A stretch of 54,384 nt of DNA from the IMG/VR virus record IMGVR_UViG_3300044809_000029, positions 1-54,384 of that record; one strand, 5' to 3'. Below the pieces are notes generated by a model that had not been told where the DNA came from, did not search any database, and saw only the letters and a list, made by a program, of their open reading frames with translations. Source of the DNA: a virus. Lineage: Duplodnaviria > Caudoviricetes. Within the stretch, counting starts at the first letter, position 1, and every line of letters begins with the position of its first letter. Below are positions 1 to 54,384 of this stretch, piece by piece. A program made the translations under genes and the position numbers.

Positions 1-127
1 CGCGCCGGTCGCGGGCCTATCCTGGGTGGCGATGCTCACGGGCTTCTCCTGTGGGCTCACGCGGCCCTCGGCGCTACAGACGCCGGGGGCTGCTCAGTCT
101 TCGGGTGGTCCCCGTTGGCCGGGCGTG
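1..127. repeat. Terminal direct repeat, identical to 54258-54384 (circular contig overlap)
   Basis: Exact 127-bp identity between the ends; 127 is a common assembler k-mer; ORF 54048..54317 reads across the junction. Confidence 0.9.
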
Positions 128-419
128 CCGACTGGTGCTCGGACACGCCCGGCCTGGCGGGGGATGGAGGAGCGCTGCATATGGAGCCGTTCTGAGCGGC
201 TCGTTTTGGGTCACTGAGGGAAGATCGGGTGGGCGCGAGGCGCCACGGGAGGCCGTCGAAGCTCTCCTGCACGACTCGCATCGGAGCGTGCCGGTGGTCG
301 GTCGCGTCCCCGTTGAGGTCCGCTCGGGTGATGGCGTCCGGGTCGGGCTCCCCGAACTCGGCGGCGTAGTAGGCGGCGCCCTTCTCGTCCGTGGACTCCG
401 TGTCGCGGATACTCCTCAC
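57..419 (-). CDS. Hypothetical early protein
   Basis: ORF coupled by GTGA overlaps on both sides. Confidence 0.55.
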   Translation of the reverse strand: MRSIRDTESTDEKGAAYYAAEFGEPDPDAITRADLNGDATDHRHAPMRVVQESFDGLPWRLAPTRSSLSDPKRAAQNGSICSAPPSPARPGVSEHQSARPANGDHPKTEQPPASVAPRAA

Positions 420-595
420 GCGACCAGCCCCAGCTCGTCGTCGAAGTACGTGCCGCCGCCGCCCGGGTACGTGACCTCAGTCCCGCCCCCGTTCTCATCC
501 GACGCGTGGACCGATGCGAGAGTGCCCCGTGGCGGGTCGTCCTCGAAGGTGCGCTCCGCGAGGATCCGCACGCGCTGACCGGGAAGGAACGTCAC
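416..595 (-). CDS. Small hypothetical protein (59 aa, MTFLPGQRVRILAE...)
   Basis: Translated by hand; fills the gap with 4-bp overlaps. Confidence 0.6.
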   Translation of the reverse strand: MTFLPGQRVRILAERTFEDDPPRGTLASVHASDENGGGTEVTYPGGGGTYFDDELGLVA

Positions 596-897
596 GACTT
601 CTCCGACTCGTCGTCCGGCACAGTCGGGACGGGCACGTCGACCTGGATGGCCTCTGGCACGGTCATGTACGTGCCGTCGCCCTGGACCTGCACCTTCACC
701 ACCGGCATCGCGGGATCGACGAACAGCGCATCCGGGATCTCCACGTCGATGGCGAAGTGCAGCGTGCGGAGGACCTCGTCGCCGATGCGGAGCGGGTTGT
801 CGTCGCGCAGGTGGCTCGCGGCGATCTTGTCTCGACCCGCCCTTCCGCCATGCCAGCGCTTGGCGCGCCCGGCGCGAATGTAGACGCGCGCCTTCAT
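592..897 (-). CDS. Hypothetical protein
   Basis: ORF in coupled operon with protein-like composition. Confidence 0.7.
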   Translation of the reverse strand: MKARVYIRAGRAKRWHGGRAGRDKIAASHLRDDNPLRIGDEVLRTLHFAIDVEIPDALFVDPAMPVVKVQVQGDGTYMTVPEAIQVDVPVPTVPDDESEKS

Positions 898-1136
898 GCC
901 GCGTGGCCCCCGTCGATGCTGTGCAACTCGGGGCGACGGTCAGGGAACAGCCACGTCACGTTCGCGTCGTCCACGTCCGCGCCCATGCCATCGAGAGCCC
1001 GGAGAGCGCGGCGGTCCTGGAGGGCGCGTTCAGCGAGGTCGTCACCCGCTCGGCAGGCTTGGCAGAGCCCGAAGGTGAAGAGGCCGACGACGAGGACCGG
1101 GAGGGCGACGATGAGGACGATCCCGAGGAGGGTCAT
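894..1136 (-). CDS. Small membrane protein
   Basis: N-terminal hydrophobic helix MTLLGIVLIVALPVLVVGLF; ATGA overlap. Confidence 0.65.
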   Translation of the reverse strand: MTLLGIVLIVALPVLVVGLFTFGLCQACRAGDDLAERALQDRRALRALDGMGADVDDANVTWLFPDRRPELHSIDGGHAA

Positions 1137-1228
1137 CCGACGATCCACCAGGCTTCGAGGAGGACGCCTGCGAACCCGGCCGCGCCGATGAGGATGAGGT
1201 CAAGGCGGCGGCGTGCGTGCGGGCTCAC
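1133..1228 (-). CDS. 31-aa single-TM peptide (MSPHARRRLDLILIGAAGFAGVLLEAWWIVG)
   Basis: Translated by hand; coupled overlaps on both sides. Confidence 0.5.
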   Translation of the reverse strand: MSPHARRRLDLILIGAAGFAGVLLEAWWIVG

Positions 1229-1419
1229 GCGGCCCTCCGTTCCAGGAAGTCACGCTTCAGCCGGGCCTGAGTCTCTGCGCTCTCACGCACCCGGTCCGCA
1301 ACGAACCGCTGGTACGCCTCACGCTGCTCCGGCTGGGCACCGAGGGGCAGGCTTGCCTGGAACGCCCCCTTCCTGGGGGAGCCTTTGCCGATGTTCGACG
1401 GCAGCACCGAGAAGGTCAC
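1225..1419 (-). CDS. Hypothetical protein
   Basis: GTG start overlaps the upstream stop. Confidence 0.55.
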   Translation of the reverse strand: MTFSVLPSNIGKGSPRKGAFQASLPLGAQPEQREAYQRFVADRVRESAETQARLKRDFLERRAA

Positions 1420-1613
1420 GCGGCCTCGCGCTCCTCGTAGAAGCGCATGGCCTCGACCCCGAAGTAGTCGGCGAGCTTCTTCGCGGTCGGCGCCTGCGGC
1501 ACGTCGCCGTCCTCGAGACGACGGATCGTCTGGCGCGCGACCCCGGTCGCCTCTGACAGCGCGCTGACGGTCAGCCCGCGGTTGATCCGCTCGGTGCGGA
1601 GGTCGAAGATCAC
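1416..1613 (-). CDS. XRE-family HTH protein
   Basis: LRTERINRGLTVSALSEATGVARQTIRRLEDG...KKLADYFGV. Confidence 0.85.
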   Translation of the reverse strand: MIFDLRTERINRGLTVSALSEATGVARQTIRRLEDGDVPQAPTAKKLADYFGVEAMRFYEEREAA

Positions 1614-1852
1614 GCCGCGATCCTTTGGCGATCGCGGTCGAACGGCCAGAGGTCCAGCGGCTTGACATCGAACGCAGACGCGATCTGGAATTGCACGCGC
1701 GGGCCGGGGATCCACCCGGCCTCAACCATGCGGATCGTCTTGCCGGACACCTGGGCGCGGAAGGCGAGGTCGTTCGGCGTCCAGCCGTGGTTGATCCGCA
1801 TCTCCATGAGCCGTAGGTGTGGGTTGCGGCGAGGAGCCTTAGGACTCGTCAT
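1610..1852 (-). CDS. Cro-like XRE HTH protein
   Basis: RINHGWTPNDLAFRAQVSGKTIRMVEAG; first gene of the divergent early operon. Confidence 0.85.
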   Translation of the reverse strand: MTSPKAPRRNPHLRLMEMRINHGWTPNDLAFRAQVSGKTIRMVEAGWIPGPRVQFQIASAFDVKPLDLWPFDRDRQRIAA

Positions 1853-1859
1853 GCGCCGA

Positions 1860-1916
1860 AAGGTAGCACAGAGTGCCGTTAGGGTGCAAGGGGAACCGCA
1901 CAGACTCGCTGTGCGG
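1860..1916. promoter_or_regulatory. Genetic switch: leftward promoter and palindromic operator
   Basis: Minus strand TTGCAC-N18-TACCTT, 7 nt before the Cro ATG; inverted repeat CCGCACAG-N5-CTGTGCGG at 1896-1916 and a GCACAG half-site at 1866. Confidence 0.6.
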
Positions 1917-1931
1917 GTGTATGTCCCAGCC

Positions 1932-2243
1932 GTGGACGACGCTCAACGGCTCCGAGCAGCCCGCGCCTGGGCCGACATCAGCCAGCCAGAACTAGGCCGG
2001 CGGATCGGGAGGCCGAACAAGAGCTACATCGCGCGACGCGAGGACGGGTCCTACGGGCTATCGGCGAGCGACAAAATCGCCATCGCTCACGCCTGCGGGT
2101 TGCCCGTCCAGTGGTTCTACGTCGACATCGTGGAGCTGCTCGCCGCTATCCCTCTCGAGGCACAAGCCGGAGGAGAGGTGCCTCGCCGCCTTCCGCCCGC
2201 CCCGCCCGCCGAAGGTCATGAGCAAGCTCCCGAAGGCGGTTGA
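1932..2243 (+). CDS. CI-like immunity repressor (XRE HTH)
   Basis: QRLRAARAWADISQPELGRRIG...YIARREDG; divergent from Cro-like genes; start uncertain. Confidence 0.75.
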   Translation: MDDAQRLRAARAWADISQPELGRRIGRPNKSYIARREDGSYGLSASDKIAIAHACGLPVQWFYVDIVELLAAIPLEAQAGGEVPRRLPPAPPAEGHEQAPEGG

Positions 2244-2361
2244 CGTCATCACCGGGGTCGAGCTCATCCGCCATAGCGTCAGCGGTCTGCGCGAGCACGC
2301 GACACGCGGCCTCGACCTGCTCGCGGCGAGTGTGATGGCGGGTAGCGATGCTCTGATCCAT
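2146..2361 (-). CDS. Small protein antisense to the repressor 3' end
   Basis: RBS-like AAGGGAG 8 nt upstream of ATG; helical composition. Confidence 0.5.
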   Translation of the reverse strand: MDQSIATRHHTRREQVEAACRVLAQTADAMADELDPGDDVNRLRELAHDLRRAGRAEGGEAPLLRLVPREG

Positions 2362-2598
2362 CGGCGATTCTCCCTTGGCGCTCCCCCGCGTGCCGGTCAG
2401 ATTCTTGCCCCATCAGGTCCAACGTGCGTGGTACCGGAAACCGGGCGCTTAGACACGCCAACCGCAGCCGAAAGTTCGCTACGAGCGGGAAACCCGCGTG
2501 AGACAGGGATTAGGTTGCTCATGCAACTACTGAGCCCCCGACGCGGGGGCGCCGGGGGCTCAAGACGTAGATGTCGGCGCAAGCACCCGCGTTACGGA

Positions 2599-2901
2599 GT
2601 GCTCACGGCCGCGACTGGCCGCTTGGTCTGCCTCCTCGCCGCCGCCGTAGCGCTAGGAAGCTGCGGGGGGCCCGCTCAGCCGACCGAGAGCGACGTCGCC
2701 GCGACCATCAAGCATCTCTCACAAGTGCGCTTCGACTCGCACCCCGGCGAGTTCGCACCGCGCGGAACCACCGTCCGATCGGTGCACTGCGCGAAGACGG
2801 CCGACAAGACGTATGCGTGCGTGGCGGAGCTCTCGACTGGGCTGAGCTACCCAGTGACAGCGCACATCACCGAGGACGGCAAGTCGATCGTCACCGGCTA
2901 A
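2599..2901 (+). CDS. Lipoprotein, possible superinfection exclusion
   Basis: Signal peptide with lipobox ALGS-C; paired Cys; follows the repressor. Confidence 0.7.
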   Translation: MLTAATGRLVCLLAAAVALGSCGGPAQPTESDVAATIKHLSQVRFDSHPGEFAPRGTTVRSVHCAKTADKTYACVAELSTGLSYPVTAHITEDGKSIVTG

Positions 2902-2916
2902 GCCCCTTAACGACGA

Positions 2917-2943
2917 AGGCCGCCCGGGATCAGCGGGCGGCCT
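2917..2943. terminator. Hairpin between convergent genes
   Basis: AGGCCGCCCG-N7-CGGGCGGCCT perfect 10-bp stem. Confidence 0.65.
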
Positions 2944-3044
2944 CCAGTGTCAGCATTCGATTGTCGCGCACGCAGCGGCGGACTACGGGTTGCCCGGACC
3001 GATCACGACCTCGAGCGCAGGCGCCCGAGTCCCGTCGAAGACGA

Positions 3045-3335
3045 TCACGCGAGCCGGAGGACGAGGATCACCAGCAGCACGAGCAGGACCGCCGCGATCA
3101 GCATCTCGACGAGCCCGTAGCCCGCCTGCCCCACGCGCGAGCGAGCGCGCAGTCGGGCCGTCGGAGTGACCTTCGAGCGCGCGTACTCCTGCGCCGCGAC
3201 CACGAGCACGCCGAGAGCAGCGGTGATGATCCCTCGCGTGCTTGCTCCGGCGAGGAACGCCTGAGCAGCAGCAGCGAACGCGGCGAGCGCGATGGGCACG
3301 AGGACCGCGCGGATGGGCTCCGTCTTCACGAGCAT
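3045..3335 (-). CDS. Holin-like protein (3 TM) with C-terminal prepilin-like motif
   Basis: Directly after the endolysin; two TMs, then YARSKVTP, then QAG-YGLVEML plus a hydrophobic helix. Confidence 0.75.
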   Translation of the reverse strand: MLVKTEPIRAVLVPIALAAFAAAAQAFLAGASTRGIITAALGVLVVAAQEYARSKVTPTARLRARSRVGQAGYGLVEMLIAAVLLVLLVILVLRLA

Positions 3336-3345
3336 GGATCGCCTC

Positions 3346-4035
3346 CTAGAGCTTCTTGGCTCGGTTGATGAGGTCTGAGATGTCGATCGCGCCCGGGTCC
3401 CAATGACCCGTCGGCTGAGCCGGCGCGTGCTGATGGCCCAGCCACCCCGAATACGCCGTCCACTCCGCAGGCGACAGACGCTTGACGTGCTTCGCGTCCG
3501 TGAACCTGACCGAGCACTTGAGTGGGTAGCCATTCGCCGCCAGGTACGCCATGACCCGCGCGACGTTCTGCTTCTGCTCAAGGGGCCATGCGGGCTGAGC
3601 CGCGAACGCGCACACCTCAATCTGGACGAGGTGCTTGCGGTTCGTCTCCACCGCCCCTGCCGGATGCTCAAGCGCGGTCGCCGCGTCGGTGATCGGCCGG
3701 TACTGCTTGATCTGGTCCTTCTTCTGCCCCACGAGGAAGTGCGGCTCGTCGCCGTTGGCTTTGAGCGTCCGGTCAGCTCCGGCGAAGTCGATGCCTTCCG
3801 TGGTGTGCAGGCACCCGGCCTTCGCTCCCATTGTGGAGGGGCCGATGCTCGTCACGGGGTCCTTGGCGACGCCGGGCATCCACGGGCCCTTCGCGGGCTG
3901 CTTCTTGGAGAGTCGTGCGACGGTGCGAGCGCTCTGCGTGACCGCGGCCTTCGCCAGCGCGAGCGCCTTTACGGCGGCGGTGAGAGCGGCGCGGCGGGCA
4001 GCGAGACGCGCCCGAGCTCGAGACAGTGCAGACAA
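3346..4035 (-). CDS. Endolysin, N-acetylmuramoyl-L-alanine amidase type 2
   Basis: LHTTEG, PHF, QIEV, GHQH, HWDPG Zn-amidase motifs. Confidence 0.85.
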   Translation of the reverse strand: MSALSRARARLAARRAALTAAVKALALAKAAVTQSARTVARLSKKQPAKGPWMPGVAKDPVTSIGPSTMGAKAGCLHTTEGIDFAGADRTLKANGDEPHFLVGQKKDQIKQYRPITDAATALEHPAGAVETNRKHLVQIEVCAFAAQPAWPLEQKQNVARVMAYLAANGYPLKCSVRFTDAKHVKRLSPAEWTAYSGWLGHQHAPAQPTGHWDPGAIDISDLINRAKKL

Positions 4036-4065
4036 TGTGGCCCTCCTAGCGAGGGTGGAGTGGAA

Positions 4066-4491
4066 CTACTTGCAGTTCAGGACGCGGAGCGCGTCGATCG
4101 TGCGCTGCTGGTTCTCGATGCCGTCACGGATCGACTTCGCAGGCAAGCCGAACGCGCCGTGGGGATGGTTCGTGAGGAACCTGATCCCACTGTCGACGCG
4201 CTGCTGAAGGTCATGACGCAACGCGCACAACGCGACCGTTGCCTGCTGGTTCTGACGGGCGAGCGACGCGCTCGTGCGGGCGAGTGCCGCGATCTTCGCC
4301 GTCTGCTCCTTCGACGGCTTATCCGAGAGTTGCTGGCCGAACACCCAGAACGCGACGATGCACGCGAGACCGATAGCGACGTACCCCTGCCAGTTCGACC
4401 GGCCGCGCTCACCCCGGCGGCCGCGTTCGCCCCGCTCCCCCTCATCACCGTGCTGGCCGTGATCGCCCGTCGGGCCGCGTTCGCCGCTCAT
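4066..4491 (-). CDS. Lysis-cassette membrane protein with N-terminal Gly-X-Y repeat and coiled coil
   Basis: GERGPTGDHGQHGDEGERGERG, one TM, two Cys in the extracellular part. Confidence 0.7.
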   Translation of the reverse strand: MSGERGPTGDHGQHGDEGERGERGRRGERGRSNWQGYVAIGLACIVAFWVFGQQLSDKPSKEQTAKIAALARTSASLARQNQQATVALCALRHDLQQRVDSGIRFLTNHPHGAFGLPAKSIRDGIENQQRTIDALRVLNCK

Positions 4492-4582
4492 GTTACCTCC
4501 AAGACCAAATAGAGCGCGAGCAGCAGCGTGGCCCACGACGCGGCCCAAGCGTGCCGGATCAGCACCCACCGAAGGGTCCGCA

Positions 4583-5005
4583 TCACGGCGAGCCCGGCGG
4601 TCTGAATCGCGGGCGAGAACTCTTCGATGGAGCTTCCGCCTCGTCCTCCCCGTCCGCCGTGGCCTCCGGCACCTCCGCCCGGGCCTTGGCCTCCCTGACC
4701 ACCTGCTCCGCCCGTTCCACCCTGGCCTCCTGCTCCAGAATGGCCGCGTTCGCCTCGGCTTCCCTGTCCGCCTCTGAACGTGTCGGGGGCGGCGTCATCA
4801 GGTCCAGAAGCGTCCGCAGCAACCCCAAGGGGCCCGGGGTCGGGCCGGCGTCCGCCCGGAACGCCGGGATCAACCCGAACAGGAACAGCGCCACGAACAC
4901 CCCAAGCGGGGAGGGGCTCGGCAGTTGCCAGAACTCGTGGTAGAGGAGCGCCGACCCGACCCCCAGAAAGAACAGGTCGCGAAGGCCCTTGCTGGTGACG
5001 TTCAC
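4583..5005 (-). CDS. Two-TM membrane protein (lysis cassette)
   Basis: RDLFFLGVGSALLYHE...VFVALFLFGLIPAFRAD; high GC3. Confidence 0.65.
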   Translation of the reverse strand: MNVTSKGLRDLFFLGVGSALLYHEFWQLPSPSPLGVFVALFLFGLIPAFRADAGPTPGPLGLLRTLLDLMTPPPTRSEADREAEANAAILEQEARVERAEQVVREAKARAEVPEATADGEDEAEAPSKSSRPRFRPPGSP

Positions 5006-5070
5006 TCATGCCCTGCCCTTCTCGTCTTCGTGGTTCCCTGGACATGCCGTATCAGTCCCGTCTCTTCAAG

Positions 5071-5152
5071 GGTCTGTGTATGACCACCGGGGAAGCACGT
5101 TCTTTCCTGGTGTAGGTCCCCGGCGGCGAGGTCAGATTCGCCGTCGGGGGCC
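5071..5152 (+). ncRNA. Candidate structured RNA (three adjacent hairpins)
   Basis: Stems at 5071-5085, 5085-5112 and 5115-5152; G-U pairs work only on the + strand. Confidence 0.35.
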
Positions 5153-5224
5153 GCTCGGTTACTGCAACGTCATCGCGCCGACCATGTGCGTCGGCACGCC
5201 GAACGAGGGGCTACCTTCCCGATC

Positions 5225-5755
5225 ATGAGAAAGATCCGTTTCCCACTCATCCTCGCCACAGCGATCCTGCTGAGCGGCGCCATGACCGCGACAGCCGCGA
5301 CTCTCATCACGGGCCGACAGGTCAAGGACGGCTCCCTCACGGGGAAGGACTTGAAGAACGGGTCGGTCACGCGCTCGGACCTCGCTGCGTCAGCACGTGG
5401 CCTCCGTGGCACGCAGGGCCCCGCTGGTCCGCAAGGCGCTCAGGGCGCTACCGGCGCGCAAGGACCGCAGGGTCCGACAGGTGGTCTCCTGCGCGGCACG
5501 GGTGGTGGAGCCGTCACGATCCCGCCCGGGGACGTTGGCTTGTCCGTCGCTGACTGCCCGAACGGCACGAACGCCGTCGGGGGCGGCTACAGCCTCCTGC
5601 CGCTCGCAGGGAACGGGCCCGTCACCGGCCTGGTCACCGACTCGAACCCAGCGAAGCTCGGTACCGCGTGGACCGTCACGGCGCGCAACGATGGCGCCGA
5701 CCCGATGATCCTCAAGACGACCGCAGTGTGCGTGACCGCGTTCGCGCAGCAGTAG
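5225..5755 (+). CDS. Secreted collagen-like protein (moron)
   Basis: Signal peptide, ITGRQVKDGSLTGKDLKNGSV repeats, G-X-Y run, C-terminal CP.G..AVGGGY...W domain. Confidence 0.8.
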   Translation: MRKIRFPLILATAILLSGAMTATAATLITGRQVKDGSLTGKDLKNGSVTRSDLAASARGLRGTQGPAGPQGAQGATGAQGPQGPTGGLLRGTGGGAVTIPPGDVGLSVADCPNGTNAVGGGYSLLPLAGNGPVTGLVTDSNPAKLGTAWTVTARNDGADPMILKTTAVCVTAFAQQ

Positions 5756-6445
5756 CTACCCGAGCGCGCGGATGATGAGTGTCCGGGCGCTGAACGTCGC
5801 GGCGCCGGAGCCGTTGATCGAGTAGCGCAGCTTGTACGTGTGCGCTCCGGGCGTGGTGAGGAAGGTCACGAACGTGCCGAGCGGGACGCCCGCGAGGCCG
5901 ATGTTGTCCCCGGCGTTCGAGCCAGGGAGGGTCGCGAAGGTAGCGGTCGCGCCTGCGGTCGAGTCGAGGATCGTGGACTTCGAGGTCGCGTCCTCGTAGA
6001 GCGCGACCCTCCCATGCCCGGTGCCGGGGTTCGCGACCGTGGCTTGCGCGAACGCTTGGACGACGCCGATGCCGCCGCCAAGGTCAGGGACCGTGACGGT
6101 GACGCTCGGGCCGGTGGTCGTGAGGTCGGTCATCGAACTGGAGGACGTACCCTCAGCCGCTGCGACCTGCGCGGCAGCGCTCTCGTTGAGCGCGACCTGC
6201 ACCCAGCTCGTGCCCGTGTCGATGAACTCCTGCTTGGTGTCGGTCGCGCGGTAGCGGCGCCCGGCGATGCCCGGTGAGCCCGTCGTTGAGGGCGGGCGGG
6301 AGCCGAGCGGGCCCGCCGAGTAGGGCGCGAACTTCGCGGAGATGTCATCCCGGAGTGCCTTGAACCCGGCATCGATATCGGAGCCGACGTTGCTGCCGGT
6401 GAGCGCGCGGAGGCCGTTGGGGTCCGTGGTGTCGTAGGTCGGCAT
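5756..6445 (-). CDS. Minor tail / fibre protein
   Basis: Last tail gene; Thr/Gly/Ser-rich beta-sandwich-like C-terminus. Confidence 0.7.
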   Translation of the reverse strand: MPTYDTTDPNGLRALTGSNVGSDIDAGFKALRDDISAKFAPYSAGPLGSRPPSTTGSPGIAGRRYRATDTKQEFIDTGTSWVQVALNESAAAQVAAAEGTSSSSMTDLTTTGPSVTVTVPDLGGGIGVVQAFAQATVANPGTGHGRVALYEDATSKSTILDSTAGATATFATLPGSNAGDNIGLAGVPLGTFVTFLTTPGAHTYKLRYSINGSGAATFSARTLIIRALG

Positions 6446-6456
6446 CAGGCTCCTAG

Positions 6457-7101
6457 CTAGGTCACGTCGGCGAGGGTGAGGCTGTCGATCGTGGCGGTGA
6501 TGGCGTCGATGGTGCGAGTGAACTCATCGATGAACGGCTCGTCGGAGACTGCGAAGGTCAAGATGACGCCGGCGGGCTTCTGCGCTCGCGCGGCGCGCTC
6601 AGCCGCGGCAGCGTCCGGGGTCTCAGCGGTCCTGGTGAGGACGGTGAGTGCCCACGGGCCCGTCTTGACGATCCGGACGGTCTGCGTGCCCGTGAGGGTC
6701 GTCTGGACGCTCTCTCGGATGGCGCGCTGCGTGCCGCGGTACAGGCCGGCGGCGGCCTTGATCCGGGCGCGGGCCAGAGCGATCGTGTCCGAGGCTTGGA
6801 GGGTGACGCCGACGAACTGCGCGAGCCACGGCAGCACCCACACGGGGCACAGCAACGGGTCGAAGATGAGTTGCCACGCCTCGTACGTGTCCGAGTCGCG
6901 AATGATCGTGTCGAGGTCCTCACGGGGGCCGGCGAGGACAGCGGCGAGGTGCTTGAGGACGTACCCGTTCTCGGCGTCGGTGTCCCAGTAGGGCTCCCAC
7001 CGCTTGTAGAGCCGGTCCGCTGAGGTCTCGAGCGGGCCCGGGTCGACCGGGGCTGGGGTGACCGCCCCGCCGAACGCGGGGGGATCGAGGATGATCGGCA
7101 T
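6457..7101 (-). CDS. Baseplate protein, P2 gpI-like
   Basis: DPLLCPVWVLPWLAQFVGV...RGTQRAI...KPAG. Confidence 0.8.
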   Translation of the reverse strand: MPIILDPPAFGGAVTPAPVDPGPLETSADRLYKRWEPYWDTDAENGYVLKHLAAVLAGPREDLDTIIRDSDTYEAWQLIFDPLLCPVWVLPWLAQFVGVTLQASDTIALARARIKAAAGLYRGTQRAIRESVQTTLTGTQTVRIVKTGPWALTVLTRTAETPDAAAAERAARAQKPAGVILTFAVSDEPFIDEFTRTIDAITATIDSLTLADVT

Positions 7102-8813
7102 CAGGCGTTCACGCTCCGGCTGACCTCGTACCAGTAATCGCCCGTCGCTTGGTAGGCGAGCGTGATCGCGTCGTACTTCGTCGCGCTGAAGTTCGCCCCA
7201 CCCGCCAGCCTGAGACTCGACCCGGCTTGGAGGATGCACCCGATGTTCGTGTTGAACTGCAACGTGATCTTGCGGTCCTGCCGCCGCGACGGCGAATCCA
7301 ACGCGGTGATCGTCGTCTCCCCGGTGACGTTCACGTTGTCCTGATCGTCGCGGACAATCAGCGTCGCCGCCGACGGACGGTCCGCCGTCTGATTCGTGGA
7401 GTTGCCCGCCACTCGGTTGTGGATGCCGGGCACGCTCATCGAGTCCGTCTGGAAGCCGAAGATGACGTTGCCGGTGAACGAGTTGTAGTCGCACACGCCG
7501 GGCGCATCGTCGAGGGAGCGGATGCCGTACGCGTGGTTTGGGCTGCCGTTGGTGTCGATGATCGTGTTGCCGGTCACCGCGCAGCCCTTCACGTCCGTCT
7601 GCGGGCTCCCCACCGCCGCGAGGCGAATCGCGCCGTCGGGAGTGCCGACGCAGCAGTTGTAGATATCGTTGCCCGAGACGACCGTCCAGCTCGCGCCGAC
7701 GAGGATGCCCTGGAAGTAGGCGCCCTCGATGTAGTTGCCCGAGACGACGTTGCGCTCCGAGGCGCCCGAGGCGGCGTTCGCGGTGATGTAGACGCCGCGG
7801 GAGTGGTTGAGGATCGTGTTCCCGGTGATCGACGTGCCGCGGGTCCCGTTGGAGCACCGGACCCCGGCGTAGCCCGTGGAGTTCGTCGCGGCCTTCGTGA
7901 TCGAGTTCCCGCTGACGGTGCAGTATTGGGCTTGGGAGACGTTCACGCCCGAGGAGTAGTTCTCCTCGAGGATGTTGTCGCTGACGACGACGTGCCACGG
8001 CCCGGAGTCGGCGACGCCCGAGTTGCCGGAGAGGGCGATGCCGTGCCCGCCGCTGACCGCGAACGCCGCGGCCGACCCGGACCCACTGACCTTGCAGCCC
8101 GAGATGCGGCCGCTCTTGGAAGCCTGCGTCGTGTAGTCGATCAGGATGCCGTTGTTCCACGCGTTGCGGACCGCGACATCCACCACCGAGAAGTCGGTCG
8201 TTCCCTCGATGATGATGCCGTTGCCGCCCGGCACGTTGGCCTGGTTGCCGTCGACCGTGAAGCCGCGCAGGTGCACGCCCGTCTTGTCGGTCACGCGGAA
8301 CACAGCGACGTTCGAGCCGGCCTTCGCGCGCACGACAGCGGTCCTCGGACCGATGACGGTGGTGTTCGACGGTGGCGTGATGTTCGCCGAGACGTCCATG
8401 AGCCGATTCGGAGGGAGCTGCAACACGCCGCCGACGGCGGGGTCGAGGTCGGCGTAAGCGTTCGTGAACGCGGTGTTGTAGTCGGCGTGCGAAGCGTTCC
8501 AGTAGTCCAGGAGCGACACGTCAGCGGGGCGAACCTCGAACCGCTGCTTCCACGTACGACCGCCAGCGGCAGTGACAACGAGGTCGTAGGCGCCCGGTTC
8601 GAGCCACAACTCCGCAGCCGGATCGGTGGGGGCACTGAGCCTCCCGTACGTCGTCGTCAGCGGCTGCGTGATCTGCGTCGTCCCGGTCGAGGCCGCGTAG
8701 ACGGGAGCCGCGCCGTCGCCACGGTAGTTGACGGCGACACTCGCGCCATCCACATGGACGAGGAGGCGGCCCTGCGGCTCGAAGACGGACTCCTGAAGCT
8801 GCGTGCGAGCCAT
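7101..8813 (-). CDS. Tailspike / right-handed beta-helix depolymerase
   Basis: Repeated (V/I)SGNxI rungs and LRGFTVDGN; N-terminal anchor-like domain. Confidence 0.85.
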   Translation of the reverse strand: MARTQLQESVFEPQGRLLVHVDGASVAVNYRGDGAAPVYAASTGTTQITQPLTTTYGRLSAPTDPAAELWLEPGAYDLVVTAAGGRTWKQRFEVRPADVSLLDYWNASHADYNTAFTNAYADLDPAVGGVLQLPPNRLMDVSANITPPSNTTVIGPRTAVVRAKAGSNVAVFRVTDKTGVHLRGFTVDGNQANVPGGNGIIIEGTTDFSVVDVAVRNAWNNGILIDYTTQASKSGRISGCKVSGSGSAAAFAVSGGHGIALSGNSGVADSGPWHVVVSDNILEENYSSGVNVSQAQYCTVSGNSITKAATNSTGYAGVRCSNGTRGTSITGNTILNHSRGVYITANAASGASERNVVSGNYIEGAYFQGILVGASWTVVSGNDIYNCCVGTPDGAIRLAAVGSPQTDVKGCAVTGNTIIDTNGSPNHAYGIRSLDDAPGVCDYNSFTGNVIFGFQTDSMSVPGIHNRVAGNSTNQTADRPSAATLIVRDDQDNVNVTGETTITALDSPSRRQDRKITLQFNTNIGCILQAGSSLRLAGGANFSATKYDAITLAYQATGDYWYEVSRSVNA

Positions 8814-9979
8814 TACGGACTCGTCACGGTGCCGGCGGCAGTAGAAGCGGAACCCGGGAGCGCAGCAGGCCCGGTCATCGTGACGTCAGCGGTACCAGCG
8901 TTGACAGTGACGGAGGTCGTGTAGTCGAGCCCTTCGACGTTCTCGATCGCAGCGACAACATCGCGGTAGCGCACGATCGGGCGGTCAAGCCACGCTTGGG
9001 AATCGCCGAACGGCGGGCGACCCCAGTTCGCGGGGGACAGGAACGCGAGCACCGCCGCTTCCGCGCGAGCTTCAACATCCGCAGGGTCGTACTGCGCGTA
9101 GCACTTCGCAGCGAAGACAACCGCGATCGTCGTGTACGTCGCGGCGATCCAGTTGATCGTGAGATGCGAAACGGCTTTCGCGGCCTGGAACGCCTGCCCG
9201 TTCGACCGGGCAGTCCCACCGGGGTCAAGGCCCGCACTGTTGACGACAGCGAGCGTCATGATCCCCGCGTTGTTCGACGTGCCGTCCCCCGGGTTGTAAC
9301 CGTCGAGGGGCAGCGCGCGGGCGATCAGCGCGACGTTCGCCACAGCGTCATCCGCGAAGTCCTGCGCGAGCACGAGTGTCTCCGCAGTCAGGCGCGTTGA
9401 GGTGACGAGCCGGTTGCGGTACGCGTCCCGGTCCTCCTCGTCAGCGCCTCCGGTGGTGGGGGCTTCGACGGTGATCGTGTCGACCCACGCGAGCGCGTCC
9501 TCGAGCTGCGGGTCCGTCTGCAACCCGGAACCCGTCGACCCGGCTTCGACCGCGAGGATCTCGACCTCGCCGATGCCAGTGGAGAGCTGCCCGCTGAGAA
9601 TCGTGACGTCCTGTGTGGTCTGAAACCCGACGCGCGTCGTGCCGTCAGCGCCGAGGACCGTCATAGTGGTCCCAGCGGGGAGGAGCTGATCGCCGACGCT
9701 GCTGGTCCTCGTCCAGGTGGTGAGGCCGGTGGCTTGCGTGGCGGCGTTGATCGGCTTGCCGCGGAGGTTCGCTCCGAAGGATTCCCAGATCGTGTCGAAG
9801 ACCTCCGTCGCGAGCTCGCGCGTGATCGCGTGCTGCTCAGCGTCCGCCTCGACGATGACGTTGATCGGGTGCCCGTCCTGCACGACCAAGCCGGGGATGC
9901 GCTCCTCGAGGAGTGCGAGTTCGCTGTCCTTGATGGCTTGCGGGTCCGTTTCGAGGCTGATCGAGATGTAGTCGGTCAA
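8813..9979 (-). CDS. Baseplate J/gp47-like protein
   Basis: AATQATG...LPAGT...AVEAGSTG...TGGADEEDRDAYRNRL. Confidence 0.88.
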   Translation of the reverse strand: MTDYISISLETDPQAIKDSELALLEERIPGLVVQDGHPINVIVEADAEQHAITRELATEVFDTIWESFGANLRGKPINAATQATGLTTWTRTSSVGDQLLPAGTTMTVLGADGTTRVGFQTTQDVTILSGQLSTGIGEVEILAVEAGSTGSGLQTDPQLEDALAWVDTITVEAPTTGGADEEDRDAYRNRLVTSTRLTAETLVLAQDFADDAVANVALIARALPLDGYNPGDGTSNNAGIMTLAVVNSAGLDPGGTARSNGQAFQAAKAVSHLTINWIAATYTTIAVVFAAKCYAQYDPADVEARAEAAVLAFLSPANWGRPPFGDSQAWLDRPIVRYRDVVAAIENVEGLDYTTSVTVNAGTADVTMTGPAALPGSASTAAGTVTSP

Positions 9980-9983
9980 GGGG

Positions 9984-10292
9984 TCAGACTCCGATCCGGA
10001 CGCCGACGATGCTCAGCGCGGGGTTGAGCGCGTCGGGCTGCTCAGTGACGGCAGCGGTCGCGTCGGGGACGTACTCGGTGAGTTGCCGTTCGATCTCTTG
10101 CGCGTCCGCGCCCCCGCTGAGGTGGGCCTGCTCGTAGAGGCCGAAATCGGGGTTGCTTGTGAGCCAGCCTTGCGGGGTGGTGACGAGCACGTAGGTCTGC
10201 GCGAGGGCGTCTTGCGGGGTGCCTTGTTCGACGGTGGCGATCTCGCCGTTGATGACGCGCAGCGGCCAGTCGAGCTGGGGGATCTCAGGCAT
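9984..10292 (-). CDS. Baseplate wedge gp25/W-like protein
   Basis: LVTTPQGW..NPDFG motif; position before J. Confidence 0.75.
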   Translation of the reverse strand: MPEIPQLDWPLRVINGEIATVEQGTPQDALAQTYVLVTTPQGWLTSNPDFGLYEQAHLSGGADAQEIERQLTEYVPDATAAVTEQPDALNPALSIVGVRIGV

Positions 10293-10324
10293 GGGGCCGC
10301 CTCCCGTGGGCGTAGACTCAGGGC

Positions 10325-10537
10325 ATGGCTATCCGCGCGAGCAGCGACTACGTTGCGAGGTTGCTAGAGGCACTCGCCAACGACGAGCCCGTCCATGAGG
10401 CGAGCGAGGGTTGGGTGCGCATCGACGGGTGGCCCGAGCACCTCTCGATCGAGGCTTTTCTCCTTCGCTCCCTCGCCGACGGCCTGCGCCACGACGCTCA
10501 GGCGGCGACCCAGGCGAGCAGCCACCACGAGCCCTGA
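10325..10537 (+). CDS. Small antisense hypothetical protein
   Basis: TAGACT -10 six nt before ATG; fills a gap in the tail operon. Confidence 0.45.
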   Translation: MAIRASSDYVARLLEALANDEPVHEASEGWVRIDGWPEHLSIEAFLLRSLADGLRHDAQAATQASSHHEP

Positions 10538-10740
10538 TCGGACTGCGTGACGAGCGCGAGGTCTCCGACGCTCGGCGAGGAGCCGCCGTGCGCGTCATGC
10601 ACGACGGGGAACGAGTGCAGGCCGTTGTCGTAGCCGGGGATCACCACGCGCAGCGGGCTCGTCGCACTCACGCGAGCCTCCCACGTCGTGATGCCGTCCT
10701 CGTCCGTCGGGTTCGATCGCGTGGCTTCGAAGAGGTCCAC
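10498..10740 (-). CDS. Small baseplate spike/OB-fold-like protein
   Basis: PSVGDLALV...WWLLAW; between hub and wedge genes. Confidence 0.6.
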   Translation of the reverse strand: MDLFEATRSNPTDEDGITTWEARVSATSPLRVVIPGYDNGLHSFPVVHDAHGGSSPSVGDLALVTQSDQGSWWLLAWVAA

Positions 10741-10742
10741 GG

Positions 10743-12662
10743 TCAGCCGTCCACTCCGTACGTCCTATAGCCGAGGAAGTCACTGCGGACCGACTTCGTC
10801 GCGAGTTGGGAGAGGCCGGCGGACGGGCCCATGTTGATACTCATCCCGTTGCCGATGTAGAGATTCACGTGGCTCGCCGTGCTGTTGGGGTCGCCGTAGA
10901 ACGCGAGGTCACCGGGGCGCGGCTGGTTCGTGCGCGTCCCGTTCGCCCACAACGTCCCCGTGAAGCCGGAGCCGTCGTATCCGGAGCCGTTGGGGTCGGG
11001 GGCGCCAGCGAGCTTGTAGACGAGCGTCACGAACGCTGAGCAGTCGATCTCGACCTTCTCGGAGCCCTTGAGGATCCACCCGCCGGGCCGGTCCGATTGG
11101 CCGGCTGCGGTGAGCGGGTCGATCGGGAACAACGTGGGCGGCATCGGGCGCTGGTGCCCGTACACGTACCGGATGCGCTCCCCGAGGGCCTTCTTGGCGA
11201 CTTGGAGGATCGCTGCGCGGACGGTCCCGGACTCCGGGGCGCTGTTGTCCACAAGGGCGGTGCTCGTGCTCGCTGCGGGCTCCGGGAGCTTCGGCTCCGG
11301 GCGGCGCAGGGTGAGGACGCTCTCCTCGGTGTAGAGGTCAATCTCGTTGCTCCACATCAGCCACCGGCCCGTCAAGGGCCCGAAGTCATCAAGCTCCACG
11401 ACGCTCCCGGGCGGGCCGATCCACCGCGCGACACCCGCGTTGAAAGTGACCTCCGAGACGGGCACACCGACGTCCGCCTCGAAGCTGAAGGAGCGCACCG
11501 CGGTCGAGTCGGGCTGGATAACGAACGTGGGGCGGCGCGTAATCAGCCACTCATCGCTCGCGTACCAGAGCTCGTTCGCGTCCGCCCACAACCGCCAGCG
11601 GACCTCCTGCGCGAGCGTGCCCGCCTGCACCCAGTAGTTCTGGCCTTTCTTGACCCGGAAGTCGTACTGGCCGCGCGTGACCTTCACCAGCCCGGCGCCG
11701 CCCCACGCGTCCAGGAGGGCTTGGGCTTCGACCGCCCACCGGTCGTAGAAACCCGGCTGCTCCCCCGAGGCTTCGACGCGCGTGGCGATCTCGCCCGGGG
11801 TCATGTCCGGATACTGCGTGGCGAGGTGCTTGGCGCCGCCCTGCTGAAAGCCCTTGCCGCCGACGAGGAAGTAGTGCGCCTGCTGCGCCGTGTCCTTCTG
11901 CGGGATGTTCGCGGGGTTCGCCTGGAACACGCCCGCGTAGCCGGAGCCCGCTGAGTTGGCGACGGGTCGGAAGGCGCTCTCGCCGATGCCGGCGCAGAGC
12001 ATCGCGATCGTCGCACGGTCGCTCGCGCTGTCCGTGTCGGCTTGCTCGAGCGCGGTCTCTACCTGCTGGCGTTGCGCGTCGTCGATCTGCACGCCCTTCA
12101 CGGTCAGGCGCTTACTCGCGTTGATGCCCTTCCGGCGGGCCTTCTGCTTCGCCTTCTCGGTGCGGTCCTTGATCGGCTGGTCCTCGTGCAACTCCGGGGA
12201 GCGGAACACGACCGGGGTTTCTTTCACGGCGCGGGCGAGACGCGCGATGAACTCCGCGCGGGTGCGCTCAGCGCGGGAGACCGCGATGGGCCGCTGGTGG
12301 CGGCGAAGGAGCGACGCGATCTCATCCTCGAAGATCACGGTCATCTGGTGCTGCCCGCTGCTGTACGCGCCTTCGACGCGGGCGAGGCGGAATCGGGCGC
12401 CGTCGAGTTCCATGCGCGCTGAGCCGAACCGGTCCCACGCGGCCTCCGGGAGCTTCTTCTGCCGCGCGGACGGGCGCGACGTGGGGCGGACGAGCAGCCC
12501 GCTGGTAAGGAGCTTCAGGTCCGCGTCGTCGCACGTCAGCGAGAGCGAGGACGCGCTGTCCATGGTGCGGGTGAGTTTCGCGCCGCCCTTGATGATGCGG
12601 CCTTGGAGGTCCGCGTCGATCTTCTGCCCGTCGAGCTGCAGGCGCTCCCGGAAGTCGCTCAT
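10743..12662 (-). CDS. Baseplate hub with lysozyme-like insert and C-terminal NlpC/P60 peptidase
   Basis: IDCSAFV...PGDLAFY...HVNLYIG; internal GIGES...AGVFQ. Confidence 0.82.
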   Translation of the reverse strand: MSDFRERLQLDGQKIDADLQGRIIKGGAKLTRTMDSASSLSLTCDDADLKLLTSGLLVRPTSRPSARQKKLPEAAWDRFGSARMELDGARFRLARVEGAYSSGQHQMTVIFEDEIASLLRRHQRPIAVSRAERTRAEFIARLARAVKETPVVFRSPELHEDQPIKDRTEKAKQKARRKGINASKRLTVKGVQIDDAQRQQVETALEQADTDSASDRATIAMLCAGIGESAFRPVANSAGSGYAGVFQANPANIPQKDTAQQAHYFLVGGKGFQQGGAKHLATQYPDMTPGEIATRVEASGEQPGFYDRWAVEAQALLDAWGGAGLVKVTRGQYDFRVKKGQNYWVQAGTLAQEVRWRLWADANELWYASDEWLITRRPTFVIQPDSTAVRSFSFEADVGVPVSEVTFNAGVARWIGPPGSVVELDDFGPLTGRWLMWSNEIDLYTEESVLTLRRPEPKLPEPAASTSTALVDNSAPESGTVRAAILQVAKKALGERIRYVYGHQRPMPPTLFPIDPLTAAGQSDRPGGWILKGSEKVEIDCSAFVTLVYKLAGAPDPNGSGYDGSGFTGTLWANGTRTNQPRPGDLAFYGDPNSTASHVNLYIGNGMSINMGPSAGLSQLATKSVRSDFLGYRTYGVDG

Positions 12663-13438
12663 GCGGGGAGGCGGACGCGCTGCCCGACCTTGAGCTTGCT
12701 CCCGAGCCGCAGGCCCGGGTTCGCGCGGGCGATGTCCGACGCGCGGGACGGGTCCCCGTACTCGCGGCGGCTCACGTCCTCGAGGTACTCGCCGGCGCGG
12801 GCGGTCGTGGACCGGTTCGCGATTCCGTGCGCTCGCTTCCCACGGCGGACGCTCTCCGTCAACTGCTTGTCCGTGACGTGCTGGATCAGGTCAACGGTCG
12901 CGCTCGCGCGAGAGCGAGCGGACCCGCCCGGCAGGTAAATCGTCCCAGGGCTGTCCTCATCCCACGTGATCGACGAGACCCGCCACCTGACCGTCGACTT
13001 GAGGGTGAGGTACGGGTGCGGGCCGACAACCCGGACGATCGGCGGCTCCTGATCGGGGCCGGTTCGTTCCGCGAGCGACTCCAACGCCCGGACACTTCCC
13101 TCCACGCTGACCTGGGAGGCGTACGCGTCGAAGCGGATCGGGATGGTGAGGTCGTACGGGTCGTGCCCCGCGTAGCGCGTGAGACTGACCAGCCCGTCGC
13201 GTTCCGTCGTGTCGTAGCGGGCCTTCGGGGGGCGCGGGCTCGCGGGGCGGAACATCGTCCCGACGACGTCGATCGGGGGGTTCTCGCTGAAGATGTAGAC
13301 CTGATCCGGCCCGCCCATGATCCGCAGGGAGGAGGAGCCCGTGCGGGGCTTGCCGTTGCCGAACCCGCCAGGGCCAACGCCGACGGTGGTGACGGGGCTG
13401 ACGACGCCGATCTTGCGGTGCGCTGTCTTGTGGCTCAC
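12659..13438 (-). CDS. LysM-domain tail protein (tube initiator-like)
   Basis: C-terminal GEYLEDVSRREYGDPSRASDIARANP...LKVGQRVRLP. Confidence 0.8.
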   Translation of the reverse strand: MSHKTAHRKIGVVSPVTTVGVGPGGFGNGKPRTGSSSLRIMGGPDQVYIFSENPPIDVVGTMFRPASPRPPKARYDTTERDGLVSLTRYAGHDPYDLTIPIRFDAYASQVSVEGSVRALESLAERTGPDQEPPIVRVVGPHPYLTLKSTVRWRVSSITWDEDSPGTIYLPGGSARSRASATVDLIQHVTDKQLTESVRRGKRAHGIANRSTTARAGEYLEDVSRREYGDPSRASDIARANPGLRLGSKLKVGQRVRLPA

Positions 13439-15156
13439 GGGCCCGCCCTCCGGCCGCGTTGACGGCGGACAATCGTCGCGGTCGAGTTCGTGAGCTCCCG
13501 GCCGTCGAGCATCACGTGAACTTCCATCCCGGCCGGCGCGTCGTGCCCGAACCCGACGGGGAAGCCCTGCGCGTCCGTGCGCACGATCTGCTGCCGGGGG
13601 CCCGCCCCGCTCAGGGGCTGGAAGCTGCGTTGGACTTGCGCGCCCCGGTTGAGGCGTTGCTGCGGGGTGAGGCCGTCCTTGTTGTGCGCGAGCCACGCCC
13701 ACGTACCCAGACCCGCGATCGGGAGCGCGGCGAGTGCGACGGGACCAGCGACCTCGGCGGCGGCGGTCGCTGCCAAGCCGGGGAGGCCCTTCGCGCCGGC
13801 GCGGCCGAACCTACTGAGGAAGCCAGGCTTGCCCTTGCCGGGCAGTCCCCCGCCTCCTTCGTTGACGACCGCGACCCACAACGGGTTCGCGGGCGTGGCG
13901 CCCTTGCTGCCTGAGAGCAGGCCAGCCGCGACGCCGCCCCTCTTGCCGAGGGACTTCCCGAGACCGAACAGCCCGAGCTTCTTCGCAAGGAACCCGCCCG
14001 TGATGACCTTCGCGAGCGTGTCCTCAGCGAGAAACGCCTGCCAGAACAGCTTCGCGGCCATCGCCCCGGAATGCGCCATCGTTGTCGCGAGGACACCGAC
14101 GAGCTTCCCCGCGACCTTCGGCATCTCAGCGACCAGCGCGTTACCGAGTCCGGCCTTCGTGCGCGGGTCCGCGCTCCACTTGTCGAAGCGGGCCATGATC
14201 CGGTCGAGGTTCCGGAGCGTCTTCGTCCCGTCAACGTCCTGCGCCCCGAACAGGTTCAGGAGGCCGTGCCCCAGGTGCCCCGTGGAGGACGCGAAGATGC
14301 TCAGGTCCGTCTTGGCCTTCGCGAAGAACGCGGCCATCTTCCCGGTCTGCCGCGCGTTCTCCAGCCACGTCGAGGCAGCCAGCGCGCCCTTGTCGGCCAT
14401 CTGGGAGAGCCACACCGCGAGCGGAGCGGCTTCTACCGCGACATGCCGGAGCCCGTCCGCGAGGTGCAATCCGGCGCTGCCGAGGTTCGAGAGGATCTGG
14501 ACGTTCGCGCGGCCCACCGTGCCGATGTCCCGGCCCCACGCTCCAGAGCCGAGCATCCCGCCCGCCTTGGACGCGAGACCACCCAGAGCGCCGCCGGTCT
14601 GCCCGACAAGTCGGTTGAACACCGGGAGGTTCCTGAGGGCGCTGTGCGTGCCACGGGAGAGCCCGGGGAGCATCGCGCCCGTCGCGGTCTGCTGGAGCTG
14701 CTGGTGCGCGTTGTTGAGCGTGAAGAACAAGTCCCGCGCCTGGGGGCTGAGCTTCTTCAATGCCGCGGCGTTCCCGCCGAGGGCCTTGCTGAGCCCACCG
14801 ACCGCGAGCTTCGCGACCGTCGCACCCTGCGCGAGAGCGAGCACCCCGACACCGCCGGCCGCGCCAGCGCCGCCGGCCATCACACCGAGAGCCTCCGTGG
14901 CGCCGAGAACCTGCGGAACGAGATTCTTGACGCCGAGTGCGAGCGCGCCGACGGCTAGAGCCCCGCCCTTCATGCTCGTGCTGAACGGGCCGAGACTGAT
15001 GCGCGTGTTCTTCGACTGCGCGTTGAGCGCCTTCATCCACACCGCTGACTCGCGAGCGGCCTGCCCGATGTTCTTCACATGGCGCGCCGCACTGTCAGCG
15101 TCGTGGTTGAACCGCGCCAACTCTCGAAGGCGCACGCGGATATCGACGTCATCCAT
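13435..15156 (-). CDS. Tape measure protein
   Basis: Ala/Gly/Leu-rich helical 573 aa after the chaperones; ATPANPLWVAVVN and VMLDGREL motifs. Confidence 0.85.
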   Translation of the reverse strand: MDDVDIRVRLRELARFNHDADSAARHVKNIGQAARESAVWMKALNAQSKNTRISLGPFSTSMKGGALAVGALALGVKNLVPQVLGATEALGVMAGGAGAAGGVGVLALAQGATVAKLAVGGLSKALGGNAAALKKLSPQARDLFFTLNNAHQQLQQTATGAMLPGLSRGTHSALRNLPVFNRLVGQTGGALGGLASKAGGMLGSGAWGRDIGTVGRANVQILSNLGSAGLHLADGLRHVAVEAAPLAVWLSQMADKGALAASTWLENARQTGKMAAFFAKAKTDLSIFASSTGHLGHGLLNLFGAQDVDGTKTLRNLDRIMARFDKWSADPRTKAGLGNALVAEMPKVAGKLVGVLATTMAHSGAMAAKLFWQAFLAEDTLAKVITGGFLAKKLGLFGLGKSLGKRGGVAAGLLSGSKGATPANPLWVAVVNEGGGGLPGKGKPGFLSRFGRAGAKGLPGLAATAAAEVAGPVALAALPIAGLGTWAWLAHNKDGLTPQQRLNRGAQVQRSFQPLSGAGPRQQIVRTDAQGFPVGFGHDAPAGMEVHVMLDGRELTNSTATIVRRQRGRRAGP

Positions 15157-15346
15157 CCGCGCCTCCGAACGCTCTCGCGAGCAAGTCGTCGTTCAATGCC
15201 CGCCGCGCCTTCAGCGCGTGATCGGCCATCCCGCTCAGCGCCGCGCGCTCCACCACGTCACGGGTCGTCAATAACCGCCACCCGTCAACGCCCATCGCGC
15301 ACGCCCACCCCGCCTCCACTACCGCGGGGTGGTCAGCTATTCCCCC
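15149..15346 (-). CDS. Tail assembly chaperone, frameshift extension (GT part)
   Basis: Slippery GGGGGAA at 15346-15340 just before the stop; -1 frame open until TGA at 15149. Confidence 0.75.
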   Translation of the reverse strand, partial: GGIADHPAVVEAGWACAMGVDGWRLLTTRDVVERAALSGMADHALKARRALNDDLLARAFGGADG

Positions 15347-15831
15347 AGGCGCTCATTCCCCGTGCCGAGCCACTCGTCGAGCTTCGCGTAATGCCCTCGG
15401 ATCGCTGCCTCCGGCATCGGCACGCGGCTGAACGCAGCGTGAACGAACTCGCGCGCGGACTTGCCGGGCCAGTCGAACAGGCTCGCGGCCTCCCCGTCGA
15501 ACTTCACGGGCATCCCCTGGCTCTCGACGGTCTCCCACGGGTCCGTCTTCTCCGCGCGCATCACGAGGCAGTCGCACGCCGCGATGAGGAAGTCGATCAG
15601 GAGATCCCCGATCTTCTCGTCGTCGCCGGGGTCCGGCACGTCGTCGGGGTCCAGGGCCTTGTAGCGCACGCCGAGGTGATGGCTGCCGGGGATCGCGAGG
15701 GTGAGGGTGCGGCGGGATCGGTCCTGCTTGTAGTCCGCGCGGATCTGGTCGAGCAGGGACCGGCCGCGCGGGCGGGGCTCGTCGTGCTCCTCGAGTTCCT
15801 CCGCGGGGATCGGTTCGACGTGGATGCTCAT
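15337..15831 (-). CDS. Tail assembly chaperone (G)
   Basis: Between tube and TMP; ends CTG GGG GAA TAG. Confidence 0.8.
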   Translation of the reverse strand: MSIHVEPIPAEELEEHDEPRPRGRSLLDQIRADYKQDRSRRTLTLAIPGSHHLGVRYKALDPDDVPDPGDDEKIGDLLIDFLIAACDCLVMRAEKTDPWETVESQGMPVKFDGEAASLFDWPGKSAREFVHAAFSRVPMPEAAIRGHYAKLDEWLGTGNERLGE

Positions 15832-16244
15832 GCGCCCGTCGGGGCCATGACGAGCTCGAAGACCGCGCGGTCGCTGGAGTTCTCGTCGGTGTCGGGCGGG
15901 TTGACCTCCGTGAGCGTTCCCGTCCACTGAGCGATCTTGCGGAACGGGTTGCCGTTGGCGTCCTTCGTCCACTTCGCGACCGTCATCGCGCCCTCCACGC
16001 CGACCAGCGCGTTGAGGCGACTCACGAACGAGTCCGTGTCGCGCTGCCAATCGAAGATCCGGCCGATCGTGACCGGCTGGATCTCCGGGAGCCCACCGAT
16101 CTGACTCGCGTACTTCTGCCCGGGGGACCGGTCGGAGGTAACGGCGGCGTGGATCTGCCCGCCAGCGCACGTCTGCCACTCCTCGAGATCCTCGCCGTTG
16201 AGGCGAGCGGTCACGATGAAGCCGCTGTTGAGTGTCTTGCTCAT
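15828..16244 (-). CDS. Tail tube protein
   Basis: 138 aa directly after the sheath; beta-rich. Confidence 0.75.
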   Translation of the reverse strand: MSKTLNSGFIVTARLNGEDLEEWQTCAGGQIHAAVTSDRSPGQKYASQIGGLPEIQPVTIGRIFDWQRDTDSFVSRLNALVGVEGAMTVAKWTKDANGNPFRKIAQWTGTLTEVNPPDTDENSSDRAVFELVMAPTGA

Positions 16245-16256
16245 CTCAGGGGCTCC

Positions 16257-17723
16257 TTACGCGAGCGACTGGTTGGGCTGGGCGAGCGACAGCAGGAACG
16301 TGATGAACTCCGCCCCGGGAGCGGGACGGAACCCCGTCGCGACCCACATCTGCCGGGCCGTCGCGGTGTCCGGCGTGTTCACCGAGTCGGTATCCACGAC
16401 GAACCCGCTCCCCGGCGTGTCGTTGTCGTCGAGGAACAGGTGATCCGCGAGCTCCTCCGCCATGAACACCGCAGTCGCGGCGTCGTGGAGGCGGATCAGG
16501 CGGCGATGCGTGATCGGGACGTGCTCGAAGCTCTGCCCGATCACGGTGAGCTGCGCGACGATGCTCATCCGCTGCCGGCACACGCTCATCTGCAACCACT
16601 CCGAGTCGTTGCCGAGCGGCTCCACGAGAGAGCGGTTGCCGTCGAACATCACGCCGCCGTAACGGCTGATGATGAGGTCCACGCCCGCGTCTTGGAGGTC
16701 GAGCTGGTCCTGGTTGACGTAGGTGGCCTTCACGTCGAGGACGAGGCTGGAGCGGGCCTTGCCGTGCTCCCCAGCGGGGGCCTGGTTCGCCCCGTCCGAC
16801 GCGTCGGTCTCCGCGCACTTCGCAGCGACGAACGCCGACGGGGGAACGCTCCGGACGGTGCCGGCGCTGGTGCCGGTGATCTTCAGCCACGGCGCGAGCA
16901 GCGACCCGTACAGGCCGTTCACGCTGCCCTGATCCGACGCGGCGAGGCTGAGGAGCGTGCTCTTGCTCGTCGTGTCCGTCGTGTCGCACAAGGCGTACCG
17001 GTTGTTGGCTGCGGCGTGAGCGAGAAGGCTCGTGTGCGCCGCGGCGGTCTGCCAGTTCGGGGAACAGACCTGACCGGGCCCGAGGTCCGGGCTGATGAGC
17101 GCGAGAGCCGTGTCCACCTGGGTCTGCGTGACGTTCACGTGGTCGTCCACTCCGCCCGTGAGGTTCGTCGCCCCGACCACCGTCGGCTGCCCGGACCCAC
17201 CGCCGAGCGCGAGCGTGACGTACGTCGAACTCGGCGACCACGTGACCGCATCAGCGGTCGTCAGGAACTCCGGGGTGCGCTCGACCTCCACGGCGTTGAG
17301 GTACACGACGACTTGCCGGTAGGAGCCACCGGAGGGGCCCGCGACGATCGCGTACGTGAGACCGCCGGTCGCGCCGTTCGCCCAATCGCCGCTGCTCTTG
17401 GCGGTGATGACGAGGGTCGTGCCCGTCCCGGCGATGTTCGCGCTCGCCTTCGCCCCCGCGGGCCCGTAGGAGCGGCTGTAGTAGACGGTCTGCCCGCCTT
17501 CGCGGAAGAACGTCTCCACCCAGTCGTAGTCGACGGACCAGGACACGCGCGCGCCGAGCTTGCTCGTGAAGTCGTCGAGGGAATGCAACGCGATCACGGC
17601 CGGGTTGCCCTGCGAGTCGGTGCCTCCCTTCTGCGCGAGGCCGGCGAGGAACGCGACGCCCGTGTCAGTCGGCGCGTTGCGCTGAGGCGGCGAGTCGCGA
17701 AGGATGACCGTGGTGCGCTTCAT
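16257..17723 (-). CDS. Contractile tail sheath protein
   Basis: TGVAFLAG, FFREGG, AKSSGDWAN, LTGG.D, VPPSAFVAA, QAPAG, PAPGAEFI. Confidence 0.9.
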   Translation of the reverse strand: MKRTTVILRDSPPQRNAPTDTGVAFLAGLAQKGGTDSQGNPAVIALHSLDDFTSKLGARVSWSVDYDWVETFFREGGQTVYYSRSYGPAGAKASANIAGTGTTLVITAKSSGDWANGATGGLTYAIVAGPSGGSYRQVVVYLNAVEVERTPEFLTTADAVTWSPSSTYVTLALGGGSGQPTVVGATNLTGGVDDHVNVTQTQVDTALALISPDLGPGQVCSPNWQTAAAHTSLLAHAAANNRYALCDTTDTTSKSTLLSLAASDQGSVNGLYGSLLAPWLKITGTSAGTVRSVPPSAFVAAKCAETDASDGANQAPAGEHGKARSSLVLDVKATYVNQDQLDLQDAGVDLIISRYGGVMFDGNRSLVEPLGNDSEWLQMSVCRQRMSIVAQLTVIGQSFEHVPITHRRLIRLHDAATAVFMAEELADHLFLDDNDTPGSGFVVDTDSVNTPDTATARQMWVATGFRPAPGAEFITFLLSLAQPNQSLA

Positions 17724-17890
17724 CGCTTCTCCTTCTCGGCCTTCTCGGCCTTGATGAGCGCGCCGTCAGTGCGGAGCGCCTTGTCGTGGGGGTCCTTCAT
17801 GTCGCTCTCGCCGCGATCCCCGGGGGCCAGGACGGCACCGGAGGCGAGCGAGACGGCGTGGTCGCTGCGGTTGATGTAGTCGTCGGCCAT
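17720..17890 (-). CDS. Small protein before sheath (56 aa)
   Basis: Translated by hand MADDYINRSDHAVSLASGAVLAPG...; coupled overlaps. Confidence 0.6.
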   Translation of the reverse strand: MADDYINRSDHAVSLASGAVLAPGDRGESDMKDPHDKALRTDGALIKAEKAEKEKR

Positions 17891-18081
17891 CACGGCTCCT
17901 TGGTCGGTGAGAAGACCGAGACGGTCTTGGACTTGCAGGCGCGGATGAGGCGCGCAACGAACGTCGCGCGTGGCTCAGGCGGGCGAGGCGACAGGGCGCG
18001 CTCGCGGTGGGCAATGCGGGCGGTGATGTTCTGGATGGCGCGCCCGTCGAGGTGGACCGTCATGCGAATCTCGTCGTCCAT
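17890..18081 (-). CDS. Hypothetical protein
   Basis: ORF filling the gap in the neck/tail operon. Confidence 0.45.
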   Translation of the reverse strand: MDDEIRMTVHLDGRAIQNITARIAHRERALSPRPPEPRATFVARLIRACKSKTVSVFSPTKEP

Positions 18082-18082
18082 C

Positions 18083-18709
18083 TCAGTCCTCCACATCGAC
18101 GGTCACGTGGACCGTGTCGGCCGTGTACTGCGGGTAATCGGGGTAGGAGCCCGCGTCCGGGGGCTCCGGAAGCGGATCGGGAAGATCAGGGCCCTGACTG
18201 TTGCCAGCGACGTCCGAGACATCGACTCGCAGCACGAGCTCGGCGCCGGCGAGCGTGCGTTCCTGGGTGCCTCGTACGAGGTCGTAGCCGTAGTCGAGGA
18301 TCCGCGTGGTGTCAGCGAATCCCCCGAGGGACCGTTGGGCGCGCAGGCACGCCATCACGGCGATGAGGAGCATCCGGGCGTGGTCGAGGGACTCGTCGCG
18401 GTTGCGGCCCTTCGTGAACACCGCGACGTTGATGCCCTCGCTGATATCGAGAGAGCCGTCCCCGTTCTCGTGGACTCCGCCGACCGCGCCGACGTTCTGC
18501 ACGGCGATCGTGGTGACCATCGCTGGCCCGAGGGACTGCGGGTCGATCGTGCGGACCCACGCCCACCGGCGGCTGATCGTGCCCTTCGGGAGGCCCCACT
18601 GATCCTCCGCTTCGCTCAGGAACGTGCTGAGCCACTTCTGCAGCGTGTCGCGGACAGCGTCCTCGACCAGGCCGGCGTGCGCGATCCGGCCGAATACGGC
18701 TGTCGACAT
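18083..18709 (-). CDS. Tail terminator / completion protein
   Basis: Synteny and size. Confidence 0.6.
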   Translation of the reverse strand: MSTAVFGRIAHAGLVEDAVRDTLQKWLSTFLSEAEDQWGLPKGTISRRWAWVRTIDPQSLGPAMVTTIAVQNVGAVGGVHENGDGSLDISEGINVAVFTKGRNRDESLDHARMLLIAVMACLRAQRSLGGFADTTRILDYGYDLVRGTQERTLAGAELVLRVDVSDVAGNSQGPDLPDPLPEPPDAGSYPDYPQYTADTVHVTVDVED

Positions 18710-18717
18710 GGCGCCTC

Positions 18718-19158
18718 CTACGGGTTCAAGCGGCGCCGAACGACCATCCGCAGCGCGACGCGAGTCATCTCGGTCGGCTTAGGCAGAATGACCCGCTTTG
18801 GCTCCCCGATGCCCTTCTGCGCGAACTTGCCGTAATACGCCGCGCCGTGCGAATCGAGGCCGAGGATGACCTCGTGCGCGGTGATCGTGAGCCGCTGGCC
18901 GGGGGCGCCGCGCACCGTCATCGCCGCTTCGAGACGGCCGCTCGCGCGGTTCGCCTGCGGTGGGAGACCCTCGCGCAGTTTCCGCGCCCTTGTCGACGCA
19001 GCTAGCGGCACCCACCCCGGAGCGGCCCAGTGTCTGCGCTGCCCGGCCAGCAGCTCATCCGCTAGGTCGGACATCAGCGCGTGGGCGTCCACGCGGCCCA
19101 TGTGCGCGAGCCGCCGCTCCGCCACCTCATCACCATGAGCGGAGAGCTCGAGGTACAT
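18718..19158 (-). CDS. Virion morphogenesis (neck) protein
   Basis: WVPLAAST..RK...SGRL...YGKFAQKG...PKR. Confidence 0.75.
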   Translation of the reverse strand: MYLELSAHGDEVAERRLAHMGRVDAHALMSDLADELLAGQRRHWAAPGWVPLAASTRARKLREGLPPQANRASGRLEAAMTVRGAPGQRLTITAHEVILGLDSHGAAYYGKFAQKGIGEPKRVILPKPTEMTRVALRMVVRRRLNP

Positions 19159-19653
19159 CTACGGCAGCAGTTCGGTCTCGACGGGAAGGCCCGGCCAGGA
19201 GTTCGCGACGACTGTTCCGACGGGCACCGAGTACGCGCGCACCCCGCCCGGCTGATCCTCCTGGGACGCAGCGACCGCGCCCTCCATGATGCTCGCGAAG
19301 TCCGCCTCGTACCCGTCGACGGGGCTTGATCCCTGCGCGATCTGCTCCGGGAAATAGGAGCGCTCAGCGGTCGCGGCGACCTTCAACGCGACCGCGTACT
19401 TCACCGCCGGGTACTGCGCCTCGGGAACAGTCGTGGGGAGCCTGACCAGGGTCGCGATGTTCACGAGGTCGATCAAGCCCTGGACTTGCGCGCGTGTCGG
19501 GACCGTGGAGTCGGTGAAGGTTGCGTTCGCGTTCGGGTCGCCGCCCTGGTCGGTGAGTCGCGCGCGCATGAGTAGCGCCACGTCGTCCGGGGTTGGCAGC
19601 AGGGCGGAGACGACATCGGGGTCGCCCTGGTTGAAGAGGAGAAGCAGGCTCAC
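19159..19653 (-). CDS. Head-to-tail adaptor
   Basis: PTPDDVALLMRAR...TFTDSTVPT...ERSYFPEQ; GGAGG RBS. Confidence 0.7.
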   Translation of the reverse strand: MSLLLLFNQGDPDVVSALLPTPDDVALLMRARLTDQGGDPNANATFTDSTVPTRAQVQGLIDLVNIATLVRLPTTVPEAQYPAVKYAVALKVAATAERSYFPEQIAQGSSPVDGYEADFASIMEGAVAASQEDQPGGVRAYSVPVGTVVANSWPGLPVETELLP

Positions 19654-19712
19654 GGGGCCTCCCGGGATAGGGGGCTTGTCACCGACTCGCGAGCACGCGA
19701 CACTCACGCGCC

Positions 19713-20453
19713 ATGCGACAAGCACTCAGAAAAACCGCGCAACGCCACGCGCCGCAGCTCATGGCCGAGCGCGCCCGCCAGTACGAGATCGGGCTCCGCG
19801 AGCGGCAGGGCATCACCGCGCTCGGCGATCGCATGGAGCCCGTCGTCCAGGCCGGCCCGTTCCAGGGGCTGCGCTACCCAGCCGAGCGGCTCGCGGAGGT
19901 GGACGCCCCGGTCGCGAAGTTCCTCGGCGTCTACGAGCAGGAGGTCGGCTACGTCTTTGAGGAGCCGCGCGCGCGGTTCGTGGACGTGGGGTGCGCGGAC
20001 GGGTACTACGCGGCGGGGATGGCCCTGCGGGGCGCGCGAGTGATCGGGTTCGACATTGCTCGGTCCGCACGCGAACTCTGCGACACGGTCGCGGGCATGA
20101 ACGCGGTCGAGGTGGAGATCGGCAAGCGGTTCGCGCCCGACGACGCGGGCTTGGTGCGTGACGGGCTGTTGCTCGTCGACATCGAAGGCGGGGAACGCGA
20201 TCTGTTCACGCCCAGCGTTGTCGAGCATCTCGGGGAGGCCCGGGTGCTGGTGGAGGTCCATGAGGACTTCCGGCCCGGCACCAGCGAATATCTGACCGCC
20301 CTGTTCGCTGCCTCGCATGAGGTCCGCCGCGTCGATCAGCAGCCCCGAGCGACCCCGGCGCCGCTACGGGAGTGGCCGCCGGAGGAAGTGGCATTGGCGC
20401 TGACGGAGCACCGGCCGCCGCTCATGCACTGGCTGGACTGCGTGCCGCGCTAG
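19713..20453 (+). CDS. SAM-dependent methyltransferase, FkbM-like (moron)
   Basis: LGVYE, FVDVGCADGYY motif I, VIGFD, LVDIEGGE, VEVH. Confidence 0.8.
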   Translation: MRQALRKTAQRHAPQLMAERARQYEIGLRERQGITALGDRMEPVVQAGPFQGLRYPAERLAEVDAPVAKFLGVYEQEVGYVFEEPRARFVDVGCADGYYAAGMALRGARVIGFDIARSARELCDTVAGMNAVEVEIGKRFAPDDAGLVRDGLLLVDIEGGERDLFTPSVVEHLGEARVLVEVHEDFRPGTSEYLTALFAASHEVRRVDQQPRATPAPLREWPPEEVALALTEHRPPLMHWLDCVPR

Positions 20454-20707
20454 TTCGGTGGCGCGAAGAACTCGGCCATGTACTCGCCCGGGATCTTGAC
20501 GCCGCCGCCCGGAGGCGCCTTCGGCCACCACTCAGGGAGCGATCCTTCCTTGATGATGATCGGTCCGCCAGCGCCGCCACCTCCGCCTCCGCCGACGTTT
20601 CCCATTCGAGGATTCCGCTCGGCGAGCGCGCGTTGCACGGCTTCCGCGACGCCCGGGCCGAAGACCGCTCCCGTGAACGCATCCACGATCCATCTCGGGT
20701 CACTCAT
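20450..20707 (-). CDS. Small hypothetical protein with Gly run
   Basis: ORF; shares VAEAVxRAL with 20786..21103. Confidence 0.55.
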   Translation of the reverse strand: MSDPRWIVDAFTGAVFGPGVAEAVQRALAERNPRMGNVGGGGGGGAGGPIIIKEGSLPEWWPKAPPGGGVKIPGEYMAEFFAPPN

Positions 20708-20785
20708 CGCCTAGCGATCCTACTCGGCTACTCGGGCAAATCCGCACTGGTTGGACTGCGTACCGCGCCCGTAGTTCCCAGGCGG

Positions 20786-21103
20786 TCATGCGCGTTCCGC
20801 GGCGGGGAAGTCGGCCTGGTCGACCCACCGCTCGCCACCGGGCGCAGTCGAGTCGAAGACGCGCACCTGCCCGGTCGAGCCGACGCCCGGGATGACGCGC
20901 GGGCCTCCACGCGGCCCGCTGTTTCCCCCGCCTAAGGAAGCGCGGCTGCCGAGGGCGCGATGTACTGCTTCGGCGACGCGTCGGAGCTCGTCCGGCATGA
21001 TCGGCATTGGGTCGTAGGCCTCGATGTTGCACCAGCCCGCTTCGCCGACCGCCTCTCGAAGCGCGTCGTAGATCAGCGTCAGGTCCTGTCGCTCGGTGCT
21101 CAT
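20786..21103 (-). CDS. Small hypothetical protein with fibre-like motif
   Basis: ORF; VGSTGQVRVFDSTAPGGERW. Confidence 0.6.
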   Translation of the reverse strand: MSTERQDLTLIYDALREAVGEAGWCNIEAYDPMPIMPDELRRVAEAVHRALGSRASLGGGNSGPRGGPRVIPGVGSTGQVRVFDSTAPGGERWVDQADFPAAERA

Positions 21104-21132
21104 CGACGGATGATCCCACGACCCTCGGAGGT

Positions 21133-21981
21133 CTAAGTCTTGGCGGTAGCGGCGGGGGCGACGGGGATCGCGCTGCCGGTGATGAGCCGGATCGCGCGGT
21201 CCCGCGCAACCTGCTCCCGGAGGCTGTCGAGCTGGCCTTCGCGGCGGTGGTCAGCGACGATCGCGTAGGCGGAGCGGCCGCTTGAGCGCGCCCACTTGTG
21301 CAGGAGGTCCGAGTGCGGAAGTTCCCGGTCGGTGGGAGTGAGCTTCTCCGCGAAGATGATCCGGGCGAGGACCATCTCGCGGCTGAGAACCCTCTCGATC
21401 CGCGCGCGGGCCTGCTCGGGGATCTCGTCCACGGGCTGCCCGGTCGCGCGTTCGATCTCGCGACGGGTGACGCGCAGGTCTGACCCGGCGACTACCGCGT
21501 CCAGGGCGGCATCGGCGAAGGCGTGCTTGGCCCGTTCGATCTCGGCTTCCTGCGCCCACCGCTCGCATTCCGCGAAGAGTTCCTCGGGGGTCTCATGGCC
21601 GCCCTGGTCAGCGAGTTCGTCGACGTTCGGCCGGTGCTTCATGGTGACGCCCTGGACGTGGACGCTCAGGGTGACGGGCGAGCCGTTCTGCGTGATCGTG
21701 ACGTCGCGGGTCTCCCCAGCACGAACGCCGAGGAGGCCGTCCTCGAAGCCTTCGGCGGTCCCGCCGCCGCCGAGCATGACGGTGACATCGCTCGCCTCCA
21801 GGGGCCCCGAGAAGTCGAGGGTGACGAGATCGCCATGCTCGGCGGGGCGAGCAGCCGGTGAGGTGGTGGCGTGGCGTTCGCGGAGGATCTCGACCTCCAT
21901 CGCGATCCGGTCGGGGGTGACCGGTCGCGGATCGACGCGCTCGACCTCCAGGCCCTTGTACTGGCCGAGTCGGGTGAGCAT
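21133..21981 (-). CDS. tig: Trigger-factor homologue lacking the N-terminal ribosome-binding domain
   Basis: LGQYKGLEVE linker, RPAEHGDLVTLDFSG and GFEDGLLG.RAGE FKBP-like domain, helical C-domain ending LREQVARDRAIRLI. Confidence 0.85.
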   Translation of the reverse strand: MLTRLGQYKGLEVERVDPRPVTPDRIAMEVEILRERHATTSPAARPAEHGDLVTLDFSGPLEASDVTVMLGGGGTAEGFEDGLLGVRAGETRDVTITQNGSPVTLSVHVQGVTMKHRPNVDELADQGGHETPEELFAECERWAQEAEIERAKHAFADAALDAVVAGSDLRVTRREIERATGQPVDEIPEQARARIERVLSREMVLARIIFAEKLTPTDRELPHSDLLHKWARSSGRSAYAIVADHRREGQLDSLREQVARDRAIRLITGSAIPVAPAATAKT

Positions 21982-24977
21982 CAGGCGAGGACGGTTTGGA
22001 AGACGGTTCCCGCGGCGCCGTCCGTGCCGTTGGCGCCCGTGCCGACCCCGTTGCCGTGCGTGCCGCCCGGAGAGGACAGGGTGCCCGCGTTGACGATCGG
22101 GGTGGTCGTGAACAGCACGACCGGGCCGCCGCCGCCACCACCGCCCCCGCCGCAGTTGCCCGTGGTGGGGGTGAAGCCGTTGCCGCCCGCGGAGCGGATC
22201 GTGCCGCCCGTGTTGTCGATCGACAGCGCGAAGATGATGACGCTCCCGCCTCCTGCGCCACCACCACCGCCGCTGTTCGTGCCGTCCCCGCCGCCGCCGC
22301 CGCCGCCGGTCCCGCCTGAGAGCGTGCGAACAGCGCCCGTGACGGGCGTCGCTGAGGTCAGGACGACCGACGGGATCTTCAACCGCTCCTTCGCCACGGT
22401 CGAAGTCGCCACGCCCGCAGGACCAGCAGAACCCGTGGACCCCGCTCCGCCCGCACCGCCGAGGCCAGACACGGCGAGGGCTGACACCGCGGCGGGAGTG
22501 GAGGGCGTGCCGGTAGCGCCGTTGCCGCCGTTGCCGCCGCTGCTCCATGTTCCGCTGCCGCCGCCTCCGGCTCCCGCCGTGGCAACAGAGGATGTGCCGT
22601 CGTCGTGGATCGTGCCCGCGTTGACGAACGCGCCCTGACAGAAGATCGCGTAGCCCTGCGTCTTGACCGTCACGCCCGTGTTGACGGTGAACGTGGTGGA
22701 GTGGCACTCGCGGTTCAGCGTGTAGGTCGTACCGGAGCGCGAGAAACCAGTGACGGCGCTCGTGCCGTCGAGGACGAGGGCGCCGTCCGAGCCGTCACCG
22801 AGCAGGCCCGCCCAGCCGCCGGTCGCGCCCGCGAGAGTGGCCCACTTCGCGCCGCCAGGCTGCGTCGAGTCCGCGGTGAGGACTTGGCCGTTCGTGCCGA
22901 TCGCCTTGCGGATGATCGTGTTGTCGGCCGACCCGATGAGGAGGTCGCCCTTCGCGTCGATGAGCGTCTGGAGGATCGCGTTCGGGTCCCCGCCGCCGTT
23001 GTTGGTGACGAGGCGCGAGTCGACCTTCACGCCGCTCGCGAGCCCGGCGTAGCTCCACGCCACCGCGGGCCCGTCCCACGGTCCGGCGGCCTTGACGACC
23101 TTCCCCGCGTTGGAGGGGTCCGGCTTGAGCCATGTGTCGGCGCTCGTGATCGACGCGTCAGTGGACGCGAGGTCCATGCGCTGCCCGGGCTCCCACATCA
23201 GGAAGTAGCCGGCGACCGTCGCGAAGTCCTGCGCGGCGACGCCGTGAACCGGGCCGGTCCCGCCCGCGGGGTAGCGCTTGAGGCGCTCGGAGGAGAGGCT
23301 CGTGCCGATCAGATCGTTCGCGGTCACGGCGCCCGTGTCGAGCTTCACGAGGTGCCCTTGCTTGCCCTTCGGGCCCTTCACGACGAGCGTCGGCGTGCCG
23401 CTTGTCGCGGTCCAGATCGGCTTGGTGTTGCTGATCCAGGTGAGGTCCACCGGCTCGAGGACGTTGCCGTTGGTGCCCCCGGCGGCGAGGATCGCGCAGC
23501 CGTCCGAGTCCGGACCGGGCGTGAGCAGGCTGCCGACGTCGCCGATCATGATGTTCGAGTCGAAGACGCCGCACTTCACGGAGGCGCGCTGCGGCTGCCC
23601 CACGACCATGCGATCAGTCGTGAACGCGTTGGCGGTCGACGCGCCGAGCCAGAGGTTCCTGGTGACGCTGTCGTCGCTGACGCTGTAGATGTACCCGTTG
23701 CCGTACGCCTCGCAGGGGCAGTCGCGGAGCACGGCGCCGCTCAGCAGGATCTGGTTCGGCCACAAGGGCACGAGCGTCGTCGCGGTCGACGGGCCCGTGT
23801 CCGTGAAGACGTTGGTGAGGGAGACGAACCGGGCGAGGACCGTCGTCGTGCCTGGCGTCGCGCTCGTCGCGCGGTAGACGATCCACGCGGTGGCGTCCGC
23901 GTCCGCGGGCATCGTGATCGTGGCGCTACCACCCGCAGCGACGACGGTCGCTGCGGACGCAGCGCTGACCATCGCCTCATCGACGACGCCGTACAGGGGC
24001 GCGTAGAAGTAGAAGAACGTGCCACCCGCGGTGAACGGAGCGCCCGTGGAGCCGCCGACATTGGCGACGGTGGTCGGGCCGGCGACCGGGGTGCTGCTCT
24101 CCCCGTAGATCCCGTAAGGGCCATCACCGAGATGCGCGCTGTCCGCTGAAACTCCGCCGATCATGTTGGAGCCCTTGCAGGCCCAACTGCTGAAGATGTT
24201 GCTCGCGAAGTTCGACCCGCCGCCGATGTACTGGTCCGCCTCCGCGTTGCGATCCAAGCCCCAGAAGAGACCGAGGTAGTTGCTCGAGCAGATCGTGTCG
24301 TACACCGAGGAGTGGTCGGCCGCGAACTCGATCCCGCGGTAGAAGTAGCTGGCGCGGACATCCCACGTAGAGCAGTTGCCGCCCGCAAGCAGCAAGCCGT
24401 GCATCTTGCACGGGGCCGGACCACCGGGGCTGCTGGTGTGCGTGGGGCCGCTGACGCCGATCCCGCGGATCTCGAAGTGCTCCGCCTTCAGGATGTCCGG
24501 GCGCAGCGCGTAATAGCCCTTCCCGAAGTCCGTGAGCGGCTGGATGACCGATGCCTCTTTGCCGTCCCCGTAGATGTTCGTCTTGGCGCCCGTGGCGACG
24601 ACCTCCGCGTCGGTTCGGTAGGCCGCCTGAGGCATGTAGATCGCGCTGGTGCGGGAAGGGTCGATGATCGCGGCGTTCGCGGCGAGGATCGCGGCAGTGA
24701 TCGCGCACCAGTCGATCTGCTGCGCTGTGCTGAGGGCGAACGGGTAGACGACCTGCGCGGCCGCGAGCGACGCGAACCGGGTCGAGAGAGCGTGCGCGGT
24801 GCCGTCGCCGATCGCGCCGTAGTCCTTGACGTTGAACCCGGACGGGGCAACGCCCTTGAACTTCCCCGCGATCGCGTCGTAGACCAGGCGGCGGTGGTCG
24901 AGAGCAGCAGTCGCCGCGTCAACGTCAGTGAGGGTCGCGAGGCTCCCGCCCCCCGATGAACGACCGGAGCTACTCAT
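21981..24977 (-). CDS. Large multidomain fibre/depolymerase in the head module
   Basis: FNVKDYGAIGDG beta-helix start, IDAKGDLLIG motif, GDGSDGAL and Gly-rich C-terminus. Confidence 0.85.
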   Translation of the reverse strand: MSSSGRSSGGGSLATLTDVDAATAALDHRRLVYDAIAGKFKGVAPSGFNVKDYGAIGDGTAHALSTRFASLAAAQVVYPFALSTAQQIDWCAITAAILAANAAIIDPSRTSAIYMPQAAYRTDAEVVATGAKTNIYGDGKEASVIQPLTDFGKGYYALRPDILKAEHFEIRGIGVSGPTHTSSPGGPAPCKMHGLLLAGGNCSTWDVRASYFYRGIEFAADHSSVYDTICSSNYLGLFWGLDRNAEADQYIGGGSNFASNIFSSWACKGSNMIGGVSADSAHLGDGPYGIYGESSTPVAGPTTVANVGGSTGAPFTAGGTFFYFYAPLYGVVDEAMVSAASAATVVAAGGSATITMPADADATAWIVYRATSATPGTTTVLARFVSLTNVFTDTGPSTATTLVPLWPNQILLSGAVLRDCPCEAYGNGYIYSVSDDSVTRNLWLGASTANAFTTDRMVVGQPQRASVKCGVFDSNIMIGDVGSLLTPGPDSDGCAILAAGGTNGNVLEPVDLTWISNTKPIWTATSGTPTLVVKGPKGKQGHLVKLDTGAVTANDLIGTSLSSERLKRYPAGGTGPVHGVAAQDFATVAGYFLMWEPGQRMDLASTDASITSADTWLKPDPSNAGKVVKAAGPWDGPAVAWSYAGLASGVKVDSRLVTNNGGGDPNAILQTLIDAKGDLLIGSADNTIIRKAIGTNGQVLTADSTQPGGAKWATLAGATGGWAGLLGDGSDGALVLDGTSAVTGFSRSGTTYTLNRECHSTTFTVNTGVTVKTQGYAIFCQGAFVNAGTIHDDGTSSVATAGAGGGGSGTWSSGGNGGNGATGTPSTPAAVSALAVSGLGGAGGAGSTGSAGPAGVATSTVAKERLKIPSVVLTSATPVTGAVRTLSGGTGGGGGGGDGTNSGGGGGAGGGSVIIFALSIDNTGGTIRSAGGNGFTPTTGNCGGGGGGGGGPVVLFTTTPIVNAGTLSSPGGTHGNGVGTGANGTDGAAGTVFQTVLA

Positions 24978-25708
24978 CGGGTCGCCACCGACACTTCCGT
25001 CGTGCCCGAGACGCGCTCCAAGTACAAGCTCGTGCCGTACGCGATGCCGTTCGTGAAGCTGTCGCGGATCGACTCGTTCGCCGCGAGGGAAACCGTCGCG
25101 AGGATCGTGCCGCCGGACCCGTCACGCAGTCGCAGGACCGCGCCGGCGGACGTGGTCGTCTCCCGGGCGCTGAAGCTCATCAGGCGCCCAGTGCCCGCGA
25201 CGAGTTGCCCAGAGGAGGTCGCGGCAGCGGAAGCGAACGGGGTGGCGCCCGTGAGGAGCGCCTGGATCGCCGCGAGAGCGGTGTTGGCCGTCCCCTGACC
25301 AGTGCCCGTCGACGGGTCGCTCGTGATCTTCGCGAGCACGGCCGCGAGAGTCGTCTGCGTCGCGGGGTCCGCGGTGAGCTTCGCGAGGACAGCCGCCAGC
25401 GTGGTCTGCGAGGCGAGACCCGCGGTGTTCGTCTCCAGTCCGTCGACCGACGCCAGAACCGAGGCGAGCGTGGCCTCCGTCGCCGGCGCGGCGATGATCT
25501 TCGCAAGGATCGAAGCCAGCGTCGCCTGCGTCGCGAGCGTCGCGAGGTCGAAGTCGTTGGCGACCCCGTCCCCGCCCGTCGCGAGCTTGATGATCTGCGC
25601 TTGGACGCCATCCTGCGCGGGAGGGGAGCCGTTGCGGCTCGTGACCTCATCGGTGAGGACACGGAACGGGTTGCCGTCGGCGTCCTTGAGCTTCGTGTCG
25701 TCAGCCAT
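24974..25708 (-). CDS. Virion structural protein with ATQTTLAAVLAK-type repeats
   Basis: Four to five imperfect helical repeats plus a beta-rich C-terminal domain. Confidence 0.75.
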   Translation of the reverse strand: MADDTKLKDADGNPFRVLTDEVTSRNGSPPAQDGVQAQIIKLATGGDGVANDFDLATLATQATLASILAKIIAAPATEATLASVLASVDGLETNTAGLASQTTLAAVLAKLTADPATQTTLAAVLAKITSDPSTGTGQGTANTALAAIQALLTGATPFASAAATSSGQLVAGTGRLMSFSARETTTSAGAVLRLRDGSGGTILATVSLAANESIRDSFTNGIAYGTSLYLERVSGTTEVSVATR

Positions 25709-25770
25709 CAGGCGCTCCTCCGTGCAGGGAGAACGAGGAAAGAGAAAAGAAAGAGGGGACCGCGCGCGTT

Positions 25771-25859
25771 AGCGGCGGTGATGCCACTCCGGGAGCTCAA
25801 GCCAGCCAGGGACGCGGATACGCCTCGGACGTGGCTCAAGCTCCTCGGGGAGCGGCGGT
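25771..25859 (-). terminator. Long imperfect hairpin after the capsid genes, followed by a pyrimidine tract
   Basis: GGAGCTTGAGCCA/TGGCTTGAGCTCC stem on the minus strand; CTCTTTCTTTTCTCTTTCC tract at about 25737-25756. Confidence 0.5.
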
Positions 25860-26236
25860 TACTGCGTGTCGTCGCCCGCGTCGTGCGCGAGCAGGCTGTC
25901 CACGAGATCGTCCTTGAGGACGCGCCCGTTGGCGCCCGTGCCCTTCACGTCGAGACCGCGACGCTCCGCCTCCGCCTTCAGATCGGCGGGGCTGTGCGCC
26001 TCGTAGTCGCCGGTGATCCCGGCGAGTGACGGGGTCTCGTGCGGCTCGCGCTCCGAAGGAACGGGCTCGCTCGACGCGGCCGTGACCGGCTCGCTGGACG
26101 TGAACGCGCCCAGCTCGTCGCCGCGCGTGATCTCCTCCTCGGAGAGGTCGACCTTCTCCCCCTGGTAGGCGACCCGACGGGAACCGCCGGGCGCCTTGTA
26201 GGAGTAGAAGACGTGTCGGATCGTTCGCTGAGGCAT
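25859..26236 (-). CDS. Capsid-adjacent protein with SAP/E3-binding-like C-terminal domain
   Basis: DLKAEAERRGLDVKGTGANGRVLKDDLV. Confidence 0.75.
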   Translation of the reverse strand: MPQRTIRHVFYSYKAPGGSRRVAYQGEKVDLSEEEITRGDELGAFTSSEPVTAASSEPVPSEREPHETPSLAGITGDYEAHSPADLKAEAERRGLDVKGTGANGRVLKDDLVDSLLAHDAGDDTQ

Positions 26237-26241
26237 ACCGA

Positions 26242-27153
26242 TCAGGCCTGCAGGCCGGTGACCTCGAGGATCGCGAACGGGTCGGTGACGTACATGATCG
26301 GCAGCACGAACGACTGGAACCAGTCGCCCTGGCGGCCGTCCTTGTCGCGCCACGTCTCCGTCGTGAGGGGCATCTCGTAGCCGAGCTCGCCGACCTGTCC
26401 GGCGGCCAGGAAGTACGCGGAGCCGCCGGCCTTGCGGTTGGTGACCCACACGTTGTTGATCCCGGTGTCAGCGAGGACCGCCCGCGCCTGCGCCGCCGTC
26501 GCGCCGACCGCCATGCGGAAGTTCCGCCAGTCGACCGGGTTGACGATCATCGTGTCGTACTCGTAGCCGAGCTCGGTCTGCTCGACGGACTGCTGCACGA
26601 GCGTGAGATCGCTGATCGGCAGCGCGTTCGGTGCCGCGGTCGTCATGGTGAGCGCGGTCGCGTCCCCCCACGAGGAGCCGGTGGCCGTGCGGGAGTTCGC
26701 GGTGATCGCCGCCGCCAGCTCCGTGAGCGCGCGCTGCTGGACCTTGCGCACGATCGTGTTCGACAGCCGGGTGATGTCGCGCTGCACGCGACCGATGCGG
26801 TTGCGGCGACGTGCCTCGTCGGAGACGACGAACTTGCCGCCGAACTTCTCGACCTGCGCCGTGAGCGGGGCCGGGCGATCGAAGGTGATCTCCGGGAACT
26901 CACCGAGCGGCTCGACGCGCTGCACGTCACGGGTGGCGTACAGGTCGTTGGTGGTCGCCTGGTCGTAGATCACAGCGCCGCCGGTGATGTCACCGGCCGG
27001 GCTGAAAATCCGGTCGACCATGAACTTCTGCAGCGCGAGGTTGCTGATCGCTCGCGTGACGCGCGTGACGTCGTCGAGCAGCCAGTCCACGGTGTACGTG
27101 GTGCCCGACAGCGTCGGGGGAGCGAGGGGATAGGTGAGTGCGTCGTCAGCCAT
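26242..27153 (-). CDS. Major capsid protein (HK97 fold)
   Basis: VEPLGEFP...VEKFGGKFVVSDEARRRN; position after decoration and scaffold genes. Confidence 0.88.
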   Translation of the reverse strand: MADDALTYPLAPPTLSGTTYTVDWLLDDVTRVTRAISNLALQKFMVDRIFSPAGDITGGAVIYDQATTNDLYATRDVQRVEPLGEFPEITFDRPAPLTAQVEKFGGKFVVSDEARRRNRIGRVQRDITRLSNTIVRKVQQRALTELAAAITANSRTATGSSWGDATALTMTTAAPNALPISDLTLVQQSVEQTELGYEYDTMIVNPVDWRNFRMAVGATAAQARAVLADTGINNVWVTNRKAGGSAYFLAAGQVGELGYEMPLTTETWRDKDGRQGDWFQSFVLPIMYVTDPFAILEVTGLQA

Positions 27154-27181
27154 CTCAGGTTCCTTTCAGGCCCGCGATGGC

Positions 27182-27586
27182 CTAGTTGAGCTTCACGTAG
27201 ACGTCGTTGCCGTTCGTGCCAGCGGTGACGGCGATCCCCGCGGGGACGCCGGACGCGAGCACGACGGCCTGACCGGCGGTGCCGACCTCGACCTGGGCGC
27301 CGACGGCGATGGTGCCGGCGGCGGTGACGGGGACGATCCGGCCGGGGGTGCCGATAACGCGGCCCTTGGCGCCGGACGCCACGTCGTAGGCGGACACGCC
27401 GAACGCCTTCGCGGCGGCCGTGGTGTGCGCCATGCGGAGGTTCGAGCCCTCCGACGTCGCGGAGAGACCGGGGCCGGACGTGATGTCGGCCGAAGGGGAG
27501 ACGAAACGCTTCCCGGTGACGGCAGCCGTCGCCTGGAAAGTGATGTCGCTCGTCTCGTAGAGCGGGAAGCAGGTGTTCGCGGGCAT
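27182..27586 (-). CDS. Capsid decoration/cement protein (DUF2190-like)
   Basis: ITFQATAAVTGKRFV...FGVSAYDVASG...IVPVTAAGTIAVGAQV. Confidence 0.82.
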   Translation of the reverse strand: MPANTCFPLYETSDITFQATAAVTGKRFVSPSADITSGPGLSATSEGSNLRMAHTTAAAKAFGVSAYDVASGAKGRVIGTPGRIVPVTAAGTIAVGAQVEVGTAGQAVVLASGVPAGIAVTAGTNGNDVYVKLN

Positions 27587-27611
27587 GAGTTCCCCTCCTG
27601 GGGAGCGGGGT

Positions 27612-28238
27612 CTAGGTCTGAAGCTCGTCCCGCGAGCGGAGCTGCGGGAAGATCGCCGCGAATGCGGCGGCCTCGTCGGCTGGTTGCGCCGCCTCTTGGC
27701 GGGCGCCCTGGTGCTGGTCCACGGTGTGCGTGTCCGTGGTGGGCGTCGCGCCCTTGAACAGGTCCTCGCCGTATTCAGCCGTCGCGGCCGTGATGGCGTC
27801 CTTGAGGTTCTGCGGCTCGTCGGCGTCGTCGTATTCGACGCTGTCGAGGAGTCGAGCGGCGGCCTTGGCCTTGCCGCCCGTGAGGCCCTCTTCGGCGAGG
27901 GCCATGAGGAGATGGGCGCGGCGGAGCTTCTCGGTCGCCTTCGCGGCGAGTGCCTGCCCGTCCTCGGCCTGCTTCTTGAGCTTCTCCGTCTCGGAGAGCT
28001 TGTCCTCTTCGAGCTTGTCGAGCTTGGCTTGCGCGTCGCGCGCTGCCTTCTCGGCCGTCTTGCGGGCGGTGTCGGCTTCCTTGCGTGCCGCGCGTTCGGC
28101 TTCGAGTGCGCGGTGCCCGGCCTCGCCGAGCTTGTCCTTCTCCGCCTGCTCAGCGGCCTTCTTCTCGTCCGCAGCCTTCTTAGCGGCGGCTTCCTGCTCA
28201 GCCTTCGCGGCCTCTGCAGCGGGGTCGGTGTCGGGCAT
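27612..28238 (-). CDS. Scaffolding protein
   Basis: LGEAGHRALEAERAARK; A/E/K-rich coiled coil; KLSETEKL. Confidence 0.85.
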   Translation of the reverse strand: MPDTDPAAEAAKAEQEAAAKKAADEKKAAEQAEKDKLGEAGHRALEAERAARKEADTARKTAEKAARDAQAKLDKLEEDKLSETEKLKKQAEDGQALAAKATEKLRRAHLLMALAEEGLTGGKAKAAARLLDSVEYDDADEPQNLKDAITAATAEYGEDLFKGATPTTDTHTVDQHQGARQEAAQPADEAAAFAAIFPQLRSRDELQT

Positions 28239-28342
28239 CGCGCCGTCCTCCTGGTATGAGCCCGTCGCATCGCGCGGCGGGCGAGTGAACCGGCGACATC
28301 GCCGGAGCGGTCTTGGTCCGCGCCTGAGGCGCGGCGAAGTTG

Positions 28343-29164
28343 TTAGGTCAGTGCCGCGAGCGGCGACTCGGTGATCCCGTCGTGCTCGTGGAGCATCGGA
28401 ACGGACGCGATCAGCGCATCGAACGGCACGGCGCCCGAGCGGATCAGGCTGGCCTTCTCAGACCCGAGGAGCAGATCCTGCTCCGTCGGCGTCAACGCGT
28501 CGAACGTCTCCCGCCCTGTGGGCCGGTGGATCGTCTCGCGGACACCGTCGACTACCGGCTCGGCTTGGCAGCGACAGAAACGGTGGTTGCGGAGCACGTC
28601 GCCCTTGCGTTCGACCGCGCCCGTAGCGGACGCGAGACAAGCGCCGCACGCCCCCGCCGCCGTAACGCGACGCCACCCCTTGATCTGCTCGTCCAACGTC
28701 ATCAGGTCGTGCAGAGCAGCCCGTGGAGCCGCGAGGGACTCCGTTGCGACGACGCGGACAGCGCGGTTGCGGCCCATTCTCAGCGCCTCCGCTTCGTTGC
28801 GGCCCTGCGCTAGCGCGATCTTGGTCGTGATGAGCGCGCCGGCAAACGCCTTCACCAGCGGCTGCCCCGATGAGTCGCTCCCGGCGTACCGGGCCGTATC
28901 GACCGGCTGGGTCGATGTTGGGCGACCTAGTTCGGCGGAGACGTACCCCGCGAGATACGCGCCCGAGAAGCCCGCTCCGAGAGCCTGCGCTCGCTCGAGC
29001 ACAAGAGCCGCCGTTGTGGACCACTGCTCGAAGGTGCCGTTGAGGTCCCGTGCGCTGATCTGCTGCCATCGCGTGACTGACGCGGCCACGGCCTGCTGGC
29101 GGATCGTGAGCAAGCGCGCGCGGTAGGCGTCCGTGAGTTGCACGGCCCGCTGGGTGGCGGGCAC
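28343..29164 (-). CDS. MuF-like minor head protein
   Basis: GWRRV...ACGAC...HRFCRC. Confidence 0.78.
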   Translation of the reverse strand: MPATQRAVQLTDAYRARLLTIRQQAVAASVTRWQQISARDLNGTFEQWSTTAALVLERAQALGAGFSGAYLAGYVSAELGRPTSTQPVDTARYAGSDSSGQPLVKAFAGALITTKIALAQGRNEAEALRMGRNRAVRVVATESLAAPRAALHDLMTLDEQIKGWRRVTAAGACGACLASATGAVERKGDVLRNHRFCRCQAEPVVDGVRETIHRPTGRETFDALTPTEQDLLLGSEKASLIRSGAVPFDALIASVPMLHEHDGITESPLAALT

Positions 29165-29165
29165 C

Positions 29166-29321
29166 CTACGGCTTCCTGGGCCAGCCCGGATCGCCCTGCA
29201 ACATGCACACGATCTCGAACCCGTCGAGTGGGCACACGAACGTCACCGGGCCGGGGATGATCGCCTGGCCTCGCTTGGGGACCAAGTCGAAGAACTCGCA
29301 CACCGGGCACTGAAGGCTCAT
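29166..29321 (-). CDS. Small Cys-containing protein (51 aa)
   Basis: Translated by hand [11 protein letters not shown]...FVCPLDG; ATGA overlap with the portal stop. Confidence 0.5.
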   Translation of the reverse strand: MSLQCPVCEFFDLVPKRGQAIIPGPVTFVCPLDGFEIVCMLQGDPGWPRKP

Positions 29322-30769
29322 GCGGCCACCGGAAGCTCAGGCGCGGCCGACGGGATGGTGCCGTTGTTCGTCGTGTCCGGGCTGAACAGGGATGCGAGCT
29401 GCGCGTCCTGCATCTCCTGCTCTCGCAGCCGCTTCAGACGAGCGATCTCGGAGGGTCCGTAACCGGCCTCCTCCATGAGCGCCTGCCACGGCACGCCGAT
29501 CTGCTGCTTCTTCACGAGCGAGTCAGCGATCACGCCGGGCGCGCGGGACTCCGGATCGCGCCAGATCGTGTCAGCGTCCATGACCTCGGACTTCCGGCGG
29601 TCCGCGGTCACGTCAGCGCCCGTCGCGAACGAGCGCCACTTGAACGCGAGACGCATCGCCTCCTCCCACGAGTCAGCGAAGTCCAGTTGCTTGCGACGCA
29701 CCTTAGCGACCAACCCGGTCTCCGCCGCCTTCAGGGCATCGCCGGAGAGGTTGACCATCTTCGCGAGCAAGTAATGAGGCGGCGTGCGGGTCTGCGCGGC
29801 GATGTGCTGCACCGCGAGCTCCACGCCGTGAACGTAGTTTCCGAGATCACCCGGGGAGAGGTCATAGGCCTTCGCGTTGGGGTCCTCGAAGACGAGCATC
29901 CGTGAGACGGCCATCTCGATCGGCACAGGCATCGGCTGACCCGCCTGCGGGTGCCCCTCCGGGAACCTGGGGACCTCCACGCCGGACAGCACGCGCTGAC
30001 GGAACGCCTGGTACTCGGACGCGACGATCATGTCCGTGAAGAACTTATTCGCCGCGTCGTTGAGTCGGATCGCGGGTCGCAGATCGCTCACGCCTCCGTC
30101 CAGCAGCCCGGGAGTGTTCGCCATCGGCACAATCGGCACAATCCCGAGCGGGTTCGCCGTACGGCCCACGAGCTGCTGCTCACCAGTCGAGACTGGCAAC
30201 TCCACGCCGAGCGCCGCAACCCTGCCGGCCGCTCCATCAGAGCGCCAGAGGTACGTGAAATCGGGCAGGTAGAGAACGATGACCGTGGAGCCGTCGAAGT
30301 CCCGGTAGCGCTTCAGCGCCGCGAGGCGGGTCTGCGGATCGGACGGGTCGACCTCAACGATGACCTGCGACGGATGCTCCACGCGTATCCGCGGCACACC
30401 GTTCGGACCAGGCCCGACGGACAGGTAGGAGACCATGCACTTCCCGGCCTCCGTGTGCGCCTTCAGCGACTCCGCGTCCAGCCGGTTGGCCTGCCAGATC
30501 TTCCAGGCGTCCATGTCCGCCTCGTCCGTGTCGAAGCGGAAGCCCTGCACCGCAAGCCGCTCAGCGGGGGAGTCGACGACGAGCCCGCACCAGTTCGTCG
30601 CGAACTCCTGGAAGAGGACCCCGAACGCTTCCTTGAACTTCGACGTAGCGAAGCTCAGACGGTGATTGCCCGCGTAGTACGCCTCGTAGAGATCGACCTT
30701 CGGTTGGCGCGCGCTCAGCTTCTGCTCAAGCAGGCTCCGCCACGCGTCCGGTGTCAGGTCCCGCGGCAC
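29318..30769 (-). CDS. Portal protein (SPP1 gp6-like)
   Basis: YYAGNH...[12 protein letters not shown]...[10 protein letters not shown]...[14 protein letters not shown]. Confidence 0.92.
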
Positions 30770-31427
30770 TTAGTAGCAGCCCCGCATCGACTTCGCCCGC
30801 GTAACGTTCAAGGACAGCGCGAGCCCAAGCCACGAGTTCTGTCGGCCGTTGCCCTGAGGGGTGGGTCGACGACCACAGTTCGAGGTTCTCGATGCGGTTG
30901 TCGGCGCGGTCGCCGTTGCGGTGGTGGACTGATTCATCTGGCCGCAGCTCCCTTCCAAGGTGTCGCGCCATGACGACACGGTGCTCGAACTGCGATCCGA
31001 TTCGTCGGTAGCCGAGCGGCGAGATGGAGCCCGACCCGGCCGCAGCCCGCGTGAGCACCAGTGGGTCGCCGGATTTACGCCACCGCCAGTAGTGCAGAGG
31101 GCACCACCCGCGCGAACTTGCGACGCGTTCACACGACTCGACAGCGCATTTGACGTGCGCGCTCTTGCGGACGTATCCACGCTGATACTCGCGTTGGTAG
31201 TGCTTCGGGCACAGGCCTCGCGCGAGCGGTGTGAGATCGCAGCCAGGCTCCGTACATGCCGTGGGCAAGGAATCCCTGATGGGTCTGCCTGCGGCCGGAT
31301 CGCCCCAACGTTTCAGCCGCGCGTAATGCGGGCCGCAGTATCCGCGAGCCCGATGAGTTCGCTCGCATCCTTCGACGGCGCACTGTGGATTCGTCACGCT
31401 CACAACTTTACAGCGAGGAGTGGACAT
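30726..31427 (-). CDS. HNH homing endonuclease with three C-x4-C...C-x2-H repeats
   Basis: CAVEGC..GYCGPHY x3; EHRVVM...[16 protein letters not shown]. Confidence 0.88.
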
Positions 31428-31441
31428 ACGGGGAGGGGACG

Positions 31442-33025
31442 CTATAGGTAGGCTAAAGCTCGCGACCGCCTAGAAGCGCCCGCCGCGATGGCGTCCCCGC
31501 GGCACTCCCACGAGAGGACAGCGGCCATCGCCGCGTCGATCTTCCGCGGGGAGTCATGCCGGTCCTTCGCGAGCGTGTGCATCTGCTGGTGGCGCTCATC
31601 CCACACGTTGACCTTGCGCTTGCGCGCGTGCCGGATGTGAGCGTCGAACGTCGCCTCCCCCGGGTGGGAGAGATCACCGGACCCGATCGCGGTCGCGTAG
31701 TTGCGGACAGCCGCGGCGATCTGCCGGTCCCGGTTCGTTGTCCACACCAGGACGCGCTTGTCGCCCCACCGGCCCTGCCACGCGTCCACGAGATGCTCGA
31801 TGTACTGCGGGTCGACGTACGCGCGCCACACGTCGAACCGCTCGAACGCCTCGCGCATCGCAGCGTCAACGTCATGAAACGGATGCTCGTACTCCGGAGG
31901 GGCGCTGGGAGGGCGTTCGATGATCCCGAGCGGCCACTGGTAGCCCGTCAGGATCTCCGTCGCGATCACGGCGATGGAATCGCGGTTGCGGGCACCATCG
32001 ACACCCACAACGATCAAGCCACCCGGGGCGGGTTCGTGCGCGACCGCGAGATCGTGCCAACGGTCAATGTCGAACGCGGCGCTCTCACCGGCCATCTTGC
32101 GGTTCAGGAAGAATCGCTCCGCCTGCGCCGGGTCATGCTCGAGCAGCGCAACGATCTCCGAGTCGATCCGGTCAAGATCAATCCACGGCTTCACAGCGCC
32201 GATCACGCCGTCGCGGGTCCCGGAGCAGGAGTCGCGGTAGACGCGTTTGAGCATCCGGCGGCGCTCCGCCTTGTTCCTTACCGAGCCCGGGCCGGGCTCA
32301 ACGTCGTCGTGGTAGACGCCCGGTTCCTCAGCGGTCTGCTGCGCCACCGAGTTCTCAACGGGGTCCCACGCGTTCGGGGTCTCCACGAACCGGCCGCCCA
32401 TGCCCGCGAGGCCGCGCCGCTGGTTGTCAGCGAGCGCGCGGCCGGCGTTCGTGCGATACCACGACTCGGTCTGATCCTGCACCGTGAAAGTGATCCGCTG
32501 CCCGAGCCGGGAGAGCGCCGCAGCTGTGACCGGCTCGATCAGGCCACCGGAAGGGAGGTTGATGCGGGTCTTGCCCGTGTCCGGGATGTCCGCGCGGATA
32601 CTGCCGAGTTCGATCATCGGCAGGAGCGCTCGAAAGACGTTCGCGGTCTGATCCTCCGAGACAGCGGTGACCTGAATGTGCGGTGACGGCCACGGCTTCC
32701 CGACCGGCTCCCCTTCTGCGTCCCACCCAGCGAACAAGACGGGGCCCTCCGGGTCAGCTTCCGCGCAGATGATCGCCGCGCTGAACGGGCCCTTCCCCCA
32801 CTTCTGCGGCCGGACGAGCTGCGAGCCGCGATCCCAATGAAACCGCTCAGTCTCCGGGTCGATCCGGTAGTGGTGCAGGAGGAACCGCAACATCTCGTCC
32901 GTCAGCAGGAACGGCTCGCCGGCTCGTTCACCGTCCGGGATCGCGCACTTCGCCTCGATCAGGTCCGCTACGAGATACCCGAGCGTCGGGAACTCCCCGG
33001 GGACCCGGGCGCCACGCCACGGCAT
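31442..33025 (-). CDS. terL: Terminase large subunit
   Basis: RPQKWGKG Walker A, VQDQTE Walker B-like, GVDGA...KIDAAMA nuclease motifs. Confidence 0.92.
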
Positions 33026-33544
33026 CTACGCCGCCGACGGATCGACCGCGTGCAACACCCGAACCCGCGCGCCCTTCTCCGGCTTCTCCTCCACAACCTC
33101 AGCGATCGACCACCGCAGATCCGCCATCGCCTTCGCGTTGAGCCCGAACCGGTTGTCGAGCTCGCGCATCTCCCGCATCACGCTCACGCGCCCACCAGCG
33201 AGAGCCTTCAGCCGTCGGACGAGCGAGTCGACGCGCTTCGCGACATCCCGATCCTCCTCGTCGACGCTCATGAAGTCCGAGAGATCGAACGCCTCCGCCT
33301 CATCCAGAGCATGGACGTCATCCTCGAGCTGAGCCCTACGAGCCAGGCCGTACAACGCGCCAGCATCCCAGGCCGTTGCCTGCGGAAGCTTCCAAGCCCA
33401 CGCCCACCACGCCGCCCCTGCCTCCCCCAACACATACGGCGGCTCAGGCGCACGACCCGAACGGCCAGCAACCGGAAGCTCCGTCGTCGAAATCGTCGGC
33501 GCGTTACGCCTACGAGCATTCGGCTGAGGCAAAGGACCAGGCAT
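33026..33544 (-). CDS. terS: Terminase small subunit
   Basis: MPGPLP...RRRN...EMRELDNRFGLN...LRW; directly upstream of terL. Confidence 0.85.
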   Translation of the reverse strand: MPGPLPQPNARRRNAPTISTTELPVAGRSGRAPEPPYVLGEAGAAWWAWAWKLPQATAWDAGALYGLARRAQLEDDVHALDEAEAFDLSDFMSVDEEDRDVAKRVDSLVRRLKALAGGRVSVMREMRELDNRFGLNAKAMADLRWSIAEVVEEKPEKGARVRVLHAVDPSAA

Positions 33545-33552
33545 CGCGAACC

Positions 33553-34095
33553 TCAGAACCCGTACAAACCGCGAACGGCCCCCGTTGCGGCGTGAGCAGG
33601 TAGGCGTTCGGGGTAGGCCCCACCCTTGCGGTAGCGGGTGACTCTGTTGGCCTTCGCTTTGCCTGTACGGATGGGTGTTGGTCCGAGGTCGTTGGTGCGC
33701 GCCATCTGCTGCTCCAGTTCGTCTCGCTCGGGGCGCATGGCTGCGTAGAGGAGGTGGCCGAGGAGGGAGCGGTCACCCTTGGCTCCGTTGCAGGCAGCGC
33801 AGGCCGAGGTGTAGTTGGTCCAGTTGTTCTCGCCGCCCTTGCGGTAGGGCACGATGTGGTCCGTGTGCTGAGCGGTAGCTCCGCAGTAGGCGCAGGGATC
33901 GTTGGCGAGCACGGCGTAATAGCGGCCGGTGTCGACATCGCCGATGCGGAAGTCCCATGCTTGGCTGGGAGTGCGTGCCCGTGCGCGCCTTTTCTGCGCG
34001 GCTCTCATGCAGCTTCGGGCGCAGTAGCGTTGGTTGGCTCTGCTGGGATGGAAGGGCTTGCGGCAGCCGCTGTGGGCGCAGGTAGCCTTGCGCAT
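33553..34095 (-). CDS. HNH endonuclease
   Basis: CAYCG...DHIVP..KGG....N...C..CN..K; N-terminal Zn finger. Confidence 0.85.
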   Translation of the reverse strand: MRKATCAHSGCRKPFHPSRANQRYCARSCMRAAQKRRARARTPSQAWDFRIGDVDTGRYYAVLANDPCAYCGATAQHTDHIVPYRKGGENNWTNYTSACAACNGAKGDRSLLGHLLYAAMRPERDELEQQMARTNDLGPTPIRTGKAKANRVTRYRKGGAYPERLPAHAATGAVRGLYGF

Positions 34096-34155
34096 GGCGA
34101 ACCTCCTTCGTGGGTTCGTCCGGCCCCGGAGCGTGGGAGCGCTGCCGGGGCGTTT

Positions 34156-34461
34156 CTATGTGGTGGGTCGTGCTCGGGCGCCGCGGCTGAAGTTGCAGTG
34201 AGCGCAGGCGGGAACGAGGTTCTCGCGCGTGCTCCTACCGCCTTGGCTTACGGGGATCAGATGATCGGGCGTGGTGGCCGGCTTACCGCACCAGTGGCAG
34301 GGCGGCTTGTCGCGCTTGATCCTGGAGCGGATGGCGCGGTAGTTGGCGAGGCCGGTTTCGCGGCTGCTGGGGGAGCGCCTGTCCTTCGGGGGATGCGTCG
34401 GGCAGGGCTCGCCTGGGCCTATGAGGTTCGGGCAACCAGGGATCGCGCACACCGAGGTCAT
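34156..34461 (-). CDS. Terminase-associated HNH endonuclease
   Basis: CAIPGCP...CPTH; CHWCG...DHLIP..GG....NL...C..CN. Confidence 0.85.
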   Translation of the reverse strand: MTSVCAIPGCPNLIGPGEPCPTHPPKDRRSPSSRETGLANYRAIRSRIKRDKPPCHWCGKPATTPDHLIPVSQGGRSTRENLVPACAHCNFSRGARARPTT

Positions 34462-34580
34462 GTGCCGATGCCTTTGCGCCACAGCCACCTTCGCCATGCG
34501 GGCCAAGCGACGTAGCGCTTGAGGGTCGCTGCGAGTTCCGGTGGGAGGTCGTGGATCTGGCCGGCGATGAGGACGATCAT
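34458..34580 (-). CDS. Small hypothetical protein
   Basis: ATGA overlaps on both sides. Confidence 0.45.
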   Translation of the reverse strand: MIVLIAGQIHDLPPELAATLKRYVAWPAWRRWLWRKGIGT

Positions 34581-34777
34581 GCGACCCTGAGTTCTTCGGT
34601 CTTGGCTTGGGCTCGCGTGGTGCGGTCGTGTTCGGCGAGGCGGTCGTCTGCTGATACGGCTGCTTCGAGGGCGGACGCGCGCCGTTCCTCTAGAGCGTTG
34701 GTGATGCAGAGGGTGCGGTAGCGGTCCCATGCTGCTGCGGTTGTGCTGGCGAGCTGGTGACGGGGATCGGGGCTCAC
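34577..34777 (-). CDS. Hypothetical protein
   Basis: GTG start overlaps the stop of the IS-split gene. Confidence 0.55.
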   Translation of the reverse strand: MSPDPRHQLASTTAAAWDRYRTLCITNALEERRASALEAAVSADDRLAEHDRTTRAQAKTEELRVA

Positions 34778-34883
34778 GTGTTCGGTTCCCATCGGGAGCA
34801 GCACGGGCAGCGCCAGTAGACGGCGTGCCCGATGTGGCAAGTATCCCCTTGACGTAGGTAAGACATTCTGGGACAATCCTTCT

Positions 34884-35870
34884 ATGTCGCAGGTAGACCG
34901 CAACTACCCAACGCGAGGCTCCGCTTCGGAGTCCACGTACTCGATCATGGAGTTCCTTCGGGAGTTCCCTGACGACAAGACGTGTCTGGACTGGCTATGG
35001 CGCAAGCGGTACTCCGAGGACGGCGAGCACGCCTACTGCTTCAAGTGCTCGAAGACCCGCAAGTTCCATCGCGTGAAGTCGCGGCCCTCGTATTCCTGCG
35101 ACCACTGCGGGCTGCACATTCACCCGACGGCCGGGACGATCTTCAACAAGTCCGCCACGTCGCTGCACTTGTGGTTCTACGCGATGTACCTGATGACGAG
35201 CACTCGCTGCGCGGTGTCCGCGAAGCACCTTGAGCGCGAGCTTGGCGTGACGTACAAGACCGCGTGGCGGATGGCGAACCGCATCCGCAACGTGCTCATG
35301 GACCAGGAGGACGAGCCGCCGCTGTCCGGTGAGGTTGAGGCCGACGAGACGTTCTTCGGCGGCAAGCCGCGCGCGGCTGAGACGCGCGCTCGTCGCAGGG
35401 GCCGGTCGCTGCACGCGCCGCAACCCAAGGTGCCGCCCGCGAAGCGCAAGACCGTCGTGTTCGGTGCCGTCGAGCGCGGCGGGCGGATCAAGGCGACGGT
35501 CGTGGCGGATAGTCGAGCGCACACACTCGGGCCGGTCGTGCGCCAGTACGTCATGCCGTCCTCGATCCTGTTCACGGACGAATGGAAGGGCTACATCGAC
35601 GTGGGCTACCGCTACCGGGAGCACCACCGGATCAAGCACTCCGAGGACGTGTACGTGAGCGGCAACGTCCACACGAACACCATCGAAGGTTTCTGGTCCA
35701 ACGTGAAGCGCGGCATCTCGGGCAACTACCACAACGTCTCCACGAAGTGGCTACAGGGCTACCTCAACGAGTTCTGCTGGCGCTGGAACCAGCGCAAGAG
35801 CGGAGACGGCCGCGCGATGTTCGAAGCGCTCGCGCTCCGCGCTGTGGACACGGCGCTGCCGTGGTCCTAG
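34884..35870 (+). CDS. IS1595-family DDE transposase
   Basis: Zn ribbon CFKC/CDHC; VEADETFFGG, FTDEWKGY, HTNTIEGFWSNVKR. Confidence 0.95.
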   Translation: MSQVDRNYPTRGSASESTYSIMEFLREFPDDKTCLDWLWRKRYSEDGEHAYCFKCSKTRKFHRVKSRPSYSCDHCGLHIHPTAGTIFNKSATSLHLWFYAMYLMTSTRCAVSAKHLERELGVTYKTAWRMANRIRNVLMDQEDEPPLSGEVEADETFFGGKPRAAETRARRRGRSLHAPQPKVPPAKRKTVVFGAVERGGRIKATVVADSRAHTLGPVVRQYVMPSSILFTDEWKGYIDVGYRYREHHRIKHSEDVYVSGNVHTNTIEGFWSNVKRGISGNYHNVSTKWLQGYLNEFCWRWNQRKSGDGRAMFEALALRAVDTALPWS

Positions 35871-35885
35871 GAGCTGCGCCCGGTT

Positions 35886-36050
35886 CTACGCGGGCTTAGT
35901 TCGCCGTCCGAGGCGACGCGGCGTAGGGCTTGCAACTGCTGGTCGTCGTGTCCCGGAGGCGGGACCCCTTGGCGGCGGCCCCAACTTGCTCGCGGACTTC
36001 CCACCAGCCGCGTAGCCTCGCTGCATCCTCCAACCCGTCTTCTTCGCCAT
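35886..36050 (-). CDS. Small basic Pro-rich passenger peptide (54 aa)
   Basis: Translated by hand MAKKTGWRMQRGYAAGGKSASKLGPPPRGP... Confidence 0.4.
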   Translation of the reverse strand: MAKKTGWRMQRGYAAGGKSASKLGPPPRGPASGTRRPAVASPTPRRLGRRTKPA

Positions 36051-36073
36051 TGGGCCGCGAACGCGGCGTCCTC

Positions 36074-36700
36074 CTATCTCGGTGCGAACTCCAGATATTC
36101 TATCTCCGCCCAGCGGACGACAAACCCGTACTCCTTGAACTTGGCTTTGCCCTGGGCGTCGCGCACGAACTCCCCGGTTTCCGCGTCAATCTCGACTGCC
36201 TTCGACACGAAGATGTCGGCCGGCTCGGGATACCCGCCCGCGTAGGAATCCTCGGCGTACGCCCCTCCGATCCAGGCGCCGGACTTCAGCTTCATCCGTA
36301 TCCAACCGTCCGGCTGGCGTGACAGAAGATGATCCCAAGCGGTCGGCGCGGGATTTGAGCCCTCAATTACGGCCGGTAACGACCACCTGTTCAGCGCGAG
36401 GCCGAGCAGCGTCCCGGCAACGATAGGCACCGCGACATAGCCGATACCGACCGGCCACAGCCACCACGGCAAGACCGAACCCTGTCGGACCGCGTCGGTG
36501 CGGAAGTAGTCGTGCCAGAGCTTGTACGTGACGGGCGCCACCAGGGCGTGGAGGATCGTCGAAACACCCACAAACCGGAGAAGTCGATCCGAGAAGCCAA
36601 TGCCGTAGCGACCAACCAAACGCTCGACGGCCCACATGAAGAGGCCGCCAGGTAGCAACGCAACAAGGATCACGGCCAGCGCTTGAAACGTGCTGGGCAT
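36074..36700 (-). CDS. Passenger membrane protein (DUF6338-like)
   Basis: Three TMs, LLPG start, PTAWD motif, beta-rich C-terminus. Confidence 0.75.
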   Translation of the reverse strand: MPSTFQALAVILVALLPGGLFMWAVERLVGRYGIGFSDRLLRFVGVSTILHALVAPVTYKLWHDYFRTDAVRQGSVLPWWLWPVGIGYVAVPIVAGTLLGLALNRWSLPAVIEGSNPAPTAWDHLLSRQPDGWIRMKLKSGAWIGGAYAEDSYAGGYPEPADIFVSKAVEIDAETGEFVRDAQGKAKFKEYGFVVRWAEIEYLEFAPR

Positions 36701-36738
36701 CGCTGAAGGCTAATTGAGCGCGGGAATCCCCGCTCGCG

Positions 36739-36882
36739 TTACTTCGGAGACTTGTCCGGAGCGCTAGGTGCCTTCGGCGCGGCCTTCATTAGATCGCGCA
36801 GCACCGCGTCCCGCGTTGGGATCGGTATCTCCGCGCCCTTCGGGGTCTTCTGCTTAGGCTCCGGATTCTGTTCGCCAGCCAT
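36739..36882 (-). CDS. Small passenger peptide (47 aa)
   Basis: Translated by hand MAGEQNPEPKQKTPKGAEIPIPTRDAVLRDLMKAAP... Confidence 0.5.
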   Translation of the reverse strand: MAGEQNPEPKQKTPKGAEIPIPTRDAVLRDLMKAAPKAPSAPDKSPK

Positions 36883-36899
36883 CAACACAGCCTAGACCG

Positions 36900-37688
36900 A
36901 TGAGTCATTGGCTGAAGCTCAGCCGGGCGCTCGACCACGTCGACGCTCTCGACCGCGCCATCAAAGGGTGGCTGGCAGGTGACTCGTACCGCTTTGTCAA
37001 GGAGTACGACACCGAGACCCGGAGGGTCGCAATCGTCGCTCGGATCAGCGAACCGATTCCTCCGGCATGGGGCCCGATGATCGGAGATGTCGTCCACAAC
37101 CTGCGGTCGGCGCTCGATCATCTTGCCTTCGCCCTCAACGCAAAGGGCTATGCCGACGCCAACAACGGAGCGACGCTCCCCGAGAAGGCCGTCAACGACT
37201 CGGAGTTCCCGATCTTCGGCCACGGAACCGCCAAGCTCACCGCTAAGGACGCGTTCGACAACGCCAGCCGGAAATACGCGCACATGGACTCGGCGGCGCA
37301 AGCCGTCATCACGAAACTCCAGCCGTATCAGCGAGGGGCCGAGTTCGCCAGCGACCCCTTGTGGGTCGTCCATGAGCTGAGCCGAATCGACAAGCACCGC
37401 GAACCTCTCACGATCGCGTTCGCAACCCCTTCCTGGCAGATTCGTGGCGGGATGCTGGGAGGTCCCAGCCAACTCGGAAACGCAGGGCCGGTAGAGGACG
37501 GCTTCGCCTTGCACTGGTGGACTTCCCCTCACGGCCCATCTGAAGCCGATCCGGAGTTCAAGGTCACCCGCGAGATAGCGTTCGCGGACGGAACGGAAGC
37601 GCGGTACCAGCCAGTCGTCCCAACCCTCCGGGGGCTGCGGGACTACATCCGATTCAAGGTCGCGTTCCCGCTGGACAAGTGGCTCTAG
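36900..37688 (+). CDS. Passenger protein, possibly HEPN-like
   Basis: GDVVHNLRSALDHL...FPI...QPY...LSRIDKHR. Confidence 0.7.
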   Translation: MSHWLKLSRALDHVDALDRAIKGWLAGDSYRFVKEYDTETRRVAIVARISEPIPPAWGPMIGDVVHNLRSALDHLAFALNAKGYADANNGATLPEKAVNDSEFPIFGHGTAKLTAKDAFDNASRKYAHMDSAAQAVITKLQPYQRGAEFASDPLWVVHELSRIDKHREPLTIAFATPSWQIRGGMLGGPSQLGNAGPVEDGFALHWWTSPHGPSEADPEFKVTREIAFADGTEARYQPVVPTLRGLRDYIRFKVAFPLDKWL

Positions 37689-37817
37689 CTCAGACTTCTC
37701 TGCTTGCCATGCGGGGAAAATCATCTCAATACCTCTTACCTACGTCAAGGGGATACTTGCCCCCGATGTGGTCGAACACGAGTGTCATCCCGAGTCGGCA
37801 GAGCGCGCAGGTCTTGG

Positions 37818-38213
37818 TCATGCCGCCATCGCCTCAGCCTGGCGGATCTTCCTGCCGTACCAAGCGGGGCGGCAGGAGTAGCACTTGACGCGCGGGCGGC
37901 CCATGTTGGTCTCGCGAACGAACCGGCCACCGCATTCGGTGCAGGTCTGCTCGCCGGTGGGACGGGGGACGAGTTCAAGGTGCGGCTGGCGGTGCTTGCC
38001 GCGTACCAGGCTGGGGTCCGTGGCGACGAGATGGACGCCCGCGTCCGCGAGCATGTGATCGAAGGCCGCGTCCTTGAGTTCGGTCGCGCCGTCGACCATC
38101 TTGCCCTCGGCGATCGCGCCCATCTTCCAGGAGGAGTGCAGCCAGTTGTCGAACGCGGCGAGGTAGGCGCGTTGAGCAGGCGAGATCTTGATGTCGTCGT
38201 CGTTGCTCGACAT
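37818..38213 (-). CDS. Zn-finger hypothetical protein
   Basis: CTECG...GRPRVKCYSC; GGAGG RBS. Confidence 0.7.
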   Translation of the reverse strand: MSSNDDDIKISPAQRAYLAAFDNWLHSSWKMGAIAEGKMVDGATELKDAAFDHMLADAGVHLVATDPSLVRGKHRQPHLELVPRPTGEQTCTECGGRFVRETNMGRPRVKCYSCRPAWYGRKIRQAEAMAA

Positions 38214-38276
38214 CGCTCGGCCTCCGGTTACGGGGTGAGGGCGGGGAACACGGTGGTTCTCGGCCGCCCCTTGAAC

Positions 38277-38525
38277 TTAGAGCCACCCGGGGAGTACGCA
38301 GTGGCAGTGTTTGCAGCGTGGGAGCCCGTGGAGGGCTTCAGCGTCGTGGTCTCGCTCACAGCACGCCCAGGAACAGACGGCGCGGTGGATCAGGGCGTTG
38401 CGGGCGGCTGCGGAGGCACGTCGCCTTAAGTCGGGTCGTACTGCATCGCCGCCGAGCGCGTGGCTGGTGAGGGCGTGGACGGACTCGCGGACGAGTGTAC
38501 TCCATGTTCGTGCGGAACGCATCAA
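38277..38525 (-). CDS. Cys-rich hypothetical protein
   Basis: CSWACC...CKHCHC; coupled overlap. Confidence 0.5.
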   Translation of the reverse strand: MMRSARTWSTLVRESVHALTSHALGGDAVRPDLRRRASAAARNALIHRAVCSWACCERDHDAEALHGLPRCKHCHCVLPGWL

Positions 38526-39022
38526 GCGGCCCTCGGGACACCGTCCAGCTTGGCCTCGATCGTTTCGAGTTTGCGTAGTGCGACGGCGGGTTCGCGGCGG
38601 CCTCCGCGTTTGGCTTGGTCGAACATCTTGCGGGCGACGAGGAACTCGCGGGTGAGGTTGACGTTGGCTTGGCGGGCGCGGCGTTCAGCGTCGATGAGGC
38701 GCTGTTCGCTGCTGAGGAGCTTGCGGGTCTGCCGGGCTTGTTCGACGTGGTGGAGGTGCTGGATCGAGCGGTGGAAGTCGGCGGCTTCGGCGTACCCGTC
38801 GAGGATGGCTGGGCCGACGCATTCGGGTTCGTCGTTGATGTTGGCGGCGTCGCGGATGCGGGCGATGGTCTCGGGGTGGAGTTGTTCGTGGAGCGGCGGT
38901 TCGCGGAGCGGCCGGTTGCGGTAGCCGTGTCCGTCGCCGGCGGTTGCGCGTGGGGCGAGAAACAGTGGCCGTTCGCGCGTGGGTGGTGTGGGCTGCTCGC
39001 TGGGCTCGTCGGGTTCGGTCAT
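38522..39022 (-). CDS. Hypothetical protein
   Basis: Coupled ORF, helical C-terminus. Confidence 0.65.
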   Translation of the reverse strand: MTEPDEPSEQPTPPTRERPLFLAPRATAGDGHGYRNRPLREPPLHEQLHPETIARIRDAANINDEPECVGPAILDGYAEAADFHRSIQHLHHVEQARQTRKLLSSEQRLIDAERRARQANVNLTREFLVARKMFDQAKRGGRREPAVALRKLETIEAKLDGVPRAA

Positions 39023-39201
39023 CTCGCCGCCTTGGTCGTGTGCCAGCCGTTGCAGAACGGGCAGCGGTACGCGCTGCCTCCGTACCTCGAGACTCGAAGT
39101 TGGGCGCCGAGTCGCGAGAAGCGGATCTTGCGCGTGCAGGCGCGGCGTTCGCCGGGGCGTCCTTGCGGGCTACGGCGCGGATCGCGGCTTGCGCGGCTCA
39201 C
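39019..39201 (-). CDS. Small Zn-binding phage protein
   Basis: C..K.RF...AYRCPFCNGWHTT. Confidence 0.65.
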   Translation of the reverse strand: MSRASRDPRRSPQGRPGERRACTRKIRFSRLGAQLRVSRYGGSAYRCPFCNGWHTTKAAR

Positions 39202-39728
39202 TCCGCCACCTTGAGCAGTTCGCGCTCGAACTCGCGAGCGAGACAGCCGTCGATCGAGAGGCCCTGGACGTTGCTGCGATTGCCGAGGTTGCCGCCGATC
39301 GCGCGGCCGACCTTGTAGCGGTCGAACATGATCGCCCGGTCCAGCGCACCGAACGGCTCCCATTGCAGTTCGCTCCCTCGAACCACCTTGTGGAAGCCGA
39401 CCGGCGGCACCCCGCGTTCATCGAGGAACGCGCCGGCCTTCTCATGTAGGCCGGCGAAGAACGGGATCAGGATCGCGGGGCAGTCAAACCACTCGCCCAT
39501 GAGACGGTGCTCCCAGAAGTTCTGGTGCAGCAGCGACTCCACGGTCGCGCCTCCTGGGATCGCGTCGCGAACGACCAGTTGCTCGGGGTTACCGCACTGG
39601 AGCTCGTAGCAACGCTTGTCGGGGTCGAGCGCCCTACCGACCTTCACTGGGCCGTCGTCGCCCATCTGCATGAGGTAGACGAACTCGGAGACTCCTGCGG
39701 CGCGCCATTCAGCAACGATCTTGGTCAA
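39198..39728 (-). CDS. GIY-YIG-like (T5orf172/MUG113) protein
   Basis: FVYLMQ...VKVG...R..ELQCGNP...E..LH..F...GEWF; GGAGG then TTG start. Confidence 0.82.
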   Translation of the reverse strand: MTKIVAEWRAAGVSEFVYLMQMGDDGPVKVGRALDPDKRCYELQCGNPEQLVVRDAIPGGATVESLLHQNFWEHRLMGEWFDCPAILIPFFAGLHEKAGAFLDERGVPPVGFHKVVRGSELQWEPFGALDRAIMFDRYKVGRAIGGNLGNRSNVQGLSIDGCLAREFERELLKVAE

Positions 39729-39862
39729 CGGTGGACCTCCGAGTCGTGAGCGAGCACGCCCGCGATTTTCCCGCACGTACCGGACGCGTTCTGTGGAGTG
39801 CTCACGGAGGCTGGTCCCTACCAGGCTGCGGGTGGGCTGGACAGGTTAGACTCGCGCGCCTG

Positions 39863-41341
39863 GTGGCCCGGCCCTTGCGCTTGGACGAGATCGTGCGCGT
39901 CTCTCAACGCGGCGACCGTGAAGGCGACTCGTTCCGCAGTCCCGACCAGCAGCACGCCATTATCGCACGCTGGGCTGAGGCGAACAACGCCACGATCACC
40001 GCGCGCCACGAAGCGATCGACGTGAGCGGGAAGACGATGGACCGCGCGGACATTGACGCTGCCGTGGCGCGGATCCGGGCTGGGGAGAGCGACGGGATCA
40101 TCGTCGCCTGGTTGGACCGTTTCAGCCGCGCCCCGGTAGCTGAAGCCTTGAGGGTGTATGAGGACATCGCCGCTGCGGGGGGGCGAGTGATCGCGGTGGA
40201 TATGGCCGGGTTGGATCCGCGTGATCCGAGCGGGGAGCTTGCGCTGACGTTGAACTTGGGTGTGAACCGGATGCAGTGGCGTCGCGCTCAGGAGCGGTGG
40301 CGGATGAGTCAGGCGGACGCTGTCCGGGCGGGGAAGGCGATCGGCGGGGCGCCGTTCGGGTACCGGTTCCGCGACCCGACACCCAGGCCTCGCGGTGTCG
40401 GCGTCCTCGACTCCAGGTTGGTCGTGGAGCCCGGGGAGGCCGGGGTCGTTCGCGAGTTGTTCGAGCGCAAGATCGGTGGGGCGACGTGGCTGGAGCTCGC
40501 GCGGTTCCTTGATCTCGCGGCGCCACGCGCGGATGGGCGAACGTGGTCGAGGCAGACGGTGCAGGGCATGATCCGTAACCGCACGTATCTCGGGGAGGTC
40601 CGGTTCGGTGAGCATCACCGGGCTGACGCGCATGAAGCGATCGTGTCGCCGAGCGTGTGGCGGCGCGCTCAGCCCGCGCCGAGCCGGCGAACCCCGAGGG
40701 GCTCGTACCTGCTCACGGGGCTCGTTCGTTGCGCGGGGTGCGGTTGGAGGATGCTCGCCAACAGCGGCGGCCGGGAAGGCCCGAGGGTGTACGCGTGCCC
40801 GACGTTGGACTGCCCGGCGAAGTCGACGGTTCTCGTGCACCGACTCGATGAGGAGGTTGTCCGGCAGTTCTTCGAACACTTGGAGGACTTCAGCGTGCGG
40901 GAGGCGACCGGGGGCACGCTCGAGACGGCCCGGGCGTTGGTCGCGGAGCGGACTGCGGTCGTGGAGCGTCTCGCTGCGGTGGTGCCGTCGCATCCGGCGG
41001 CGGTCGCGGCGCACCAGGAGGCTCTGCGGGCGGCGGAGCGGGAGCTTGAGGAGGCGGAGGACGCGCTCGCTGGCGCGGCCCCGGTAGCTGGGCCGGAAGC
41101 GGGGGTGCTCCGGGAGGACTGGCCGGGATTGACGCTACCGGAGCGGCGCACGTTGATCGGGGCCGGGGTGGATGCGGTGCTGGTCAGGCGGGCGAGGTCA
41201 CGCGGCGCGCCGCACCGGCCGATCAGTGAGCGTGTCCTTGTCCTGTTCGCTGGGGACGCGCCCGAGGGGCTGCTCGAGCCGCGCGGGCTCACGGGGTGGG
41301 CCTGGGACGACGATCCAGGGTCGTTGCGTCCGGTCTCGTAG
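39863..41341 (+). CDS. Large serine recombinase (integrase)
   Basis: RVS catalytic Ser, DVSG, LDRFSR, PFGY, NRTYLG, HEAIV, LLTGLVRCAGCG Zn ribbon; start uncertain. Confidence 0.93.
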   Translation: MARPLRLDEIVRVSQRGDREGDSFRSPDQQHAIIARWAEANNATITARHEAIDVSGKTMDRADIDAAVARIRAGESDGIIVAWLDRFSRAPVAEALRVYEDIAAAGGRVIAVDMAGLDPRDPSGELALTLNLGVNRMQWRRAQERWRMSQADAVRAGKAIGGAPFGYRFRDPTPRPRGVGVLDSRLVVEPGEAGVVRELFERKIGGATWLELARFLDLAAPRADGRTWSRQTVQGMIRNRTYLGEVRFGEHHRADAHEAIVSPSVWRRAQPAPSRRTPRGSYLLTGLVRCAGCGWRMLANSGGREGPRVYACPTLDCPAKSTVLVHRLDEEVVRQFFEHLEDFSVREATGGTLETARALVAERTAVVERLAAVVPSHPAAVAAHQEALRAAERELEEAEDALAGAAPVAGPEAGVLREDWPGLTLPERRTLIGAGVDAVLVRRARSRGAPHRPISERVLVLFAGDAPEGLLEPRGLTGWAWDDDPGSLRPVS

Positions 41342-41410
41342 GATTTGGGCGTACGCGCGGGCGACTGCTTCGGTGGCGCGGTTCACGGCGCAGGATCGCC
41401 CCCACAAGTT

Positions 41411-41451
41411 TGTCTAGACCCCTTGACATTGTCTAGCGCAGTAGACATACT
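41411..41451 (+). promoter_or_regulatory. Sigma70-type promoter overlapped by two palindromic operators
   Basis: TTGACA(41423)-N17-CATACT(41446); TGTCTA-N6-TTGACA at 41411 and TGTCTA-N6-TAGACA at 41430. Confidence 0.75.
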
Positions 41452-41457
41452 GCGGTC

Positions 41458-41634
41458 ATGAGTAAGCGCACCCCCAAACAGCAGGCCCGCTTCGACGCCG
41501 CCACCCAGCGCGCCGTGGAGATCGCTCGCGAGCGGCACATCCGCTTGTGGAACGCGCGCATGGAGAAGGAAGAGCAGGCGATCATCGACAACTTCGTCGG
41601 CGACATCGCCACCTACGTCGGAGCGAAGGCGTAG
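41458..41634 (+). CDS. Small hypothetical protein (58 aa, probably leaderless)
   Basis: Translated by hand MSKRTPKQQARFDAATQRAVEIARERH...; ATG 6 nt after the -10. Confidence 0.7.
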   Translation: MSKRTPKQQARFDAATQRAVEIARERHIRLWNARMEKEEQAIIDNFVGDIATYVGAKA

Positions 41635-41637
41635 ACC

Positions 41638-42003
41638 ATGACGCTCACCGACCAGCAGATCACCGACCTCGAGGCCGCCGACCTCCTCGCCCGCGAAGCG
41701 AAGGCCCTCTACGACAACGCGCGCCTCGTCCGCGAACGCGAGATCCGCCGTGTCGCCGCCGAGGGCGGAACGTACCGGGACATCGCAACTGTCGCCGGGG
41801 TCGCGTACCAGCGCGTCGCGCAGATCGTGACGAGCAAGACACCGCCTACGCGGCCGAGGAACGACCATCTCCGCTTCGAGTGCCCCCGGTGCGGCGCCGG
41901 CGTCGGCGAACCCTGCGAGGGCAAGGACCGCTGGCAAGCGCACGGGCAGCGGCACGACGTGGCGATCGCGGCGTTCCGCGCGGAACATCCAGAGCTCGGA
42001 TAG
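41638..42003 (+). CDS. HTH DNA-binding protein with C-terminal Zn finger
   Basis: TYRDIATVAGVAYQRVAQIV; CPRCGA...C...H. Confidence 0.8.
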   Translation: MTLTDQQITDLEAADLLAREAKALYDNARLVREREIRRVAAEGGTYRDIATVAGVAYQRVAQIVTSKTPPTRPRNDHLRFECPRCGAGVGEPCEGKDRWQAHGQRHDVAIAAFRAEHPELG

Positions 42004-42029
42004 GGCTCGCTCGCTTCCGCGTGAATCCG

Positions 42030-43920
42030 TCATGACGGCCTCTCGATGTAGCGCCGCCGAAACGCGCGCTCAGCGCTGCGCCGCTGCGTGTCCTCAGCCG
42101 TTGGCCTCAGGCCCGTGCGCTCGATGTCGTCGAGGGCGGCTAGATAGCCGCTAACGAACGGGCTCCAGTCCTGCGTGTAGACGACCTCGCGCATCCCCTC
42201 AGCGACTTGGCTACGACCGCGGCGGAGCATCCAGACGAACCACCCGAGGACGAGCACGAGAACGAGGGCCGCGCCCAAGGTCACTTCAGCGCCTCCTCAG
42301 GCCATGCCTCGGCGATCTCCTTCTCGATCTGCTGGTAGAGCTTCACCCGAGGGTTGCTCGGCGCATAGCCCATCGCCGCCTCATGGAGCAGAAACCGCAG
42401 AGTGAGCGCCTGCCCCTTGGCGATCCACGGCCTGATGTAGAGCGGTTCCACAGCCCGCTCGCTTTCCTGTACTTGGAAGTCGGTCACGACGGCCACCGGT
42501 TGATGAAATCGCCGAAGCGATCGATGGAGACGCGCTTCCAGTAGCCGCCGGTGCCCGCCCACGTCACCATCGTCTGGTTGTCCCGGTAGCGGTCAACGAA
42601 GTGCGGCGTGACGGTCTGCGAACGCTTGGACGGCGCCCAGCGCCCTGACTGCACCGAGTGGACAGGGACGCCCTTCGGGATCACGAAAGGCTGGCCGACC
42701 AGCGGCTCAGGCGTGGGAGCCAACTCCCTTTGTGATGGGTGCTGCTGGTCAGGCATTCCGTCACGGCCCCGCGATCTCGGGATCGAAGCCCAACCCGCGC
42801 AAGGCCGCCACGAGGCCACACGGGCAGTCGGGCTCATGCGGATAGCGGTCCGGGTGGTCGCAGCGCCAGGACTGATGCGAGACGTACTCAGTGACGGCTT
42901 CTCGCAGTCGATCCACGTCTGCCCGGAGGCCGACGATCTCGGCTGCGCAGGAGTGCGCGATCCCGAGGCCGTCTAGGTGGGCTCCGCACCCGCCGCAGAC
43001 GTAGGTCAGCCCGCTCTTGGCAGGCTGCGTCATAGCTCGCTCGGCGTCTTCCCAAGGGCTCCACGCGCGACCGCCTGCATGGCCCGCATCGTGTCCTCGT
43101 AGTCAGCAATGACCTCCTGGCCGGCCTTCATCTGTCGGTGCTGGTCGAGCAGCACATCGCTCGACCGGGGCTCAACCGCGCCCGTCGCGATCGTGTAGAG
43201 CGCCTGGTGGTAGCGGTCCCGCTCCGCGCGCGACTCGTGCAGAGCGAAGCTCGCCGGCGCGATGTAGCGCTGCACCGCTCGGAGGATCGACCTGCTCTGG
43301 CTAGACATCAGCTTGCCTCCACGGGAGGCGCTGGACAAGGTTGCCGGTAGCGGCGCACCACGCGAACGTGAGGCACCAGAGCGAGACGACGATCCATCCA
43401 GCCCACTTGCCGGTGTCGAAGGCGTAGGCGATCGTCACCGCGATCGGGATCAGCAGAGCGATCCATGCCAGGGCGGAGAGCAGCAGGTAACGCGCCTTCG
43501 CCCCAGTGGACCAGCTTGGACGAGGTTCCGACTGAGCCATCACGCAGCCACCGCCGCCCGCGCCAGCCCGAAGTAGTCCACGTCGTCGGGGTGCAGCTCG
43601 AGTGTCTCCCGGCTGTGCGCCGCGAGGACCGTCGCGAACATGGCAAACTGCTCCGCCGCGCGCTTGTGGTGGCTGATCTTGCTACCCGCCTCTGAGAGCC
43701 GCTTCGTCAACTTCGGGTCGAACTGCACGTCATGGCGTGCGCCGCCAGTGACCTCGTACTCCGTGACCTCCAGGCCGGCGCGCTTGAGTTCGGCGAGCAC
43801 GTCCTGGCGCTCGCGCTCCCACCACGAACGGCGCTCCTCGTGGTAGTCGCGGCGCTCCTCAGCGGCCTTCGCGATGTCGCCTGCGCGGTACTGGAACGTC
43901 CACTCGTTGCGAAGGCTCAT
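42030..43920 (-). other. Run of seven small coupled hypothetical genes (42030-42284, 42281-42487, 42484-42756, 42761-43033, 43030-43308, 43301-43543, 43540-43920)
   Basis: Tiling ORFs with short overlaps; two have TM helices. Confidence 0.6.
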
Positions 43921-44010
43921 GGCCTCTCCTTGGTCTGTTCGGTTTCGGTGCTCGCCAGCTTCCTTGGGGGAGCGGGTCGGCTCCCGCTGTTGGCTCGAAG
44001 CGGAAGACGG

Positions 44011-44331
44011 TCAGGCATCGCGCAGCCGCTCCTCGACGAGATCCCAGGACGCCTGCACGTCCTCGTTCATCGCGACGGCAGTCACGTCATGCAGCGAGCG
44101 CAGCTCATGGATGAACGGCGACGTCATGGCTTCCACGCCCGAGCAGTCCAGCGTCACCGGCCCGGCAGGGAGCAACTCGGCGACGTTCCGCGCCATGCGC
44201 CGCGTCGCGAAGATTCGGTGCCGCGACCAGTCGATCTCGTAGCCCCGGTCCTTGGCGAGTTGCCGCAGGTTCTCGGGCACATTCGCTGGCTCGTTCGGCG
44301 GCAGCACCGTGGCAAGGTCGACCGTGGTCAT
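44011..44331 (-). CDS. STAS-like domain protein
   Basis: FATRRMA...VTLDCSGVEAMTSPFIHEL. Confidence 0.65.
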   Translation of the reverse strand: MTTVDLATVLPPNEPANVPENLRQLAKDRGYEIDWSRHRIFATRRMARNVAELLPAGPVTLDCSGVEAMTSPFIHELRSLHDVTAVAMNEDVQASWDLVEERLRDA

Positions 44332-44797
44332 TGCGGCTCCAGTCCGATCATCTGCTCCAGCGCGCGTCGCTGCCAATCGACCGCCTCCGCTATCAGCGGC
44401 CACGGCGCCTCGCTCATCCCGTACGCGCGGTTTAGGGCGTCACGCGCAGCCCGAATGCACTCGCGGGGAGGAACGCGATTCGGTCCGGCGGGCTCGGTCC
44501 ACGGCACGCCGCGACTTCCGCTTCGGCCAGGACTCGAGGTCATCGGGTCTGCTCCTTCTCGTCAGATGCGACTGGTAACGGCCACCGGTTGCCGTTCGTT
44601 CGTCGCGGACTCGCCTCCGGAGCCACGGTGATCCGGTAGGTGACGATCGCACCATGTCCCAGCGCGTCATAGGTGCGATGGAATCGGCGAAGCTCGGCGG
44701 CGATTGCCTGCCCGACGTCGGCGGTGTCGTGCCAGCCGTTGCCGCTAGCGCGACCGCGGCCCTCTGACTTCTCGCCTTCTACCTTGACGTAGATCAC
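44328..44797 (-). other. Two small hypothetical genes (44328-44543, 44540-44797)
   Basis: Coupled ORFs. Confidence 0.5.
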
Positions 44798-45072
44798 GGC
44801 GACTCCTCGAGCGGGGCGTACGTGGCGGCGAACACGTCCTTGTCGATCACCCATAGCTCGCCGGCTGGCCCTTGCGCGAGCCAGTCACCAGGCTTACCGC
44901 TGTGGTCGCCCTCCATCGCCTCCACGACGAACGACTCGTGGACCTGGCGAGCGCGGATCGTCGCCGTCTTGCGAAACTCGGTGTCTGCCTCGCCCAGTAG
45001 GAAGGTTCCAGCGTGACCGGGGAAATGGGTTCGCCTGCTGCGATCCGGGAGCGAGTCAGGCGTTGGCGTCAT
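44794..45072 (-). CDS. PGDYG-like conserved phage protein
   Basis: EG...GKPGDWLAQGPAGELWVIDKDVFAATY. Confidence 0.75.
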   Translation of the reverse strand: MTPTPDSLPDRSRRTHFPGHAGTFLLGEADTEFRKTATIRARQVHESFVVEAMEGDHSGKPGDWLAQGPAGELWVIDKDVFAATYAPLEESP

Positions 45073-45619
45073 AGAAGGCCCTCGCGAATCCCATCGGAGT
45101 TGCAGAACGAATCGCCGCGCGCTCAGGCCCAGGAGCCACCCGGTGCATCTTCGAGCCCTCGGTCGCAGCGACGGGCTGACGCACCGGCGGGTTGAACGTC
45201 CCCCAGAGGCACGTGAACTTCGTGTACGGGTCGCCGTGGTGGCTGGGCTGGAACGTGTACGTCGGCGGCCCGAGGTACTTCGAGAGCTTCCCCGCGGGGT
45301 TCTCCAGCGCCCACCACGCCGGCTGGGTCATCAGCACGATCCGCAGGCACGCGTCGACGATCGACAGGCCCTCGCGCATCTCGTCATCGGTCCGGGGCCA
45401 GCGAGCTCCGGACTGCGCGAACACGGTGCAGGGGGGCGCGGCGAGGATGCCATGCACGGGCTTGGAGGGGAGATGGAGCAGGCGGACGTCCTGGCCGTGC
45501 TCGAGGTCGACGCGCACGACGTCGTACCCGTCCTCTTCGTAGGGGCGGCTCCAGTTGCCGGTGCGGTCGCAGAGGCTCAGGATGAGCTGCGGCCGGCGGA
45601 GCGCGAAGACCTCGCCCAT
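45056..45619 (-). CDS. Compact C5 DNA cytosine methyltransferase
   Basis: LSLCDRTGNWS (variant motif I), LAAPPCTVF, WALENP. Confidence 0.82.
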   Translation of the reverse strand: MGEVFALRRPQLILSLCDRTGNWSRPYEEDGYDVVRVDLEHGQDVRLLHLPSKPVHGILAAPPCTVFAQSGARWPRTDDEMREGLSIVDACLRIVLMTQPAWWALENPAGKLSKYLGPPTYTFQPSHHGDPYTKFTCLWGTFNPPVRQPVAATEGSKMHRVAPGPERAAIRSATPMGFARAFYDANA

Positions 45620-47023
45620 CAGCCGATCACCCTGACCTCGACAAGCCTGCCGCCGACGTAACGCCGCACGGTCAGTCCCAGCCAAGGCGCCCAGTTCTCT
45701 TTGCTGGGGAGCGAGTCAGCCATTCGGCAGCCCGAGCTTGAACTCGTCGTTGATCCACGTCACGGCCGTGAGCGTCAGGTGGTTGGCGAGCGCCTCGCGC
45801 TGGCCATCTGTCGCCTTCACGCTCCCGAACGTCTCGATGGCGCGATCCGCCAGCGCCAGAGCAAGGGTGGCTCCGTCAACAGACCCCAAAGGGTGGAGGA
45901 GCGGGTCAGGTGTCACGCGAGCCTCTCGATGCACCACACCGTGGCCTGCGGGCCCTGCACAGGCGCCGGGTGGAAGTGGTCGCCCTGCGGCGGGTTCTCG
46001 TTCAGGTCCGCAGCGAGCGCCTCAGCGTCAGCCCGTGACGGGCACACGACCATGCCGATGCCGTGGTCGCTGTTGTCGAAGTAGCGCACGACCCACGACC
46101 GCCCCTCACGCTCGAACGAGAAGGCCGGGTAGCCGACGGTGCCGATCAGACTCGCTGGGCGCATATGGGTCTCCTTCGCCTTCCGAGCCGCAGCCCACTT
46201 CGCCCGCAGCGCGACACCCGGCGTCAGGCCCCCGAGCCCCAGGCACGCTGAGCACGCCCACCACATGCCGCCGTCAACGTGGCGGCCGTCGCTGAGGTAG
46301 CCCGGGCCGTAGACACCGCCGAAGCCGGAGCAGGCCGGGCATTCCACATCGCCCTCAGCAAGCGCCATTGAAGAAGGCGACTGGTTAGACATTCGCGCGC
46401 TCCTTCGATCGCGATGTCGGGCGTTCCTTGATCGTGATGTCAGTACCGCAGTTGGCGAGGATCAACTCGACGAGATGCCCGACGTGCGCCTGTCCGGCAG
46501 TGATGACGAAGCCGCGGTGCTCGCCCTTGTGGTCCGTCCATTTGATGTCGATGGAGCTCACCTGCGCTCCTCCTTGAATGGCAGGCTGGGGCTGTCGCCG
46601 TGCAGCGGGCACGTCCCCAGCGGTTCGTCGCCCATGTAGGGCGGTTCGTAGGCCAGGTCGTATTCGGCGCAGGCGTCGCACACGTCCTGAAGCTCGTGCC
46701 GTAGCGGGTTGCCGCACGGGCACGTCATGTACCCAGCTAACTCGGAGTGTCGAAGGAGCGGGTCAGACACTTTCGGCCTCCGTGATGCGCACCCAGAGAT
46801 GGGTGTGGTGCGTCGCGTTCCAAGCGCGCTCGGCGGCATCTGCGTCCTCGCCCGCCGGGAATCCCACGTACTCGTTGAGGTAGCGCGCGTGCAGGTAGAG
46901 CCACACGTCGCCGTTCTCCTGACGCTCGCAGCCCACGACGAGCGCCGCGCCCATGAGAGCAGCGACCGGACTCGACGTGAACTCGACCACGCTGCCTTGC
47001 CGATCTTCCGAGCGAGCCGTCAT
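45619..47023 (-). other. Run of small coupled hypothetical genes, several with CxxC pairs
   Basis: ORFs ending at 45716, 45913, 46385, 46558 and 46763 tile the region. Confidence 0.55.
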
Positions 47024-47760
47024 GCCGCCTTCTCCAGCTCGCTCGCTTCCATCGCCCGCTCAAGCGCGACCATCCACGATCCGAACCGCTGCCGGAGAAC
47101 CCCAATCGTTGGGGCTACCCCGCCTGTCGACCACTGTTCGTACTCCCTCGCGGCGGGCCAGTGACCAAGCTCCGCAGCGCAGTCCTCGAGTGCCATCAGC
47201 AAGCCGTCCTCGCTGATGCGGTTGCGGTAGACCTTCGGCCGGTTCTCCGCGACGACTCGCAGCCCGGCTGCGGCGACAACGTTCCGCCAGCTACCGAACC
47301 GCCAGATCATGGTCGGCCGTGATGGCATCGTCCCGCCGGACCGGCTTGCGGCGCTGTCGTAGTTGGTGCAGGACACGCGACCGTCGATCGCGACCGAGCG
47401 GATCGCCTCGAAGATCGCCTCGTTGGTCCATTGCACCTTTCCCGTGGCACGCGCCGCTGCGCCGCGCCGGCCTTCCATGCTTGCGAGGTGCGTCCTGTTG
47501 CAGCGACGGCAGCGCTTCGGGACGCCTCCGGCGATGTAGGACGTTGGGGCTCCGCAGTCGCCGCAGGTGCCGCCGTAGCGAGCCTTACGGGCCCGCGCTG
47601 CCTCGCCGGTGGGGTCGTAGTAGGCGCTCGTCACCGACGAGACGGCGACGCCCATCGTGTCCGCGATCTCCTTGAATGTGCAGCCCTGCTCCTTGAGGAG
47701 GCAGACCCATTCGTGGCGCTCGGCGCGGCGCATACGGACGCCGTTCGGGTTCGCACTCAT
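47020..47760 (-). CDS. HTH + Zn finger + homing-endonuclease-associated repeats
   Basis: TFKEIADTMGV; CGDCG...CRRC; two P....I/L..RFGSW repeats. Confidence 0.78.
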   Translation of the reverse strand: MSANPNGVRMRRAERHEWVCLLKEQGCTFKEIADTMGVAVSSVTSAYYDPTGEAARARKARYGGTCGDCGAPTSYIAGGVPKRCRRCNRTHLASMEGRRGAAARATGKVQWTNEAIFEAIRSVAIDGRVSCTNYDSAASRSGGTMPSRPTMIWRFGSWRNVVAAAGLRVVAENRPKVYRNRISEDGLLMALEDCAAELGHWPAAREYEQWSTGGVAPTIGVLRQRFGSWMVALERAMEASELEKAA

Positions 47761-48563
47761 GCGCCCGTCCCCGGCCACTGGCGGACGCTGATCGCGTCGA
47801 TGACCTCCTGCGGACTGATCCCCGCTAAGTAGTTCGCCGTCGTAGCCAGATTCGAGTGCCCCAACTGCCGGGACACGAGATGGATCGGCGTGCCCTCCCG
47901 AGCAAGCTCACAAGCATGGGCATGGCGAAGCTGGTGAGGCGCCATGCGATGCGGGATCTTCGCCCGGACCCGGAACGTCCTGAGCAGCCCCCGCACATAC
48001 GCCGGATGGACGCGGTTCCCCATCGACGGAGCGTTCACCGTGCAGAACAACGGCGACCCCTCCGGCACGCGAAGCATCGCCCGCACCATGAGCCAACGAC
48101 TGATCTCCAAGAGGCCGCCCTGGTCGATCCCCGACACGCGCCGCTTCGATCCCTTCCCCGACATCACGGTCACCGTCCGGTTCGTGAAGTCGATCTCGTG
48201 CGGCAGCAACGCGAGCGCCTCGCTGATCCTGAGCCCGCTCCGCCACAACGTCACGAGCAACGCCCGATTCCGCACCCCGCGCTTCGTCTTCGGATCGCAC
48301 AAGTCCAGGAGGCGGAGCATCTCCTCCGGCGACGGAGGAGAAGCCGGGAAGCGCTTCCCCTTGTTGCGAGGAGCGACGCCGGCGTTGTAGCCGGGCATCG
48401 TGATCGGGCTCCGGTAGCGGCCCGCAGGCGCGGCGTCAGCCGGGACGGTGAGCCCCGTCGCGGGGTCCTCGAGCCACTGCACTTGACGAAGCGGGAAGCG
48501 GCGCCACCGGGAGGTGTGGCCGACGAGCGTCACCTCGCCGCGGAGACGGACACGGGTCGTCAT
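47757..48563 (-). CDS. Tyrosine recombinase (catalytic domain with short N-terminal arm)
   Basis: SGLRISE, GKGSK, HQLRH, LGH, TANY. Confidence 0.92.
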   Translation of the reverse strand: MTTRVRLRGEVTLVGHTSRWRRFPLRQVQWLEDPATGLTVPADAAPAGRYRSPITMPGYNAGVAPRNKGKRFPASPPSPEEMLRLLDLCDPKTKRGVRNRALLVTLWRSGLRISEALALLPHEIDFTNRTVTVMSGKGSKRRVSGIDQGGLLEISRWLMVRAMLRVPEGSPLFCTVNAPSMGNRVHPAYVRGLLRTFRVRAKIPHRMAPHQLRHAHACELAREGTPIHLVSRQLGHSNLATTANYLAGISPQEVIDAISVRQWPGTGA

Positions 48564-48991
48564 GCTGCTGCCTCTCGTTCGGGAACCCACCGCTGACCGG
48601 ACAGGCGAAAGACGACGCTAAGCGGGTCGGAGTAGTGGGACTGCATGTGAGCGAGCTCCGCCTCGAACCCTCGGCCCGCTAGGTGCGGCAGGAGGTCGAG
48701 GCGGCCGTCGTCGAAGTCACGGTGATGACGGCGACACAACGCGATCACGCAGTCCGCGTGGTCGCAGCCTCGGAAGCTCCTCGGCGTCAAGTGCGCGGCG
48801 TCGCATTCCAGGCTCGCGCACTCGATCACCGTGCAGACCTGGACGCTGGTCTTCGCGCGCTGCTCCGGGCTCGCCGCCGTGAAGGAACGCCGGGGGCGCT
48901 GGCTCGCGCTGCGGAGCGGTGTCGGTTTCGCTGCGAACGTCGTGCCTCTGGCGAGGCTCTTGGCGCCGGCCTTGAGCGGGGAGCGCCTCAT
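48560..48991 (-). CDS. HNH-like nuclease (Nin/Ref-like)
   Basis: MRRSPLK; C...C...DAAHL...ALCRRHH..FD. Confidence 0.72.
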   Translation of the reverse strand: MRRSPLKAGAKSLARGTTFAAKPTPLRSASQRPRRSFTAASPEQRAKTSVQVCTVIECASLECDAAHLTPRSFRGCDHADCVIALCRRHHRDFDDGRLDLLPHLAGRGFEAELAHMQSHYSDPLSVVFRLSGQRWVPEREAAA

Positions 48992-49707
48992 GCGGCCAAC
49001 TCCGGGGCGATTCGCTCGGCGAACGCTTCGCCAGCGACGAGCGCGTGCAGAGCGGGGGTCGGCCAGAACCATTCGGTGTGGAAGGGCAGGTCCTCGACCG
49101 TGTTCGCCCACGACTTGTCACGCGTCTCCCAGAACACCTGGTGCAGCCACCGCTCGATCCGTGAGCTAGTAGCGCCGGGTAGGACGCAGAGGATCTCGCC
49201 GTCGTAGCCGCGCTTGCGCGCTTCGCTGATGACCCCTCGCGCTCGGCCGGAGACGTGGACGCCAGACATTCCGATCTTGCAGAGCCCGACGCTGCTTCCG
49301 ACCACGTAGACGCCCGGTCCGTTGTAGGAAGCGCACACGGCGCCGTTCCACCACGGCGCCGAACACCACTCGCATGGCTCCGAGCCGCGATGGTGCCAGC
49401 GGCCCTCATCGCAAGCCCAGCAGAAATCGCTCGCGCGTGACGGAGGCTTGTACGGAGAAATGTTGGGGTTCCAGAAGGGTTCTTCCTCTTCCTGGATGAG
49501 CGGTCGGGACGGGACGGGCAAGGTCGGGACGGGACGGGACGGGACGGGACGGGACGCGATCGCGCGTACGTGAGGCGAGCCGTCGATCACTTCGCGCAGC
49601 CCGCCGCTGAACACCTCGCCGCGCAGCCGTTCAGCGACTTCTTCGACGGCCAGTCCTACGGGCCGTAGGGCGCGTCGTCCAACAGTTCGTCTAACGAGTC
49701 GTTGCAC
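48988..49707 (-). CDS. PVPSR-repeat protein with GIY-YIG-like C-terminus; possible second half of the replication gene
   Basis: VYVV...CKIGMS...R...IERWLHQVF...TEWF. Confidence 0.6.
   Translation of the reverse strand: MQRLVRRTVGRRALRPVGLAVEEVAERLRGEVFSGGLREVIDGSPHVRAIASRPVPSRPVPTLPVPSRPLIQEEEEPFWNPNISPYKPPSRASDFCWACDEGRWHHRGSEPCEWCSAPWWNGAVCASYNGPGVYVVGSSVGLCKIGMSGVHVSGRARGVISEARKRGYDGEILCVLPGATSSRIERWLHQVFWETRDKSWANTVEDLPFHTEWFWPTPALHALVAGEAFAERIAPELAA
49506..49555 (+). repeat. (GGGAC)n pentanucleotide tandem repeat
   Basis: Two copies at 49506-49515 and six at 49526-49555. Confidence 0.9.
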
Positions 49708-50056
49708 GAGCCGTTCCGTTCGTCGTTGGGCGACCCTTGTGGCTGCTCTTGCCCGCCTTACTCCGTTGCTCTCGGTCAGCTTCGATCTGCGCCTTCGACC
49801 GGTTGTGCTCGAGGAAGTCGGGGATCGCGAAGGCGCCGGACGGGAGCCGTTGGATCAGGAGGGAGCGCTCCAGAGCGTCGAGCGCCTTCGTGTCCTTGCC
49901 GACGATCGTCTGGACGACCTCGGCGGGGACTCGCCCGTCAGTGAGGTAGCAGCCGCTGTAGGAGAGCAAGCGCGCGAAGATGCCGGCGGCGGTGTTCCCC
50001 ACGACGATGACCTTCGGGTTCATCCAGAATCCGTCGTCGAGCTTGGCCCAGGACAT
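49691..50056 (-). CDS. Replication initiator N-terminal wHTH domain
   Basis: MSWAKLDDGFWMNPKV...LTDGRVP...IPDFLEHN. Confidence 0.75.
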   Translation of the reverse strand: MSWAKLDDGFWMNPKVIVVGNTAAGIFARLLSYSGCYLTDGRVPAEVVQTIVGKDTKALDALERSLLIQRLPSGAFAIPDFLEHNRSKAQIEADREQRSKAGKSSHKGRPTTNGTARATTR

Positions 50057-50358
50057 CAGGCTGCTTCCACGAGATCGAGCTGCGGCTCCGCCTGGTCGTG
50101 CGCGCGCACGCGCGTCACCTGTGGCTCGAACGGATCGACCTGCAACCAATAGCGGTAGCGGCCCGGCCGTAGTTCCGCGGTGAATACGACGAGGCCAAGC
50201 TCGCGCATCTCGTGGAGGCGAGCCCCGAACCTGGATCCGCCCACATCGGGCTGACAGAGGGCCGTGTTCGTCGTGCCTTTCTGGCCGGCCTCGCGGAGCG
50301 CGTAGAGGACCCTTCTCGCGCTCGGGCGGATGCTCTTGAGGGGGATCTCGCCGGTCAC
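50056..50358 (-). CDS. Winged HTH protein
   Basis: RVLYALREAG...RFGARLHEMRELG. Confidence 0.7.
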   Translation of the reverse strand: MTGEIPLKSIRPSARRVLYALREAGQKGTTNTALCQPDVGGSRFGARLHEMRELGLVVFTAELRPGRYRYWLQVDPFEPQVTRVRAHDQAEPQLDLVEAA

Positions 50359-50786
50359 GACTTGATCTCCGGGTAGCGGCCCGCAGCGAGCGCGTGACGA
50401 ACCTGGGACGCGGTGAGGGGCGGGCCGCCGAAGTCGAACGCCATCACCCGTCCGATCGCGCCGCATCCCATGCCCGCCCGCTCCTTGAGGGCGCGCATCC
50501 GAGTGAGCTTGAACTCCGCGGTCGCGCGAGCGCCGATGTGGTCGGCAAGACGTCCCGACCTGCGGCCGGCGGCTTCTCGTTTGCGACGCCGATCGTTGGC
50601 AGCGTCGCGCTCAACGAGTTCCGGGTCTGTCCATCGCTTGACGGTCCTCTCGGACACGGTGATGCCGTCCTCGGCGAAGAACCGCACGATGGCCCGCTCA
50701 CCCCATCCCGCGTCGTGGTAGCGGCGGGCCTGGGTGACGACGGTCATGGGGTGCCGGCGCGCGTGCGGGGAGGTCGTGGCGCTCAC
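50355..50786 (-). CDS. HTH DNA-binding protein
   Basis: GWGERAIVRFFAEDGITVSERTVKRW. Confidence 0.65.
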   Translation of the reverse strand: MSATTSPHARRHPMTVVTQARRYHDAGWGERAIVRFFAEDGITVSERTVKRWTDPELVERDAANDRRRKREAAGRRSGRLADHIGARATAEFKLTRMRALKERAGMGCGAIGRVMAFDFGGPPLTASQVRHALAAGRYPEIKS

Positions 50787-51109
50787 GGCGTCGTCCTCGC
50801 AGGCGGGTGGCAGATTCCGCACCGTGGCCCGTCGTCAGCGGTCCAGTCAGAGGGGCGGTGACGCGGGTAGGAGCAGTAATCCACGACCGGACCAGCGGGC
50901 TTCGACGCCGCGACGATCTCCTGGATCGGCTTGTAGTAGACGCGCTCGAAGTCCCCGCCGTGCTCGATCACGAGCTCGCGGGTGATCTCCGCGCCTAGGA
51001 GCTTTCCGTCCTCGTAGACGGCGTGGTCGCGGACGCATAGGCCCCTCGTGGGGATCGGGTCCGCGGGGCGCAGGTCGACGATCTCGCCGATGGTGCTCGG
51101 GAGCTTCAT
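50783..51109 (-). CDS. Hypothetical protein
   Basis: Coupled ORF; C-terminal C..CHP. Confidence 0.6.
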   Translation of the reverse strand: MKLPSTIGEIVDLRPADPIPTRGLCVRDHAVYEDGKLLGAEITRELVIEHGGDFERVYYKPIQEIVAASKPAGPVVDYCSYPRHRPSDWTADDGPRCGICHPPARTTP

Positions 51110-51651
51110 GAGCGCGCATCCCGCGCCGCCTGCACGGCAGCGAAGTCGTCAGGGTCGCCGCCGTGGTCGGGGTGCGTCGCCATGAGCGCCTGCCGGATGC
51201 CTCCGTGCTCGCGGATGATCTCCTCGCCGCGTGCGGGGCTCGGCCCGCCAGCCTCCAGCGCCTTCCAGCCCCGGTACTGCTCACCGCGCTTGGCGATTCC
51301 GTAGCGGTCAACCCTGCGCAGCGCCTCCAGGCCGAGAGCGATGGCGCGCACGTTGTCCTGCCAGTCGTCGAACACGTCCGTCGCGTACTCCAGCGGCCCG
51401 TGGCGGCTCTCGAAGGACACGATGACGCCGGGGTGCGTCGGGCGAGCGTGGGCCCGGATGCGTCCGTCGAGGCGTAGGTCATCCTCGGTGATCGCGATCT
51501 GCATCACGGCCTGCCGCCCGCCGAGCAGCCCGACTTCGCGTTCGAGCAGGGTCACGGTGTCGGACCACGCCGTCTTGAACTGCGAGCGCCTCCGTCCGCG
51601 CGTCTCGGCGTGAGGCCAGAGCACGATGGGTCGAGTGACGACGACGGTCAC
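51106..51651 (-). CDS. J-domain (DnaJ-like) protein
   Basis: HPGVIVSF...DNVRAIALGLEALRRVDRYG; C-terminal HPDHGG. Confidence 0.82.
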   Translation of the reverse strand: MTVVVTRPIVLWPHAETRGRRRSQFKTAWSDTVTLLEREVGLLGGRQAVMQIAITEDDLRLDGRIRAHARPTHPGVIVSFESRHGPLEYATDVFDDWQDNVRAIALGLEALRRVDRYGIAKRGEQYRGWKALEAGGPSPARGEEIIREHGGIRQALMATHPDHGGDPDDFAAVQAARDARS

Positions 51652-51896
51652 GAGCGGCACCCAGGGAAGTCGGCCCCGATCGCGCCGGGCGGGTCCATGC
51701 GGTCGACGAACACCGCGGCCTCGTAGCGAGCCGGGATCGGTGTCTGGAACTCCCTCGCGGGCTCCTGCACGAGCGGGTTCATCCAAGCGAGCGTGCTCAC
51801 GCTCCCGGATCCGTGTCTCGTGGCGGGCCTGCAACGAGACAGCATTCCTGGAGTCCTCGTGCTGGTCGTGGGACTCCGCTGCGGTCAGGTGACGGC

Positions 51897-52295
51897 TCAT
51901 GCGGCCCTCGGCGTCCACTGGGGCTGCTGCCCCGCGTCGTCCAAGCCGTGGACGCGCCGGCTCCATTCGAGGAACACCTGAACGTCCTTGCGGTCAGCGG
52001 TGTGGCGCCACGCGCGCTGCTGCGCGGCTTCCAGGACGCCCTTCGCAACGTCGCGGTGATAGCGGAGGTCAGCGACGTGCGGCTCCCCGCGAGCCATGTC
52101 CTGCGCCACGGTCCACGCGACCTTCTCGTCCGCGTGCTGGCGGGTGATCTCCTTCGCGAGCGCGACCCGGTAGAGGCGCTCCGCTTCGGCGAGGTCAGCG
52201 GAGGCTTCGCGGACGACCTGCTCGCCGGCCTTCTGCGCCTCGGCAGCGCGGCGCGCCGCCGCGACCGCGTCCGGGAAGTCGTAGGGCTGCGTCAT
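51897..52295 (-). CDS. Helical protein of the recombination module
   Basis: AEAERLYRVALAK...ADLRYHRDVAKG; follows the exonuclease. Confidence 0.65.
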   Translation of the reverse strand: MTQPYDFPDAVAAARRAAEAQKAGEQVVREASADLAEAERLYRVALAKEITRQHADEKVAWTVAQDMARGEPHVADLRYHRDVAKGVLEAAQQRAWRHTADRKDVQVFLEWSRRVHGLDDAGQQPQWTPRAA

Positions 52296-53152
52296 GCCGC
52301 CGCCTTCTCCGCTCGCCGCCGCGCCGCTCGGCGAGCCTCGACGCGCTTGCGGGCCTTCGCGACCAGCACGAGCGAATCCCACTCCTCCGGCTCAACATCG
52401 CAGTCCTCGAACGCGAAGCCGCCCTGGTCGTCGATGCCGACGATCAGGATCCGCTCCGGCGGCTCGAGCCCGCAGAACGGGAACGCTTCCGCGTAGCCTC
52501 GCGTCTGCCAGTGCGCCTCCGCGTAGATGCGTCCCTTGCCGGTCTTGTAGTCGATGAGGGTCCGGGCGCCGTCGACCATCGCGTACAGGTCCGGGCGGCC
52601 CGCGTAGCCCTGCTCGGGGTGGCAGATCAGGAACTCGGAGGCGATCGGCGTCGGGCGGAGCGCGTGCCACGCACGGAGAGCGCCGAGAAGCCACATCTTC
52701 CACGCGGGCGGGAACGCCTCCACGTCCACGGGTTGGCCGTTCGCGAGTCCCTGGAAGACCGCGTGGATCGCTTGGCCACGCTCGCTCGCTTCATCGCGTG
52801 CAGCGTCCGCGCCGAGGTCGAGGAAGCGCACGCGCTCCGCCCACTCCTCCTCCGGGACGCCGTCCAGCTCGCCGAGGCGGGCCGCGCGGACACCGCCACG
52901 GACACCACGGTCCTCGTGCCACCAGTAGAGGGCTTGCTTCTCGAAGATGCCGACGATGTCCGAGACGGAGAAGTCCAAGGGCTCCCCGTCGAGGTAGTAG
53001 CCGCGGCGCTCCTTCTTCGCGGGCTCTCCCTTGAGCGTCAGCCACTCGCCCTTACGGAAGTGCTCGAAGCGGAGCAGGCCGGCGGGGTGCTCGGTCTCGA
53101 TGACGGTCCCCCCGACGATGCGGTCCGGGGTGAGGAACGCGGCGGCGGTCAC
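52292..53152 (-). CDS. PD-(D/E)XK exonuclease (RecE/Cas4-like)
   Basis: ERGQAIH...YAGRPDL...LIDYKTG...Q..GY. Confidence 0.85.
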   Translation of the reverse strand: MTAAAFLTPDRIVGGTVIETEHPAGLLRFEHFRKGEWLTLKGEPAKKERRGYYLDGEPLDFSVSDIVGIFEKQALYWWHEDRGVRGGVRAARLGELDGVPEEEWAERVRFLDLGADAARDEASERGQAIHAVFQGLANGQPVDVEAFPPAWKMWLLGALRAWHALRPTPIASEFLICHPEQGYAGRPDLYAMVDGARTLIDYKTGKGRIYAEAHWQTRGYAEAFPFCGLEPPERILIVGIDDQGGFAFEDCDVEPEEWDSLVLVAKARKRVEARRAARRRAEKAAA

Positions 53153-54051
53153 GGCTTCGCCCCGTTGATCTCGTCCGCGAGCCGGCGGATCTCGTCGTCG
53201 CTCGCGTCCGTGTCGGCCTTGCGGTTCAGCCACCGCTCGACCTTCGCGGCCTGCATCGCCGTCAGGGACCGCATCGCCGCGGTCGCCGCGGTCTTATTCG
53301 AGAGGTCCCCGACCTCCGTGCCGAGGACGTGCCCGACCGCCTTGCCGAGGTTGTCCTGCTGGCCGATGATCCACGCGGCGTCGACGAGCTCGCGGGCCTT
53401 CTCGTCGCTGATCGGCTCCCCCTCCGCGGCTTCCTGCTGGGAGCGTGTCGGCTGCGCTTGCTCTCGCGCTGCGGCAGGGTCGACGTCGGGCTCGTAGTCG
53501 GTCGCGCCGGTGTAGACGCTCGCGCCGACCCCGACGAGCGCGAAGGCGCGCTTGGCGGCGTTCGTGAACGTGCCCTTGAAGAGGTTGCCCTCCGTGGAGC
53601 CGCGGTTCATGCCGCCGTAGCTCGAGCGGGAGACGAGCACCGGACCGCCGAGCGCCCCGATGTTGACGGTGACCAGGCAGAGCTTCCCGTCCTGCTCGTA
53701 GGCGTGCTCGTAGTGCCACCACAGCGGCGTGAGAACGGCGTCCATGCGGTCGACGCAGACCTGCACGCTTCGGATGCCCTTGGAGGCGTAGGGCTTGCCG
53801 GTGCCGGCGGTCGCTTCGATGAGGAAGCCCTCCGGGATCGGCACGCGCAGGAGCGGGGCGAGCTTGAGGAAGAGGGCGGCGTCGAGTTCGGTCGCGTCCT
53901 CGCGGATCGCGGCGGCGAGCTCGGCGATCTCGGCCTCGGCCTTCACGGCGGCGTCGTACGCGGCCGGGGTCGCCTCGATCTTCTTCACGTCGTTGCCGCT
54001 CGAGCTCGCGCGCTGGCGCTTGCGGGAGCGGGTGCCGTTGGCGGCGCTCAC
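53149..54051 (-). CDS. Rad52/Rad22-like ssDNA annealing protein
   Basis: DRMDAVL.P..W...KGTFTNAAKRAFALVGVG..VY. Confidence 0.8.
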   Translation of the reverse strand: MSAANGTRSRKRQRASSSGNDVKKIEATPAAYDAAVKAEAEIAELAAAIREDATELDAALFLKLAPLLRVPIPEGFLIEATAGTGKPYASKGIRSVQVCVDRMDAVLTPLWWHYEHAYEQDGKLCLVTVNIGALGGPVLVSRSSYGGMNRGSTEGNLFKGTFTNAAKRAFALVGVGASVYTGATDYEPDVDPAAAREQAQPTRSQQEAAEGEPISDEKARELVDAAWIIGQQDNLGKAVGHVLGTEVGDLSNKTAATAAMRSLTAMQAAKVERWLNRKADTDASDDEIRRLADEINGAKP

Positions 54052-54317
54052 GACTGGGGCTCCGTGCTGACGAGGACCGCGTTGATCGCGTCCCGGTGAG
54101 CCGCGAGCTGCGCGCGAGACATGACGATGCCGACCTGGACGGTCGAGATGAAGCTGTCGACGGACAGCACGACCGCGTCCGGCTTGCCGTTGACGCCGAC
54201 GCTCACGCGCAGCCACGCGTCGTTGTCGACGGCGGTCGAGCGTGACGAGTGGGTCACCGCGCCGGTCGCGGGCCTATCCTGGGTGGCGATGCTCACGGGC
54301 TTCTCCTGTGGGCTCAC
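54048..54317 (-). CDS. Hypothetical protein spanning the circular junction
   Basis: Coupled ORF; its 5' end is duplicated at 1-60. Confidence 0.55.
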   Translation of the reverse strand: MSPQEKPVSIATQDRPATGAVTHSSRSTAVDNDAWLRVSVGVNGKPDAVVLSVDSFISTVQVGIVMSRAQLAAHRDAINAVLVSTEPQS

Positions 54318-54384
54318 GCGGCCCTCGGCGCTACAGACGCCGGGGGCTGCTCAGTCTTCGGGTGGTCCCCGTTGGCCGGGCGTG

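Follow-up and report, generated by a model that had tools for sequence, protein, structure and literature searches.

The timing of holin action in phage lysis is usually explained by intrinsic features, namely dual starts, SAR helices and a critical concentration. Genes of the dual-start S105/S107 type yield a holin/antiholin pair from one gene, and S21-type pinholins are class II holins with two transmembrane domains (TMDs) arranged N-in/C-in, the first of which is weakly hydrophobic and can exit the membrane, and they work with a SAR or secreted endolysin. One report indicates that actinophage lysis cassettes can carry two cooperating holin-like proteins, of which LysF1b is a single-TMD protein with an N-out/C-in orientation and an N-terminal TMD (bioRxiv 10.64898/2025.12.04.692442).

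A different class of small membrane proteins, the type IV prepilins, provides the second point of comparison. According to two accounts (PMC4471445, PMC10191384), the class III signal of these precursors is defined as N-terminal, cleavage requires just a Gly or Ala at position -1 and tolerates a variable leader length, and Glu5 is dispensable for cleavage but required for the interactions of pilins during assembly. PfsE of Pf filamentous phage is described as a small membrane protein with an inhibitory effect on type IV pili (PMC8764522). Among the works found, and within the sections of them that were available, neither prepilin-peptidase cleavage of a holin nor a phage-encoded or internal class III signal is described. 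The window analysed here, the whole 54,384-nucleotide stretch, is a complete actinophage-like genome from an uncultured, temperate-looking phage of soil type. It encodes a 96-residue membrane protein, P0001, which an initial annotation had read as a holin ending in such a signal.

Gene, locus and holin-like identity

The P0001 gene occupies positions 3045..3335 on the minus strand, a strand that the initial annotation left unnamed, with its ATG start at 3335-3333 and its TGA stop at 3047-3045, and translation of the window confirmed an ORF with the basic linker and tail that the initial annotation had quoted. A perfect Shine-Dalgarno sequence (AGGAGG, 3342..3347, minus strand), read directly from the sequence, lies 6 nt before the ATG and overlaps the stop codon of the endolysin gene. 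This site, a GC content by codon position of coding type (0.76/0.48/0.87, beside 0.69/0.48/0.85 in the terminase gene) and the existence of 33 other family members together support P0001 as a real gene, and translation, codon GC, homologues and position led us to label it a putative holin gene with an accessory prepilin-like C-terminal helix.

Directly upstream on the minus strand lies the endolysin gene (3346..4035), which encodes an N-acetylmuramoyl-L-alanine amidase of the Amidase_2 type identified by Pfam (PF01510, 28.3 bits; cut-off 26), by PHROG (PHROG 17214, endolysin, E = 5.5e-10) and by tblastn matches to annotated endolysins of Streptomyces and Brevibacterium phages. Its N-terminus, judged by eye from the translation, carries no clear signal or SAR helix. 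Two further minus-strand genes for membrane proteins (4583-5005 and 4066-4569) lie upstream of the endolysin, and the 140-residue product of 4583-5005, judging from its translation, combines two hydrophobic stretches with a C-terminal region that is long and charged. P0001, directly after the Amidase_2 endolysin, closes the late operon. Between it and the convergent plus-strand ORF 2218-2901, a GC stem of 9 perfect base pairs capped by a 7-nt loop (2918..2942) can be read from the sequence and is likely to form the end of the late transcript; a scan for consensus terminators returned 0 terminator-like sites, and this stem-loop went uncalled because it is without a T run.

The layout of a lysis cassette is recognizable in P0001, a small membrane protein with three predicted helices beside an endolysin. 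Its place directly after the endolysin is found in 3/3 contexts, the neighbour being an Amidase_2 in the window and a Phage_lysozyme at the loci L001 and L008, and this constancy supports the holin-like identity originally proposed. A distant member of the family bears the UniRef label 'Holin'. P0001 itself falls in no described holin sequence family by these searches, having given no match to the Pfam holin families at E <= 1, none to PHROG at E <= 0.1 and none at E <= 1 when 50,697 phage records were searched by tblastn. We regard it, from its position, as a putative holin or holin-type lysis membrane protein.

Protein architecture and predicted topology

An AlphaFold2 model based on a 29-row alignment places helices at residues 6-28, 33-55 and 73-95 of P0001 and a coil at residues 56-72. 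Helix 1 (3252..3320, minus strand), supported also by hydropathy and conservation, is Ala-rich and weakly hydrophobic (mean Kyte-Doolittle hydropathy 2.14), and together with helix 2 (3171..3239, minus strand), which is also weakly hydrophobic, is likewise seen in the hydropathy profile and ends in a QEYARSKVTP box, it makes up the conserved core of the protein. The linker that follows (residues 56-72; 3120..3170, minus strand) is a basic, leader-like coil with the lowest pLDDT block of the model (58), and it ends in Gln, Ala and Gly at positions -3, -2 and -1, the codon of G72 (3120-3122) lying just before the proposed scissile bond. Helix 3 (taken to residue 96 as residues 73-96; 3048..3119, minus strand) begins in the model exactly at Y73, the proposed +1 residue. 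It has the look of a prepilin alpha1N helix, with 21 residues (73-93; mean hydropathy 3.26) that are all hydrophobic but E77 at +5 (codon 3105-3107), followed by R-L-A. The difference between the outer helices is general, mean hydropathy across the 14 family members with a third helix being 1.4-2.2 for helix 1 versus 2.8-3.5 for helix 3.

Topology was judged by positive-inside counting of K+R alone. Loop 1 of P0001 contains 1 such residue and the linker 6; the linker stretch as scored (residues 49-74, QEYARS...GQAGYG) has 6 K+R and 1 D+E. K+R is higher in the linker than in loop 1 in 14/14 third-helix members, with a net charge that is negative in P0011, P0023 and P0036. The P0001 linker is accordingly predicted to lie on the cytoplasmic side, and the tail to be oriented N-in/C-out. 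The cytoplasmic location first claimed for the site is thus favoured by the K+R counts, but less so by the net charge of those three relatives.

A class III-like signal in the C-terminal region

P0001 carries, as the initial annotation had stated, every local feature of a class III signal: a hydrophilic stretch ending in Gly, Glu at +5, and a helix whose hydrophobic run of 21 residues falls within the expected length of about 20-25. The signal is nevertheless internal, with a leader-like stretch that starts at residue 56, after helix 2, and a proposed cut at 72|73 of 96 residues, and the placement of the motif at the precursor N-terminus is therefore not shared. When P0001 was compared with the Pfam N_methyl model, hmmscan aligned residues 69-92 in register (16.4 bits, E = 0.0066), and a search of the whole 54-kb record in six frames returned the P0001 tail as the sole match (18.6 bits, E = 1.3e-4). 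Both values stay below the curated threshold of 21.2 bits, true pilins of the candidate host order scoring 21-43 bits, so that agreement with the model extends to register and uniqueness but not to a score above the cut-off. Related phage contigs contained no N_methyl match at E <= 0.1 (0/19), and NCBIfam gave just ComGE (14.8 bits; cut-off 49) and ComGC (9.5 bits; cut-off 75).

A custom HMM was constructed from 58 pilin N-termini of the candidate host order. Against this model the P0001 tail ranks first of 929 six-frame segments of the window, at 10.5 bits with the next at 1.5, and scores above 5000/5000 block-preserving shuffles. Block shuffles reached the observed score in 0/5000 cases for P0001, P0003 and P0008, in 1/5000 for P0011 and in 10/5000 for P0020, and the scores of P0023 and P0036 were negative. 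By these sequence comparisons the candidate site G72|Y73...E77 resembles a class III (prepilin) signal beyond chance. A complex prediction for PilD (from genome G202) with residues 50-96 of P0001 yielded no answer (score 0.00) and is evidence neither for nor against a cut.

Two other types of signal were considered and rejected. Flp pilins carry a Glu-Tyr pair, which is absent from the tails, and the Flp1_like model returned just 13.9 bits for P0008 and 12.9 bits for P0020 versus a cut-off of 33.5, arguing against a Flp/Tad-type signal. C-terminal sorting signals require that the segment before them lie outside the cell and that a basic tail remain inside; a sortase-type, rhombosortase-type or other signal of this kind was set aside because the charge pattern of P0001 is the opposite of that required.

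The third helix and the motif within the family

The family of P0001 comprises 34 members, counts that leave out three long proteins in which weak stretches recur many times (P0016, P0029 and P0032) and two whose match is limited to the first part (P0024 and P0028). The third helix is present in 14 members and absent in 20/34, and a two-helix-only member with its own stop codon was verified at L008. Gly or Ala at -1 combined with Glu at +5 occurs in 7/14 third-helix members, that is P0001 and 6/13 others (Gly in six and Ala in one), E+5 being absent from the other seven. The conservation expected of the two residues thus holds for part of the third-helix homologues and fails for the rest, and since half of these members are without the motif and 20/34 of the family without the helix, the core does not depend on either for its function.

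Among the seven motif-bearing members the residue equivalent to E77 is the sole invariant residue of the tail; the hydrophobic positions drift, and +1 is Tyr, Gln or Leu, not Phe. Position -3, which played no part in choosing these tails, is Glu in five, Gln in one and Asp in one, and in the host-order pilins (n = 58) it is Glu in 47, Gln in seven and Asp in two. With Pfam N_methyl, P0008 scored 14.5 bits and P0011 12.9 bits (cut-off 21.2), and P0003, the closest motif-bearing relative of P0001, gave no match at E <= 10, nor did P0020 or P0023. A PROSITE-style pilin pattern matched 0/7 tails versus 51/58 host-order pilins. Profile comparison with hhalign aligned the seven tails with the 58 host-order pilin N-termini at a probability of 95.1% (P = 3.4e-8), with G-1, +1 and E+5 in register, a test that is partly circular because the tails had been chosen for G/A-1 and E+5. 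The two-helix core of the same proteins, used as a control, reached 2.7%, and column shuffles attained the score of the tails in 0/300 cases whether all columns were shuffled or blocks were kept. The later helix positions of the tail are unlike those of host-order pilins.

The seven motif-bearing members fall in at least three parts of a core-region tree (59 columns, 34 rows) that is too poorly resolved to separate one from several origins of the motif. Third-helix variants that are without the motif mostly have an acidic residue a few residues after a Gly, as in P0007 and the L001 ORF (GVSD), P0035 (GEVD) and P0010 (GQGELG).

Candidate host and distribution

The host of the phage is probably a member of the Actinomycetota, Thermoleophilia/Solirubrobacterales-like. 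A search of genome contigs located a sole genome-borne family member, at L001 in a Solirubrobacteraceae MAG (G001); this member is motif-less, and in G001 no Peptidase_A24 and no N_methyl match were found. Across the order of G001 the family appears in 1/401 genomes at a convincing E-value, with one weak match in addition. Metagenome contigs yielded one family locus, L008, viral contigs yielded none when searched with the family alignment or with the endolysin, and the ESM Atlas offered no informative neighbour (best score 0.81, in the chance range). Relatives of the terminase number more than 2,600 in metagenomes.

In the candidate host order, Peptidase_A24 is encoded by 55/61 genomes and N_methyl pilins by 34/41, tallies that both count an unpublished genome, G037, whose pilin N-terminus (L039) may be among the 58 rows of the pilin HMM and profile. 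In PilD of this order the methylase domain has its four invariant Cys. In one genome, G202, a prophage with 59% terminase identity shares its contig with a pilin cluster and PilD; no family member was found in G202 or in G745.

Discussion

What has been observed is the gene and its position, the architecture of its product, a motif that departs from chance and is conserved in part, and, in the candidate host order, PilD along with matching pilins. On this basis we tentatively favour reading P0001 as a holin whose accessory tail would be cut by host PilD. The conserved two-helix N-in/C-in core would be the working part of the holin, and in a subset of the family it would have been extended by a C-terminal helix of strong hydrophobicity. 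The coil and tail helix of P0001 and six other members may copy the class III signal of type IVa prepilins of the host group, with Glu, Gln or Asp at -3, Gly or Ala at -1, 21 hydrophobic residues, and Glu at +5 of a helix that begins at +1. P0001 would insert with its linker in the cytoplasm, and the bifunctional host prepilin peptidase PilD would then cut after G72, giving a 72-residue two-helix holin with a basic cytoplasmic tail, a form directly encoded by many relatives, and a membrane-held 24-residue pilin-like stub. Such a cut would make maturation of the holin dependent on a host enzyme, and it might in turn affect the timing of lysis or the pili. The antiholin-to-holin switch that the initial annotation had suggested is pure conjecture. 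A constitutive peptidase provides no obvious timer, a point that counts against cleavage by PilD. The most novel version of this reading, which we consider rather unlikely, would make P0001 a pro-holin matured by PilD through the first internal class III signal, with a 24-residue and possibly N-methylated stub that could enter or poison pilus assembly and a signal copied from or tuned to host-order pilins, including the Glu at -3.

A quite possible, if still uncertain, alternative is that the third helix is never cleaved and serves as an accessory TM domain, acting as an anchor, an oligomerization surface or a membrane-potential-sensing charge, its likeness to prepilins being the product of convergence or the remnant of a pilin gene fragment that had been captured. 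TM helices commonly start with a Gly-rich turn, an aromatic residue at the interface and, close to the helix N-terminus, an acidic residue, and the acidic residue that lies close to Gly in most motif-less variants suggests a general preference of helix starts. Every Pfam N_methyl score is below threshold, P0003 as the closest motif-bearing relative has no N_methyl match, the register is missing in half of the third-helix members, two-helix-only members exist, and the works found, within their accessible text, hold no precedent for the cutting of a holin by such a peptidase or for an internal class III signal. An uncleaved helix accounts less readily for the exact G/A-1...E+5 register, which at least three sub-lineages preserve even as their hydrophobic positions vary, and for the unselected E/Q/D at -3, which matches the leader of the host order. 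The likeness is moreover confined to the tail, the other two helices of the same proteins being unlike pilins (2.7%), and membrane proteins are encoded also in the related phage contigs, where N_methyl matches were 0/19.

Two further readings appear improbable. Whether cleaved or not, the tail might act mainly on the type IV pilus system of the host, the stub using its alpha1N-like helix and Glu5 to dock into the pilin pool, the platform or the assembly complex, so that pili are disabled or retracted around lysis, for example sparing the loss of progeny on the pili of dying cells. The invariance of Glu5 fits such a role, this residue being dispensable for cleavage (PMC4471445, PMC10191384) and yet the only invariant one of the tail, and PfsE (PMC8764522) offers the precedent of a small membrane protein with which a phage blocks type IV pili. 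There is, however, no evidence that the phage uses pili, the 24-residue stub is headless and its later helix positions are unlike those of host-order pilins, and many relatives have no tail. Being encoded at the end of a late operon, P0001 cannot protect a lysogen, and the jamming of pili against superinfection that had been suggested for it fits poorly with this position. Equally improbable, in our judgement, is that P0001 is an antiholin, a lysis regulator or an unrelated membrane protein and that the holin is the product of 4583-5005 or 4066-4569. The failure of P0001 to match a Pfam holin family or a PHROG would be in keeping with this, as would the two hydrophobic stretches and long charged C-terminal region of the 4583-5005 product and the pairs of cooperating holin-like proteins in actinophage cassettes (bioRxiv 10.64898/2025.12.04.692442). 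Against it stand the place directly after the endolysin, which is kept across two endolysin types, a size and an arrangement in two helices that class II holins typically show, and the 'Holin' name of a distant member in UniRef.

If cleavage by PilD is correct, a holin cut by a host membrane protease would represent a new type of control and a new way of reading the host, coupling lysis competence to a machine of the host envelope. The substrate rules of prepilin peptidases would extend to internal sites in polytopic proteins, which would affect the prediction of class III signals, and the stub would be a natural minimal alpha1N peptide for studying how pilins are recognized by their machinery. 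Even with an uncut tail, P0001 would represent a hitherto undescribed family of holin-like proteins in abundant, uncultured actinophages, with a C-terminal helix that is gained and lost as a module.

In relation to described systems, P0001 comes close in form to the class II holins and to the actinophage two-TMD N-in/C-in proteins such as LysF1a of F1-cluster mycobacteriophages, as characterized in the report (bioRxiv 10.64898/2025.12.04.692442), being likewise small, beside an endolysin and built on a predicted N-in/C-in two-helix core with a weakly hydrophobic, Ala-rich helix 1. It differs from them in its additional third helix, and no sequence relation to them was detected with Pfam or PHROG. 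A fusion of a two-TMD and a one-TMD protein, as would result from joining LysF1a and LysF1b, was rejected: LysF1b is N-out/C-in according to that report and the P0001 tail is predicted to be N-in/C-out, and because these orientations are opposite the tail is not simply a fused analogue of LysF1b. With the S105/S107 pairs the proposal shares two membrane-protein forms of different activity from one lysis gene, which arise there from alternative start codons and would arise here, by analogy, from cleavage by a host protease on the C-terminal side. PfsE (PMC8764522) resembles the proposed stub as a very small hydrophobic phage peptide proposed to target the type IV pilus machinery, but it is not pilin-like, is not part of a holin and is encoded by a separate gene of a non-lytic phage, where it serves superinfection exclusion. 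Type IV prepilins (N_methyl, PF07963), which are cut and often N-methylated by PilD, have their signal at the N-terminus and a globular head behind it, in contrast to P0001, in which the signal (residues 56-96) follows two TM helices and, in place of a head, 3 residues follow the helix. The signal region itself is shared: a Gly-ended hydrophilic stretch that is leader-like and predicted to be cytoplasmic, and a helix that begins at +1, contains 21 hydrophobic residues and has Glu at +5; at -3, where the leaders of host-order pilins have Glu, the motif-bearing tails have Glu, Gln or Asp, with Gln in P0001.

Genomic setting of the P0001 gene

The gene for the 96-aa protein P0001 runs on the minus strand from an ATG at 3335 to a TGA at 3045-3047, and its translation contains the basic linker and tail exactly as quoted in the initial annotation. 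With an AGGAGG ribosome site (3347-3342, minus strand) 6 nt ahead of the ATG and overlapping the stop codon of the upstream gene, a G+C content by codon position (0.76/0.48/0.87) like that of the terminase gene (0.69/0.48/0.85), and 33 other family members, the gene looks real. Directly upstream lies an Amidase_2 endolysin gene (3346-4035, minus strand; Pfam 28.3 bits against a cut-off of 26; PHROG 17214 'endolysin', E 5.5e-10), whose product likewise has matches among proteins annotated as endolysins in Streptomyces and Brevibacterium phages. The P0001 gene is the last of this late minus-strand block, and a perfect 9-bp GC hairpin (2918-2942), which a consensus terminator scan did not call, separates it from a convergent ORF at 2218-2901 (plus strand). 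This ORF, without Pfam or PHROG match and probably with an internal true start, reads in its C-terminal third as a lipoprotein precursor, with some 75 residues after a hydrophobic stretch that ends in L-G-S-C, and its product is possibly a moron or exclusion lipoprotein. Between tail-fibre genes and endolysin come two more genes for membrane proteins, which may be extra lysis or holin-like proteins: the 140-aa product of the first (4583-5005, minus strand) has two hydrophobic stretches and, C-terminally, a long charged region, and that of the second (4066-4569, minus strand; 167 aa) has a collagen-like Gly-X-Y run (Pfam Collagen 23.9 bits, below cut-off) and then one hydrophobic stretch.

The IMG/VR virus record is complete at 54,384 bp, bears direct terminal repeats, has 66-70% G+C and encodes no tRNA. 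The terminase shares 45% identity with its counterpart in Streptomyces phage Kromp, and metagenomes contain more than 2,600 relatives of it. A large serine recombinase (Resolvase, Recombinase and Zn ribbon; 39731-41341, plus strand), a Phage_integrase-family tyrosine recombinase gene (47757-48590, minus strand) and three HTH_3/HTH_31 regulators (1416-2243) give the phage a temperate look. An IS1595-family (ISXO2-like) DDE transposase (34884-35870, plus strand; 146.6 bits) adjoins the packaging genes, and within the minus-strand tail-fibre block a plus-strand gene (5186-5755), which matches PHROG tail-fibre families (best E 4.6e-8), encodes an N-terminal hydrophobic stretch and a collagen-like repeat.

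A putative holin-type family with a variable third helix

Word-based and exhaustive profile searches recovered a small P0001 family, nearly all of it metagenomic. With long, repetitive (P0016, P0029, P0032) and partial (P0024, P0028) sequences left out of the count and two ORFs read from loci added, 34 members were examined, a small, metagenome-derived sample of homologues that are not independent, for which all evidence is computational. In the conserved core (residues 1-58), an EPxR box and an Ala-rich helix are followed by a short loop, G-x-x-T-R, and then by a second helix with a QE-x-A-R-x-x-V-T-P box after it. In both other places with flanking DNA, a contig of a Solirubrobacteraceae MAG (L001) and a metagenome contig (L008), the homologue directly follows a Phage_lysozyme-type endolysin, with HTH regulator genes just past it as in the window, and a distant Williamsia member carries the UniRef label 'Holin'. 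Position, size and layout thus support a holin-type role, and to this extent the name holin given initially holds; P0001 matches no Pfam holin family, no PHROG and none of 50,697 phage records and, judged by its sequence, is outside every described holin family. In L008, where the homologue has two helices only, a 56-aa ORF two genes further on (2199-2369 of that contig, plus strand) combines a hydrophobic helix at its N-terminus with a zinc-ribbon-like CxxC...CxxC tail; in phages lacking the third helix, its product may serve as a separate lysis partner with a single TMD.

AlphaFold2 (29-row alignment; mean pLDDT 77.6) predicts helices in P0001 at residues 6-28, 33-55 and 73-95, with coil from 56 to 72, of which block 61-70 has the lowest confidence (58). 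The modelled third helix would thus start exactly at the proposed +1 residue, Y73, G72 being -1 and E77 +5. Mean hydropathy over the 14 members with a third helix ranges from 1.4 to 2.2 in helix 1 (P0001: 2.14), from 2.1 to 3.2 in helix 2 and from 2.8 to 3.5 in helix 3. P0001 carries two Lys and Arg residues in the N-terminal segment, one in loop 1, six in the linker stretch (counted over residues 49-74, QEYARS...GQAGYG) and one after helix 3, so that the positive-inside rule predicts an N-in topology with the loop outside, the linker inside and the C-terminus outside. The linker has more Lys and Arg than loop 1 in 14 of 14 third-helix members; P0011, P0023 and P0036 have a linker of negative net charge.

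Resemblance of the tail to prepilin signals

A class III signal, as described in PMC4471445 and PMC10191384, is the prepilin signal cut by PilD; PMC10191384 also permits Ala at -1 and makes Glu5 frequent, not obligatory. In the tail of P0001, a hydrophilic stretch with Gly as its last residue is followed by 21 hydrophobic residues, broken by Glu +5, and by the helix end, so that locally every defining feature of such a signal is present. The proposed check with the Pfam N_methyl profile bore this out in part: residues 69-92 align in register with positions 3-26 of the profile, scoring 16.4 bits (E 0.0066) where the cut-off is 21.2. When all six frames of the phage genome were searched, this tail was the sole candidate (18.6 bits, E 1.3e-4), and none of 19 related phage contigs, a natural control of 25-46 kb sequences picked by terminase identity (56-70%), matched at E<=0.1.

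For a pilin HMM, 58 distinct N-termini (-10 to +24) of pilins from the candidate host order served as rows, one of which may come from the unpublished genome G037. Domain scores, all in register, were 18.3 for P0008, 14.2 for P0003, 12.7 for P0001, 6.3 for P0011 and 6.1 for P0020; for P0023, P0036 and every tail without the motif, the score was near zero or negative. When linker and helix were shuffled separately, each keeping its own composition, the observed score was reached by 0 of 5000 shuffles each for P0001, P0003 and P0008, by 1 of 5000 for P0011 and by 10 of 5000 for P0020. The window yields 929 six-frame segments (95,646 residues), of which the tail ranked best (10.5 bits; runner-up 1.5). 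Three results count against prepilin likeness: NCBIfam gave only ComGE (14.8 bits, cut-off 49) and ComGC (9.5 bits, cut-off 75); a strict PROSITE-style pilin pattern hit none of seven motif-bearing tails against 51 of 58 host-order pilins; and P0003, P0020 and P0023 had no N_methyl match at E<=10.

Conservation of the motif

The expectation that G-1 and E+5 would be conserved is borne out in half of the third-helix members. A C-terminal third helix occurs in 14 of the 34 members; seven of these (P0001, P0003, P0008, P0011 with Ala -1, P0020 with Gln +1, P0023 and P0036) keep Gly or Ala at -1 and Glu at +5, and seven (P0006, P0009, P0010, P0035, P0007, P0018 and the L001 ORF) do not. The remaining 20 lack the helix; at least one of them (L008) has its own stop codon with the contig continuing, and some others may be truncated or frameshifted. 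Glu +5 is the sole invariant tail residue of the seven, the hydrophobic positions varying freely. A tree built from the core region scatters the seven over at least three positions: P0020 groups among two-helix forms (support 93/89), and P0023/P0036 group with P0025. Based on no more than 59 columns and with starred branches, this tree is also compatible with a single origin. P0009, P0010 and P0011 share a short extension past the third helix, D-A-x-A-A ... A-R-S-(S)-W, with or without E+5; this common extension shows the third-helix modules of forms with and without the motif to be homologous.

Comparison by hhalign of a seven-tail profile with the 58-pilin profile, partly circular as the tails were picked for G/A-1 and E+5, gave a probability of 95.1% (P 3.4e-8, score 32.6) with G-1, +1 and E+5 in register, against 2.7% for the two-helix core of the same proteins. 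Mean scores after column shuffling were 8.6 with all columns shuffled and 11.7 when blocks were preserved; the highest was 21.7, and 0 of 300 in each set reached 32.6. Two groups of motif-less tails scored 17.4 and 19.9. At position -3, on which no selection was made, 47 of the 58 host-order pilins carry E, 7 carry Q and 2 carry D; of the seven tails, five carry E, one Q and one D.

The candidate host

No host genome is attached to the record, and the sole genome-borne family member, a motif-less variant, is that of the Solirubrobacteraceae MAG (G001). Among genomes sampled from its order, Peptidase_A24 exceeds the cut-off in 55 of 61 and N_methyl pilins, often several beside the peptidase gene, occur in 34 of 41, both tallies taking in G037. 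Seven PilD sequences of this order have four invariant Cys and a GMGMGD box in common, which fits the bifunctional enzyme as described in PMC10191384. In genome G202, contig C14 bears a prophage whose terminase is 59% identical to that of the window and, about 60 kb away, a pilin cluster with PilD and a PilM-like gene. The link of the phage to this order as host is only suggestive, because G001 yielded neither Peptidase_A24 nor N_methyl pilins, G745 (62% identical terminase, short A24 match) yielded no N_methyl pilin, and the holin family is absent from both G202 and G745.

Type IVa pilus clusters are seldom discussed for Actinomycetota. Full clusters with bifunctional PilD and PilM are present in this order, at the G202 C14 locus and other pilin loci, and several of the pilins read ...E-x-G|FTLIELLVVILIIGILAAIA.

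Possible processing by PilD

The reading that we rate as most likely, though somewhat short of an even chance, is that the tail is a working class III-type signal. P0001 would insert with its linker in the cytoplasm, and host PilD would cut after G72 to leave two products: a basic-tailed, two-helix holin of 72 aa, similar to the form encoded directly by many relatives, and a 24-aa pilin-stub. According to PMC4471445 and PMC10191384, Gly or Ala at -1 is the critical determinant of processing, leaders differ widely in length and the cut requires no further protein; the 17-residue coil between helix 2 and the cut site would give the enzyme room. The cut may free the holin from an anchoring or inhibitory helix, make holin maturation host-dependent or act on pili. 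Blocking of superinfection, as proposed initially, fits poorly since the gene ends the late operon, though the phage looks temperate.

The main rival, a distinct possibility to which we give a slightly lower probability, is that the third helix stays uncleaved and its pilin likeness is a relic or convergence. The sub-threshold N_methyl scores, the existence of motif-less and tail-less relatives and the acidic residues that most other variants carry near the helix start favour it; the in-register profile match and its shuffle controls stand on the side of PilD processing.

If cleavage were shown, it would be a new mode of holin control; in the literature searched we found no prepilin-peptidase-processed holin, phage-borne class III signal on a lysis protein or internal class III signal, and reports elsewhere are possible. 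The tail resembles a class III signal but differs from one in two respects, lying away from the N-terminus and scoring below the curated cut-off, while P0001 as a whole would work like a class II holin to which a further module has been added.

Follow-up and report, generated by a model that had tools for sequence, protein, structure and literature searches.

Fibre-type motifs in two small genes downstream of a phage fibre gene and a trigger-factor-like gene

Two small neighbouring open reading frames of a complete 54-kb myovirus-type genome, ORF105 and ORF85, carry motifs that are specific to fibre proteins, show coding-like codon usage and follow, on the same strand, a fibre gene and a trigger-factor-like gene. 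The whole stretch of DNA analysed, 54,384 nucleotides at 68% GC, is referred to below as the window. We tentatively favour the view that these ORFs encode accessory proteins of the fibre that are restricted to this lineage and made up of motifs of the fibre type; each would comprise a short helical head, a Gly-rich linker and one fibre-type structural unit, which in ORF105 would be the second half of a repeat of ~46 residues and in ORF85 a poly-Gly run with a hydrophobic strand. Such motifs would most likely have been captured from fibre genes through recombination.

The fibre gene and its neighbours

On the minus strand the block consists, in this order, of a gene for a 244-aa protein (24974..25708), the gene for the 998-aa fibre or spike (21981..24977), the trigger-factor-like gene (21133..21981), ORF105 (20786..21103) and ORF85 (20450..20707), with which the minus-strand block ends. 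The 244-aa protein, encoded immediately upstream of the fibre, has repeats of the ATLAxxLAK type and no family match in Pfam, PHROG or NCBIfam; we infer that it is possibly a shaft or adaptor. The fibre itself begins like a tailspike at its N-terminus, contains a single full repeat and carries a Gly-rich module in its C-terminal part, and its sequence matches the PDB entries 4ru5 and 4ru4, both tailspikes, at E 1e-10, as well as PHROG tail families. The repeat (residues 673-718, 22824-22961) lies at the junction of the enzymatic beta-helix and the C-terminal module, the latter spanning about residues 705-998 and including a GNCG9PVVLF motif (22113-22169). The C-terminal part has 126 homologues. 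In an AF2 model of the module (pLDDT 87.9) strands come straight after the poly-Gly runs, and a strand so placed is the unit type carried by ORF85. The top VIA rows for this model are beta-solenoids (1rwr, Z 8.7), with further similarity to 2pne (Z 6.0, 81 aligned, 35% identity) and 7jjv (Z 5.8), and Foldseek gives no match at E <= 0.001. The comparison was aimed at a packed array of PGII helices like that of S16 gp38 or the snow-flea antifreeze protein.

The trigger-factor-like chaperone, a protein of 282 aa, is devoid of the ribosome-binding N-terminal domain. In Pfam it matches Trigger_C at 28.8 bits and FKBP_C at 22.6 bits, each exceeding its cut-off, but not Trigger_N; its alignment to TIGR00115 covers positions 107-409 of 410 and scores 94.1 bits, where the cut-off is 180.2. 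Its ATG overlaps the TGA of the fibre gene (TGATG), an arrangement which ties the chaperone to the fibre, and by this sequence criterion the one gene is translationally coupled to the other. Dedicated trigger-factor-like chaperones without ribosome docking are known from reductive dehalogenase clusters (PceT/RdhT). Like these, the phage protein retains the PPIase and C-terminal client-binding parts and has no ribosome-binding domain, a combination which suggests a private chaperone serving one client; unlike these, it is phage-encoded and its gene is coupled to a fibre gene, and the PceT/RdhT systems have no counterpart of ORF105 or ORF85. Scans of viral and metagenome contigs revealed no close relatives of the gene. 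The relatives recovered from phage records were four unannotated fecal contigs, of which the one inspected is probably bacterial because its gene order is tig-clpP-clpX (tig lies close to clpXP, according to the available text of PMC7804408). A literature search found, in the text available, no paper describing the GQVL repeat or a trigger factor encoded next to the fibre of a phage.

At its downstream end the block meets a methyltransferase-like gene on the plus strand (19713..20453), which is convergent with ORF85 and has weak Pfam and PHROG methyltransferase matches, below cut-offs; its stop codon and that of ORF85 overlap within CTAG. This arrangement invites an interpretation which we regard as improbable, namely that ORF105 and ORF85 are moron-type accessory genes with a fibre-unrelated job, such as host takeover or counter-defence, that they form one accessory islet with the opposite methyltransferase, and that their fibre-like motifs are incidental raw material. 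The two genes do lie at the end of a transcription block, adjoining a convergent gene inserted in a late operon; the slot between capsid and neck genes varies among relatives; and both ORFs are orphans, as are many phage accessory genes. However, it is unlikely to be a coincidence that the adjacent ORFs carry different motifs, each specific to fibres, at 1-1.7 kb from a fibre containing both, and neither ORF has a PHROG, Pfam or NCBIfam match at E up to 1, apart from two PHROG families of unknown function (E 0.14 and 0.25). The stretch is present in two soil DNA runs, one possibly its source and the other containing identical pieces, so that the runs provide no variants on which selection could be gauged; no RNA sequencing run is listed as containing it.

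Fibre-type motifs in ORF105 and ORF85

ORF105 is an acidic protein (105 aa, pI 4.9) predicted to consist of helices at the N-terminus, then a Gly-rich linker and, at the C-terminus, a beta hairpin. A single-sequence AF2 model of low confidence (pLDDT 55.8) places helices at residues 3-19, 21-28 and 38-50, disorder at 53-75 and strands at 69-71, 79-83 and 91-95. The fibre-type element is found at residues 73-97 (20813..20887, minus strand; GVGSTGQVRVFDSTAPGGERWVDQA) and corresponds to the second half of the ~46-residue repeat (consensus ...TAKGDLL...RLGVGTNGQVLTADS....G.KW...) that is represented in PHROG 9851, 38058 (tail fiber protein), 33513, 32934 and 23837. All key positions of this half (G..GQV, DS, G..W) are present in ORF105. 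The carriers of the repeat identified in this analysis are proteins of 551-1583 aa, usually with whole repeats, often several, whereas ORF105 contains half of one, the TAKGDLL half being replaced by the Gly-rich linker.

BLASTP aligns residues 74-97 of ORF105 with fibre residues 693-716 at 12/24 identities (E 3e-5), an alignment that contains the 11/20 echo of the fibre pointed out in the original prediction, whose strings all lie at the positions given there; different codons are used at 7 of the 12 identical residues, and the nucleotide identity is 45/72. A profile made from 54 repeats of 26 other proteins and tested on the 469 ORFs of the window gives 60.5 bits to the fibre, 21.4 bits (E 4.3e-6) to ORF105, which aligns to positions 21-45 of 48 only, and 7.2 bits to the next non-fibre ORF. 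HMMER matches ORF105 to P0004 and P0005, fibre proteins with several repeats, and ORF105 is identical to P0009 at 18 of 35 residues. Three independent routes (BLASTP, HMMER and the repeat profile) each find the match significant, and at the level of sequence the similarity between ORF105 and the fibre repeat clearly exceeds chance. The repeat is rare in the motif background, occurring in 2 of the 9634 ORFs which were taken from 101 related loci (1.25 Mb). Scored as a half-repeat, ORF105 reaches 24.6 bits, whereas the fibre scores 44.1 and Myrna gp112 36.5. The ORF105 copy is unusually divergent and lies below all but 3 of 53 reference halves. At the other end of the protein, the N-terminus is 32-36% identical to P0003, which has three 69-aa tandem units, a similarity that we judged uninformative.

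ORF85 (85 aa, pI 5.2) is likewise acidic and contains 21% Gly and 13% Pro. Its residues 32-54 (20546..20614, minus strand; NPRMGNVGGGGGGGAGGPIIIKE) form one Gly-run-plus-strand unit, in which GNVGGGGGGGAGGPIII resembles GNCGGGGGGGGGPVVLF of the fibre, GN-x-G7...GGP-III being the hallmark of the Gly-rich C-terminal module; over 37 nt the DNA of this unit shares 81% identity with fibre positions 22125-22161. Five-Gly runs occur in the window in the fibre and ORF85 only. In the 9634 background ORFs the motif types GN.G5, GN.G7 and G7 with three I/L/V are found in 13, 5 and 24 ORFs respectively, and all the carriers are module-bearing ORFs. The echo of the fibre C-terminus that had been claimed for ORF85 is borne out by this exclusiveness, although BLASTP with composition correction returns no ORF85-fibre match. 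What ORF85 shares with the Gly-rich C-terminal module of beta-helix fibres and spikes is the T.GN(C/A)G9-hydrophobic-strand hallmark; the module itself would be a beta-solenoid with possible PGII-like packing, and the remainder of ORF85 is unrelated to it. Only 22 of the 288 positions of the module profile are aligned, and the proposal that the tail of ORF85 represents the module C-terminus was rejected, as a score no lower than its own was reached by 475 of 500 shuffles of the tail. Judged by its sequence, ORF85 falls outside the module family.

The blank BLASTP result is in line with the notion that at least part of the pattern reflects chance or low complexity at 68% GC and that one or both ORFs are not genes, as is the score of the C-terminal-module profile, which gives ORF85 12.3 bits (E 0.0016), a spurious Gly-rich ORF 13.6 and ORF105 1.2. 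We consider this explanation quite improbable: the ORF105 match is significant by each of the three routes, the GN.G7 and G7-plus-strand motifs never occur outside the fibre module in the background, and the annotated frames are the ones preferred by codon usage. For each ORF the annotated frame ranks first among the six, with a codon score higher than that of 41 of 42 spurious ORFs (0.19 for ORF85). Their GC3 values (0.81 for ORF105 and 0.77 for ORF85) and codon scores are nevertheless at the low end for the genes of this genome and count against the accessory reading. ORF85 has AGGA 14 nt upstream of its ATG, as in neighbouring genes; in ORF105 a clear Shine-Dalgarno sequence is absent, and the accessory reading is weakened by the lack of a clear ribosome-binding site.

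Relationship and origin of the two small genes

The helix motif VAEAVHRAL of ORF105 (residues 43-51, 20951..20977, minus strand) recurs as VAEAVQRAL in ORF85 (residues 20-28, 20624..20650, minus strand), exactly as originally described. BLASTP between the two proteins gives 9/12 identities (E 0.005 for the pair), with different codons at 5 of the 9 identical residues; such codon differences agree with the proposal of conservation at the protein level, the motif echoes acting there and not through recent DNA duplication. With glycines masked, the Smith-Waterman score is 39 against 24.1 +/- 4.2 and is reached by 25 of 3000 shuffles (p about 0.008). A semi-global comparison over the whole length scores 66 against 24.7 +/- 7.5, with 1 of 3000 shuffles reaching this score, and ORF105 and ORF85 are reciprocal best length-normalised partners among the 469 six-frame ORFs. 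The chance explanation draws on the weaker result obtained when the whole-length comparison is Gly-masked (97 of 3000 shuffles reach the score) and on the 506 stretches of metagenome contigs matched by VAEAV[HQ]RAL and a second alignment-derived pattern, of which two pass tblastn with the ORF105/ORF85 alignment, both of them lying antisense to bacterial genes that are unrelated. Taken as sequence evidence, the similarity gives modest support for paralogy, and the two ORFs are probably weak paralogues of each other.

Searches for homologues returned only self-matches of ORF105 and ORF85 in 5.8 billion protein clusters, only motif-level or odd matches in a full HMMER search with ORF105, and no credible match in phage records, in viral or metagenome contigs or in 401 sampled Mycobacteriales-order genomes, where per-genome matches at E 1e-4 to 1e-2 lay in long frames or contained stops and were taken as noise. 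The expectation that the four-gene cassette would be conserved in related phages failed: a small ORF with the repeat, or a gene resembling the trigger factor, ORF105 or ORF85, was found in 0/44 viral loci having a homologous fibre module with at least 1.5 kb downstream, and the trigger-factor/ORF105/ORF85 set in 0/36 capsid-related viral loci and 0/10 related prophages. The prophage relatives suggest a host among the Actinomycetota. Among 22 small first-downstream ORFs (49 loci with homologous fibres) a single one is poly-Gly, and it proved to be part of the module, split off from the rest. The accessory reading is weakened because the ORFs are without homologues, the cassette is not conserved, the half-repeat of ORF105 is divergent and the tail of ORF85 unmatched.

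Several of these observations bear equally on the main rival, which takes in the fibre-fragment reservoir suggested originally and which we hold to be unlikely, if by no means negligible. ORF105 and ORF85 could be what the shuffling of fibre genes has left behind, decaying pieces of a former fibre-like gene or of recombination intermediates whose frames are still open in this GC-rich DNA but serve no function now. Only pieces of fibre units are present (half a repeat and one Gly-run unit), the half-repeat stands at the divergent extreme, GC3 and codon scores are below those of the neighbours, the databases searched contain no homologues, and such open frames are common, there being 469 ORFs of at least 40 aa in the 54 kb. 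Moreover, the ORFs share a frame, which continues through the 78-nt spacer between them (20708..20785, minus strand) with three stop codons, and the order of the motifs, repeat and then Gly-run, is that of the fibre. The repeat is common to unrelated phages even as DNA (Myrna gp112, 77% over 84 nt) and, of 123 fibre proteins, 29 have it near the N-terminus or at a domain junction, where a linker used in recombination would be expected. The motif occupies residues 81-100 of Myrna gp112 and 74-93 of ORF105, which therefore resembles a truncated fibre N-terminus. A readthrough fusion of ORF105 and ORF85 was rejected because the three stops separate them; within the spacer there are also two tandem copies of CTACTCGG (20720-20735, plus strand).

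Against an origin as leftovers stands, besides the codon usage that ranks both ORFs best of six frames and above 41 of 42 spurious ORFs, a blastx comparison of 20300-21200 with 123 fibre-family proteins, in which no frame contained anything fibre-like beyond the ORF105 motif and by which a decayed fibre gene in other frames was rejected. The ORF85 tail has no trace of the module, and the non-fibre parts of the two ORFs are alike (helix motif, N-terminus), a likeness more readily explained by duplication of a small gene than by random debris. It is also general knowledge that phage genomes seldom retain 650 nt of junk.

Possible functions beside the fibre and its chaperone

If ORF105 and ORF85 encode accessory proteins, as we tentatively prefer, their products would be made along with the fibre, and each would dock on the matching fibre element by edge or strand complementation, acting as a small accessory or capping subunit or as a transient assembly helper alongside the trigger-factor-like chaperone. 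A 1:1 complex prediction for the fibre C-terminal module (26-row alignment) and ORF85 scored 0.00 twice and is uninformative either way, and the ESM Atlas models of ORF105 and ORF85, being of low confidence (pLDDT 0.55 for ORF85), yielded no usable look-alikes.

According to the available text of PMC9608196 and PMC6851490, phage fibre chaperones are usually encoded just downstream of the fibre gene; chaperone/adhesin partners encoded beside it are described there for Pam3 (gp25 with fibre gp24; PMC9608196) and for T-even phages (gp38 with gp37; PMC6851490), and in gp38 of S16 a beta-helix is combined with PGII helices, such as GGGGGGGG, which form a poly-Gly sandwich (PMC6851490). Like Pam3 gp25 and T-even gp38, ORF105 and ORF85 are small genes downstream of a fibre with a glycine-rich distal part. 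They have no sequence or family relationship to these proteins or to Tfa, and differ from gp25 and gp38 in carrying copies of the fibre's own motifs and in being separated from the fibre by the trigger-factor-like gene on the same strand.

A more elaborate version, in which fibre, trigger factor and two mimics constitute one assembly system, had also been put forward; the motif echoes on which it was built are real, but the system itself has found no positive support. It would amount to a private folding kit, with a ribosome-independent trigger factor produced in step with the fibre and two motif-mimic templates or caps, and we think it rather improbable. ORF105 would present half a beta-repeat and ORF85 a poly-Gly helix and strand, in a single copy each, and each mini-protein would serve as template or cap for its counterpart in the fibre, which it would nucleate or protect while the fibre is still being completed. 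To our knowledge motif mimicry as an assembly principle is undescribed for fibre chaperones.

If the two proteins do act together with the fibre, no smaller carriers would be known of the repeat and the Gly-rich module, two widespread building blocks of fibres that have no solved structure or Pfam model. ORF105 and ORF85 would then provide a simple handle on the folding of repetitive glycine-rich receptor-binding domains, and on the choice of client by a phage trigger factor that lacks a ribosome anchor. As debris, they would be a record of the cutting and rejoining of fibre genes at a conserved repeat. On either reading, the repeat and module profiles split these motifs cleanly from the background.

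Fibre motifs in two adjacent small ORFs

ORF105 (105 aa; 20786-21103, minus strand) and ORF85 (85 aa; 20450-20707, minus strand) are adjacent orphans, each with a different fibre-specific motif, and lie within 1.7 kb of the 998-aa fibre/spike gene (21981-24977, minus strand) that carries both. Judged from the sequences, two such motifs in neighbouring orphan ORFs beside a two-motif fibre are not a coincidence. The strings on which the original prediction was built are all found at the positions it assigned to them in the three genes, and the likeness of ORF105 to the fibre holds, with 12 of 24 residues identical (E 3e-5); searching the phage genome itself with ORF105 returned the fibre site again (E 6e-4).

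The element concerned is a repeat of about 46 residues typical of phage fibre proteins, present in the fibre as one full copy (22824-22961, minus strand; residues 673-718). A profile of 54 repeats from 26 proteins, with the window sequences left out, gave among the 469 six-frame ORFs 60.5 bits for the fibre, 21.4 bits for ORF105 (E 4.3e-6) and 7.2 bits for the next ORF. The repeat has no Pfam model; its carriers belong to PHROG families annotated tail fiber or virion structural protein, and it is scarce in a background set (101 related loci, 9634 ORFs, median GC 65%), where two ORFs contain it. Full HMMER with ORF105 against 1.84 billion representatives found four proteins, namely ORF105 itself, two long multi-repeat fibre proteins (P0004 and P0005) matching its residues 71-102, and P0003, an odd tandem-repeat protein matching its N-terminus. 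P0003 (256 aa) is a tandem array of three 69-aa units, nearly identical to one another and 32-36% identical to ORF105 residues 3-44.

ORF105 holds the second half of the repeat only, and this half is divergent, scoring 24.6 bits where that of the fibre reaches 44.1 and that of gp112 of Mycobacterium phage Myrna 36.5; 3 of 53 reference half-repeats score as low. Such degeneracy favours the main rival explanation, in our estimate only somewhat less likely than the reading favoured below, that fibre-gene shuffling left ORF105 and ORF85 behind as decaying products. The repeat itself looks like a junction element that fibre genes have in common. Phages that are not related share it, and do so even in their DNA, the fibre repeat being 77% identical over 84 nt to Myrna gp112 (locus L095, 3501-3584). 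In 14 of 29 carrier proteins it is found near the N-terminus, and likewise in gp112, whose preceding gene is annotated head decoration / putative tail fiber; the motif residues are 81-100 in gp112 and 74-93 in ORF105, which gives ORF105 the look of a fibre N-terminus cut short. Against the shuffling explanation, however, no further fibre-like sequence was found in any frame of the ORF105/ORF85 region.

The second motif is a hallmark of the Gly-rich C-terminal module of the fibre (21984-22865, minus strand; residues ~705-998, about 290 residues). The 126 homologues of this module make up the C-terminal ends of beta-helix proteins that otherwise vary widely, and the strongly conserved consensus, matched by no Pfam model, contains T.GNCGGGGGGGGG and, after it, a hydrophobic strand. 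In an AF2 model from a 26-row alignment (pLDDT 87.9, pTM 0.86) the poly-Gly runs are directly continued by strands. Foldseek returned no match to this model at E <= 0.001; the best VIA-align rows are beta-solenoids (1rwr, Z 8.7; bactofilin, Z 8.3), and antifreeze proteins built as poly-Gly/PPII bundles also align (2pne, Z 6.0, 35% identity over 81 residues; 7jjv, Z 5.8). AF2 thus models the module confidently as a beta-solenoid with poly-Gly segments; the Z values, all middling, are no more than suggestive, and the likeness to PGII bundles is weak. In published fibres, glycine-rich parts of this sort serve receptor binding. S16 gp38 is described as having a beta-helix in which PGII helices form a polyglycine sandwich (PMC6851490), and the Pam3 fibre gp24 as having a glycine-rich domain embraced by its chaperone gp25 (PMC9608196). 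At two viral loci, extra stand-alone module copies (279-327 aa) stand directly downstream of a module-ending fibre (L083 5825-7521; L092 6844-7827).

The resemblance of ORF85 to the fibre C-terminus, as originally proposed, stands as a module-specific motif; as an alignment it does not, composition-corrected BLASTP seeing no match. A lesser alternative is that the fibre-motif pattern is partly due to chance: against the module profile (101 sequences) ORF85 scores 12.3 bits, about level with one spurious Gly-rich ORF. The remaining 33 residues of ORF85 show no likeness to the end of the module; of 500 shuffles of this tail, 475 do no worse than the real sequence. In the same background, GN.G5 occurs in 13 of 9634 ORFs, GN.G7 in 5, and G7 followed by three I/L/V within five residues in 24, all inside module-bearing ORFs, and in the window runs of five Gly are confined to the fibre and ORF85. 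For ORF85 versus the fibre, this motif specificity is, at the level of sequence, more telling than the profile score.

Relatedness and coding potential of ORF105 and ORF85

The helix motif VAEAV(H/Q)RAL, noticed at the outset in both ORFs, rises above shuffles with the Gly runs masked (39 vs 24.1 +/- 4.2; 25 of 3000 shuffles reach 39), and the best pairing of the two proteins has 9 of 12 residues identical (E 0.005). They are reciprocal best partners among the 469 ORFs after length normalisation, have in common a Gly linker ending GGPx(I/V)I, and on whole-length alignment show an additional weak N-terminal match (reached by 190 of 5000 shuffles). The whole-length score is reached by 1 of 3000 shuffles, or by 97 of 3000 with Gly runs masked; for the C-terminal tails there is no match (their score is reached by 883 of 3000). 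Paralogy is accordingly rated as probable, albeit unproven. Many identical residues are encoded by different codons in all three comparisons (ORF105-fibre, ORF85-fibre and ORF85-ORF105), and the likeness is therefore one of protein, not the mark of a recent DNA copy; DNA identity between ORF105 and the fibre repeat is about 63% (45/72).

Both proteins are acidic. GC3 peaks in the called frame (ORF105 0.81, ORF85 0.77), the neighbours being higher at 0.87-0.93, and a codon-usage log-odds score trained on 17 confident genes is best of six frames in the called frame for each. Compared with 19 other small genes (-0.03 to 0.50) the scores (0.17 and 0.19) rank low, and they exceed 41 of 42 spurious ORFs. 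ORF85 has an AGGA 14 nt upstream, as do several neighbour genes; ORF105 starts 29 nt past the stop of the preceding trigger-factor-like gene, with no clear ribosome-binding site upstream of its start. The two ORFs share one reading frame with three stops between them, and their 78-nt spacer contains a tandem pair of CTACTCGG (20720-20735).

We tentatively favour, at somewhat less than even odds, the reading that ORF105 and ORF85 are fibre accessory proteins, because both frames look coding, because the two are alike in parts other than the fibre motifs, as would fit a duplicated small gene, and because their position is typical of fibre helpers, beside a chaperone gene apparently coupled in translation to the fibre. 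They might then dock on the fibre by complementation. A lesser rival is that they are accessory genes with a function unrelated to the fibre.

The fibre cassette and its chaperone-like gene

The late-region layout, taken from PHROG scans, comprises on the minus strand the large terminase (31442-33025), portal, protease and scaffold, the major head protein (26242-27153) and the tail sheath (16257-17723), with tube, tape measure and baseplate genes also present; on this gene content the phage is therefore contractile-tailed. Between head and neck genes lies the cassette of five genes, all on the minus strand, which opens with a 244-aa protein (24974-25708) directly upstream of the fibre, having ATLAxxLAK-type repeats and no family match, and possibly a fibre shaft or adaptor. 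The fibre has only about 45 residues ahead of its beta-helix, and residues 48-151 resemble the start of the tailspikes 4ru5 and 4ru4 (E about 1e-10), which we take to be phage phi297 gp27 and LKA1 gp49. In capsid-related phages the slot between major head protein and neck genes carries varying fibre-like genes, for example a collagen-like protein and a beta-helix in L005 (10900-14600), and in L008 (10900-14450) a fibre sharing the Gly-rich module. Fibre genes are not usually placed there, and these may therefore encode head or neck fibres.

The trigger-factor-like gene (TF; 21133-21981, minus strand) has Trigger_C and FKBP_C matches above Pfam cut-offs; its match to TIGR00115 begins only at position 107 of 410, and it therefore lacks the ribosome-binding N-terminal domain. 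The start codon of TF overlaps the fibre TGA by one base (TGATG), which suggests that the two are translationally coupled. Together these features suggest a chaperone that the phage encodes for one dedicated client and that is tied to the fibre. Beyond ORF85, a methyltransferase-like gene (19713-20453, plus strand; matches under curated cut-offs) forms an antisense insert in the late operon, its stop codon overlapping that of ORF85 within CTAG and its start overlapping the first start codon of a divergent 188-aa neck-region ORF (19159-19725). A terminator-like hairpin with a T run (19736-19756, minus strand) lies inside its 5' end, just upstream of the neck genes.

Distribution of the cassette and the likely host

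The fibre/TF/ORF105/ORF85 cassette, whose conservation in related phages had been proposed as a check, was not found in the loci and genomes compared. Word-indexed searches of 5.8 billion clusters with ORF105 and ORF85 returned the window's own proteins only, ORF105 had no match in phage records, viral and metagenome contigs scanned for close relatives yielded no real one, and 401 sampled genomes from the order of one prophage host gave marginal matches only, all of them in frames that were long or interrupted. At the 36 viral loci whose capsid gene is related, tblastn found no TF-, ORF105-, ORF85- or fibre-like match; despite this null, the L008 fibre has the module in common on inspection, with a neck gene directly next. 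Homologous modules occur at 54 viral loci, 44 of them with at least 1.5 kb downstream, and at none of the 44 is there a gene like TF, ORF105 or ORF85, or a small ORF with the repeat. A small same-strand ORF does follow the module directly at 22 of 49 loci; one of these 22 has a Gly run, being a split piece of the module.

The cassette is likewise absent from ten prophage relatives. Capsid-gene prophage relatives lie in Tsukamurella, Nocardia, Gordonia, Nakamurella, Speluncibacter and one Solirubrobacteraceae MAG, and the host is for this reason likely actinobacterial. The window is a whole IMG/VR virus record with terminal repeats (54,384 bp, 68% GC), and sequence-identical pieces of the phage were found in two soil metagenome runs, each of a different study; one of the runs may be the source. 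Elsewhere, near the endolysin gene, a 167-aa protein (4066-4569, minus strand) contains a short collagen-like G-x-y stretch matching tail-fibre PHROGs, followed by a hydrophobic segment.

What the first reader, a model, noticed from the sequence alone, without database searches (positions are those of the whole stretch)
21133..24977. Phage-encoded, ribosome-detached trigger factor coupled to a giant head fibre
Seen: a 282-aa ORF starts (TGATG overlap) at the stop of the 998-aa fibre gene. It begins at the trigger-factor linker motif LGQYKGLEVE, then has an FKBP-like domain and a helical C-domain. Known: cellular TF has an N-terminal ribosome-binding domain of about 120 aa with the GFRxGxxP motif, which is absent here. 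The FKBP loops usually seen as DGxxFEGG and FPxxYH also appear deleted, so PPIase activity may be lost. Inference: a host chaperone co-opted as a dedicated post-translational holdase or trimerisation chaperone for the beta-helix/Gly-rich fibre. I am not aware of this as a described phage module.
Basis: partly seen in the sequence, partly recalled or inferred. Interest (0 to 1): 0.9.

Follow-up and report, generated by a model that had tools for sequence, protein, structure and literature searches.

The report
Phage trigger-factor chaperone without ribosome anchor
A complete soil phage genome carries a shortened copy of the bacterial chaperone trigger factor that lacks its ribosome-docking domain and sits directly behind a very large fibre gene, so it probably helps that fibre or other virion proteins to fold, though this link rests on gene position in one genome.

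Summary
ORF 21133-21981 (-), 282 aa, overlaps the stop of the 998-aa fibre gene in TGATG. It is a genuine trigger factor (TF) homologue that begins at the linker (TIGR00115 positions 107-409 of 410, E 6.9e-27; AF2 pLDDT 96.7; the 8 best PDB fold matches are all TFs). No Trigger_N is encoded anywhere in this complete 54-kb phage. The two FKBP loops are missing, and so is about 25 residues of Arm1.

One relative of the same build exists: P0019, 295 aa, 37-39% identical, sharing two of the three deletions. It forms a supported clade with the window's protein, so this is an old, maintained lineage. I could not see its gene neighbourhood.

The fibre link is weak. It is seen only in this genome: 0 of 19 phage loci with the same fibre C-terminal module, and 0 of 36 loci with a related capsid gene, carry a TF-like gene. 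Overlaps of 1 or 4 bases are common in this phage.

The idea of an N-less, dedicated TF is known from PceT/RdhT, and N-less TF-like proteins recur in bacteria. Full-length phage TFs also exist, and this scan noted them before on other DNA.

Verdict: a new variant of a known kind. The best reading is a post-translational chaperone for the fibre module (confidence about 0.45).

The parts
21133..21981 (-). TF282 (P0001): N-terminally truncated trigger factor homologue, 282 aa plus stop
   Evidence: AF2 pLDDT 96.7, pTM 0.84; the 8 best Foldseek PDB hits are trigger factors, E 5.7e-14 to 4.2e-8
21979..21983 (-). TGATG stop/start overlap between the fibre gene and TF282
   Evidence: no in-frame alternative start in the 16 codons upstream and no clear SD, read from the same call
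21634..21843 (-). Reduced FKBP-like (PPIase-type) domain of TF282, residues about 47-116
   Evidence: FKBP_C at residues 47-98; strands E52-58, 63-69, 91-98, 101-116; two loops missing
21160..21633 (-). Helical C-terminal (substrate-binding) domain of TF282, residues about 117-274, with Arm1 shortened by about 25 consensus columns
   Evidence: Trigger_C at residues 174-267; helices 120-270; deletion after residue 179; arm boundaries from PMC5722895 passages
21981..24977 (-). 998-aa fibre-like protein, stop included
   Evidence: residues 44-153 match PHROG 'tail protein' families; homologues carry PF12708, PF13229 and PF02839; no Pfam hit of its own
21984..22847 (-). Gly-rich C-terminal module of the fibre (residues 711-998), a module shared by many phage proteins
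   Evidence: 46% identity to the C-terminus of the L007 ORF; Smith-Waterman 548 against shuffles 152 +/- 15, z 26.6; AF2 pLDDT above 90 for about 730-800 and 890-998; 19 viral loci; viral clusters with TM 0.76-0.79
24974..25708 (-). 244-aa repeat-bearing protein that overlaps the fibre start by 4 bases; probably part of the fibre module
   Evidence: four TLA..LAK-type repeats visible in the translation; no Pfam or PHROG hit
20786..21103 (-). 105-aa ORF 29 nt downstream of TF282
   Evidence: a 24-residue stretch resembles fibre residues 692-716 (z 5.2, weak) and shares VAEAVxRAL with the next ORF (z 6.6)
20450..20707 (-). 85-aa Gly-rich ORF, last minus-strand ORF of the cassette
   Evidence: no Pfam hit
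19713..20453 (+). Methyltransferase-like gene on the opposite strand, inside the cassette
   Evidence: Methyltransf_23/11/25 at E 3e-4 to 2e-3, all below the curated cut-offs
26242..27153 (-). Major capsid protein, upstream border of the variable slot
   Evidence: phrog_1650 E 6.1e-72
19159..19725 (-). 188-aa conserved gene, downstream border of the slot; presumed head-tail connector by position
   Evidence: homologues in 5 of 36 capsid-related loci, 0.3-3.9 kb after the capsid gene

Best explanation
TF282 is a phage-owned descendant of cellular trigger factor. It keeps the linker, a reduced FKBP-like head and the helical substrate-binding body, and it has lost the ribosome-docking domain. It therefore cannot wait at the ribosome exit and must act on released or still-assembling polypeptides as a holdase or assembly chaperone. 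Prolyl isomerase activity is probably gone.

The gene is translated from the late structural operon. Ribosomes that have just finished the 998-aa fibre most likely reinitiate at TGATG, so the chaperone is made beside its most probable client: the large beta-helix/Gly-rich fibre, or the small fibre module around it.

Shown: identity, fold, truncation, loop losses, phage ownership, the overlap, and the existence of an old lineage of the same build.

Inferred: chaperone activity, loss of PPIase activity, reinitiation, and the identity of the client.
For: Identity and fold:
- TIGR00115 positions 107-409 of 410, E 6.9e-27.
- AF2 pLDDT 96.7.
- The 8 best PDB fold matches are all TFs.

Start point and missing domain:
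- The protein starts at the boundary of the ribosome-binding domain. Residue 11 aligns to E. coli residue 123. The ribosome-binding domain is 1-113 and the linker 114-149 (PMC5722895 passages).
- No Trigger_N anywhere in the complete genome.

Still a chaperone-type body:
- The C-terminal domain is TF's substrate-binding domain (PMC5722895 passages), and most of it is kept.
- T. maritima TF is equally short at the second (FPxDYH-type) FKBP loop, where the alignment needs no gap. Its entry 3gty is described as showing folding and assembly activities.

A maintained lineage:
- P0019 (295 aa) is 37% identical, E 7e-45.
- It shares 7 of 9 and 20 of 25 deleted columns.
- It joins P0001 with SH-aLRT 97.
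- Full-length TFs close to this pair keep those segments.

Operon and precedent:
- Coding-type GC pattern like the other phage genes.
- TGATG without an SD, and no terminator-like site between the fibre gene and TF282.
- The gene sits in a fibre cassette that fills a variable slot between the capsid gene and the next conserved gene.
- Precedent for a TF-like chaperone dedicated to the product of a gene in its own cluster: PceT (PMC8905343 abstract and passages).
Against: - The pairing is seen in one genome only.
- Fibres with the same C-terminal module lack a TF-like neighbour in 0 of 19 loci within about 6 kb. The closest one, in L007, is followed at once by the next conserved gene. If the fibre is the client, the need is not general, or it lies in the unique first ~700 residues.
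- 0 of 36 capsid-related loci have a TF-like gene. Some of those loci are short.
- Overlaps of 1 or 4 bases are common here, for example 8813, 12659-12662, 24974-24977, 43030-43033 and 47020-47023.
- No sequence variation was available for a selection test. The second run holds identical pieces.
- Arm1, part of the client cradle, is shortened.
Confidence: 0.45

Rival explanations
1. TF282 is a general helper for late phage proteins: an auxiliary chaperone like phage GroES or GroEL homologues, with no particular tie to the fibre. Its position merely reflects insertion into a permissive slot of the late operon.
For: - TF binds many clients; the 3gty entry title speaks of 'promiscuous substrate recognition'.
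- A full-length TF occurs in another phage beside replication genes, not fibres (L172). Scan notes report further phage TFs (unchecked).
- The slot between the capsid gene and the next conserved gene takes varied cargo, including an opposite-strand methyltransferase-like gene.
- Overlapping stops and starts are common in this phage.
Against: - Loss of ribosome docking removes the feature that gives TF its general access to nascent chains (PMC5722895 passages).
- The gene is placed exactly at the end of the largest structural gene, with no ribosome-binding site of its own.
- Relatives with 40-61% identical capsid proteins do without it.
Confidence: 0.25
2. TF282 has a role other than chaperoning that was built on the TF scaffold. 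It might be a structural or adaptor part of the fibre complex, or a decoy that engages host partners of TF such as the ClpXP-linked network.
For: - Long branches (about 1.0 substitution per site at each tip, stem 0.64) and remodelled loops suggest a change of function.
- A functional link between TF and ClpXP is reported (PMC7804408, abstract only).
- The small ORFs downstream echo fibre motifs, which hints at a multi-part fibre complex (weak z scores).
Against: - The fold is very confidently TF-like, with the substrate-binding body kept.
- No feature of a virion protein was found.
- No evidence of any host interaction.
Confidence: 0.15
3. TF282 is a decaying fragment of a captured host tig gene with no function.
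For: - Truncated, with eroded PPIase residues and three internal deletions.
- Singleton cluster.
Against: - The ORF is intact and starts exactly at a domain boundary.
- Coding GC pattern and a very confident fold.
- A 37-39% identical relative has the same truncation and shared deletions, which requires long maintenance.
- The deletions remove whole surface loops, not core elements.
Confidence: 0.05

Closest known systems
Bacterial trigger factor (Tig; TIGR00115; E. coli 1w26, T. maritima 3gty/3gu0)
   Same: Homologous linker, FKBP-type head and helical C-terminal substrate-binding domain, by sequence and by fold. The nearest named cellular TFs in my sample are from Thermoleophilia MAGs, about 30-33% identical.
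   Different: - No ribosome-binding domain and no GFRxGxxP motif.
- Below the equivalog cut-off: 94.3 bits against 180.2.
- PPIase pocket residues lost.
- Arm1 shortened.
- Encoded by a phage, in a structural operon.
PceT/RdhT, the TF-like chaperone of reductive dehalogenase operons
   Same: A TF-like protein acting as a chaperone dedicated to the product of a gene in its own cluster (PMC8905343 abstract and passages). That PceT lacks the N-terminal domain is my recollection of Maillard et al. 2011, which the library does not hold.
   Different: - A different client: a Tat-signal-bearing corrinoid enzyme, against a phage fibre.
- A different host setting.
- No sequence comparison was made, because I had no PceT sequence from a tool.
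- N-less forms look polyphyletic in my tree: 6 changes for 7 rows.
Phage tail-fibre assembly chaperones (T4 gp38 and gp57A, lambda/Mu Tfa) and C-terminal intramolecular chaperone domains (Peptidase_S74); these names are recalled, not from a call
   Same: A gene directly downstream of the fibre gene and expressed with it, with a presumed role in fibre folding or oligomerisation.
   Different: No sequence or fold relation. TF282 matches only TF families in Pfam, PHROGs and NCBIfam, and the fibre has no Pfam domain at all.
Full-length phage-encoded trigger factors (L172 here; phrog_26774; scan notes e1-5736321 and e1-6104038)
   Same: TF homologues carried by phages. TF282 matches phrog_26774 at E 8e-14.
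   Different: Those keep the N-terminal domain; the 414-aa ORF in L172 carries PGFRKGK. L172's copy lies beside replication genes. TF282 is N-less and lies in the structural operon.

Membership tests
Trigger factor (tig, TIGR00115 equivalog) | N-terminal ribosome-binding domain with the GFRxGxxP motif (Trigger_N) | tested here: not met
   No Trigger_N on the protein. The model match starts at position 107. No Trigger_N in six frames of the complete genome at E <= 1, while the control rang in 10 of 14 reference genomes.
Trigger factor (tig, TIGR00115 equivalog) | FKBP-type PPIase domain with an intact hydrophobic pocket | tested here: not met
   The domain is present: FKBP_C 22.6 bits against 21.1, and the fold matches. 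The pocket is not intact. F177 and Y221/H222 are deleted, and F185V, I195A and F233L are substituted. The roles of His222 and Ile195 come from PMC6166725 passages; the other residue names are recalled.
Trigger factor (tig, TIGR00115 equivalog) | C-terminal helical substrate-binding domain (Trigger_C) | tested here: met
   Trigger_C 28.8 bits against 22.7, profile positions 69-160 of 162. Helices 120-270 in the model. Arm1 is shortened by 25 consensus columns.
Trigger factor (tig, TIGR00115 equivalog) | Score above the curated equivalog cut-off | tested here: not met
   94.3 bits against 180.2.
PceT/RdhT-type dedicated TF-like chaperones | TF-like protein without a ribosome-binding domain, encoded next to its client | tested here: met
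   N-less and overlapping the fibre gene. That this build defines RdhT is partly recalled.
PceT/RdhT-type dedicated TF-like chaperones | Binds the Tat signal peptide of a reductive dehalogenase; lies in an rdh operon | not tested
   The feature comes from PMC8905343 passages. I ran no search for a reductive dehalogenase gene. The ORFs I annotated are phage structural and lysis genes. Binding cannot be tested with these tools.
Phage tail-fibre assembly chaperones (Tfa/gp38/gp57A types) | Sequence membership in a known fibre-chaperone family | tested here: not met
   Only TF-type families were found in Pfam, PHROGs and NCBIfam.
Phage tail-fibre assembly chaperones (Tfa/gp38/gp57A types) | Gene immediately downstream of the fibre gene, with the pairing recurring across phages | tested here: inconclusive
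   Adjacency is met. Recurrence is not: 0 of 19 loci with the fibre module and 0 of 36 capsid-related loci carry a TF-like gene. The context of P0019 was not seen.

The most novel reading that the evidence does not exclude
P0001 and P0019 found a small, old family of virus-borne 'free' trigger factors. In it, translational coupling to the client gene replaces ribosome docking: the chaperone is made by the same ribosome that has just released a giant fibre polypeptide and captures it in cis. This would be a trans-acting counterpart of the intramolecular chaperone domains of other phage fibres, and a way by which phages turn a general host chaperone into a private assembly factor.
Probability: 0.3. 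Interest if true: 0.7.

Novelty: new variant of a known kind. Interest (0 to 1): 0.5.

Why it matters
Large trimeric beta-helix fibres and tailspikes are hard to fold. Phages solve this with private chaperones of several unrelated kinds. A fibre-linked chaperone derived from trigger factor would add a new origin for such helpers, and it would be a natural experiment on what TF can do away from the ribosome. It could also be of practical use as a co-expression partner for producing recalcitrant phage fibres or depolymerases. Even if the client is not the fibre, the gene shows that phages have kept a ribosome-free TF body over long evolutionary time.

Tried and rejected
- Complex prediction of TF282 with fibre residues 660-998: verdict 'no answer', score 0.00 against a mark of 0.32, controls not run. 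This is not evidence either way.
- Expression: no RNA holder is listed among the sequencing runs. Contigs of two soil DNA runs were laid on the region. X1 may be the source sample. X2 holds short pieces with 0 differences, so no variants were available for a dN/dS-type test.
P0019 was not found in viral contigs. The scan's notes had nothing on it.
- Close relatives of P0001: none in viral contigs. In the phage collection, 4 of 4 protein hits are unannotated 'Bacteriophage sp.' faecal contigs. I looked at one, H3. Its TF ORF is 426 aa and is followed by ORFs of 196 and 421 aa, sizes that fit tig-clpP-clpX. I read it as bacterial DNA; this is an inference from ORF sizes only.
- Fibre comparison by BLAST or tblastn with composition correction found nothing. 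A Smith-Waterman score against shuffles did.
- The AF2 model of the whole fibre was poor (mean pLDDT 47.7), and its PDB fold search gave nothing below E = 8.7. This says nothing about the first ~700 residues.
- BFVD fold search with TF282: 1 match at E <= 0.001, covering about 96 columns of the FKBP part only, and no TF-like viral entry.
- Programmed frameshift fusing the fibre to TF282: the TF frame is open for 271 codons upstream, but that stretch translates to Arg-rich nonsense. I saw no slippery heptamer before the stop. Rejected as unsupported.
- Host assignment: not pursued beyond the TF tree. Thermoleophilia TFs are nearest, but the joint node has only 81% support, and the named rows were picked with patterns taken from the query.
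- Literature: searches listed no paper on a phage-encoded trigger factor. I saw only titles and abstract beginnings there. Supplements were not consulted.


Full report
**What the window is.** The window is one whole virus record of 54,384 bases. It has direct terminal repeats and is rated 100% complete. GC content is 63-71%, and there are no tRNA genes. Most genes lie on the minus strand. PHROG matches give this order: large terminase 31442-33025, portal 29318-30769, protease 28343-29164, scaffold 27612-28238, major capsid 26242-27153, then the region of the finding. After it come sheath 16257-17723, tube 15828-16244, tape measure, baseplate and lysin. It is therefore a contractile-tailed phage. 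The only DNA match among isolated phages is 216 bases at 74.8% identity in the capsid gene of Gordonia phage GMA4, found in 2 records of the same genome. Pieces of the same phage, with no differences, occur in contigs of a second soil metagenome run from another study.

**The observation.** The 998-aa ORF (21981-24977, minus strand) ends in TGA, and the A of that TGA is the A of the ATG of a 282-aa ORF (21133-21981). No other canonical start lies in frame in the 16 codons upstream, and there is no clear Shine-Dalgarno sequence (read). The GC pattern by codon position, 0.75/0.49/0.87, is that of the phage's other genes.

The protein (P0001, here called TF282) matches families as follows:
- NCBIfam tig model: positions 107-409 of 410, E 6.9e-27, 94.3 bits, below the equivalog cut-off of 180.2.
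- Pfam Trigger_C and FKBP_C: both just above their cut-offs.
- phrog_26774: E 8e-14.

With an 80-sequence alignment, AlphaFold2 gives mean pLDDT 96.7 and pTM 0.84. The eight best PDB fold matches are all trigger factors (E 5.7e-14 to 4.2e-8), followed by FKBPs.

**What is missing.** Residue 11 aligns with E. coli TF residue 123. The ribosome-binding domain of E. coli TF is residues 1-113, with GFRxGxxP at 43-50, and the linker is 114-149 (PMC5722895 passages). TF282 thus starts at the domain boundary. Trigger_N is found nowhere in six frames of the genome at E <= 1.

Against the other 78 sequences of the alignment, TF282 lacks:
- 116 N-terminal consensus columns;
- 9 columns after residue 61;
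- 9 columns after residue 97;
- 25 columns after residue 179. This third deletion maps to the start of Arm1 (residues 302-360).

By E. coli numbering, counted on the printed alignment:
- F168 and F198 are kept;
- F185, I195 and F233 become V, A and L;
- F177 and Y221/H222 fall in the deleted loops.

His222 and the backbone of Ile195 take part in proline recognition and catalysis (PMC6166725 passages). The list of the other pocket residues is from my memory. Loss of isomerase activity is likely but inferred. T. maritima TF aligns without a gap at the second of these loops, so a short FKBP head there is compatible with a working TF.

**Relatives.** An exhaustive phmmer search of 1.84 billion representatives gave 949 hits at E <= 1e-3. 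Only 2 were at E <= 1e-30: the protein itself and P0019 (295 aa, E 2.3e-34). On P0019:
- It is 37% identical over 285 columns.
- It starts 9 residues before the same linker motif.
- It shares 7 of the 9 columns of the first FKBP deletion and 20 of the 25 Arm1 columns, but it keeps the second FKBP loop.
- It is a singleton from a 7,321-base JGI contig, where the source names it 'trigger factor'.

In two quick maximum-likelihood trees, P0001 and P0019 form a clade with SH-aLRT 97. The stem is about 0.64 and each tip about 1.0 substitutions per site. The pair sits beside the TFs of Thermoleophilia MAGs, but that joint node is weak at 81. The named rows were found with patterns taken from the query, so the placement is only a lead. 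Full-length TFs near the pair keep the deleted segments, so the deletions arose in the short lineage. Two proteins this far apart that share a truncation and two deletions argue for long maintenance and against a decaying fragment.

**How rare the build is.**
- Of 112 foreign loci with a hit among the 115 fetched from metagenomes and genomes, 110 have at least 102 open codons upstream of the linker. The two exceptions are L068 (56 codons) and L098 (at a contig edge).
- The word-based search returned only full-length TFs: 17 of 17 hits other than the protein itself carry PF05697.
- In 401 genomes of the class of the best genome hit, 380 match, and all 150 listed places lie in open frames of at least 379 aa. 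One of these genomes, G346, is unpublished.

N-less TF-like proteins are nonetheless not unique:
- Five other representative hits of 310-338 aa start at the linker and have full FKBP_C and Trigger_C.
- Atlas clusters of about 295-360 aa carry Trigger_C with or without FKBP_C, and few of their members have Trigger_N.
- In the tree, the N-less rows need 6 changes for 7 rows, so they arose several times, or some of them are partial gene calls.

**The fibre and the link to it.**
- The 998-aa protein has no Pfam hit. Residues 44-153 match PHROG 'tail protein' families. Its homologues carry pectate-lyase-type, beta-helix and carbohydrate-binding domains.
- Its last ~285 residues form a Gly-rich module that is confidently modelled. 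The module is 46% identical to the C-terminus of a 782-aa ORF in L007, a phage with a 53% identical capsid protein, where it occupies the same slot. The module also occurs in 19 other viral loci and in viral Atlas clusters.
- A TF-like gene was found in 0 of these 19 loci and in 0 of the 36 capsid-related loci. In L007 the fibre gene is followed 12 bases later by the homologue of the 188-aa gene.
- The distance from the capsid gene to that conserved gene is 0.3 to 3.9 kb in the 5 relatives where both are seen, and 6.5 kb in the window. This is a variable slot. Here it holds, on the minus strand, a 244-aa repeat protein, the fibre, TF282 and ORFs of 105 and 85 aa. A methyltransferase-like gene lies on the other strand.
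- Overlaps of 1 or 4 bases join several other gene pairs of this phage.

The link between TF282 and the fibre therefore rests on adjacency, the absence of a ribosome-binding site of its own, and membership of one cassette. It does not rest on recurrence.

**Mechanism.** The body that TF uses to hold clients is kept. The ribosome anchor is gone, and the isomerase site is eroded. The most economical reading is a post-translational holdase or assembly chaperone made late in infection. The fibre is the likeliest client, because reinitiation at TGATG would make the chaperone where the fibre has just been released. PceT/RdhT shows that a TF-like protein can be dedicated to the product of a gene in its own cluster (PMC8905343). 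The T. maritima structure entry is described as showing assembly activity. I give this reading about 0.45, a general late-protein helper 0.25, another role on the TF scaffold 0.15, and a relic 0.05. Nothing here measures binding.

**Comparison and novelty.**
- Full-length TFs occur in phages. L172 has a 414-aa copy with the ribosome-binding motif beside a DNA polymerase III alpha gene. The scan's earlier notes describe two more on other DNA (not checked by me).
- BFVD holds no TF-like viral model.
- My five literature searches listed no paper on a phage TF.

What is new here is the combination: an N-less TF, in a phage, at the end of a fibre gene, with one distant relative of the same build. 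That makes it a new variant of a known kind. It is of moderate interest, limited by the single genomic instance and by the lack of any functional test.

Noticed in passing
window 21984-22847 (-); L007 13583-14440; L153-L171: The Gly-rich C-terminal module of the fibre, about 285 aa with a GDGSDGA start and a run of nine glycines after NC, is shared by many phage proteins. It has no Pfam family and gave no PDB fold match. In Atlas clusters it also occurs as stand-alone viral proteins of about 300-376 aa. One weaker feature hit (0.87, a lead only) carries Mtd_N.
   Followed up: partly
window 19725-26242; L002, L004, L007, L008, L021: The stretch between the major capsid gene and the conserved 188-aa gene is a variable slot. 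It spans 0.3-3.9 kb in five relatives and 6.5 kb here, with different fibre-like or beta-helix cargo in L004 and L007.
   Followed up: partly
window 20786-21103 and 20450-20707 (-): The two small ORFs after TF282 share VAEAVxRAL (z 6.6 against shuffles). The 105-aa ORF has a 24-residue stretch like fibre residues 692-716 (z 5.2), and the 85-aa ORF has a Gly run like fibre residues 936-955 (z 5.0). These are weak signals; function is unknown.
   Followed up: partly
window 19713-20453 (+): A methyltransferase-like gene lies on the opposite strand inside the structural operon (three Pfam methyltransferase models, all below their cut-offs). A terminator-like hairpin on the minus strand lies at 19756-19738.
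   Followed up: no
window 24974-25708 (-): The 244-aa protein upstream of the fibre overlaps the fibre start by 4 bases. It shows four repeats of a TLA..LAK-type motif followed by a beta-rich end. It looks fibrous and has no family match.
   Followed up: no
window 7101-8813 (-): A second beta-helix protein of 570 aa (Beta_helix 2.3e-14, NosD 4.8e-12) lies in the tail/baseplate module. The phage thus has a tail-borne spike candidate besides the 998-aa protein.
   Followed up: no
L172 1071-2315: A low-GC IMG/VR phage contig encodes a full-length 414-aa trigger factor with the ribosome-binding motif, between a nuclease-like gene and a DNA polymerase III alpha gene.
   Followed up: partly
P0097, P0119, P0123, P0136, P0138: These are TF-like proteins of 310-338 aa that start at the linker and have complete FKBP_C and Trigger_C. 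They are scattered on the TF tree, so N-less TFs seem to have arisen several times. Their contexts were not seen.
   Followed up: partly
window 25859-26239 (-): The small gene after the capsid gene is conserved in several relatives. It ends in a helix-hairpin that weakly matches the E3_binding and SAP domains.
   Followed up: no
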